DNA of 38,327 nt. Origin: Promethearchaeota archaeon (lineage in GTDB: Archaea > Asgardarchaeota > Lokiarchaeia > Sigyniarchaeales > SOKP01). Both the position numbers and the translations under genes were made by a program. The DNA is taken from positions 1 to 38,327 of the forward strand of contig JAFGGO010000171.1 of NCBI GenBank assembly GCA_016930515.1. The letters run 5' to 3'. The notes beneath the pieces are model-generated. The model was not told where the DNA came from and did no database searches. It saw only the letters and a program-made list of their open reading frames with translations. Numbering within the stretch: the stretch's first letter is position 1; each line of letters begins with the position of its first letter. Below are positions 1-38,327 of the stretch, piece by piece.

Positions 1-3
1 TTA

Positions 4-594
4 ATGACAAAAATCAACATGACATATAAATGTGATATATGCGGTCAAGAGTTTAAAAGACCAACTAGTGCGACATCTTCAAAACACATAAATGGTATAA
101 GACATCAAGCAGCTTTACAAAAAAAAGGAATTAAACCATCTATAGAGGTATCAAAAAAAATAGTATCAAAAGCCAGAACTATCAACAGTACTCTCGATTC
201 CGAACTTAAAGAAATGAAAAAAAGAATTCTCTTCCTTGAGAAAGCATTCAATGTGATTCAAAATCAGCAAAACAAGATACTAAAACATCTTAATATTACG
301 GATTCTCAGCTGAAAGGGGGCATAAGTATTGATAGGTCATCTATAATAGGAAAAAATGAAATTTTAAGCGCTATTAAAAGATGCGTCCGTAATAACACGG
401 ACGGGAGTAGATGGGTTGCCTTAGATGATATCATAAGCATCCTCAAACTTCACAGGGAGGAGGATAGAAGTGTTTTAAACAAAATTTTAATAAGACTATT
501 CAATCAGAACTTAATTGATCTTTCCGAAGGAGGAGATCCTAAATACCCTGTATATCACCAAAACAGAATTTTTGGAATGGTTGCATTACAGTGA
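4..594 (+). CDS. C2H2 (matrin/U1-like) zinc finger + coiled coil + C-terminal winged-helix-like protein
   Basis: N-terminal C-x2-C-x14-H-x5-H (CDIC...HINGIRH), heptad-like segment LDSELKEMKKRILFLEKAF, and wHTH-like C-terminus (WVALDDIISILKL...LNKILIRLFNQNLIDL). TAATG at 2-6 suggests coupling to an upstream gene outside the window. Confidence 0.65.
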   Translation: MTKINMTYKCDICGQEFKRPTSATSSKHINGIRHQAALQKKGIKPSIEVSKKIVSKARTINSTLDSELKEMKKRILFLEKAFNVIQNQQNKILKHLNITDSQLKGGISIDRSSIIGKNEILSAIKRCVRNNTDGSRWVALDDIISILKLHREEDRSVLNKILIRLFNQNLIDLSEGGDPKYPVYHQNRIFGMVALQ

Positions 595-619
595 TTTTTA
601 TAAAGGGTTGAAAATAGAG

Positions 620-3280
620 ATGGATAAAAGCAAGAAAAAAAAGTTAGATCAGAAAATAATTAACAGCATAACTCCCTTTTCAAGATTATCATATAATAAG
701 GCGAAGAAGGTAGATATCTTTGTAGGAAGAGACAAATCCTTGAGGTACCTTACTGAATCCTTGTTCAAGTCCGTTTTTAACGATCAAAGCTTTGGAATTA
801 CCATATCAGGACCAGGAGGGTGTGGTAAATCTACTTTATTTGGCTATTTTATGCAATTAATTAATTCCCAAAAAATTTTTCAAGAAAAATATTGTTATTT
901 AAATAAAGACGATAGTAAAATCATAAGTTGTTTTATAGACGCTCCAAAAGGAGAGCCTACAACTTTAAAATATTTCTGGACATCAATAATTGACGCTTTA
1001 GCCGAAGAAAACAGGGATTTTTTAGAAGAATACAGTACTGTATTTATAAGAAAATGTATCTCTATTTTATGGAATAATAAAGTCCACAGAGACGAGATTA
1101 TTAGTATATTTTTGGATTTAATTCCAAACATTGAAGTTTTATTATCTAATAGCAGATTTGTAGAGATAGTAAATATAGATAATTTATTCAATTTTCTTAT
1201 ATCTAAAAACGGAATTTTAGACGACATATATAAAATCATTAAATTTGGATGGCGTATTTTACAGAAAAACGAAGTAACTTTTGGACTCTTGGGAAAAAGC
1301 GGTGATTTTAATCAGAAAAGATCGTTCAAATATGATAAGCGATATATTGATCTATTATTTAATGTTTTAAGCAGCGATCCTGACAAAAGTGCATCAGCTC
1401 AAAATATATTAAAAGGTGTTGAAGGGGATTTACTTAAATCTGACAGCGATGTAATTTCTCTATTTAATTGGTTAACGCAAACATGGGAATGGATGGAAGA
1501 AAAACCAGTCAGTTTTCTCGTGGGTATAGATAATATTGGATATTTAACTCAAAATATAAAAGATAAAAGTTCTGCGTTTCCACCTTTTATTCAGACCATT
1601 TTACAGATGAGAAATAAGTTGAAAAAATGCTTGTTTGTCTTAATAGCTACAAACGATGATTGGAGACAATTTAACACTTATACTAGTCAACACGAGGATT
1701 ATCGAACCCAATTACAAGGATTCTTGATAAATAGACTTGATTTGACTCGCCTTGTTTTAAGTGAAGTGCAAGAAGCATTAACAATGATAATGAATAATTT
1801 TTGGAGTGGATTGGGCATATTAGATCCATCAAATTCTGTTTATCCCTTTTCCGAATTGTTTTTTTCATATTTATATGAATATCACGCTCACGAATATCGC
1901 GCCATTTTAAACCATTTAAATCAAATATGGGGATATTATAAGACGAAGCTTAAAGTCCTACCTTTAACAAACCCTTTTAAAATGATTAATTTTGTTAGAG
2001 TAAAGACTTACGATTTATTCAGGCAAACATCTCAAGAAGCAAAAAACAAACTTTCAGAATTATTCTTCAGTAACTTGATCGAATGGGAAAAAAAACAAAT
2101 TAAAAATCAGTTTAATACCATTCAAGCTCGTCACTTGGGTAAAAAACAATCGGATATTGTGGAAAAAAAAGTAACTGAAGCACTCAGAGTCCTTCAAGAA
2201 AATGAAAATCCAAAACAGATAGAATGGGTTGAGCAAACGCCTCCTATTAATGTTGAAACAGAGAAAGGTAAGAGAACTCGCTATCCAGATGTGTATGTAA
2301 AACTAGCTAGAAACTCAATTTCAGATAAAAAACATACATTTGAAATTCAAGTAAAGATGTACGATAAGAATGGACATGTAAAGCTTAAAGAAATCGATTC
2401 TAGTATCGAATTACTCGAGCGGGCTTATACAGACGCTTTATTATTTTTAATAATAGGAGCAGGTTTAGAGGAAGCTGCGATTGAAGAAATAAATCGCTTA
2501 AATTTAGAAGATCGCGTTCTCAATTTTAAGCCTCTTGATTCTGAACAAGAAGAAGCTCTTTCTTTTCTAGTATTTTATGAAGATATTACAGGAAAAAAAA
2601 TTTCGGTTGACATTGTTAAGGAAATTCTGGAAATATTGTTTAAAGAACCCTGGAATCGTATAATAAATAAAATTAGGAATATTGGATCTTATCGTGCAGC
2701 TATGATTGAAGAAAAAATAAAGGAAAAAGAAAAACATACAATTATAGGATATGCCAAAATTCAAGGGACCCACCCAGGTTCTGAAACTCAATCAATCTCA
2801 ATAAATCCCCCAAAAATAGAAGAAAATACAATTAAAACTGAAATTGATATTAATTCTAATACGGGTAATTTGTTAAAACCTAAAAAAGTTGAAATTAATA
2901 ATGGGGAGCAAGAACAGCAAGGAGATAAAAGCGATTTCGATCAAATCCTTAAGGATTTACAGTTATCGGATTCAAAAATCCTTTTGACTAATGTTCATCA
3001 CAGATACAAAGATAGTAAAGCAGATTTAGAATTCATAATTAATACGGCAATCAAAAGAACCGATCGTTACAAGGGGAAAGTTACCAAAGCGTATCTTAAA
3101 AAAAAAGTACCTGCCCATTTATCTGACGAAAATATCAATGAATTATTCCTTCGGCTTAAAAACGAATATTCTAAAAACCAAATACCTCAAGAAGAGTGTC
3201 TCTTTTTATACGAGGGAACCTCCTTAGTTCTTACGGATATTGGTAAAAAATACTCTTCAATAATAAATAAAATAAATTGA
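620..3280 (+). CDS. Large P-loop ATPase (AAA+/ORC-Cdc6/STAND-like) with internal PD-(D/E)XK-like nuclease domain and probable C-terminal wHTH; putative defence protein
   Basis: FVGR motif, Walker A GPGGCGKST (809-835), Walker B-like FLVGIDN, sensor-like FVLIATND, YPFS lid motif, and RYPDVYV...FEIQVK. ATG at 620 is preferred over the track start at 515, which overlaps the previous gene. Confidence 0.75.
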   Translation: MDKSKKKKLDQKIINSITPFSRLSYNKAKKVDIFVGRDKSLRYLTESLFKSVFNDQSFGITISGPGGCGKSTLFGYFMQLINSQKIFQEKYCYLNKDDSKIISCFIDAPKGEPTTLKYFWTSIIDALAEENRDFLEEYSTVFIRKCISILWNNKVHRDEIISIFLDLIPNIEVLLSNSRFVEIVNIDNLFNFLISKNGILDDIYKIIKFGWRILQKNEVTFGLLGKSGDFNQKRSFKYDKRYIDLLFNVLSSDPDKSASAQNILKGVEGDLLKSDSDVISLFNWLTQTWEWMEEKPVSFLVGIDNIGYLTQNIKDKSSAFPPFIQTILQMRNKLKKCLFVLIATNDDWRQFNTYTSQHEDYRTQLQGFLINRLDLTRLVLSEVQEALTMIMNNFWSGLGILDPSNSVYPFSELFFSYLYEYHAHEYRAILNHLNQIWGYYKTKLKVLPLTNPFKMINFVRVKTYDLFRQTSQEAKNKLSELFFSNLIEWEKKQIKNQFNTIQARHLGKKQSDIVEKKVTEALRVLQENENPKQIEWVEQTPPINVETEKGKRTRYPDVYVKLARNSISDKKHTFEIQVKMYDKNGHVKLKEIDSSIELLERAYTDALLFLIIGAGLEEAAIEEINRLNLEDRVLNFKPLDSEQEEALSFLVFYEDITGKKISVDIVKEILEILFKEPWNRIINKIRNIGSYRAAMIEEKIKEKEKHTIIGYAKIQGTHPGSETQSISINPPKIEENTIKTEIDINSNTGNLLKPKKVEINNGEQEQQGDKSDFDQILKDLQLSDSKILLTNVHHRYKDSKADLEFIINTAIKRTDRYKGKVTKAYLKKKVPAHLSDENINELFLRLKNEYSKNQIPQEECLFLYEGTSLVLTDIGKKYSSIINKIN

Positions 3281-3302
3281 TGTTTAAAAAAATCAAAAAA
3301 AA

Positions 3303-5237
3303 GTGAAAAAGATGAAGATAAAGCAAGTCGAAATTCGCAATTTCCGTTCAATCAAGGATGTTTCTTTTAATTTATTATCTTATATGGTATTCGTGGGAAA
3401 GAACAACTCTGGAAAGTCCAACTTAATGGTTGCCCTCAATGCCTTTTTCTCGTGTGATGTTGGATCGAATGATTTTCGTAAGCAAAAAGGACAACAATCG
3501 AAAAAGCTAAGCATCATTGTTCATTTTTACCAACTGAATAAAAGGGAACAAAAGATTTACACGGGAAAACTCAAGAACGAAGGAGAAAAAGACGAACAGT
3601 TAGTGTTAAGGTTGAGAGCTGATTTATCTAAAGACGGAAAAGTCAATACGATTTATGAATACCTCTCACAATCGCTCAAGCTAGATAATACCCAAGCGCA
3701 AGCTCGTTATGGTCCACTTTTTGAAGATACAACATATAAATCCGTTCCCAAGCTTCTTGAACACCCTCACACGCCTCAAGAATTTAAGAAACAGGTCGAG
3801 GCGTTCGTGGAAAAAAAAGGTCAAAAACGCCTGACGAAGCAGGAATATACCGATCTCAGAGACGATTTCGTAAAAGACCTCCTTAAAAAACATCCCTCAT
3901 TAGGCAAGGAATCGTTTGAAGCAATAAAAATCACCTCCAGAAATTGTTCCAAGATGCTTGGAAATTTCTTTTTCATTCCCGCCGTGCAAGACGTGGAAGA
4001 AGAAACGAGGTACACGGCAAAAGGAAAGAAAAGTCTTAACCATCTCATGAATTACGTTCTCGACCAAATGCAGGATTCAGAAAATAGGGCGCTAAAAGAG
4101 CGAGAGATTCGGAGCCTGCTTACTGAATTATACCACCTCGAGGAGGAAGGTTCAGAGATCAACAAGCTAAAAGGAATGCTTAACGAACAACTTGCTTTAT
4201 TCGACAATTCGGAGCTTACCTTCGACACGCGGTTGCCCAACCTATCGAAAATGATAAGAGATTCGCTCAGGATTTACATCGATGACGGCATCAAGACGGA
4301 AGTCCAATACAAGGGGCACGGCTTGCAGCGATACTTCATGGTGGTGTTATTTAAAGCGTGGTCCGAGAAATTAAAAGAACAAAAAAGGGAGAAAAAGGAA
4401 GCTTCTATCTCCACATACTTCTCCATTGAAGAGCCCGAGCTTTTCCTTCATCCCCAGTTCCAACGCATGATGCGGATATACCTCCAGAAAATCGCAGAAG
4501 ACGAGGAGCATCAGATAATCCTCAACACCCATTCCCCGCATTTTATCGAGTTTAACGACATTTTTCAGGTCGCCAAGGTGCTAAAGACAGACGATGAGCG
4601 TACCACGATCGTCCAACCTCTTGAGTTCGATGAGAAGGGCAATCAAGTCGAAAAGGAAATGGTCTGTACATAGGGCACTCGAGCTCAAAAACACAAGTAT
4701 AGCAATATCAATCAAGTTAACATGAATTATTTCTTGAATCCCGAGCGAAACGAGCTGTTTTTCGCAGACAAGGTCGTATTGGTAGAAGGGCAAACGGAAA
4801 AGATGCTCTTTCAAGCGTGGGCTAATCATTTCTACAGAGATGATATTGCTCTTCTTAGTCAGGTAACTTACATCGATTGCGTGGGCAAGTTTAATTTCCA
4901 ACAATTCATCAAGGTACTCGGAGAATTTCAAATTCCGTTTGTTGCCATATACGACACGGATTCTAACAACCCAGAGTTTGATCCGACCAAGAATATTCAC
5001 ATCAAGCGCGCAGTAAGCGAGCAAGGGGGCAAATATTTTGAACTCGATCCAGATTTTGAGGGAGAATTTAAAATCGAAGAGGAAGAACTTGGAAAGAGAG
5101 GACAAAAGAAGCACAAACCATACTATGCTTTCACTCAATTTTTTGAGGTTGATGGAACGCCAAAAGAAGAGCAACTTAAATTCATCGAAATGCATCCTAA
5201 ATTAAGATTAATTTTCAAGGAGATTTATCAAGTATAG
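3303..5237 (+). pseudogene. OLD-family ATP-dependent endonuclease (ABC ATPase 3303-4673 + TOPRIM 4722-5237) interrupted by a single in-frame TAG at 4671-4673; pseudogene, split gene or readthrough
   Basis: IRNFRSI, Walker A GKNNSGKS, signature KGHGLQR, Walker B IEEPELFLHP, H-loop THSPHF, then TOPRIM motifs LFFADKVVLVEGQTEK and YDTD. Both ORFs share a frame and the 16 codons between them are open. Confidence 0.85.
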
Positions 5238-5332
5238 TAAATGATTAATTTTATTGATGTATAGGATTTTTAATAATACATTCAATCTTATTTTTCGTTG
5301 TTCTAATAATAATTTACCGATTAATTTAAAAT

Positions 5333-6007
5333 TTATAGGTTATAAAAGTTACAAATATCAGTTAAAGGACAATTTTCGCATTTGGGTTTTTTAGGAGTAC
5401 ACAATTCTATTGATAGATCTAATAAACCATAATTAAAATTCACATAATCATTTTCGGGAACGACTTGTTCTGCAAATTCCCATAATTTATTATCGTTCGT
5501 GGCTTTTGATTTTATGGAACTAATATTAAAGAATCGTTCAAACAACCTGACGATATTATTATCCAATAATGGTCTTTTTTCTCCAAATGCAAAGCATAAG
5601 ATAGCATTTGCGGTATATTTACCTATCCCCATTAAAGATTTTAATTGTTTGTATGTCTTAGGTATCTCTCCATTGAAATCTTGCTGAATTTGTTCGGCTA
5701 ATCGTTTTAACATATCAACCCTCTTATGTAATCCCAGAGATCCCATCAATTTCCTGCCAGTTTTAATTTTCATATTTGAAAGGTGTTCTATTGAAGGATA
5801 TTTTTTAATAAATTCAATAAAAATCGGCTCAACCTGTGCGGCTTTTGTGCGTGTTAAGAAATATTCACTGATTAAAACCTTATATGGAGTCTTATCCTTG
5901 CGCCAAGAATATTTATCAATGCTTTGAATTGATATTTCTGATATAACATTTTTAAATTTTTCAAGGACAACTTTAGGTACTTCGAATAGATTATCCAGTT
6001 CTGTCAT
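5333..6007 (-). CDS. HhH-GPD DNA glycosylase with 4Fe-4S cluster, MutY/MIG family (probably T/G-mismatch glycosylase)
   Basis: PYKVLISEYFLTRT, HhH motif LMGIGKYTANAILCFAFG, catalytic LDNNIVR and FCL motif CTPKKPKCENCPLTDIC. No MutY C-terminal domain; adjacent to a C5-MTase remnant. Confidence 0.85.
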   Translation of the reverse strand: MTELDNLFEVPKVVLEKFKNVISEISIQSIDKYSWRKDKTPYKVLISEYFLTRTKAAQVEPIFIEFIKKYPSIEHLSNMKIKTGRKLMGSLGLHKRVDMLKRLAEQIQQDFNGEIPKTYKQLKSLMGIGKYTANAILCFAFGEKRPLLDNNIVRLFERFFNISSIKSKATNDNKLWEFAEQVVPENDYVNFNYGLLDLSIELCTPKKPKCENCPLTDICNFYNL

Positions 6008-6112
6008 AAAGATTATGATATTAATAAATTAAAAAATATTCAATGTTAACTATAATAAAAGACCAAATTTAACTTATTTTTATTTAAATACAATGAAAGA
6101 ATTATTTAAATT

Positions 6113-6865
6113 ATGAGTACAAAAAATCTCACAGCAAATAGGGGAGAATGGAGTGAACTATATGTTTTCTTTAAATTACTTTCAGACGGAGAATTGTATG
6201 CAGCCGATGGTGATCTCAATAAAATCAACAATATTTATTATCCGATTGTTAAAATAATACGAGATGAAATTGATGGCAAGTGGGATTATTACAGAAATTC
6301 CAAAATAAAAATTATAAATGCTCAAACCAAAGAAATCGTCCAAGAAATCCCGATAAGTGATTTTGAACTTAATGCCAAAAATTTATTGAATACTCTTAAA
6401 GATAAAAAAAATAAAGGGAGTTTTTCTCTACCATCTATTGAAAATTTTATGAAAGCAATTAAATGTAATTCGATTAAACTTAGACCAACTGAAAAAAGAG
6501 ATATAACCATCGTTGTTCACGATCTCAGAACAGGTAAAAAGCCAACTTTAGGATTTAGCATTAAATCCCAAAGGAACTTAGTACGAGATATTATCAAATA
6601 TAAAGCATGGAAGAAAGGATTAGATCCTTTTAAATACAGAAATGATGAAGGGATAAGGAAGATGACCGAGCGCGAATGGGCGCGACTTCAGGGATTTCCC
6701 GAAGATTTCAAATTTCCCGTGTCAATGACGCAGGCATATCGACAATTAGCAAATTCAGTTCCAGTACCCGTAATAAAAGCAATAGCGTTAGAAATAAAAA
6801 AGTCTCTTGAAAATAAGATTGATTTGAAATCCAAGCTCGAAAAATATGCAGTAGTTGATAACTAA
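6113..6865 (+). pseudogene. In-frame chimera: N-terminal half of an HpaII-family restriction endonuclease (to ~6571) fused to the C-terminus of an HpaII-like C5 DNA methyltransferase
   Basis: NRGEWSELYVFFKLL...KRDI...LGFSIKSQ is typical of the HpaII REase family. RNLV...GIRKMTEREWARLQGFP...AYRQLANSVPVPVI corresponds to C5-MTase motifs IX-X. MTase motifs I-VIII are absent. Confidence 0.85.
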
Positions 6866-6930
6866 ACATATCAAACTTTTATTTTTCAAAAATAAACGGA
6901 GTTTTTTATCTTCTACTTTAAATAGGATAT

Positions 6931-7629
6931 ATGAAAGAGAGCGTAGGATTAGATTTTATAAAATATAATTTTAAAGCAGATAATATTAATGAAATTATAT
7001 GTCTTCAGAATAAAGCAGATATATTCAATGAGAATCCAAATATAATTTTTACATTTATAATTGAAGGACTAAAAGTTAATGAAGAACTGATTGATGAAAT
7101 TAATTTATTACCTGAAATAGAACAGCGACTTCAAAAAATAGAACAACTTGGGGGAATTATAAAATATTCTGACCTTAAGGATGAAAAATTTAAGTCCAAT
7201 TTGCTTATGATTGATACTAATTTACCGAATTTAATTGGAGATATTTTATTAGCCTATTTTAAGGGAATATCAGAAAATATAAATGAACTTTTAGAATATG
7301 TCAAAGAAAATAATCCACTAAATATATGTGAAAATTATTTACACGAATTTTATGATAATAAAACAAAGAAGTTTTTATCCTACATAATAATTTCAGAAGA
7401 ACAAAATAATATAGTAGGAGATTTCAATCTGAATCCAAATAGATATATAGTATTAAAAAATGATAAAATTGGAATACTTAATGCCTATAATTTAGAGAAA
7501 TTTGAGGATAATCTCTTAGATAATGCGAAATTAAGTTCAGACAATAATCTGAATACTTTTGGTTATATTTTTATGTTCAATTCTTTAATATTTATTAATC
7601 TAAAGTTAAACATAGATTTCAATTTATAA
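6931..7629 (+). CDS. Divergent protein resembling the C-terminal two-thirds of an HpaII-family restriction endonuclease
   Basis: FKSNLLMIDTNLP, ENNPLN, HEFYDNKTKKFL, FEDNLLDNAKL, FGYIF and LKLNIDF parallel the HpaII-family C-terminal motifs as I recall them. The N-terminal catalytic region is missing. Confidence 0.65.
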   Translation: MKESVGLDFIKYNFKADNINEIICLQNKADIFNENPNIIFTFIIEGLKVNEELIDEINLLPEIEQRLQKIEQLGGIIKYSDLKDEKFKSNLLMIDTNLPNLIGDILLAYFKGISENINELLEYVKENNPLNICENYLHEFYDNKTKKFLSYIIISEEQNNIVGDFNLNPNRYIVLKNDKIGILNAYNLEKFEDNLLDNAKLSSDNNLNTFGYIFMFNSLIFINLKLNIDFNL

Positions 7630-7906
7630 TTTTAGCCTAATGAATTATTTTAAATTTAGAACATTCTTTTTTATCAAGAATTATCGGAAATAAGTTCGTG
7701 AAACCGTTATTTCGCGTTGTTTTATACATACTAATATGCTATTGGGGTATTACTTGGATATTATAACAAAGAAAAAATAAATTTTTTAAAAACATCTTGA
7801 TCTTAACCTTCTTTTTTTAATATCCATTATAAGCATGATAGAAATTATAATGATGATAAAATATTATTAATATAATCCAATATGAAAACTTGAGGTTTTA
7901 TTTAAT

Positions 7907-8160
7907 TTGGGTACTGTAATGCTAAAGAACGATACAAAAATCAAACTGACTAAAATTGCAGCTGACCTTCAAAAGCAAAGAGGTAAACGAGTAGATTTTG
8001 ACGAAGCCATATCTTATTTAGTAAATTTATATAATAATCAACAAACTAATTGGAATTTGTTTGAAGAATTCTGTGAACCATTGAAAGGTGCTACTAAGAA
8101 TTAATCGAAGAATTATATAAAGGACGTGAAGAAGACGAAAAAAAGGTCCGTCTCGATTGA
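7907..8160 (+). pseudogene. VapB-type antitoxin with apparent 1-nt frameshift near 8098
   Basis: Small ORF with TKIKL...FDEAISYL antitoxin-like pattern upstream of a PIN gene. It stops at 8104, but a shifted frame continues ELIEELYKGREEDEKKVRLD* to 8160, overlapping the PIN start. Confidence 0.6.
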
Positions 8161-8557
8161 TGCCAGCTGCTTGATTGCAGTCCAAGCAAGCGAATCTCTA
8201 AGCGAACTTTTTAAGGATAAGATAAGAAAGAATTGGAATGCATTTTGTTCTGAATTCGCCCTAATTGAAACATCTTATATCTTATGCCGAACATTTGGCA
8301 TCGAGATCGCAGAAAAAAAAATGATGGCGCTAAAAGAAAGTGGAATTATTCAAATCGAACCAATTTGTAAAGTAAGCAAGGAAGCGTCATTAATTAAATG
8401 TAATCGACCAATAGGCATTGGTGATTGCCTTACAATTGCGTTAGCTAAATCCATCAATGGAGATGCTATCTTTTGTAATAAAGAACGAGAGCTATTTACT
8501 ACATTAGATAAAAAACCTTTTGATGTTAAAATCATATTTCTTGAAGATATTATTTAG
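8126..8557 (+). CDS. vapC: PIN-domain (VapC-like) ribonuclease toxin
   Basis: SIDASCLIA, ALIETSYILCR, IGIGDCLTIALA and terminal ERE give the PIN acidic-residue pattern; 143 aa. Confidence 0.8.
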   Translation: MKKTKKRSVSIDASCLIAVQASESLSELFKDKIRKNWNAFCSEFALIETSYILCRTFGIEIAEKKMMALKESGIIQIEPICKVSKEASLIKCNRPIGIGDCLTIALAKSINGDAIFCNKERELFTTLDKKPFDVKIIFLEDII

Positions 8558-8569
8558 AGATATTCCTAG

Positions 8570-8881
8570 GTGAAAGTAACGGGAAAGGTCATATCAGTTA
8601 GAATTAATAAAAATTTGGAAAAAATAGTTGAGAGGTATTCAAAGGAAAGGAAGGAGGGCGCGGACCAATCCGAAATAATACGCGAGCTCATCGATAGCGG
8701 AAGCGTATATTTAGCCTTAAAAGGATACGCTCAAGGAAAATATTCAATTGGAAAAGCAACTTATTTAGCAAACCTCCCTTTGTCCGAGTTCATGGATTTA
8801 ACGATGGAACTCGGGATTAAATCTAAAATAGATAAGGAAGATTTGCTTGAAGGATACGAAAATTTCAAAAATCTTTTTTAA
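8570..8881 (+). CDS. UPF0175-family antitoxin-like protein (RHH + HTH)
   Basis: VISVRI...QSEIIRELI (RHH-like) followed by YAQGKYSIGKATYLANLPLSEFMDL..ELGI. Confidence 0.75.
   Translation: MKVTGKVISVRINKNLEKIVERYSKERKEGADQSEIIRELIDSGSVYLALKGYAQGKYSIGKATYLANLPLSEFMDLTMELGIKSKIDKEDLLEGYENFKNLF
8843..8881 (+). repeat. 39-bp imperfect direct repeat, copy 1 (3' end of UPF0175 gene)
   Basis: ttgcttgaaggatacgaaaatttcaaaaatcttttttaa; 35/39 identical to 14279-14317. Confidence 0.85.
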
Positions 8882-9229
8882 AGAGAATTATTTACCGGAG
8901 TTGCGAACGGGACTACCGCTTCTGTACCCTGGTCGGGACTAACCGAAGACACGACATATTCTTGGTATGTTATTGTTAACGATGAGGGAGAATCAACGCA
9001 ATCGTCAACTTGGTCTTTTACGACTGAATCGACAAGCTCTACTATTGATGATGGCGATGACGAAACCGAAATTGCAGACGAAGACATGGAGGATGAGAAT
9101 CCCGAAGAAAATAATCCCCATATAGAGGAAGAAACCATACCGGGATTCCCCATTGCCAATTTGTTGTTAATCATGTTTTTAGGATTGGCTGGAATTATCG
9201 TATCTTTAAGAAAAAATAGTCGTTTTTGA
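8882..9229 (+). pseudogene. 5'-truncated remnant of a surface protein: partial FN3-like domain, acidic linker, IPGF-TM-basic (Loki-CTERM/PGF-CTERM-like) sorting tail
   Basis: Open frame without a start codon at its 5' end: RELFTGVANGTTASVPWSGLTEDTTYSWYVIVND...WSFTT...EETIPGFPIANLLLIMFLGLAGIIVSLRKNSRF*. Not in the ORF track. Confidence 0.8.
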
Positions 9230-9276
9230 ATTTAGTTCTATTCTCAATTTTTTTATTTTTAATTCATATTTCTTTT

Positions 9277-12200
9277 TTAAAACTCTATCATATTTGACAT
9301 TTGAAGGATTTCCTTGAGTTTTTTCTTGTTGATAAAATATATACTTTTTTTCTTGCTTGAAATGACGCCGTATTCTTCGAGCTTGCTAATGTACTTCTTG
9401 ATCGTGTTGTAATGAATCCCTAATTCTCTAGATAATTCCGTGAGTTGACATCCCTTTGAATTTAACTCCAAATATTCTATTATCATCTTGCATTTACCAC
9501 GCGAAATAATATGCACGATTTGGGCGCTATGAAAAGACCCTTCGTTATCAAAATATGCTTTTCGATTGCCAATTTTCTCAGGCCTCACAAATTTAAACTT
9601 ATCCAACACGCTCAAATGCCATCTGATCACCGCACCGCTCATTTTTATCTTCTTTAAGAGCTTGTTAAAATGAATGCCGGGATTTTCTTGCACGCACTCA
9701 AAGATTTTTCTCCGATTATCATTTTTTAAAATATCAGTTCTTGACAAAATAGATCCCTCTACTAAGACATTTTTCTCGATGAGTGATTTCAATATTCTTT
9801 TAATTCCTTCCGAGTTAATGTTGATAGAGGCTCTGGAAAATCTCACTTTAAGATATGGAACGATGCTAATAGGGTCGAATTTCTTATGTTTTTCCATATG
9901 TTCCTGGATTAGTTCCAGCGCAAGCCCTTCGTAGACTATGACATCTTCTACTTCTTCGCGTTTTCTTTTTCGCACAACGGGAACGCTCTCTGTCTCGCCA
10001 TAAATAGTGTTTACTACTTTTACTCTCTCTTTCGGTAAAAACGATAACATCTCCCGGATAAAGTCTTCCTTGACCTGTCCCTTAAATCCAATATTATCCG
10101 TCGTGGTAAGGAATTCGCTTGAAACGATCGTGAGTGGTTTTTGTTTCAACAACGCAATGACTTCTGCGGGGATGTTCTCGTCAAAGGCCCTGAGCAATTC
10201 TTCCTTGTTGCTAAGCTTGTTTAAGATTTCCTTAGAGGACTTCGTTTGATTTCTATATTTTTCGTATTTATCATCCTTTTTCTTCTTATTTTTCGGTTTT
10301 TTTCGGTTTTTTAATTGTCGCTGAGCTAATTTACTTGCGAGTTTTGTCGTTTTTTTTGAACGATAAATAGTATATCCCGAAACGAGAGACACGGCACTAA
10401 CGGCACCTACACTAGCAAGAACGATGGTCACTATAAGCGCAGAATCGTCTTCACCATTGGGTTCTCCAGAACTTGAATACGACTTTATTAATTCTAGATC
10501 GCAAGTTCTTTGATTTCCCGCCATGTCTAAAACGAAGAATCTCACGATTATCGTGCCGTTTCCCATTTGATCCCAAGCAGCCTGGTCGATATAACCGTTC
10601 CACGCATATTCGGCAGTGTAATGAGCGCTATTCGTTGCGTTGATTAACATGTATTGAATCGATTCGATTCCACTTGGATCTGAAACGAAAATAGTAATAT
10701 CGCTTGCACTAGGGGCAATAATTCCATAGAGTTTTTCGTGTTCGGAGGTTATCACGATAATTTCTGGAGCAAAAATATCCTTCCTTATCATTATATCGGT
10801 CGTGCCTATATTACCAGAAGTGTCGTTTGCGTAAAATCGCACGATTATCGTGCCGTTTCCCATTAGATCCCAAGCAAATTGGTCGATATAGCCGTTCCAT
10901 GTATAGTTGGAGGTATGATGTGCGCTATTCGTTGCGTTGATAAGGACATACCATTGACCATCTATACCATCTAGAGCTGAAAATGATACATCAAAATCGT
11001 CTAAACCTGGAGCATCCATTGAAAATATCTCATTTTCCCATGGTTTTTTAATGTCAATAAAAACGAGATTATATATGCTTTTTCTTACGTGAATATCAGC
11101 GAAGCCTACATTACCTATCGTGTCGTTTGCGTAAAACCGCAAGATTATCGTGCCGTTTCCCATTTGATCCCAAGCAACTTGGTCGATATAGCCGTTCCAA
11201 GTATAGTTGGAGGTATGATGACTGCCATTTGTTACGTTGATTAACATGTACCATTCAGCATCGATTCCGCTAATATCTTCACTACTTACAGTACAATTGC
11301 TCGGTCCAGGAGCATCTAAGCCAAAAATATCATTTTCTTTAGGATTAATAGTGAAAATATTTGGAGATATGATATCTTTTCTGATAACAACTTCAATGAT
11401 GTTAAAGTAATCGTTTACATTATTAACGAAGAACTTGATTATTACGGTTCCGTTTCCCATCTGATTCCAGACAGATTGATTGATCGATCCATCCCAAGTA
11501 TGGTTGTCCGTAAATTGAGCACTATTCGTTGCATTAATCAGCATGTATTCTACTGGATCGGAATTTGGATAACCAACATATAAATCGATATTGGGGGGGC
11601 TCTTGCCAAATAGTTCGTAATTTGTTGGACTAGATAGAACAAGTAAGGGTGGAGAGCATATGGGATAATTATCAGTAATATTTCCTGATATGTAGGGTGT
11701 AGACCCAATTCCATCACCTCGATCTACGCCTGTATAATCGTGCCAATAGTTTCCAATTTCTCCATAATCCCATTTATTATAAGACGCGTTGTCTTCGGCA
11801 TTTATTCCGTTCTCAATGAAAAAATTATGATATATGGTGTTATTATTGCTGTTGTCGAGAAGTACAAGTCCATTATTTCCGTTGTATTGGATAATGTTTT
11901 GCGATATGGTATTTTCTCTGCTATATCTATCAATAAGCATTCCGTATAACGTATTGTTGCTAATCTCATTCTCCAGGACAAGGTTCTCGTCACATTGATC
12001 GGAAAAGACAATTCCGTTGTCTTGGTGAGAGGACCTAACATTACTTGCGCTGTTTCTAAGAATTGTATTTCCAGAAGATATGAGGAATCCAATTCCATAT
12101 TGATCATTGTCGTTCACGGTGTTATCGCTAATAGTGTTGTAATCGCATCTGTAATAGAAGTAAATTCCTCTCTCATCATTATTGCTTACATTATTGCTTG

Positions 12201-13920
12201 CGATCGTGTTATTATTATTACAGGTATAGAAATACATTCCGATTATGCAATCACTTACCTTATTTCCTGAAATTGTGTTCTGATCGCAATAAAATGAAAT
12301 GTATATTCCGATATCATCGAAACTTGAATCTTTGCCACTTATATTATTTTCCGAAATGGTGTTGTTCACGCAATAATTATCAAGGAGTATTCCCTTTCTC
12401 GTATTATTCGTTATTTTACATGCCGAAATCGTGTTATTTTCGCAATAATTTGATAAAGATATCCCACCAAGATCATTATCGTATATTACATTGCCTGAAA
12501 TATTATTCTCGTGACAATAATCTATCAAACTAATTCCATTATTATTATTGCTTACATTATTGTTCATAATTTTATTATTATTGCAATGTTTGTTCAAGGA
12601 TATTCCCACAATACCATCACTTAAAACATTTTCAGAGATGGTGTTGTTATCGCTTTTACCATTCAAATGTATGCCATATCCAGAAGGATAAATCTCTTCT
12701 TTATTTCTTACCATATTTCTCGATATATTGTTATGAGAACTTCCAAACAAGTAAATACCGGTGTAAACATCTGTTAGGGTTAATCCCGTGATCTCGGAAT
12801 AAGAGCAATTAATTAAAAATATTTGGGAAGCATTTTCGTATTCTCTTGGTCTTAGGCCCATTCGATCTACATAATAGTAAATAGGTTTTCCGTTTACAGT
12901 ATTTGTAGTATTGATGTCGTGAGTTCTTAAATCGGAAAGAGAGCCTTCAACTTTTAAGCCTCCTGATCTAAAAAATCGATTATTGTACAATATAGCCCTA
13001 TAAGAATCCCACAAGAAAACTCCAACATGGTTGTTGCTTCCATTATTCCCTGAAATGGTGTTATCATTACTGTAACATGAAATTAATAAGCCATAACCAT
13101 TACCATCCATCGTATTATTAATGATATTGTTAGAATTACTATGATCGGCAATCCCCACTCCAAAATTTGAATTATTAAAAACTTTATTTTCCGATACATT
13201 GTTATTGTCACAATTTCCAAGCAAGCCTATCCCGTGATCTATATTTGAAATCCCACCATCTGCAATGTTTCCAAAAATGGTATTGTCGTCGCAATTATTT
13301 AGCAGTGTTATGCCACCATATTCATTAGCATTTGCCATGTTGTTTACAATAGTGTTGTTATCGCAATAATCCATTACAAATATTCCACTAAAATCATTGA
13401 TATTTGCCGTGTTGTTTGTGATTGTATTGTTATCCGAGTTGTTATACAATGCTATACCACATCCTTGATTGTTTTCACAAGTATTATTCATAATTCTCGC
13501 ATTTGAAACATTCACGAGTTCAATACCTGCGTAATAGTCGTAATCGTCGCCACGCCTACCTGAGTTAGTTAAAGAACAGTTCCGAATGATAAAATACGCT
13601 CTTGAATTTCTTATTTCTATGCAAGAACTATCATCACCACCATCAATAACGAGGTCCTCAATGATATAAGGGCTTGCAAGAGTACCATTACCGCTACACC
13701 ATGTTTGATTGGACGCCCAACTCCAGTTTATCAAGCTCCCTGGAAGATCGTCGATGACGAAGTCTTCCATTACGACGGAAGATTTTAGAAAACCTTCTTC
13801 TTTTACATCAATATCAGTATTAAATTTCTTAGAATCCTGTCCTTGCAAAACGATTGCGCAAAAAAACAATACAAAAAATAATGTAATGTATACTTTTATT
13901 TTATCATGTCGATCATGCAT
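9277..13920 (-). CDS. Single-pass membrane protein: signal peptide, NosD/parallel beta-helix repeats, four Ig-like repeats, TM helix, cytosolic tandem winged-helix (COG3398-like) domains
   Basis: N-terminal hydrophobic segment, many NNTISxN/GI repeats, GNYWHDY cap, ~99-aa repeats, TM ALIVTIVLASVGAVSAVSLVSGYTIY followed by a Lys-rich stretch, then NRRKIFECVQENPGIHF...WHLSVL and QLTELSRELGIHYNTIKKYISKLEEYG. Confidence 0.85.
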   Translation of the reverse strand: MHDRHDKIKVYITLFFVLFFCAIVLQGQDSKKFNTDIDVKEEGFLKSSVVMEDFVIDDLPGSLINWSWASNQTWCSGNGTLASPYIIEDLVIDGGDDSSCIEIRNSRAYFIIRNCSLTNSGRRGDDYDYYAGIELVNVSNARIMNNTCENNQGCGIALYNNSDNNTITNNTANINDFSGIFVMDYCDNNTIVNNMANANEYGGITLLNNCDDNTIFGNIADGGISNIDHGIGLLGNCDNNNVSENKVFNNSNFGVGIADHSNSNNIINNTMDGNGYGLLISCYSNDNTISGNNGSNNHVGVFLWDSYRAILYNNRFFRSGGLKVEGSLSDLRTHDINTTNTVNGKPIYYYVDRMGLRPREYENASQIFLINCSYSEITGLTLTDVYTGIYLFGSSHNNISRNMVRNKEEIYPSGYGIHLNGKSDNNTISENVLSDGIVGISLNKHCNNNKIMNNNVSNNNNGISLIDYCHENNISGNVIYDNDLGGISLSNYCENNTISACKITNNTRKGILLDNYCVNNTISENNISGKDSSFDDIGIYISFYCDQNTISGNKVSDCIIGMYFYTCNNNNTIASNNVSNNDERGIYFYYRCDYNTISDNTVNDNDQYGIGFLISSGNTILRNSASNVRSSHQDNGIVFSDQCDENLVLENEISNNTLYGMLIDRYSRENTISQNIIQYNGNNGLVLLDNSNNNTIYHNFFIENGINAEDNASYNKWDYGEIGNYWHDYTGVDRGDGIGSTPYISGNITDNYPICSPPLLVLSSPTNYELFGKSPPNIDLYVGYPNSDPVEYMLINATNSAQFTDNHTWDGSINQSVWNQMGNGTVIIKFFVNNVNDYFNIIEVVIRKDIISPNIFTINPKENDIFGLDAPGPSNCTVSSEDISGIDAEWYMLINVTNGSHHTSNYTWNGYIDQVAWDQMGNGTIILRFYANDTIGNVGFADIHVRKSIYNLVFIDIKKPWENEIFSMDAPGLDDFDVSFSALDGIDGQWYVLINATNSAHHTSNYTWNGYIDQFAWDLMGNGTIIVRFYANDTSGNIGTTDIMIRKDIFAPEIIVITSEHEKLYGIIAPSASDITIFVSDPSGIESIQYMLINATNSAHYTAEYAWNGYIDQAAWDQMGNGTIIVRFFVLDMAGNQRTCDLELIKSYSSSGEPNGEDDSALIVTIVLASVGAVSAVSLVSGYTIYRSKKTTKLASKLAQRQLKNRKKPKNKKKKDDKYEKYRNQTKSSKEILNKLSNKEELLRAFDENIPAEVIALLKQKPLTIVSSEFLTTTDNIGFKGQVKEDFIREMLSFLPKERVKVVNTIYGETESVPVVRKRKREEVEDVIVYEGLALELIQEHMEKHKKFDPISIVPYLKVRFSRASININSEGIKRILKSLIEKNVLVEGSILSRTDILKNDNRRKIFECVQENPGIHFNKLLKKIKMSGAVIRWHLSVLDKFKFVRPEKIGNRKAYFDNEGSFHSAQIVHIISRGKCKMIIEYLELNSKGCQLTELSRELGIHYNTIKKYISKLEEYGVISSKKKSIYFINKKKLKEILQMSNMIEF
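10480..11640 (-). repeat. Four tandem ~297-300 bp intragenic repeats encoding Ig-like modules (boundaries approximate)
   Basis: gattatcgtgccgtttcccat recurs near 10546, 10843 and 11143 with a diverged copy near 11441; protein motif Y(M/V)LINATNSA...WNGYIDQxAWDQMGNGTIIVRF. Confidence 0.85.
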
Positions 13921-14278
13921 TTCTATTAGCCCTCTGGGTTATTTTTAATTTTTTCAAAAAAGTCAAAAAGCCCTTGATTGAATTAATCTTTTTTTTTTTA
14001 AAATTAAAAAGCATTTGAAATTTGCTCTATTTTTTTAAACCAATTTTATTGCATTAAATTTAACACAAGCAAGGCGATATTTAAAAGGATATAGCATGAA
14101 ATTGAAATTTCAAAAATCTTAAAACTAGCTTGATGCACCTATTTATTGCCAAACTTCTATTAGAACGAAGGAAATTGACGATATTTTAAAGAAAGATATA
14201 ATTTCATTCTTTTTATTCTTTTGAAAGGATTTTCTTGACTTATTTGAATTATAAATCGTAAATGAGTTCGTTATCAAA

Positions 14279-14317
14279 TTGCTCGAAGGATACGAAAATT
14301 TAAAAAGACTTTTTTAA
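14279..14317 (+). repeat. 39-bp imperfect direct repeat, copy 2 (orphan 3' end of a UPF0175-like gene)
   Basis: ttgctcgaaggatacgaaaatttaaaaagacttttttaa encodes LLEGYENLKRLF*, versus LLEGYENFKNLF* in copy 1. Confidence 0.85.
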
Positions 14318-14595
14318 TAAGCAAATCATTAAATTAAGAAAATTCAAACCACGATTCTGAGTGGCGTGAAAGTGAAGAAATTATTAGATCATGACAGCCA
14401 AGATGAATTTGAAATAGAGATTAGCGGTAATTCATCTGGAGTGGAAACATCCACTTTTTATAAAAATTTAATCCATTGTTATGATGAAAATTTAAAAAAG
14501 ATTTTTTGAATTGATAGCAGCGCTACAATTCATTCCTAATTTCAATAAGAGAGACTTATAGCTGAAAAATCAAAAGGATGAGTAATGTAAATAAC

Positions 14596-15861
14596 TTACT
14601 TCGCTTCGGGAAGTAAAACTACGAAATTGCTTCCGAGGGAATGGTCTCCTTCAACCTTGTCCTCTACCCATATTTCTCCGTTGTAGAGATCAATTAATTT
14701 AACGATGAACGAAAGTCCAAGCCCCATTCCTTCAGATTGATCGTTTTTAATTTTTTTCGACTCGATAAAAATTTCCTTTTTTTGATTCTCAGGAATTCCA
14801 ACGCCGTTATCTCTAAATTCAAACCTGACAATATTTTGGTTTTGTTTTTTTTCCAACAGTGTTTTAATTTCAATTTCGATCTTGTCGTTAATATTATGGC
14901 GTATGGCGTTTATCAGGATGTTTTCGAAAACGTCAACAAGTAATTCGTTCGCTAAGACGTGAACTTCCTTTATTGTAGTATTAATTTTTATTTCTAATTC
15001 TTTTTCATGGAAATTTTTAGATACAAACGAGATGGCGCTGTTTAGAAAAGTTATTACTTCAATAGGACGAACCTCCATGCCAGATTTTTCAATTTGAGAT
15101 AAATTATGAATGTCGTTTACTAATTTTTCTCCACGACAAATTTGAGCATTTATTAGGTCGAAATATTCGAGGAATTCATCTTTGTTAAAGATATTTTTAT
15201 CTAGAAGCGATTCGCATAGCTGAACAGCCATTCTAATAGAGTGAAACATGTTATTAATATCGTGAGTAAATAATCCCTTAAAACAACTGGCTCTATCGTA
15301 AGCCTGGCGATACATTTCTTCAGACTTCTCTAATTTAATGGTTCTTTTTCTAATTCTTTTTTCTAATTCTTTTTTCAAGGATTTTAAAGTTAGTTCAGTT
15401 TTTTTTTGTTTAGTGATATCTCGGATAAAAACTTGTATTAATGTTTCGTTTCTCAATTTAACTAACGACGATTCTAAACTGATCCATAAAGGTTTACCAT
15501 CTCCTCTCGAAATCTGGAACTCCAATGGGCTTAAAAGGTTTCCCTTTACAATTTGTTGAAATCTAGATTGAAATATCGTTTGCAGATTTGAAAATTTAGA
15601 ATCTCCCTTAGTTGAGAACATTTTAATCACATCAGCAAAATGTTTTCCTACTAAATCTCCTTTTTTGAATATTGCCAGGAATTTATTCATTGTTTCGTTA
15701 CAATCAACAATAATTCCATTGTAATTAACCAACCATATCCCATATGGTACGGAATTAAATAAATGACGATATTTCTCTTCTAACTCGTTAATCTTTAATT
15801 CTGATGACTTTTTCTCATCATTATCTTCTTTTTCGTATTTTGAAAACCCTTCATCGTACAT
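14596..15861 (-). CDS. Cytosolic PAS-domain sensor histidine kinase
   Basis: PAS/PAC (YRHLFNSVPYGI...IRDIT), H-box FTHDINN, N-box FENILINAIRH, G1 DNGVGI, G2 GMGLGL. Confidence 0.92.
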   Translation of the reverse strand: MYDEGFSKYEKEDNDEKKSSELKINELEEKYRHLFNSVPYGIWLVNYNGIIVDCNETMNKFLAIFKKGDLVGKHFADVIKMFSTKGDSKFSNLQTIFQSRFQQIVKGNLLSPLEFQISRGDGKPLWISLESSLVKLRNETLIQVFIRDITKQKKTELTLKSLKKELEKRIRKRTIKLEKSEEMYRQAYDRASCFKGLFTHDINNMFHSIRMAVQLCESLLDKNIFNKDEFLEYFDLINAQICRGEKLVNDIHNLSQIEKSGMEVRPIEVITFLNSAISFVSKNFHEKELEIKINTTIKEVHVLANELLVDVFENILINAIRHNINDKIEIEIKTLLEKKQNQNIVRFEFRDNGVGIPENQKKEIFIESKKIKNDQSEGMGLGLSFIVKLIDLYNGEIWVEDKVEGDHSLGSNFVVLLPEAK

Positions 15862-15867
15862 GGAGGC

Positions 15868-15900
15868 TCACCCATATTTTCCATACAATATTTTATATAA
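15868..15900 (-). promoter_or_regulatory. Putative archaeal TATA box and Shine-Dalgarno site for the histidine kinase
   Basis: Minus strand reads TTATATAAAA (15900-15891) and GGTGA (15872-15868) just before ATG 15861. The TATA call is weak in such AT-rich DNA. Confidence 0.4.
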
Positions 15901-16063
15901 AATTAATTATCATATTTATGTAAATCCCATCTGGGACTGATAACGAGTTTTCTTCATGATTTTTTTGAAATTTATCTTCAAATAAGATTAATTATAGTTT
16001 TTAACCGCATTATTCTTAAATTAAGGATTTAACTTCACAATAAAAGAAAGATGGTTTAAAGAA

Positions 16064-16540
16064 ATGTATAAAAAAATTTTATTAGGAATGGACGGATCTG
16101 AAGACGCAAAACGAGCTGCTTTAAAAGTAATTGGTCTTTGTGAGTCAAGACCTTCAGAAATCGTAGTTTTTCACTCTTACATGCATCGAATCATCCCCCA
16201 AACGCATCCAATCTTGGTCTCTCCAATAACTCCCACTTATTATACTATACCAGAACCAGATTATGGGCAAGTCCAAGAATTATATAGACGGGAAGGACAA
16301 AAAATTCTTAAAAAAGCGGAAATGCTTTTTAATAGCGCAAACATCGATGTAGAAACGAGATTAATAGAAGACGAAGAGCCAGAGGATTATATTCTGAGGA
16401 TTTCGGAAGAACAAGATTTTGATTTGGTTGTTCTGGGATGTAAAGGTCATCACTCCAAGATACATCAAATCTTCATGGGATCTGTTGCGCAAAAAGTCTT
16501 GAATAGTGCCACGAAGGCAGACATTCTTATTGTAAGATGA
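16064..16540 (+). CDS. Universal stress protein (UspA family)
   Basis: MYKKILLGMDGSEDAKRA, DLVVLGCKGH, MGSVAQKVL, ILIVR. Confidence 0.93.
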   Translation: MYKKILLGMDGSEDAKRAALKVIGLCESRPSEIVVFHSYMHRIIPQTHPILVSPITPTYYTIPEPDYGQVQELYRREGQKILKKAEMLFNSANIDVETRLIEDEEPEDYILRISEEQDFDLVVLGCKGHHSKIHQIFMGSVAQKVLNSATKADILIVR

Positions 16541-16804
16541 TTTATTCTGGCAAATTCAAGATCATTTTTCAGTTTTTTTGATATTGGTGATTTTAAAGGA
16601 TAAAGCATTATTTTTAGTTTTAAGTACATACTTTTTACAAAAATAAAGGTAGGTAGTATAAGAACGATTCAAATTTTTTGTGACAATAATCTTCGTCATT
16701 AATAAAAGAAGGTTTAATTTTGCTGTTTTGAGTAATTTTTTGTTATATTAACATTCGAAAATTTAAAAATAATAGACCTTCTATTCTGAAGGGTCATTTC
16801 ACGA

Positions 16805-18364
16805 TCATATCGAGATTGCAATCCTTTTTTTTTTTAGCTGTTTTACTAAAGATCTTGCTTTCGAATCCAAAGGATTACCCGATAAATATACACCATTAAG
16901 AGAGCTCATTGTTGTCATCGATTCGGGTAGGCTAGTCAAGTTGTTGTTTTCAACTTGAAGGTAAGCAAGAGATTTCAAGTTACTTATGGAATCAGGCAGT
17001 GTTGAAATCTTATTATTTCCTAAATAAAGTCCGTAAAGGTTGTCAAGGGTTTCTAGGGTTGTATTGGATTCAGTAAGATTTGTTAGCTGGTTATTATTGA
17101 GCGATAAGGTTATCAACGAAGAAAGATTACCAATGGATTCGGGAAGATCCGAGATTTCATTGCAATGGAGGTGAAGAAAGGCTAGTGATTTTAAGTTTCC
17201 AACAGAATTAGGGAGGGATCTTAATTGATTATTATATAGGGATAATTCTTTTAATGACATGAGGCGTCCTATCGAATCTGGAAGGCATTCTAATAAATTA
17301 TCGTTAAGTCTTAAGATTTGTAGCGATTTAAGGTTTCCAAAGCATTCTGGGAGGAATCGGAGGGGATTGTTATACAATGATAATTTCTTAAGCGAGCAAA
17401 GGGCTCCAAAAGATTCTGGGAGCGTTATTAATTTATTATCATATAAAAGCAATTCAGTGAGCGAAGATAGTCGTCCTATAGATTCTGGAAGAGATGAAAG
17501 AGAATTTCTACTCAAATCTAATTCTTTAAGCGAAGTTAGGGCGCCAAACGATTCGGGAAGTATTTTAAGTAGATTGCCAGATAATCGTAAAAATTGAAGG
17601 GATTGTAAGTTCCCAAAGGAATCAGGAAGATGTGTCAATTTATTATTGTATAAGGGAAACATTCTCAGGGAATATAGATTCCCAACTGATTCTGGGAGCG
17701 CCTCTAGCTGATTATTGCATAAATTGAGTGTCTGAAGAGAAGTTAGGTTTCCAATAGACTTGGGAAGCGTTTTGAGCCTGTTATGACACGAATTAAGATT
17801 CTGAAGAGAACAAAGATTACCGATGGATTTCGGGAGTTCTGAAAGACAGTTCAAGCTTAAATCGAGGATTGCAAGCGATTTTAAATGTCCAATAGTATCG
17901 GGAAGCGATTCAAGTAAATTATCTCTTAATGAAAGCGAAACGAGTGATTGGAGCTTGCCGATCGATTCAGGAAGTCTTGTGAGCCTGTTTTCCCGTAGGA
18001 TTAAGCGTTTTAGCTTGTAAAGCTTTCCTAAAGACTCCGGGAGAGTTATTATTCTGGTTTTTAGCAATCGTAGTTCTTGCAAGGACGATAAATTTCCTAT
18101 TGATTCAGGAAGCGAAGAGAGCTTGCACCTATGCAATCCAATACCCGTGACATTTCCGAGATTATCGACTGAAAATCCCATTTGGCCGTCATGCTCTACC
18201 GTGTTTACGATGTTAAAAGCCTTTCCCGAAAGTTTCTCGAGGTCTTGAAGAGCAATCGCTTCCAGTCGAGGAATCTGAGCACCTTGGAAGGATCGCATCG
18301 AATCGTTTTTCTTTTTTACTTCGCTATAATGGTTTTCTGTTTTTTCTGGTTCGTACTTCTTCAT
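16805..18364 (-). CDS. Leucine-rich repeat protein (about 18 repeats, mostly 23 aa)
   Basis: Repeated LxxLPxSIGxLxSLxxLxLxxNx units, an N-cap and a C-cap LSGNPL; no signal peptide or TM seen. Confidence 0.93.
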   Translation of the reverse strand: MKKYEPEKTENHYSEVKKKNDSMRSFQGAQIPRLEAIALQDLEKLSGKAFNIVNTVEHDGQMGFSVDNLGNVTGIGLHRCKLSSLPESIGNLSSLQELRLLKTRIITLPESLGKLYKLKRLILRENRLTRLPESIGKLQSLVSLSLRDNLLESLPDTIGHLKSLAILDLSLNCLSELPKSIGNLCSLQNLNSCHNRLKTLPKSIGNLTSLQTLNLCNNQLEALPESVGNLYSLRMFPLYNNKLTHLPDSFGNLQSLQFLRLSGNLLKILPESFGALTSLKELDLSRNSLSSLPESIGRLSSLTELLLYDNKLITLPESFGALCSLKKLSLYNNPLRFLPECFGNLKSLQILRLNDNLLECLPDSIGRLMSLKELSLYNNQLRSLPNSVGNLKSLAFLHLHCNEISDLPESIGNLSSLITLSLNNNQLTNLTESNTTLETLDNLYGLYLGNNKISTLPDSISNLKSLAYLQVENNNLTSLPESMTTMSSLNGVYLSGNPLDSKARSLVKQLKKKRIAISI

Positions 18365-18614
18365 TTGATCGCATCCTCGCCTCGTTCGCGCGCCGCCAGG
18401 ATCTTATTTAACCTTAGATGGTATTTTTATTATATGTCCCGACAATTTTTAAAGGTATTTCCTTGCATCGCTTGTGGGCAAATGATTATATAAGATGACA
18501 CATGATGCAAATAATTAAGAGTAATCATTAATCCCAATAAAATGCTTAAAATAATGGAGAATCAAAGTTTTTTTTTGTTGATATAGAAATTGAAAGAATA
18601 ATATATATTCAAGC

Positions 18615-19754
18615 GTGAATTATTCCTTAATCATGGTTGCAAATCTTTTGGTTTTATCGATATCAGTAGCATTGCTGGTTCTTACCTGCGTTATATATCA
18701 AAAAAGCCGTAAGAAACGGACGAATATAAAATATCTTGTGGCTTGCTTGAGCCTTATTGCATTTTCAAACACTCTTGTTGGAATAGACCTTAAAAACCTG
18801 GTTATCGTGATGATTCTTACAATTCTCTTGCCCTTGGGTTTTATAATGTTATTTTTTCACTACGAGGGTATTTCTCGTCCCCGACCTAGGCTTAGCGTCT
18901 TCATTTACCTTCTTACCTTGTTTATTGTTTCGGCTTCGTTTAAAGCAATGATATTGATATACATGGGTTTAAACAATCAATCTTTTGATGTCACCTACCA
19001 AGAGTTAGGGGTCACCAGCGATTCGTTCGTAAACTTGCTCTTAAATGTTGCTAGACTATCCCAATCGATATTATCTTGCTTAGTATTTTTAATAGCAGTA
19101 TTTGTAATGAAAAAAGCACAGAAAATCATGAAGATGAGGGCCACCATCATCGAGTTGATTGGGCTGGTCTTTTTAGTCGTATATGGTGCACTATATGTTA
19201 TCAGAGACCTTTTCTTCTACGCCAATTACGACCTTTTAACGTCGATAGCTTTAATCTTCAGCTTGATCGGGCTTTTACTCATAGTATACAATTTTCTCGT
19301 GCATCCAGATTACTTATACCTGTTACCATTTCCCATCTTTAAATTCATGATCTTTAACGAGAACGGCATTTCCTGCTATGTGAGAAGCATAGAAAAGACG
19401 AAAGATGGGATTGACACGCGCGGAGACATGGATCAGCTCATGGCAGGTGCGTTCACGGCGATTTCGAACATGTTTAAAGAAGTACTTGGTGCCGGAACGA
19501 ACATTCGTTATATCGATGCTGATAAATTCATCATCTTCGTCACTCCCCTTCCGCAGAAAAGAGGCGTGCTTGTCGTCATTTCTCCCGCAGAGACTGCTCT
19601 TTTCAAGGATTCTATCAAGCGATTCACGCGCACCCTTTCACCTAGCCTTCTTGAAAAAATTAACGGTGTCGTCGAAATTAACGAATTAAGACCTGAAATC
19701 GACGCATTGATAAGGACATCCTTTCCTTATGTCCATTTTTCGCAAGGAGAATGA
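18615..19754 (+). CDS. Seven-TM membrane protein with C-terminal longin-like domain
   Basis: Seven hydrophobic segments followed by FMIFNENGISCY...DQLMAGAFTAISNMFKEVLG...IRYIDADKFIIFV...VLVVIS, a longin-type beta-beta-alpha-beta-beta-beta-alpha pattern. Confidence 0.7.
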   Translation: MNYSLIMVANLLVLSISVALLVLTCVIYQKSRKKRTNIKYLVACLSLIAFSNTLVGIDLKNLVIVMILTILLPLGFIMLFFHYEGISRPRPRLSVFIYLLTLFIVSASFKAMILIYMGLNNQSFDVTYQELGVTSDSFVNLLLNVARLSQSILSCLVFLIAVFVMKKAQKIMKMRATIIELIGLVFLVVYGALYVIRDLFFYANYDLLTSIALIFSLIGLLLIVYNFLVHPDYLYLLPFPIFKFMIFNENGISCYVRSIEKTKDGIDTRGDMDQLMAGAFTAISNMFKEVLGAGTNIRYIDADKFIIFVTPLPQKRGVLVVISPAETALFKDSIKRFTRTLSPSLLEKINGVVEINELRPEIDALIRTSFPYVHFSQGE

Positions 19755-19935
19755 AGCTGTCCAATAACACGATATATTCGTTATTATTTTTTTTCTATTA
19801 TTTTTACCCGTTTTATAAAAAAAAAGATATAAAAACTGGAGCTCGATACCTAGTTTAAATAAATATTGAAAGTTGCACTATAAATTACTTATCGTGCGCT
19901 TTTTAAATACACACAAATCTTTGTAATACATACAG

Positions 19936-20706
19936 TTGATAAAGATGACTCTAAACATGCTATTTTCTATTGTACCAGCAACTGGAATGTCTGAGGATAT
20001 GCAAATAATCCTTTTAGGCATCACACTTCCCATTATTGGATCAATTATCACGGTGCTCATATTTCCGAGGTTGCTTGCACCCCTTTTTTTGAAAGCCAAG
20101 AACAAGATCTTGAGCAAGAAGTATAAGGACGCTTTCATCCTCGTTAAACCACGGGCATTAAAAGGAAAAGTCATCGCCAAGCGATTGATCTATGTACTGG
20201 CGATCTCCATTGTTTTCCTTCTATTACTCGTCGATCTTTTGGATCCAACTCAATGGCTTGATGCTGGTTCGCTGCAATCGTATGCTGATCAAGGTATTGA
20301 CCCCAAATACCACATTACTTTCCTTCTGACCTGCATGGGATTGATGTTTCCTATTGGAATGGGAATCTGGGCAATATCTTGGGCAATCGAAGATTCTGGA
20401 CTTGTTCATTACATGTTCCGCGAGGACGGTTATTATGAGATCGAGCCAATTCACATCCGTTATACTCTCTATGTGAAGGGTTTTGCGAGCTTGGCATCCC
20501 TCGCGTTCTTATTCCAATATTTCTACGACAATATCTTGTTGGACCGATTTTCAGACTCATTGCTCGTTTTTGCAATCCTGCTCGTGGTAGTTGGTATATT
20601 CGTTCCAGCATATTTTATTTACGCAAAAGTCATGAAATCGAACGATTACTTAAAAAAAGGGCTTGAAGAAGTCAAGACATTGAAAGAAAGCGATATTAAG
20701 AAATAA
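19936..20706 (+). CDS. Hypothetical multi-pass membrane protein (true start may be ATG 19945 or 19957)
   Basis: 256-aa ORF with about five hydrophobic segments, followed by a T-rich tract. Confidence 0.7.
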   Translation: MIKMTLNMLFSIVPATGMSEDMQIILLGITLPIIGSIITVLIFPRLLAPLFLKAKNKILSKKYKDAFILVKPRALKGKVIAKRLIYVLAISIVFLLLLVDLLDPTQWLDAGSLQSYADQGIDPKYHITFLLTCMGLMFPIGMGIWAISWAIEDSGLVHYMFREDGYYEIEPIHIRYTLYVKGFASLASLAFLFQYFYDNILLDRFSDSLLVFAILLVVVGIFVPAYFIYAKVMKSNDYLKKGLEEVKTLKESDIKK

Positions 20707-20863
20707 ATTATTTATTTTTGTTTTATTTTTTTAATACTTTTTTTGATATTTTTTTAGATCATACCATCTTATAACTTTTTCATACCGCTTTAAATGCTAT
20801 CTTTCTTTTATCTATATATTAAAATAATATCTAACATAATCATTCTGTTCAAGACGATATTAA

Positions 20864-21328
20864 ATGTTCTCGTTTAACGAAATTGGAATTGTAAAAAATA
20901 AAATATTTCAAACAGAAGGGGCGTTTCAGCGAAGACATGACATGTCTACGATCTTGGTGCACGATGAATACAAGAAGGGACTTTATGGCATCGAAGAACA
21001 CGAATACTTGCATGTCTTGTTTTACCTTCACGAAAGCCAACCCAAGGACTTAAAATTAGACGGTCTTGAGTATAAGGGAGGTTTTAAGGGAGTATTTGCC
21101 TCTAGAGCTCCAAATAGACCCAGCTTGATCGGATTGACAACGGTGAGATTATTAGAACGCAATGGTCGAGAATTGATTGTCTGGGGTTTGGATACCATAA
21201 ATGGAACACCAGTGTTAGATATTAAACCACTTGCACTTGATATGGATATGTTTTACGCAATGGAAGCCGAGAAAATCGTTGAAATATATCCCACATTGGA
21301 TGCAATGAAATGTAAAGAGCGAGCGTAA
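20864..21328 (+). CDS. trmO: TrmO/TsaA (YaeB) family SAM-binding tRNA m6t6A37 methyltransferase-like protein
   Basis: GLYGIEEHEYLHVLFYLH, GVFASRAPNRPSLIGLT, GLDTINGTPVLDIKP. Confidence 0.85.
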   Translation: MFSFNEIGIVKNKIFQTEGAFQRRHDMSTILVHDEYKKGLYGIEEHEYLHVLFYLHESQPKDLKLDGLEYKGGFKGVFASRAPNRPSLIGLTTVRLLERNGRELIVWGLDTINGTPVLDIKPLALDMDMFYAMEAEKIVEIYPTLDAMKCKERA

Positions 21329-21336
21329 AACCAAGC

Positions 21337-22514
21337 CTATTCAAAAGGTTTGTTACACGACCAGCAGGATTCTCCCTTCTTTTTCAATATATCCACGCAT
21401 TTCATGCAATAATATGTCTGGCAATTTCGACACAAATACAGTTCTCCCACTTCAATGAGACCTTTGTGAACCGGACAAGTGTATTGTGCCTTTATAACAG
21501 CTATTTCAGTCTCATTACTTTCTTTTTTATCTTCAATCCTGGCAATTTTAGCTGATGCGAGCTTTTCAGGAGATTTAACTGATGCTTTAGGAGTTAAAGT
21601 CTTTTTTGGAGGAATTTGTGTCCGGGAACCTTGTAATTTTGAACTGAATGTCGTGTGAAACCATTTTGATCCCGAATTAGAGCTTTTTTTATACAGGAAG
21701 ATAGCAAACACCCCAAAACGATGACGACGAAAACTATTACGGCGATCCAAGGGTACTCATCTCCTAAAGGAGGACGATCTTCATCGATCGGAAACAAGAT
21801 AGGGAGCATGTCTTGGATACCTGGAGCACTTAAAATATTGTATGGTACGTCCCCAATCCCATCGCCGTCCAAATCCTTTCCCTCGTAGTCGCTCCAATAA
21901 TTGCCGATTTCAATCGTATTCCAAGAGTTATCCCCAACATTACTGTAATCCTGCGCTTGAACGGAATTATCGACAAAAATATTGTTAAAAAGTATGTTAT
22001 CGTGATTAAAGTTACCAGAAACGAAAACATCTACGACCTGATTGCTTGACATGTTATTTGAACTGCACTCGATGTCCCAATTCGACCAGTTCATATAAAT
22101 TCCATCCAAGTTAGAAGTAATCTTGTTATCGTGTATTTCGTGGGTGTTTGAGTCATTCAATTCGATTCCATTCTGATTTTCCCTTGCGATATTTGCTCCT
22201 AGAATTCCATTCATGCAATTTTCCAGAATTATTTCTGATCTCGAATTGTTGATTGCAATATTAGCGGTTATTATAATGTAATCCGAATCCCAAATGCGGA
22301 ACCCGTACTCAAAATTATGGGACGCGTTGTTTCCTAAAATCTTGTTGCTGTCAGAATAGTTAAGAGAAAAACTATGCGTATTACAAAGTGCAATGTTTTC
22401 AGAAAATTCGTTAAAATTGCTTTGATTACAGAGCGAGATTCCTGCGTAATTATTATAGTTAGCCGTATTTTTCGAAATATTAGAAGAAATAAACGAATCC
22501 TCGAATATCCCAAA
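21337..22514 (-). pseudogene. 5'-truncated, frameshifted beta-helix/TM/RING-like receptor gene
   Basis: The frame is open from 22514 (no ATG or signal peptide) through beta-helix repeats and GNYWSDYEGKDLDGDGIGD. One extra G in the run at 21711-21714 would restore TM WIAVIVFVVIVLGVFAIFLY and join the Cys/His zinc domain (21355-21477). Confidence 0.85.
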
Positions 22515-22888
22515 TTATGAAATGTATATTGGGAGATAGGAAGATATTTAAATCAAATTACGATTAATTATAAAATATTAACTATTAAATTTTAATTATT
22601 CTTGTTATATCTTTAAAGCGTTGTTCAATTTTTTACCAAATCAGTCCACATATAAATAGATACGATGATTGTTAAAAATCCTCTAAAATCATATTAAATA
22701 CCGTTTCATCATCCTTTAGATTGTAAATATAAAATAGATAGTATGAAAAATAAGCAAAAGGCAGATACGCAATATCTTTTAATGGTGAAAAATTTAAATT
22801 CTTATAACAACTACAATACTTTAATTAAATAATTGTTTATACAAATAGTCCTGCGTTTTATTAAAGATTCGAGCGATTTTTAATAACA

Positions 22889-24118
22889 ATGGCGCAGGAC
22901 CTAATAACACCATATATTACATATCAAGATTTTACGAGGAAAATTAGGGGTTCGGCACACATGATTGTATCTTTTCCGAATATGGGACCAAACTGGGTGG
23001 CGTTCAAGACATTCTTCGAAAAGAACGGGTGTGAGGTGATAGTACCTGAACCGACGAATAGAAACACCATCAAGTTTGGCGTGAGGCATAGTCCGGAGTT
23101 TGTTTGTTTTCCGTTTAAGGCAACAATAGGAGACTTTAAGAATGCTTTAGATAAAGGTGCTGACACTCTCGTGATGGCGGTAGATTGCGGTCCTTGTAGG
23201 TTCGGATTCTACGCCAGCGTTCAGGAGCGAATTTTGAAGGACTTAGGATACAATAATTTCAGATTGATTCCCCTCGAACAAGGAGACTTGCTCACTTTTG
23301 ATTGGGTTAAAACACTATTTAAAACGTCTCCTTTCACCGATCACAAGCGCTACACCAGCGCTGTGAAAGCAACGATTTTTTTCCTCAAAAAAGCCAAGCT
23401 CACAGAAGACATTCAGACCGCAGAAGGTATTTTTCGGGCGTACGAAGAGGTTCAAGGCGACACAACTCGTATTGTCAACGATCTCCTACACAAGCTCGAC
23501 GAGACAAACACGCTGAATGGTTTGCGAAATTTTCGCACTGTCATCAAGGATATGTTTAACGCAATGGATCTCGATAGAACTCGAGATCCCTTGAGAGTTG
23601 GACTCTCGGGTGAGATACACATCAGCTTGGAGCCTTATGTCAATTTAGATGTGAGAAAAAAGTTTGGCGAGCTTGGTTGCGAAGTACACCAATCGCTCAG
23701 CCTCTATGACTGGATCATGCACAAGTTACATCTCAACTATCACCGAAAGTGGTTTGAACATTTAGCAAAACCACATCTTCCCATGGACATCGGTGGCGAA
23801 TGTCAATGGGTTATCGGCGAATACATAGATAAAGCGAACGCAGGATTCGATGGATTCGTCCATTCTTACCCCTTTACTTGCATGCCCGAGGTCACGGCTC
23901 GAACGATCATTACCAATAAGCTTAAAAAAATGTACGATTTGCCCGTGTTATATTTCTCGTTCGATGACCAATCGGGCGTTGAAGGCATGCGTACGAGAAT
24001 AGAAGCGTTTATCGACCTCATAGAAGGTCGTCGCAAGAAATATTCTGACAAGGAGGCTCAAAAAGAATACGGAAACCACTTTTGTCTCGAATGCATTAAA
24101 TTAGTACAAGCAAAATAA
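22889..24118 (+). CDS. CoA-substrate-specific enzyme activase-associated / 2-hydroxyacyl-CoA dehydratase-like subunit (COG3581-like)
   Basis: VSFPNMG, SPEFVCFPFK, GPCRFGFY, GEIHISLEP, YPFTCMPE and FDDQSGVEGMRTRIEAFIDL; adjacent to an activase. Confidence 0.8.
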   Translation: MAQDLITPYITYQDFTRKIRGSAHMIVSFPNMGPNWVAFKTFFEKNGCEVIVPEPTNRNTIKFGVRHSPEFVCFPFKATIGDFKNALDKGADTLVMAVDCGPCRFGFYASVQERILKDLGYNNFRLIPLEQGDLLTFDWVKTLFKTSPFTDHKRYTSAVKATIFFLKKAKLTEDIQTAEGIFRAYEEVQGDTTRIVNDLLHKLDETNTLNGLRNFRTVIKDMFNAMDLDRTRDPLRVGLSGEIHISLEPYVNLDVRKKFGELGCEVHQSLSLYDWIMHKLHLNYHRKWFEHLAKPHLPMDIGGECQWVIGEYIDKANAGFDGFVHSYPFTCMPEVTARTIITNKLKKMYDLPVLYFSFDDQSGVEGMRTRIEAFIDLIEGRRKKYSDKEAQKEYGNHFCLECIKLVQAK

Positions 24119-24135
24119 TAATTATAAAGAAAGGA

Positions 24136-25170
24136 ATGAACCGAATTATGGTTGAAGTTTCAGATAAAATTATAAACGAAGAAAACAAGAAAAACGCCTT
24201 CCTTGGAATTGATGTAGGCTCTGTAAGTCTCAAGTTTGTTTTAATAGATCTTGACGGAAAAGTCCTCACGAACGTGTTCTTGCGCAACACGGGTTCGCCT
24301 ATCGAATCGGTCAAGGACGGCATGGCAAAGTTAAAAGAAACAATCGACGCCGATGAAAAGCTCCAAAAATACGCCATCCGAGCCTGTGGAACGACGGGTT
24401 CTGCCAGATACCTAACAAAAGCCATTGTTGGCGGTGATCTCGCCAAGACGGAAATCATCGCACACGCCGTTGCCACGCAGTCCATGTATCCCGATGTGAG
24501 AACGATCCTCGAAATAGGCGGTCAGGACTCGAAGATCATTATTCTCCGGGACGGCATCATCATCGATTTTTCCATGAATTCCGTGTGCGCTGCGGGTACA
24601 GGATCTTTCTTGGACCATCAAGCTGCTCGATTGGGCATTAGAATTGAAGAATTTGGAAATTATGCAGTGAAATCGAACAATCCAGTGTCCATCGCTGGTA
24701 GGTGTACTGTGTTCGCAGAGTCTGACATGATTCACAAGCAAAACGCCGGACATTCCCGAGAAGACATCATTGCTGGCCTTTGCGACTCTTTGGTTAGAAA
24801 CTATCTTAATAATTTATCAAAAGGTAAAGAGCTCGCAGAACCGGTCGTGTTTCAAGGTGGCGTCTCGTTTAACAAGGGGATCGTGCAAGCATTCGAGCGA
24901 AACCTCGGGTGCAAGGTCATAGTGCCCAAGTACAACGTGCTCATGGGTGCTCTTGGCATGGCAATCCTGGTAAGGGATCATTTCGTTGACAACGAGACCG
25001 AAACCGTTTTCAGAGGGCTAGATGTTGCAGATCAGGAATTCAATACGTCAACTTTTACGTGTTCTGATTGTCCGAACAATTGCGAAATCGTTCAGGTCAA
25101 GATGCCTTCCGACGAGAACCAAGTCATTGCTCGCTGGGGTTCAAGGTGCGGAAAATGGGAGGTGTTCTAA
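24136..25170 (+). CDS. Acyl-CoA dehydratase activase (BadF/BadG/BcrA/BcrD, HgdC-like ASKHA ATPase, 4Fe-4S)
   Basis: GIDVGSVSLK, EIGGQDSK, MNSVCAAGTGSFL, GRCTVFAESD, FQGGV and C-terminal CSDCPNNC. Confidence 0.92.
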   Translation: MNRIMVEVSDKIINEENKKNAFLGIDVGSVSLKFVLIDLDGKVLTNVFLRNTGSPIESVKDGMAKLKETIDADEKLQKYAIRACGTTGSARYLTKAIVGGDLAKTEIIAHAVATQSMYPDVRTILEIGGQDSKIIILRDGIIIDFSMNSVCAAGTGSFLDHQAARLGIRIEEFGNYAVKSNNPVSIAGRCTVFAESDMIHKQNAGHSREDIIAGLCDSLVRNYLNNLSKGKELAEPVVFQGGVSFNKGIVQAFERNLGCKVIVPKYNVLMGALGMAILVRDHFVDNETETVFRGLDVADQEFNTSTFTCSDCPNNCEIVQVKMPSDENQVIARWGSRCGKWEVF

Positions 25171-25377
25171 ATTTCGGACATTCTCAAGAACTTTCTAAAA
25201 CAATTTAGTGAGTTCAGCGAAGAGATCCTCGAAACGATCAAGCACAAGGCGCGCCTTTCGACCGTGTTTGATGTGTTTCTCGAAAAGGTGATTCCAACAT
25301 TCGTTAACGAGACCGATCTCAAGGAGTATTACGAGAAACGCATGGAAGAAATAAACGAATTTATCTATAAGTTATAA
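25171..25377 (+). CDS. Unannotated 68-aa helical protein, probable ATT start
   Basis: Open frame (I/M)SDILKNFLKQFSEFSEEILETIKHKARLSTVFDVFLEKVIPTFVNETDLKEYYEKRMEEINEFIYKL*, GGAGGTG at 25158-25164 six nt before the ATT, and coding-like composition. Confidence 0.6.
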   Translation: MSDILKNFLKQFSEFSEEILETIKHKARLSTVFDVFLEKVIPTFVNETDLKEYYEKRMEEINEFIYKL

Positions 25378-25405
25378 TCTAATCCTTGTATTTTAAATAA
25401 ATTCA

Positions 25406-25795
25406 TCATTCTTTAGTATAATTTTCAATATAGTAATTCAATACTTTTTCGAAGGCTTCGTCCAATAGTGGTTCTTGTTTTGGATCTGTTAAAATTCCTT
25501 TAAGCTTATTTCTAATTAAAGATAGGATCATTTTGAGTCCTTCAATTCGTATGGCAGGAGTTACGTTCCCTTTTTTCCTTTCTTCGTTTAAATCCTCTTT
25601 ATGCACTACTTGATAATCTGCCAAAACTCGCCAAAAAAGGCCTCTTATTGCCGCATCTGAAAGAGGAAGATACTCGCTAAGAATTTTCGAAAACTCTTTT
25701 ATGATCTTTTTCTGATAATTGGACAAGTGCAATACTTTGTAGTAGTATTCTAATTCTTTGGTAAAATTGGGTTGAAGATTGATTTTGTCAACCAT
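25406..25795 (-). CDS. Hypothetical helical protein
   Basis: 129-aa ORF filling the intergenic space; no motif recognised. Confidence 0.6.
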   Translation of the reverse strand: MVDKINLQPNFTKELEYYYKVLHLSNYQKKIIKEFSKILSEYLPLSDAAIRGLFWRVLADYQVVHKEDLNEERKKGNVTPAIRIEGLKMILSLIRNKLKGILTDPKQEPLLDEAFEKVLNYYIENYTKE

Positions 25796-26132
25796 TTTAA
25801 CTCAATTTTCTATTTATAGCTTTCACAATTGGATCGTTTTAACAATGAAAACACATGCTAAAAAAGTTATACTATTTTTTAAAAGAAATACAATAATATA
25901 TTTTCAAGTACATAAACGCCAAATCTTAGGTGAAATAATAAAAAAATGGCGTCAAAATTTTTAAAGAATTTTTAAATCGTTTTGTATAACTTAAGATATC
26001 CTGTAAAAAATTCATGAGTTCGATGTTATTTATTTGTAAGATCTTTTAATTGAGAGAGAAAAACAAGGATTTCTTTATTATTTATATTGTGTTAAATCGT
26101 GGAACATTCCTAAATGAAAGAATTTCCTTAAA

Positions 26133-29100
26133 TTACAATTCTAAATCTTTTCCACAAGCCCAACAAGATTCTCCTTTTTCTTTCAAAGCATTAGCGCACG
26201 ACTTGCAATAGAACGCCTTACAGTGAGGGCAAAGGTAAATATTCGTACCTTCAACGGGCCCTTTATGGACAACGCACAGGAACTCTTGCGCTTGAACTTG
26301 AAGCTCGGATTCGGTTTTTACGAGCTCCTCCACTTCTGCTTGCGTGCTAGGCTTATGATCAATAGGGGGAAGCTTTGATTTTAGAGAAGAAGATTTCGGA
26401 AAAACCTTGTTTAAAACAATACTTTTTTCAGTTTTTTGTTTCAATATAGGAGATATATCTAGGTTTGAAGTAGAATCGACTTTTTTTCTTTTTATTATCT
26501 TTATCGCACTTCCTAATATCGTTATCACGCCTAATACTAATAATGTTGAAAAAATCACGATAGCTATCAAGTTGGGCGGAACGATCGTAGGTGATACAAT
26601 CACGGTCATGTTTGCTGTTGCCATGTCTCCATTAGCGTCGATTACCGTAAGGGTAACAATGTAATTACCTCTCGTATTAAACGAATGAGAGGGAGTTGGG
26701 CCGTAAAAGACAGGTCCTTCGTCCCCAAAATCCCAACTATAGTTCAAGGGATCGTTTCCACCGATGACTTCGTAAGCAAATTCGATTGATTGCCCGATAG
26801 TGGCGCGAAGCATTGAATTGATGAATTGGACACGGGGTACGGAATCGAAGTGGATTTCAACGAAATCTGTTTTTATTGTTTCAGAACGGTCACCATCAAC
26901 ATCAACGATTACGAGGCTCACGGTAAAAGTGCCATTTACGTCGTAGCGATGAACGGGACTCTCCAAGTTAGAGATATTACTCTCGTCCCCAAAGTTCCAA
27001 TAAAATTCGGGAGAGCCGTTCCCAATGGACCCGTTAAATTCAAAGTATATCGATTGCCCTTGTATGACTTGGGTGGCGTTCGCAAAAAATTCGGCAACTG
27101 GTTGATAATCAAAAAGAACATTAACGCAATTTGGTATTGAAAAGTTATCGATATCACCTGTCGCATCGATCACGGATACATTCACCGTAAAGGTGCCGTT
27201 ATTCGAATACACGTGTGAGGGATTTTTAGAGCGAGAGACGGGCGTTCCATCGCCAAAATCCCACTCGTAGGTGAGGGCAAGGTTGCCTCCCGTGCCCGTG
27301 TAAGAAAATTGTACTGACTGTCCCGCGATTATTTCGGCGTGGCTAAATTCGAAATTCGCGATTGGTTTGGAGTCGTTCAAGGGATGCTCGTCTTGGTTTG
27401 TAATCGTTGCTCCATTGGTAATGTTATATGGCTCCATTCCCGTGCCGTTTTCGTAAAAACTTCCGACGTAATCGCTCCAATAATTGCCGTGAGTCCCGTT
27501 TTCCCACGAATTTCCAATACCACCACCACCTTTATCGCAGGAATTATTTACCTGATTATTGACAAGTGAGTTGAGCCATATCTTATTACAGTCGGTAAAA
27601 TATCCCAAATATATCCCATAGTCCTGGTTCTCGACGAGGGCATTTCCAATCATTTCGTTATAATATGCTCCACTAAAATCGGTAAAGTTTATCCCAGATT
27701 CTTCGTTATATTTGAGTATGTTTTCCGATATGATGTTATTTTCAGTGGAAAAAAATTTTATTCCGGATTCAGTATTATTGCATATTATATTTTCCGATAT
27801 GGTGTTATCTTGGCTAGCATCATATAATTCTATTCCAGATCGGGTATTATAACAAGCTATATTTCCCACTATGGAGTTATTATGGGAACTACTTAACGAT
27901 ATTCCCCGAAACGAGTTAAAACTCGCGTTGTTTTCCAAAATGGTATTGTAATTACTGTTATCGTACAATCCTATCCCATTTTCTACATTATAATAGACAG
28001 TGTTTTCCGTGATATAGTTATAATCGCTTTCGTGATCCACGCATATTCCGTGCCGAATATTATTGAACGCTAGATTTTTTGAAACAATATTTCGGTCGCT
28101 ATTATCCAGGTATATTCCACGATATATATTATCGTATATTATATTTTCAGAAACGAGATTTTCATAACAATCATCGATGCGAAGTCCATTATTTTCGTTG
28201 AAACTTACATTATTTTCCGAGATCGTGTTATTGTGGCATTCCGATTCGAAAAATAATCCTGAAATCTTGTTGTAAAACGCCGTGTTTCCTTTTATCGTAT
28301 TAAAAGTATCCAATCCGAATTGCATTCCGTAGTATGAATTATTAAATGCGAAATTATATGAAATATTGCACGAAAAACAATCTTGAATTGAGAATCCACT
28401 ACCTAATTCTTGGAAACTAGCTTTATTCCCCACGATAATGCAATTACTACTATTACTGACGAAAAATCCCTCCCAACTTTGTTCGGTTACGTTATTATTT
28501 AAGATGTTCGTATTAGGACTATTTTGAACATATATACCTCTATCACAATCTATTTCGCTTGATGCGTTAAACACGGTGTTTTCTGAAACAGTGTTTCCAA
28601 TACATTCGTATAACCGTATACCTCTAAATGAATTATCGTATACGCTATTGTTCGCAACAACATTGCTGTTACAATTCATATATAAAGATATTCCGCCTTG
28701 TCTATTCAAGCTTACATTGTTATCCAGAACGAGATTATTTTCGCAATCTTCGTACAAGAAAATCCCTAAACCAGCATTATTTGAACAGTTGTTTCCAAGT
28801 ATTTGTCCATTCGAAGAGTTAACTAATTTTATGCCCGCATTTAAATCAGGGAAGGTTCCCTCGTTAGAATTGGTACAGGTGCAATTACGAATAATGAAAT
28901 AAACCTGCGAATTGCTGATCGTGATGCACGAACTTATGTTCTCTCCATCAATGGCGATATTTTCGATGATGTAAGGATCTTCGAATGTCCCGTTACCGCT
29001 GCACCAAACTTCGCTTGCTGCTAACGATACCCAATTATCTGGGGTTAGCTCGTCTATTACAATGGAAGATACGAGCGTCCAAGAACCTAAACATTCAGGA

Positions 29101-29258
29101 TCATTAAATATTAAATTTTTATTATTTTCACCAATGTTCGAGAGAATTGGTTCCTTGGTTGTTACCATGAAAGTACAAATTAAAACTAAAACAACAAGGA
29201 GGTTTTTTTTCTTGCTTCTACCTTGGAGCCTTGATCCTGCTGTTTTTGGTGGGCACAT
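26133..29258 (-). CDS. Single-pass receptor-like protein: signal peptide, NosD beta-helix, 3 PKD domains, TM, cytosolic RING-like zinc domain
   Basis: Beta-helix repeats, GNYWSDY, PKD signatures YEWDFGDG/YWNFGDE/YSWDFGDE, TM LIAIVIFSTLLVLGVITILGSAI and C-terminal CVVH-x11-CPHC-x4-CKSC-x10-CWAC (26154-26276). Confidence 0.88.
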   Translation of the reverse strand: MCPPKTAGSRLQGRSKKKNLLVVLVLICTFMVTTKEPILSNIGENNKNLIFNDPECLGSWTLVSSIVIDELTPDNWVSLAASEVWCSGNGTFEDPYIIENIAIDGENISSCITISNSQVYFIIRNCTCTNSNEGTFPDLNAGIKLVNSSNGQILGNNCSNNAGLGIFLYEDCENNLVLDNNVSLNRQGGISLYMNCNSNVVANNSVYDNSFRGIRLYECIGNTVSENTVFNASSEIDCDRGIYVQNSPNTNILNNNVTEQSWEGFFVSNSSNCIIVGNKASFQELGSGFSIQDCFSCNISYNFAFNNSYYGMQFGLDTFNTIKGNTAFYNKISGLFFESECHNNTISENNVSFNENNGLRIDDCYENLVSENIIYDNIYRGIYLDNSDRNIVSKNLAFNNIRHGICVDHESDYNYITENTVYYNVENGIGLYDNSNYNTILENNASFNSFRGISLSSSHNNSIVGNIACYNTRSGIELYDASQDNTISENIICNNTESGIKFFSTENNIISENILKYNEESGINFTDFSGAYYNEMIGNALVENQDYGIYLGYFTDCNKIWLNSLVNNQVNNSCDKGGGGIGNSWENGTHGNYWSDYVGSFYENGTGMEPYNITNGATITNQDEHPLNDSKPIANFEFSHAEIIAGQSVQFSYTGTGGNLALTYEWDFGDGTPVSRSKNPSHVYSNNGTFTVNVSVIDATGDIDNFSIPNCVNVLFDYQPVAEFFANATQVIQGQSIYFEFNGSIGNGSPEFYWNFGDESNISNLESPVHRYDVNGTFTVSLVIVDVDGDRSETIKTDFVEIHFDSVPRVQFINSMLRATIGQSIEFAYEVIGGNDPLNYSWDFGDEGPVFYGPTPSHSFNTRGNYIVTLTVIDANGDMATANMTVIVSPTIVPPNLIAIVIFSTLLVLGVITILGSAIKIIKRKKVDSTSNLDISPILKQKTEKSIVLNKVFPKSSSLKSKLPPIDHKPSTQAEVEELVKTESELQVQAQEFLCVVHKGPVEGTNIYLCPHCKAFYCKSCANALKEKGESCWACGKDLEL

Positions 29259-29449
29259 ATTATTTCGACTTTATTGTCTTCCTTGTTTTATATTATAATT
29301 ATCGCATTTATTATAATTTTTCGAATAATGCACTTCTTATTTAAATTTTTTGAACGATCAGAATATGGTAGGAATATATGGTGAATGTTTCTAAAATACC
29401 TTTAGGAGAAGTAAGACAATAAAAATATTATTAATAATTACGGCTAATA

Positions 29450-32425
29450 TTATAATTCGAGAGGTTTTCCACACGACCAGCATCCTTCGTTCCGATCTTT
29501 TAATGCTTTAGCGCAAAGTTTGCAATAAAACGCCGTGCAATGAGGACACATGTAAATATTGGCACCTTCCACGGGACCCTTGTGAATCACGCACAAGAAC
29601 TCCTCTCTCCTGATCCCAAGTTCAGATTCGGTATTTTCCAAGAGTTCTTTTTCTTTTTCTTGAGAAATGGATCCTTCGAAAAGGAGTCGGGAGTTAGAAG
29701 CATCTAATGGAGGTAAATTTAATGCAACAGCTTGATCTTTTGTTTTTTTGATGGATTTTAATCCTTCGGGAGGATATCTTACGGGAAACGATTTTGAGCT
29801 CTTGCGTTTCTTTTTTACCGTAATCAAAGTGACTACTAATGTTGTAAAACCTACGATCAAACACATTACAAAAATGAAGATTGCAGGATTCGTGCTTGGA
29901 ACTGAAGCAGGGCGCACTAGAACATTCATAGTTGCACTTGTCACATCTCCGTTCCTATCGATCACTGTCAAGGTTACTTTATAATTTCCACACTCCTCGT
30001 ATTGGTGAATGGGGCTCGTTTCATTCGAAGTCGGGCTTCCGTCGCCAAAATCCCATGTGTATGTTAGTGGACCGTTCCCCCCGCTCACTTCGCAGAATAA
30101 TTGTATTTGACTTCCCATATCTGCATTAATTTCGCTTTGAAGAAAATTCAAGGAAGGTTTGATGTCGTCTTCGACAATAATGTGATTGATTTTTGAATAT
30201 TCGATGGAATCACCATCAAGATCAGTCACTGTTAAGATCACGCTAAAAATTCCACTCGATTCGTATTTGTGGATGGGGTGTGGCTCCGTTGATGTAAATC
30301 CATCGCTAAAAATCCACTCGTAAGATAGAGGAAAATTTCCTCCGAAAGTTGTGCTATTAAAATGGACAAACTGACCTGTTAATATAAGTGTGGCGTTTGT
30401 GGTGAAATTCGCCAAAGGCTCGGTATATATGAGAGGATACCGGTCCAGGCCGTTATTTGGAATCGAATAAGAAGTGTTTCCAATTCCGTCCTGGGGAATT
30501 CCGTCAACGCCGTCGTAGTCGTCCCAGAAATTACCGAGACTCCCATTGTCCCACTGATTGTCAATTCCATCATCTTGAGCGTTACCTTCATTTTTAGCGA
30601 ATTTATTCAACCATATCGTGTTGTTCACACTTTGATAATCTAAGTAAATTCCATACTCGCTGTTGCTTACTAAATTATTTTCAGAAAGAGTGTTGTTATC
30701 GCAATTAACCAGGTAAATGCCGTAATAATTATTATTACTTGCCGTGTTTCCCGAAATGTTTATATATGTTCCATGATATGATAATATCCCGTAGGAAGTT
30801 CGAGAAGTATTCACTTCCGATACGGTGCAATAAGAGCAATTTACCAAGACGACTTGCCCTGCGTTTTCAAAGTTGCTTGATTCCAATCCCATTTCGTTCA
30901 AGTAATAATAAAGTATCTTTCCGTTCACCCTGTTCGAACCATCAATGTGGTTAAAATACATATTATTCTCAATATTGAAGCCCAAGCCACATTCAAACAT
31001 TTCATTTTGAGAAAGAAAGATTTCGTAGCAATTATCCAGATATACTCCGTCTTGTTTGTTTTTGCTAAATGTATTTCCCGAGACATTGTTGTTTTCGCCG
31101 CTTATAAAAATCCCGTAATAAGTGTTGTCATTTGCCGTGTTTCCCGAGACGGTGTTGTTATTGCAATTATCTAAATAAAATCCATAATGGTTGTTATTTG
31201 CCTTGTTTTCCCAAAAAACGTTATTATTTGATTCATCTTTTAAATTTATCCCATAAAAGTTTAGATTTATCGTGTTTCCCGAGAAATTGTTGTTATTAGA
31301 ACTTTCTAAATTTATCCCATAATAGTTATCACTTGCCGTGTTTCCCGAAATGGTGTTGTTATTTGAGAAACTTAAATAAATTCCATATTGATCGTTATCG
31401 GTTACCATATTTTCCGAAACATTATTATTATTGGAAATATAGAGAAAAATTCCGTGTTGTTCGTTATCGATTACCGTGTTTCCCGAAAGACTATTGTTAC
31501 TGGAACTAATCAAATATATCCCGTAATATATATTATCACTTGCCGTGTTTCCCGAGACGGTGTTATTATTGGAGTTCTGTACATAAAATCCATTTTGATC
31601 GTTTAAGAATGCCGTGTTTCCCGAGACAATGTTGTTATTGGATTCATATAAATAAAATCCGTGTTGATCGTTTAAGAATGCCGTGTTTCCCGAAACATTG
31701 TTATCATCACCCCTAAGAAATATCCCAGATATATAATTATCGCTTGCCGTGTTTCCCAAGACGGTGTTGTTATTGGAATCGTATAAATAAATTCCATATT
31801 CTTGGTTAAAGATGACCGTATTTTCAGAAACGGTGTTGTTATCGCAATGGTATAAGTATATTCCTGTGGAATAAATATTATTACTTGCCGTGTTTCCCGA
31901 GATATTATTGTTATCACAATAATGGAGCCATATCCCGTAGTCTTGGTTATATGAACAATTATTATCGACAATTTGACCATTAGACGAGTCAGACATAGAA
32001 ATTGCCCCCCCCATAGAATCGAATAATGTGCAATTTCTCACGATGAAATAAACATGCGAGTTTTTAATCGTTATGCATGAACCACTTTGATTGGCGTCGA
32101 TGAGAATATTTTCAATTACATAGGGTTTTTCGCTCGTTCCTTCACCACTCAACCAGGGTACTCCTAATGTCTTATAATAATGCCATGTGTTAGAACCATC
32201 ATCATTAATGTTGATCAGCTCGTGAAGAACCATTAATCCAGAGTACTTGAGCTTCTCAGGGTGCTGGTTGTTTTTCCCGTCAACATGAATGGAGATGGGA
32301 GACAACGCTCTTGGAAATCCTAAAACAATTAATATTAGCATTACCAAGAAAAAAAATAGCTTAGTTTTTTTATTTCGACTCCTTGGCTTAAGAAAGGGAC
32401 TTTTTGAGATTATCATTATATACAA
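29450..32425 (-). CDS. Single-pass receptor-like protein: signal peptide, NosD beta-helix, 2 PKD domains, TM, cytosolic RING-like zinc domain
   Basis: Beta-helix repeats, GNFWDDY, YEWIFSDG and YTWDFGDG, TM AIFIFVMCLIVGFTTLVVTLITV and CVIH-x11-CPHC-x4-CKLC-x10-CWSC (29471-29593). Confidence 0.88.
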   Translation of the reverse strand: MYIMIISKSPFLKPRSRNKKTKLFFFLVMLILIVLGFPRALSPISIHVDGKNNQHPEKLKYSGLMVLHELININDDGSNTWHYYKTLGVPWLSGEGTSEKPYVIENILIDANQSGSCITIKNSHVYFIVRNCTLFDSMGGAISMSDSSNGQIVDNNCSYNQDYGIWLHYCDNNNISGNTASNNIYSTGIYLYHCDNNTVSENTVIFNQEYGIYLYDSNNNTVLGNTASDNYISGIFLRGDDNNVSGNTAFLNDQHGFYLYESNNNIVSGNTAFLNDQNGFYVQNSNNNTVSGNTASDNIYYGIYLISSSNNSLSGNTVIDNEQHGIFLYISNNNNVSENMVTDNDQYGIYLSFSNNNTISGNTASDNYYGINLESSNNNNFSGNTINLNFYGINLKDESNNNVFWENKANNNHYGFYLDNCNNNTVSGNTANDNTYYGIFISGENNNVSGNTFSKNKQDGVYLDNCYEIFLSQNEMFECGLGFNIENNMYFNHIDGSNRVNGKILYYYLNEMGLESSNFENAGQVVLVNCSYCTVSEVNTSRTSYGILSYHGTYINISGNTASNNNYYGIYLVNCDNNTLSENNLVSNSEYGIYLDYQSVNNTIWLNKFAKNEGNAQDDGIDNQWDNGSLGNFWDDYDGVDGIPQDGIGNTSYSIPNNGLDRYPLIYTEPLANFTTNATLILTGQFVHFNSTTFGGNFPLSYEWIFSDGFTSTEPHPIHKYESSGIFSVILTVTDLDGDSIEYSKINHIIVEDDIKPSLNFLQSEINADMGSQIQLFCEVSGGNGPLTYTWDFGDGSPTSNETSPIHQYEECGNYKVTLTVIDRNGDVTSATMNVLVRPASVPSTNPAIFIFVMCLIVGFTTLVVTLITVKKKRKSSKSFPVRYPPEGLKSIKKTKDQAVALNLPPLDASNSRLLFEGSISQEKEKELLENTESELGIRREEFLCVIHKGPVEGANIYMCPHCTAFYCKLCAKALKDRNEGCWSCGKPLEL
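31070..31920 (-). repeat. Intragenic tandem ~66-72 bp repeats encoding beta-helix rungs
   Basis: gccgtgtttccc (SGNTA) recurs many times; ttgatcgtttaagaatgccgtgtttcccga is identical at 31595 and 31664, 69 bp apart. Confidence 0.85.
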
Positions 32426-32524
32426 CGCAAAAACTAATTCTTACTCTTATTATCTCATTTCGAGAATCTTATATAAATGCATGGGGGTAATTTTTTCACT
32501 ACTAATTTTTAAAAATTATCAAGT

Positions 32525-32770
32525 TTAGGTGCATTTATTTGAGAACTTTAAGATTAAAGTACCTAGATCTTCTATGTCGATGGTTTCGTTAAGAACCCAA
32601 AAACCCGAAGTTTTATAGATTAAATGGTTTGGTGTCTCAGAAAAATCGCCAGTGCTAACTTTAAACGCAGGAGAATAAGAGAAAGTTATGATTAGGCAAG
32701 TCAACAAGCCAATTAATGGTATGATTCTTTTGTTTGTCGTTCTATTTTTAAAGAATTTTATTGGGATCAC
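32525..32770 (-). pseudogene. N-terminal fragment of another beta-helix surface protein paralog
   Basis: Basic N-terminus, hydrophobic signal and KTSGFWVLNETIDIEDLG parallel KYSGLMVLHELININDDG and LGSWTLVSSIVIDEL in the two downstream paralogs; the similarity then ends abruptly. Confidence 0.65.
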
Positions 32771-33164
32771 ATTTCTGCTTTATTTTTTATTTTATTTTAA
32801 GAAAGTCAGGAATTAGGAATATTCATTCAAATGGTAATTCATTATATCCTTATAATTACTTTAATAAGGAGTAAGTTTAAAAAAATTTTGTTCTAAAAAT
32901 CCTCCTCGATTTAAAGACGCTTATTAAGTATTAAAAATTTCTACAAAGGAAGCTGGAAATCTAAAATTAATAACACATTTATATATATTGTAATGGCGTA
33001 AAGCTTATAAATTTCAAAAAATAATTACTTTTATTAAAACATGTTTTTAATTAATTAACGATATTTTTTATTAAAAATTTAAGTATTTTTTAATAACGAA
33101 GAAATATTTCACAAAATTCAACACTCAAAACAACAAAAGAAAACTTAAATACGATTCTACGAAG

Positions 33165-33860
33165 GTGAAGACCATTATGTCGAAGAGTTCAGTCATTTCG
33201 GAAGCTAGCGAAGAAAAAAAATCGGATGGCCGCATGGAAGTAGCGAAAGACTTGTTTTATGCTGCCTTCAAGACAATGAGTCGGTTCGGTTTAAAAGCGA
33301 TTACCAACTTGGAGATAGAAGGTAATGAAAACGTGCCTCTCAGGAGTAAGGGCATACTTCTCACTATTAGCGACAGCTCCACGCGAGATATGTTCGTCAT
33401 CAGCCAAGTATCGGCTAGAAAAATCCACTTCATGGTCAGTCCGAAAATGATGAAACACCAGATTGCTGGACCCCTTCTCCAGGCGCTCGGGATGTTCCGA
33501 AGCACCACGAGCAAGGACGACACCGAACCAATCGAGAATTACTTCAAATATTTGGGCGAAGGCGACTTGATCGCAATGACTCCCGAGTCGAGATTCGACC
33601 GGGATGTTCAAATAAAGTCGGTGGCAGGCATTGTAAAGTTTGCTGCCATGGGAAAAGCGCCCATCATTCCACTCGCGGTCTGCAAGACCAAGACAAAGCT
33701 ATTCGATGTGATATCCGTAGACGGGTTAAAAGTCAGGGTCGGAGCTCCCATTGAATGCGATAAAAAGTTAAGTCGCGAGAAATTCAGGGCCAAGCGCTAT
33801 GAGCTTGCCGAAGATATCGTCAATATAGTCGACACGCTCAAGACGGTTCCTGATTTTTAA
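33165..33860 (+). CDS. Lysophospholipid acyltransferase (PlsC-like) fold protein with degenerate catalytic motif
   Basis: LEIEGNENVP, IHFM, GPLLQALGMF, MTPES (for FPEG), APIIPLAV and VRVGAPI. The NHxxxxD position reads ISDSSTRD with no His. Confidence 0.75.
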   Translation: MKTIMSKSSVISEASEEKKSDGRMEVAKDLFYAAFKTMSRFGLKAITNLEIEGNENVPLRSKGILLTISDSSTRDMFVISQVSARKIHFMVSPKMMKHQIAGPLLQALGMFRSTTSKDDTEPIENYFKYLGEGDLIAMTPESRFDRDVQIKSVAGIVKFAAMGKAPIIPLAVCKTKTKLFDVISVDGLKVRVGAPIECDKKLSREKFRAKRYELAEDIVNIVDTLKTVPDF

Positions 33861-33899
33861 GTTTCATGAATTAAAAATAATAAATCGGAGGTAGATACC

Positions 33900-34124
33900 A
33901 TGGAAGATTTATTAGAAATTAGAGAAGAGAGCGCGGAAAAAAACCGCACGGAACCCAAACTAAAAAAGATGTTTGAAGAACTCGCCACCGAGGACAACGA
34001 GGCCGAGAAAGTCCTAAGCGACTTGTTCTACAACTCAGTCAAGATGGTGTTTGACACCGGATTTGACCTGGCCAAGGCGCTTAATGAAGAGCTTTTGGCC
34101 GAATTTTTCAACGAGGAAGAATAA
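33900..34124 (+). CDS. Small acidic hypothetical protein
   Basis: 74 aa with GGAGGT upstream of the ATG; co-oriented with the PlsC-like gene. Confidence 0.65.
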   Translation: MEDLLEIREESAEKNRTEPKLKKMFEELATEDNEAEKVLSDLFYNSVKMVFDTGFDLAKALNEELLAEFFNEEE

Positions 34125-34308
34125 CCTTGGTTCCTTGTTCCAATCCCCTCTCTTCTCTTTATTTCCTTCCTTTTATTTATTAAAAATAACATTTTTAAAA
34201 AAATGACAAGTTATTGATTGAGAATTTGTCTATCGAAATTAATTCTACGATTTGTAATTTTAAGATCAATAATTCTGAAGATATAATTGAAAAAAAAAAA
34301 AGAAATTA

Positions 34309-35142
34309 TTATCCTGTTGGACTAAATACACCGGCAAAGACGAGCCATGCCAGGAAGGTCTTTGCTATGAGACTAAGGACCTGATATACTCGTTCACCAT
34401 AGAGATAGTCCTTCCACTTTCCAACTCCCTTGTATTGAAGTATCATGTTGATGGCAAAAGAGTTGAAAAAGGCCAGTTCGATAAAATAAATCATATAAAC
34501 GAACCACGGAATTTCACCTCCGATCACGCTGGTGTTGACGAAATACGCAGTGATGACTATCCAAGGTACGGCCCCCGCAATTACGCCTAGGTAAAACGCC
34601 GTCCACCTAACTTTCTCTCCTTTTTCCCGAGTATATACATTGTGAAGTTCCATCATGAGACCAAACATATTCATGAGAGCATTCGAGATAAAAATCATGA
34701 ATAGTGCCCAGAAGTCGAGAACACCAAAAAACATGGCGATAAGAACAATCATAACCGAGCTAGATAAAGCGTATTCGAACCACCTGACTTTGTTGATGCC
34801 TTTCTTGAGGTTCCTCATGTATATCTTATTTAAGGGGTAGGCAATAAGGAGGTGAGCCGCGGCAGACATGAGAAGGAAACTGCCTACAAAAGCTCCCAAG
34901 GCTGTAAAAGTGAAGATTACTTCGGGATTTGGCACCACACCAATTGGGTATTGAAATTCCAAGTAAAAAGTATAAACATCGTTTGAATAAGACAATTGAG
35001 GCAGGAAACCCAAGAACACCATCAGCAAGCCTTGAACTAAGTGTAGCAATCCCATGTTGCGATTAAAGCGTTTTAAGTACTCAAAACTAATGTCCGATTT
35101 TGGGATGAGCCATTCGTCTTTTTTATTTTCTGTAGATGTCAT
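34309..35142 (-). CDS. heR: Heliorhodopsin
   Basis: FNRNMGLLHLVQG (TM1 His), SAAAHLL (TM2 His), RWFEYALSSSVM (counterion Glu), MNMFGLMME and GERVYQVLSLIAK (retinal Lys). ATG 35142 is preferred over GTG 35163. Confidence 0.95.
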   Translation of the reverse strand: MTSTENKKDEWLIPKSDISFEYLKRFNRNMGLLHLVQGLLMVFLGFLPQLSYSNDVYTFYLEFQYPIGVVPNPEVIFTFTALGAFVGSFLLMSAAAHLLIAYPLNKIYMRNLKKGINKVRWFEYALSSSVMIVLIAMFFGVLDFWALFMIFISNALMNMFGLMMELHNVYTREKGEKVRWTAFYLGVIAGAVPWIVITAYFVNTSVIGGEIPWFVYMIYFIELAFFNSFAINMILQYKGVGKWKDYLYGERVYQVLSLIAKTFLAWLVFAGVFSPTG

Positions 35143-35321
35143 GTAGAAGAGAATTGCGTTCACATTAAAATATGTGATCTTTAAGAATTATAAATTGAGT
35201 ACTTAAAAATTCAATTCGAACATTTCATATTATTAAGGATTTTATTTTTCTTCAAAGATGATATTTGTAAAGATCATGGTCTTAAATAACCTTAATCCTC
35301 TTAAAGATTAAAAAAAAAGAA

Positions 35322-36119
35322 TTATTTTAAGAAATCCACGATGGCATTTAACACAGCATCGGTTTCTATTGTAAACAGTGCATGTCCACTTTTCTCAAAT
35401 AATTGCAACTTTGCACCTGGAATGAGCTCTGCAATTTTTTCTCCGTTTCCGAAAGGTATTAAAATGTCTTGTTTTCCGTGTAAAACCAGAGTAGGAATCT
35501 TGATATTTTTCAATTTTTCACCAGTGGCGTTAGCAAAAGCACCTTTAGCTTGTCTATCGTAAGTATTATCTGCGATTGGATTTTGAAGTCGTATTTGCAA
35601 TCTATCTTCAACTATTTCGGGATGTTCCTTCATGAATTCCTCGGGATAGAGAAGAAACGTTGTAGATCTGGAGAATTCTTCTTGAGTTTTATCACCTCTT
35701 CCAGCTGCGAGAACTCCAAGAACTCTCATGTCTGGTGCGACAAAATGAGCCCCACCACAAGATGTCGAGCATAAAATCAATTTTTGAACCCTCTCGGGAT
35801 AATTAATTGCGATCTCTTGAGCCACCACGCCTCCCATTGAAACCCCTAAGATATGGGCTTTTTCAATATTCAAGGCATCCATCAATCCAATGGTATCGTC
35901 AGCGAGATCTTTCATAGTAAAATCCGTGTCGTTATTATCTGTTCGAGCTACCCCCCTGTTATCAAATACGATTGTCTTATAATTCCTTGATAATCCTTCG
36001 ATTAACTCTAAATCCCACCAATCTGCGTTTCCTGCCAATCCCATTATCATTACTATTGGAAAGCCCTCCCCTTTCATTTCGTAATACATGTTGATATCTT
36101 TAACTAGAATTTTAGCCAT
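35322..36119 (-). CDS. Alpha/beta hydrolase
   Basis: FDNRG, nucleophile elbow GVSMGG, acid HGKQDILIP, His in KSGHAL. Confidence 0.92.
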   Translation of the reverse strand: MAKILVKDINMYYEMKGEGFPIVMIMGLAGNADWWDLELIEGLSRNYKTIVFDNRGVARTDNNDTDFTMKDLADDTIGLMDALNIEKAHILGVSMGGVVAQEIAINYPERVQKLILCSTSCGGAHFVAPDMRVLGVLAAGRGDKTQEEFSRSTTFLLYPEEFMKEHPEIVEDRLQIRLQNPIADNTYDRQAKGAFANATGEKLKNIKIPTLVLHGKQDILIPFGNGEKIAELIPGAKLQLFEKSGHALFTIETDAVLNAIVDFLK

Positions 36120-36270
36120 GCTTTTAAACCTTTATTTGTGTATAATTAATTCAAGACCTGAGTCTATCATTTAGATAAATTCAGATAATTGTTTTTTATT
36201 ATAAAAAGATTATGGATATAAGTGCAATTATTATTATTTAAGAAAATGAAAAAGATTTAAAGAGGGAAGT

Positions 36271-36759
36271 TTAATAACGCGTTCTCGTGGCTTGTATTCT
36301 GAGTTTAGCTTTCGTGTTCTCGTCTGCGTCCTGGAGGATGACATACGCGGTTACCTGCGGCAATTTCACCTCGATTACCTGTTCGGCAATAGTCTGATCT
36401 TTTTTAAGGTGGTCTTTCTCCCTTAATATGACTTTAATGGGTACCGAAGCTTCTTGACCCGTCCTGACCGTTTTAAATTGGCTCCAGATATTCATGTCTG
36501 CTTTGGAAGTAAAAGTTTGGTTTCGTTGTAATTTTATCACGCCTTTGTGAGGGAATCTCGATTTTAACATTTTTTCTCCATCCGCTCGGAAGTAAAACTC
36601 CCCAACGCGCCCGAAAGAGTCGTAATCCTTGAGCGTTTTGAGCGACATGAGGTCGATACTGATTTGATATCTCTCCTTCTCTTTACCAACATTATCTTGA
36701 GTGAAATTCTCGTCCTTTGCGTGAGTCTTTTTTCCCTTGACATATACTCTTTGTCCCAA
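36271..36759 (-). CDS. Hypothetical beta-rich protein, C2-domain-like
   Basis: LKTLKDYDSFGRVGEFYF and VILREKDHLKKDQTIAEQVIEV resemble C2 calcium-binding loops 1 and 3. Confidence 0.5.
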   Translation of the reverse strand: MGQRVYVKGKKTHAKDENFTQDNVGKEKERYQISIDLMSLKTLKDYDSFGRVGEFYFRADGEKMLKSRFPHKGVIKLQRNQTFTSKADMNIWSQFKTVRTGQEASVPIKVILREKDHLKKDQTIAEQVIEVKLPQVTAYVILQDADENTKAKLRIQATRTRY

Positions 36760-37063
36760 TTTTATATAACACCTTGTAATTAATTTTTTTCAATTTGTTT
36801 GTTTTTACTTTATACACTACATATCAATCATGTATTTTATTATTTTGCAGTGTTCAATTTATTACCTAATTAATGGATAATCCTTAGAATATTAAGCTAT
36901 AAGACGATTTTCTTTTTGACAAAGATGTTCAAATAAGTGTTAAGCTTAAATACAATGCCTACGAACTATATTGTAATACCGTTCAAACCTTTTTTGAGCG
37001 TCTTAGGTTGGAGGATTTTTTATCGTATTTGATAAAAATTCATTCAATGAGCGTCATTACAAT

Positions 37064-37339
37064 ATGGAAATAATTAAATATTTAGGGGATATAATAGCGA
37101 GACGCATTGGAATAAGCCCAACGGCGGCAAGAGGCTTGTTGAAACTCTCGATTAAAGACGAGTTAGGACCGTTTACCGATTTTGAAACGATTAATTACGA
37201 AAATCTTTATAGGGTCATTTGTCGCTCTCTTAAAAAACGGTTAGTAAAATTGGAAATCTCCTTTTACGAAGAGATTATTCGGTTAATGATCGACGAGCTC
37301 ACCAAGAACCAATCGCTAATTACCATGGGGGGGGTGTGA
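37064..37339 (+). CDS. Small hypothetical helical protein, translationally coupled to the next gene
   Basis: 91-aa ORF; its stop overlaps the next start (GTGA, 37336-37339). Confidence 0.7.
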   Translation: MEIIKYLGDIIARRIGISPTAARGLLKLSIKDELGPFTDFETINYENLYRVICRSLKKRLVKLEISFYEEIIRLMIDELTKNQSLITMGGV

Positions 37340-38163
37340 AATTGAGTTCATTATTATTGGTGGAAATTTACGATACTTTTCTCATTTTTTCGTTAGGGAC
37401 GATTTTGCTGTTAATTATCGTGGGAATTTTTTTTGCTAACAAGGCACAGCAAACAAAAATGAGTAATTTGATCTTGTGGTCAATAGCATTTCTTTCTGTT
37501 GCATCAGGGTTAGTTATAAATATCGTTCTCAGGTTTATATTTAATATAGATCCAGGCGTGGGAAATACCGTTCAAGAGTTCTTCATCTTTAGCGGTTACG
37601 TGTTTTTCATGGCCTTTACAAACGCAACTTTTTATAAAAACCACATGAAAACGGGAAATATTTTATTTGTCGTTGTCGTGCTATTAGGTTTAAATCAACT
37701 CATACTAATTAATATCTTTGGTCAAATCGAAATTGAAAGAGGATTTGAATATTATTTGAGAATAACACTCGATATTCCTTACACATTCATTACTTTTGAT
37801 TGGTTAGCTTGGTCTTGCTATTCTTCCTTCAAAAGACTCAAAGATAAGGATATTGAACCATGGATAAAAAAAAGGTACCAATTCATTGCTCTCGCATCCT
37901 TTATATTTAGCTTTCATAACATACCGGAGTTCTTTCAGCCTAAAGACGTCCGTTGGGGCTCATCAAGCGATCCTACGAGTCTTATCATTTTTGGAACAAT
38001 GACCACAATGATGATGATATACGCAATTATTATTTCTCTATCTTGGTTCATGCCAAAACGTCTTAAAGCCCATTTTAATAAAGGGTATTTGAAAATAGAA
38101 GATCACGAACTTTCGGAAGAAGAATTAATCCGCTTGCTAAGAAAAGAAATACACGGAACATGA
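37336..38163 (+). CDS. Seven-TM membrane protein (sensor-like) without fused output domain
   Basis: Seven hydrophobic segments and a short cytosolic tail ELSEEELIRLL. Confidence 0.7.
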   Translation: MKLSSLLLVEIYDTFLIFSLGTILLLIIVGIFFANKAQQTKMSNLILWSIAFLSVASGLVINIVLRFIFNIDPGVGNTVQEFFIFSGYVFFMAFTNATFYKNHMKTGNILFVVVVLLGLNQLILINIFGQIEIERGFEYYLRITLDIPYTFITFDWLAWSCYSSFKRLKDKDIEPWIKKRYQFIALASFIFSFHNIPEFFQPKDVRWGSSSDPTSLIIFGTMTTMMMIYAIIISLSWFMPKRLKAHFNKGYLKIEDHELSEEELIRLLRKEIHGT

Positions 38164-38327
38164 ATAAGAGCCTTAATTTAAAAAATATTTTTCATAACCC
38201 TCACATTTAAAGAAATTTCACATAAAAAATATATAATTAAATAAGAAAAATTCCTTGCGAACTAGCGTTCGCTTCTAATCACTGAACTTTTTTCCTTGAA
38301 GCACCAAGTCTAATTGCCCTGCAAGAA

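Follow-up and report, generated by a model that had tools for sequence, protein, structure and literature searches.

The question raised by this locus is whether three open reading frames at the start of a Promethearchaeota archaeon contig (JAFGGO010000171.1, assembly GCA_016930515.1) form a single antiviral operon. The initial annotation read them so, as a zinc-finger winged-helix protein, an ATPase-nuclease and an OLD nuclease that together make up an undescribed Asgard antiviral system or the tail of one. The window analysed here is the entire contig of 38,327 nt. As annotated, the three frames are closely spaced and co-oriented (plus strand; 4–594, 515/620–3280 and 3303/3312–5237), with gaps of 25 nt between gene 1 and gene 2 and about 31 nt between gene 2 and the OLD gene. 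Our analysis yielded a two-gene answer: genes 1 and 2 (Table 1) probably constitute an ATP-gated nuclease module for defence against foreign DNA. A two-gene module without a PADLOC match fits the claim of a previously undescribed Asgard system, whereas three genes do not. A TAATG at the contig edge had also been taken as the sign of a further upstream gene; the window does begin with TTAATG, but this amounts to one codon only. Its first 21–127 nt have no second occurrence or contig overlap in the same genome, and a contig of a second assembly begins within gene 2.

Table 1. Features of the locus; positions are counted from the first letter of the window.
Feature	Positions	Strand	Basis or remark
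Gene 1, partner/adaptor, 196 aa	4..594	+	ORF; relatives lie directly upstream of the ATPase gene
Zinc-finger motif C11-x2-C14-x13-H28-x5-H34	34..105	+	Sequence; weak Pfam matches
Gene 1 C-terminal domain, approximately residues 132-196	397..591	+	Predicted contact with ATPase
Gene 2, 886 aa: AAA+ ATPase, Mrr-like PD-(D/E)xK nuclease, disordered linker, C-terminal winged helix (predicted)	620..3280	+	
Walker A G64-P-G-G-C-G-K70-S-T72	809..835	+	G67, G69, K70 invariant in 34 homologues
Walker B D304-N305	1529..1534	+	Asn at the place of the usual catalytic Glu in the window's clade
PD-(D/E)xK domain: E515, P556-D557, E575-x-Q577-V-K579, D605	2132..2539	+	Foldseek, VIA, Mrr_cat_2
Disordered linker, residues 708-770	2741..2929	+	pLDDT <50
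C-terminal winged helix, residues 783-886	2966..3277	+	VIA, HTH_45
OLD-family gene, ATPase part	3312..4673	+	AAA_15 E 3e-42; PADLOC AriA, Old, GajA models
In-frame TAG in OLD gene	4671..4673	+	Relatives: Trp 7/9, His 2/9
OLD gene, Toprim part, first ATG after the stop	4722..5237	+	PF20469 E 1.3e-17; PADLOC Old positions 376-493
EndoIII-like glycosylase	5333-6007	opposite to OLD	Next gene after OLD
HpaII/C5-methylase remnants	6113-7629		
PIN/UPF0175 pair	8126-8881		

Gene 2 most likely starts at ATG 620 rather than at TTG 515, since the N-termini of its orthologues align at the former position. Structure models were obtained with pLDDT values of 85.3 (gene 2) and 85.8. The hallmarks of an AAA+ ATPase are conserved, including the Walker A stretch G64–T72, D304 of Walker B, sensor 1 (T344) and sensor 2 of the lid (R427), and no conserved Arg finger was identified. 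Walker B reads D-N in 15 of 34 homologues and D-E or D-D in 17. The sole Pfam match of the ATPase is AAA_16, with weak matches to NACHT, NB-ARC and nSTAND, below family cut-offs, over the P-loop region; no TPR, WD40 or LRR repeat sensor was found in gene 2 by Pfam, in agreement with the annotated lack of a TPR/WD40 sensor. The closest structural matches are TnsC (Z 13.2), BrxC (Z 13.1, 333 residues aligned) and Cdc6 (Z 13.1) within a broader set of AAA+ folds at Z 10–13, including Avs4 and Avs5 at Z 10.7, all of which are to be read as ties among many AAA+ proteins with a high rmsd (7.6 Å for BrxC). Judging from the model, the ATPase belongs structurally with Orc1/Cdc6, TnsC and BrxC among the AAA+ proteins, and it holds a 180-residue helical insert.

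An internal PD...EIQVK motif had been reported after the ATPase and attributed to a PD-(D/E)xK nuclease. The motif (R554-Y-P-D...E575-I-Q-V-K579, 2279–2356) is present, and P556, D557, E575, Q577, K579 and D605 are fully or almost fully conserved among the 34 homologues. The modelled domain comprises a helix (508–528), strands 534–539, 558–562 and 573–580, a second helix (589–600) and a strand at 606–612; strand 558–562 comes after P556-D557, and strand 573–580 bears E575, Q577 and K579. This corresponds to the alpha-beta-beta-beta-alpha-beta core of the superfamily, in which strand 2 bears D and strand 3 (D/E/Q)xK. Both match lists are headed solely by restriction-endonuclease-fold proteins, by Foldseek AF1548 (E 3.5e-4) and AspBHI (E 4.7e-4), with MspJI and EcoT38I next, and by VIA 1xmx (Z 8.8), 1y88 (Z 8.4), McrC (Z 7.6) and LlaBIII (Z 7.5), the E-values being weak (~1e-4) and Z-scores of 7–9 middling by the tool's scale. 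Mrr_cat_2 is weakly matched in 12 of 34 family members. A restriction-endonuclease fold of the PD-(D/E)xK type is thereby confirmed at the level of the predicted structure. The ATPase gene is split into two ORFs at the linker at two related loci (L005 and L037). For the C-terminal winged helix, probably a DNA-binding domain, the VIA matches are the Rio2 N-terminal domain (Z 8.4), TubR (Z 8.3), F93 (Z 7.9) as well as PadR and MarR proteins, and HTH_45 is matched in 6 of 34 family members.

The product of gene 1 carries a C2H2-type zinc finger at its N-terminus, followed by a Lys-rich linker, a coiled coil and, at the C-terminus, a conserved domain containing a D-L-S-E-G-G motif and a nearly invariant G176 (in the alignment of partner relatives). 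Its annotation as a "ZnF-wHTH" protein was borne out for the zinc finger (Pfam gives zf-C2H2 at E 0.04 and SF3a60_Prp9_C at E 9.8e-5, the latter below cut-off and both weak), but not for the wHTH part, for which only weak matches of single members to winged-helix families are observed. Comparison of the gene 1 profile with solved structures returned coiled coils and weak MCM C-terminal winged-helix matches (E 0.0056 and 0.11), and profile searches against PADLOC and solved structures gave no similarity to BrxB. The N-terminal module appears to be swappable, with SAP/Rho_N/HeH replacing the zinc finger in other relatives. All ESM Atlas clusters matching gene 1 are from Promethearchaeota.

The association of these two genes is a conserved feature of the family, and we consider them a conserved two-gene module. 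A gene 1 relative is located directly upstream of the ATPase gene, on the same strand, at 27 of 33 assessable genome loci (only 9 of 15 partner detections at genome loci being independent of the loci used for building the profile) and at 17 of 17 assessable metagenome loci, all of them outside the partner profile. The six assessable loci where the profile detected no partner carry mostly the most divergent ATPases. The intergenic gap ranges from -14 to 94 nt (20 loci), or from 4 to 94 nt with a partner ORF of at least 119 aa. The predicted complex of the two products yielded ipSAE values of 0.68, 0.68 and 0.72 vs. 0.00 for the best control, at a mark attained by 116 of the 157 complexes of solved structure and by 2 of the 215 mismatched pairs, these values being a measure of model confidence and the custom alignments used here lying outside its calibration. 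At least 78% of contacts agree between runs (partner pLDDT at least 63). The predicted interface is formed by residues 63–66, 344–349, 372–380 and 420–424 of the ATPase and residues 132–137, 163–177 and 185–196 of gene 1; the prediction places the C-terminal domain of gene 1 as a cap over the face of the ATPase that bears the ATP pocket. No shared third gene emerged from the ORFs downstream at 10 loci, which are dissimilar except for the identical copies L067/L068; stray C-terminal-domain ORFs at two loci (L031 and L037) are 31% identical to each other. A third component is possible in the window's clade, since a UvrD/Zn-ribbon gene sits upstream of the partner in two close relatives (L023 and L060).

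The third gene of the window has a different history. Its assignment as an OLD nuclease was correct as to domain identity, but it is not a single open gene, an in-frame TAG splitting it into two pieces. The full-length relatives are continuous proteins of ~655 aa, and the stop would fit a change from TGG to TAG; another assembly of the run that is the likely source has the same sequence. Recoding of this stop codon was considered and rejected: the best PylD match reaches 20.9 bits vs. a cut-off of 150, ARAGORN found no tRNA-Pyl (among only 12 tRNAs, without intron search), and TAG terminates 205 of 1572 long ORFs, being an ordinary stop in this genome. That the stop instead yields a working two-protein form, with ATPase and Toprim separated as in the split AriA/AriB of PARIS, is an unlikely alternative, even though the first piece scores best against AriA in PADLOC (E 4.5e-45; GajA models match more weakly than AriA and Old), an ATG follows 16 codons past the stop and the other conserved residues are all intact. 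The second piece, however, matches OLD/GajA Toprim models and PF20469, with no AriB model among the matches listed (25 of 43 PADLOC families) and no DUF4435 match, and the stop falls on a Trp conserved in the continuous 655-aa relatives. Neither is the split itself conserved, since other short relatives stop elsewhere.

It is highly improbable that the adaptor, the ATPase-nuclease and the OLD protein belong to one defence operon, perhaps with another upstream gene. Apart from the shared strand and the short gaps, this reading could draw on locus L064, with an OLD gene 53% identical to that of the window beside the pair, and on L023 and L060, where UvrD, the usual partner of class 2 OLD proteins, is encoded upstream of the pair. 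Neighbourhood comparison, which the initial annotation itself had named as a test, decided against it: OLD directly follows the ATPase gene at none of the 28 loci where downstream sequence extends for at least 1 kb, and the only co-occurrence elsewhere (L064, 1 of 56 loci with OLD close to the pair) is upstream and divergent. In addition, genes 1 and 2 are intact while OLD is interrupted, and no counterpart orthologous to the L060 UvrD was found in the window's genome, where the best match has 27% identity and lies mid-contig. The suspicion that OLD is more GC-rich and separately acquired proved well founded, with a GC content of 0.41 vs. 0.33 (gene 1) and 0.31 (gene 2) and a GC3 of 0.47 vs. 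0.28 and 0.25, respectively, along with its absence downstream of the pair elsewhere. OLD is probably a separate class-1-like nuclease from another Asgard lineage, inserted beside the module; by its sequence, it appears to be an unrelated passenger recently broken by a nonsense codon. The available part of a published OLD classification lists as class partners UvrD (class 2), reverse transcriptase (class 3), DUF4435 (class 4) and a membrane protein (class 5) (PMC12796447), and the OLD gene of the window has none of these adjacent to it. The annotated restriction-modification, glycosylase and toxin-antitoxin neighbours are all found further along the window (Table 1); the HpaII system beside OLD is a decaying remnant and not a partner of the gene pair.

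Turning to the family as a whole, it is small, with 61 representatives in a set of 1.84 billion proteins, and the pair is so far seen in Asgard archaea only, from which all named members come. Within the phylum, the pair occurs in 38 of 400 genomes, in 8 of the 90 that are of high quality, and in 20 of 85 genera. The genes around it, classed by eye and at family loci only, include NERD-UvrD, UvrD-GIY-YIG, HerA pairs, DruA, a PLD nuclease, GmrSD, nSTAND3, type III CRISPR genes, PRTase-CE and a Tn7-like set, and they differ between loci. It is these gene neighbourhoods alone that point to a defence role of the pair. The PADLOC search suggested by the initial annotation (hmmscan, v2) matched the ATPase to 0 families at E <= 0.01, and full-text literature, supplements aside, provided no description of the ATPase-nuclease family. 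The Prometheus system was considered as a candidate and set aside, its architecture, in the part of the report at hand (PMC13700489), being different from that of the gene pair.

Two non-defence roles have to be weighed against this reading. It is quite unlikely that the pair serves replication or transposition of a mobile element, with an AAA+ protein resembling Orc1/Cdc6 or TnsC joined to a TnsA-like nuclease and aided by a DNA-binding selector. TnsC and Orc1/Cdc6 are among the best structural matches, Orc1/Cdc6 likewise has a C-terminal winged helix, TnsA turns up weakly among the nuclease matches (E 0.08–0.12), and the distribution is patchy; nevertheless, no recurrent transposase or integrase adjoins the pair, the single Tn7-like set (L033) is self-complete and on the opposite strand, and the neighbours vary by locus, unlike those of a fixed element. 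Nor were relatives found in viral contigs by two pattern scans (two to six short patterns each, and thus weak evidence), one with a single protein and one with an alignment; the single protein gave no relatives in genome contigs either. A function in cellular chromosome maintenance or repair is about equally improbable. SAP, zinc-finger and winged-helix modules, all represented in the family, are typical chromatin binders, and there is a precedent in Cran1, an archaeal OLD protein and "defence-like" nuclease that, according to the accessible portion of its description, was found to be a cell-cycle factor (PMC12796447). Such a role is at odds with the occurrence of the pair in only 8 of 90 high-quality genomes and 1 of 5 other genomes of the window's own genus, with its variable context and with the shortened or split copies at L045, L072, L005 and L037.

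A side-by-side comparison of the putative defence module with known systems revealed several partial likenesses. One is to BrxB-BrxC of type I BREX, where a small protein gene likewise lies just upstream of a large AAA+ ATPase gene; BrxC gives the longest alignment among the tied best structural matches, and the partner is predicted on the ATP-pocket face, the site of BrxB on BrxC. BrxB was reported, in the part of the source available, to bind BrxC at this face in competition with BrxC self-association (PMC13326643). BrxC also has wHTH and alpha+beta domains beyond its ATPase, a further likeness. On the other hand, gene 2 is ~340 residues shorter than BrxC and has a conserved nuclease site, and the BrxC/BrxB models of PADLOC show no sequence match to the gene pair, the likeness being structural only. 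PglZ, PglX and other BREX partners are missing from the 165 neighbour proteins of 30 related loci; PglZ, PglX, BrxA and BrxL are absent near all loci scanned (the upstream side of the window being unreadable), and Pfam detects no PglZ, PglX or UvrD in the window. The initial annotation is upheld in that PglZ, PglX and UvrD are missing from the window.

McrBC, like other NTP-dependent type IV restriction enzymes, similarly couples an AAA+ NTPase to a PD-(D/E)xK nuclease and unites its nucleases by assembly, a logic also proposed here; yet the GTP-specific McrB and McrC are separate proteins, in contrast to the single chain of gene 2, McrB is not among the matches listed while the gene 2 AAA+ domain matches the Orc/Cdc6, TnsC and BrxC group, and neither a PADLOC match of gene 2 to McrBC/type IV enzymes nor a DNA-modification reader domain was recognised. 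With the modification-dependent nucleases Mrr, MspJI and AspBHI and the Mrr-like domain of the type ISP enzyme LlaBIII, the gene 2 nuclease shares the fold and the D...(Q/E)xK motif, but those nucleases are joined to SRA-like readers or helicase-methylase modules, while that of gene 2 is flanked by an AAA+ domain and a winged helix. Avs/STAND proteins also combine a P-loop NTPase (in the AAA_16/STAND borderland) with a nuclease effector; their effector is N-terminal and their C-terminal sensor is made of repeats, whereas gene 2 has its nuclease after the NTPase, no repeats and a separate partner. Orc1/Cdc6 has the AAA+ fold (Z 12–13) and C-terminal winged helix in common with gene 2, which differs by the helical insert, the inserted nuclease, the patchy spread and a dedicated partner. 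As for the OLD gene, Gabija places a GajA-type OLD beside the UvrD GajB, whereas the OLD gene of the window is without UvrD and followed by the glycosylase gene; PARIS has a separate AriA ATPase and an AriB Toprim with DUF4435, rather than a stop at a conserved Trp; and class 1 OLD genes are single, encode an ABC ATPase with Toprim and stand alone in variable neighbourhoods, the domains and the single-protein form being seen in the 655-aa relatives, while the copy of the window is interrupted.

The pairing of the genes, the folds, the conserved motifs and a predicted interface are what the analysis shows. From these we infer that the two genes are transcribed as an operon, that the partner binds the ATPase, that a trigger leads to cutting of DNA and that the pair serves in defence. 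The zinc finger of gene 1 (SAP/Rho_N in other members) would anchor the adaptor on nucleic acid, its coiled coil would probably join two copies, and its C-terminal domain would rest on the ATPase face with the P-loop, sensor 1 and lid. The ATP-pocket face is where AAA+ proteins normally stack on one another, and the adaptor would thus cover this stacking face in the manner of BrxB on BrxC. Some trigger would then shift or remove the cap, ATP-bound ATPases would gather on DNA, and the nuclease domains brought together by this assembly would cut it. The ATPase may be a slow switch and not a motor, since Walker B is D-N, not D-E, in the window's clade. More tentatively, the pair could be viewed as a pared-down, Asgard-only version of a BrxB-BrxC-like switch, in which the ATPase is joined directly to a nuclease and nucleic acid is recognised by the adaptor's SAP or C2H2-type zinc finger, modules that are more familiar from eukaryotes.

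Overall, the map of this locus is corrected, its OLD gene and HpaII system being decaying remnants rather than partners of the pair. Archaeal immunity beyond CRISPR and restriction-modification is poorly charted, about one third of archaeal genomes having no known immunity beyond these two in the portion of a recent report available to us (PMC12988326), and the pair provides a compact and well-modelled candidate missed by PADLOC v2. It also offers a testable idea, namely that competition between a cap protein and self-assembly of the ATPase gates the nuclease. If the reading as a BrxB-BrxC-like switch is true, the pair would be a new defence system and a simple two-protein model of how a small protein capping the ATP face of an AAA+ ATPase converts self/non-self sensing into DNA cutting, a step that is still unclear for BREX.

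The first two plus-strand genes of the window, gene 1 (the partner or adaptor) and gene 2 (the ATPase-nuclease), make up a conserved two-gene unit, located here on a contig of 38,327 bp that is entire in the window and is one of the 190 contigs of a 4.0-Mb genome (35% GC). Across the phylum, the gene-2 ATPase has relatives in 38 of 400 genomes (high-quality genomes: 8 of 90; genera: 20 of 85). The named homologues belong to Promethearchaeota, Sigynarchaeota, Hodarchaeota and Helarchaeota, which identifies the host as an Asgard archaeon. Using ATPase and partner profiles built in this analysis, we compared 38 genome loci taken from 35 of the 37 remaining genomes with a relative, omitting the short partial matches of two (G155 and G282). 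The profile search recovered the ATPase in 37 of these 38 loci, and in 27 of the 33 assessable ones its immediate upstream neighbour, on the same strand, is a gene-1 relative; four loci are truncated by a contig edge, and the partner was undetected by profile in six (L026, L045, L047, L050, L051 and L052). Because 18 of the genome loci contributed to the partner profile, only 9/15 counts as independent. A further 18 metagenome loci from close relatives had no part in this profile, and all 17 assessable cases among them have the partner upstream (L067 and L068 being near-duplicates). The family is small, with 61 representatives at E <= 0.001 in an exhaustive search of 1.84 billion proteins, and two pattern scans of viral contigs found no relative.

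The initial annotation had placed both genes with the following OLD-family gene in a single candidate defence operon. This grouping did not hold, as OLD never follows the ATPase in the 28 loci (of 55) having at least 1 kb 3' of it; near the pair it occurs in only one of 56 loci (L064), upstream and divergent, with 53% identity to the window's copy. No other conserved gene was found 3' of the ATPase among related loci. Thus, the pairing counts, the absence of OLD and the lack of a conserved downstream gene together define a unit of two genes. The start of gene 2 is likely the one listed in the table, because the N-termini of orthologues align there.

Features of the window and of the gene-2 protein (nucleotide positions unless residues are indicated)
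Feature	Position	Strand	Remarks
Gene 1	4-594	+	196 aa
Gene 2	ORF from 515; probable start ATG 620	+	886 aa
Gene 2, AAA+ ATPase	residues 1 to ~470		helical insert ~116-293
Gene 2, Walker B	1529-1534
Gene 2, PD...EIQVK motif	2279-2356		R554...K579
Gene 2, nuclease	residues 505-640		separate model of residues 500-886, pLDDT 85.8
Gene 2, disordered linker	residues 708-770
Gene 2, winged helix	residues 783-886		Z 7-8.4 to Rio2-N, TubR, PadR and MarR proteins (VIA)
OLD-family gene	probable start ATG 3312	+	interrupted by TAG 4671-4673
OLD, AAA_15 ATPase ORF	3312-4673	+	AAA_15 match, ends at TAG
OLD, Toprim ORF	4722-5237	+	PF20469
HpaII R-M system	6113-7629		scrambled
65-aa ORF	7907-8104		just upstream of PIN/UPF0175
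PIN-domain gene, then UPF0175 gene	8126-8881		resembles a toxin-antitoxin pair
Three very large NosD/beta-helix proteins	9277-13920 and 26133-32425		two with PKD domains, one with C-terminal wHTH
Heliorhodopsin gene	34309-35163		E 6.6e-87
Recurrent contig end	38251-38327		final nucleotides, at least 77

The OLD gene is a broken passenger beside the pair. Previously read as one gene, it is split by a single in-frame TAG, while its nearest relatives (Asgard genomes, ~655 aa, 45-60% identity) are uninterrupted. As the aligned relatives carry Trp (7/9) or His (2/9) at this position, the stop is most simply explained by a change from TGG to TAG. TAG serves as an ordinary stop in the window's genome, where 205 of the 1572 ORFs with 300 aa or more end in it; neither a PylD match above the family cut-off nor a tRNA-Pyl was found in this genome. 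Other short OLD relatives terminate at varying places, so the split is not a conserved one. The same sequence is seen at depth 8.5 in a second, not independent, assembly of the probable source run. The suspected compositional difference is real: OLD has a GC of 0.41 (94th percentile of genome windows) and a GC3 of 0.47 vs. 0.33/0.31 (6th percentile) and 0.28/0.25 for genes 1/2.

In the full structure model of gene 2 (pLDDT 85.3), the ATPase has tied top structural matches, TnsC (Z 13.2; 275 residues, rmsd 5.1), BrxC (Z 13.1; 333 residues, rmsd 7.6), Cdc6 (Z 13.1) and Orc1/Cdc6 (Z 12.2), with RdrA, Avs4 and plant NLRs lower; Foldseek E-values are weak (~1e-4), and Pfam AAA_16 is matched by 33 of 34 members. 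Conserved positions among the 34 aligned homologues include Walker A, D304, T344 and R427. At Walker B, the window's clade has D-N (15/34) and a more distant one D-E or D-D (17/34); judged from this alignment, D-N is in effect a naturally occurring "trap-like" replacement of the catalytic Glu. The PD...EIQVK motif lies exactly where the initial annotation had put it, and the restriction-endonuclease fold on which that reading was staked is borne out by a modelled alpha-beta-beta-beta-alpha-beta core, with PD-(D/E)xK nucleases leading both structure searches: Foldseek (AF1548, E 3.5e-4; AspBHI, 4.7e-4; MspJI, EcoT38I and R2 endonuclease domains) and VIA (VC1899, Z 8.8; AF1548, 8.4; Can2; McrC, 7.6; LlaBIII nuclease, 7.5), where the Z values rank as middling on the scale of the tool, yet all top matches are of this class. 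Mrr_cat_2 matches 12 of 34 members. The C-terminal winged helix is sometimes an ORF of its own, split off inside the disordered linker (L005:113-550, L037:7236-7847); in L031, a stray copy (760-1125) sits 6 kb from the module.

A coiled coil is common to the gene-1 family, as is a ~70-residue C-terminal domain bearing a D/E-h-x-E-G motif; G176 is nearly invariant among the aligned partners of loci L023-L040. The N-terminal module, by contrast, is exchanged between lineages. Of 19 aligned members, eight begin with a C2H2- or C2HC-type zinc finger and nine with a helix-extension-helix module, labelled by Pfam, always weakly, as Rho_N (four), SAP (three) or HeH (one). Of the proposed "ZnF-wHTH" architecture, the zinc finger stands and the wHTH is tentative, its matches being weak and single (MCM3 C-terminus, E 0.0056; PCI, MCM5_C and GMT-wHTH, E 0.004-0.015).

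Modelling of ATPase residues 1-707 with the full-length partner, both given as alignments, yielded ipSAE values of 0.68, 0.68 and 0.72 vs. 0.00 for the best of three controls; 116/157 solved complexes and 2/215 mismatched pairs attained the score mark in the tool's calibration, which is only rough for alignments supplied in this way. At least 78% of contacts agree between runs, and the partner's pLDDT does not fall below 63. Partner residues 132-137, 163-177 and 185-196 are predicted to contact ATPase residues 63-66 (P-loop start), 344-349 (sensor 1), 372-380, 420-424 (lid, beside R427) and 487-489, i.e., the face bearing the nucleotide pocket, on which the next protomer docks in AAA+ proteins. 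In BREX, BrxB is encoded immediately before BrxC. It is reported to bind BrxC at the corresponding face, competing with BrxC self-association (PMC13326643). The predictor may have drawn on that BrxB-BrxC complex (PDB 9zll) as "memory", although no sequence similarity is detectable.

The neighbours of the pair vary between loci and are rich in nucleic-acid conflict genes, a suggestive trend, as judged from the related loci by themselves. They include NERD-UvrD helicases (L027, L030, L034), DruA, a PLD nuclease, NYN, GmrSD with nSTAND3, PRTase-CE, type III CRISPR genes (L036, L069) and a Tn7-like TnsA/TniB/TniQ set (L033); no PglZ or PglX was seen around related loci. In two close relatives, the partner is immediately preceded, on its own strand, by a UvrD helicase with topoisomerase-type Zn-ribbons (L023:2-1897, plus GIY-YIG; L060:278-3319); these two helicases share 59% identity, and a search of the window's genome gave no orthologue. 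A HerA (DUF87) gene adjoins the module in three loci (L035:10419-13373, ending only 8 nt 5' of the partner; L062:2537-5457; L029:1656-4464), preceded by a gene of 305-383 aa without a Pfam match in the scan, which covered L035 and L062. In the window's HpaII system, one ORF covers the endonuclease profile up to position 145 and continues into a C5 cytosine methylase, of which it has the C-terminal half; the next ORF holds the remainder of the endonuclease (profile positions 148-359). Taken with the broken OLD gene, this scrambling is suggestive of a defence island in decay. The contig's end recurs at the ends of three other contigs of this genome (C7, C57, C167), probably as a repeat element breaking the assembly.

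Beyond the pairing, folds, conservation and predicted interface, we infer a mechanism, partly by analogy with BrxB-BrxC and with nucleases that need pairing for double-strand cutting. The adaptor would tether to nucleic acid and act as a cap over the ATPase's ATP face; once a trigger had released this face, ATP-bound ATPases would assemble, allowing Mrr-like domains to pair and cut DNA. For the window's clade, a slow switch is suggested by the D-N form of Walker B. With PADLOC v2, the ATPase had no match and the partner a weak one (LmuB), and no description of the module was found in full-text literature searches or in Asgard and archaeal defensome papers, whose supplementary tables could carry it as a "hypothetical protein" entry. 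By their defining features, the module is none of BREX, Gabija, PARIS or Avs, and is probably not McrBC; its mode of action would be closest to that of an NTP-gated restriction nuclease carrying a cap similar to BrxB.
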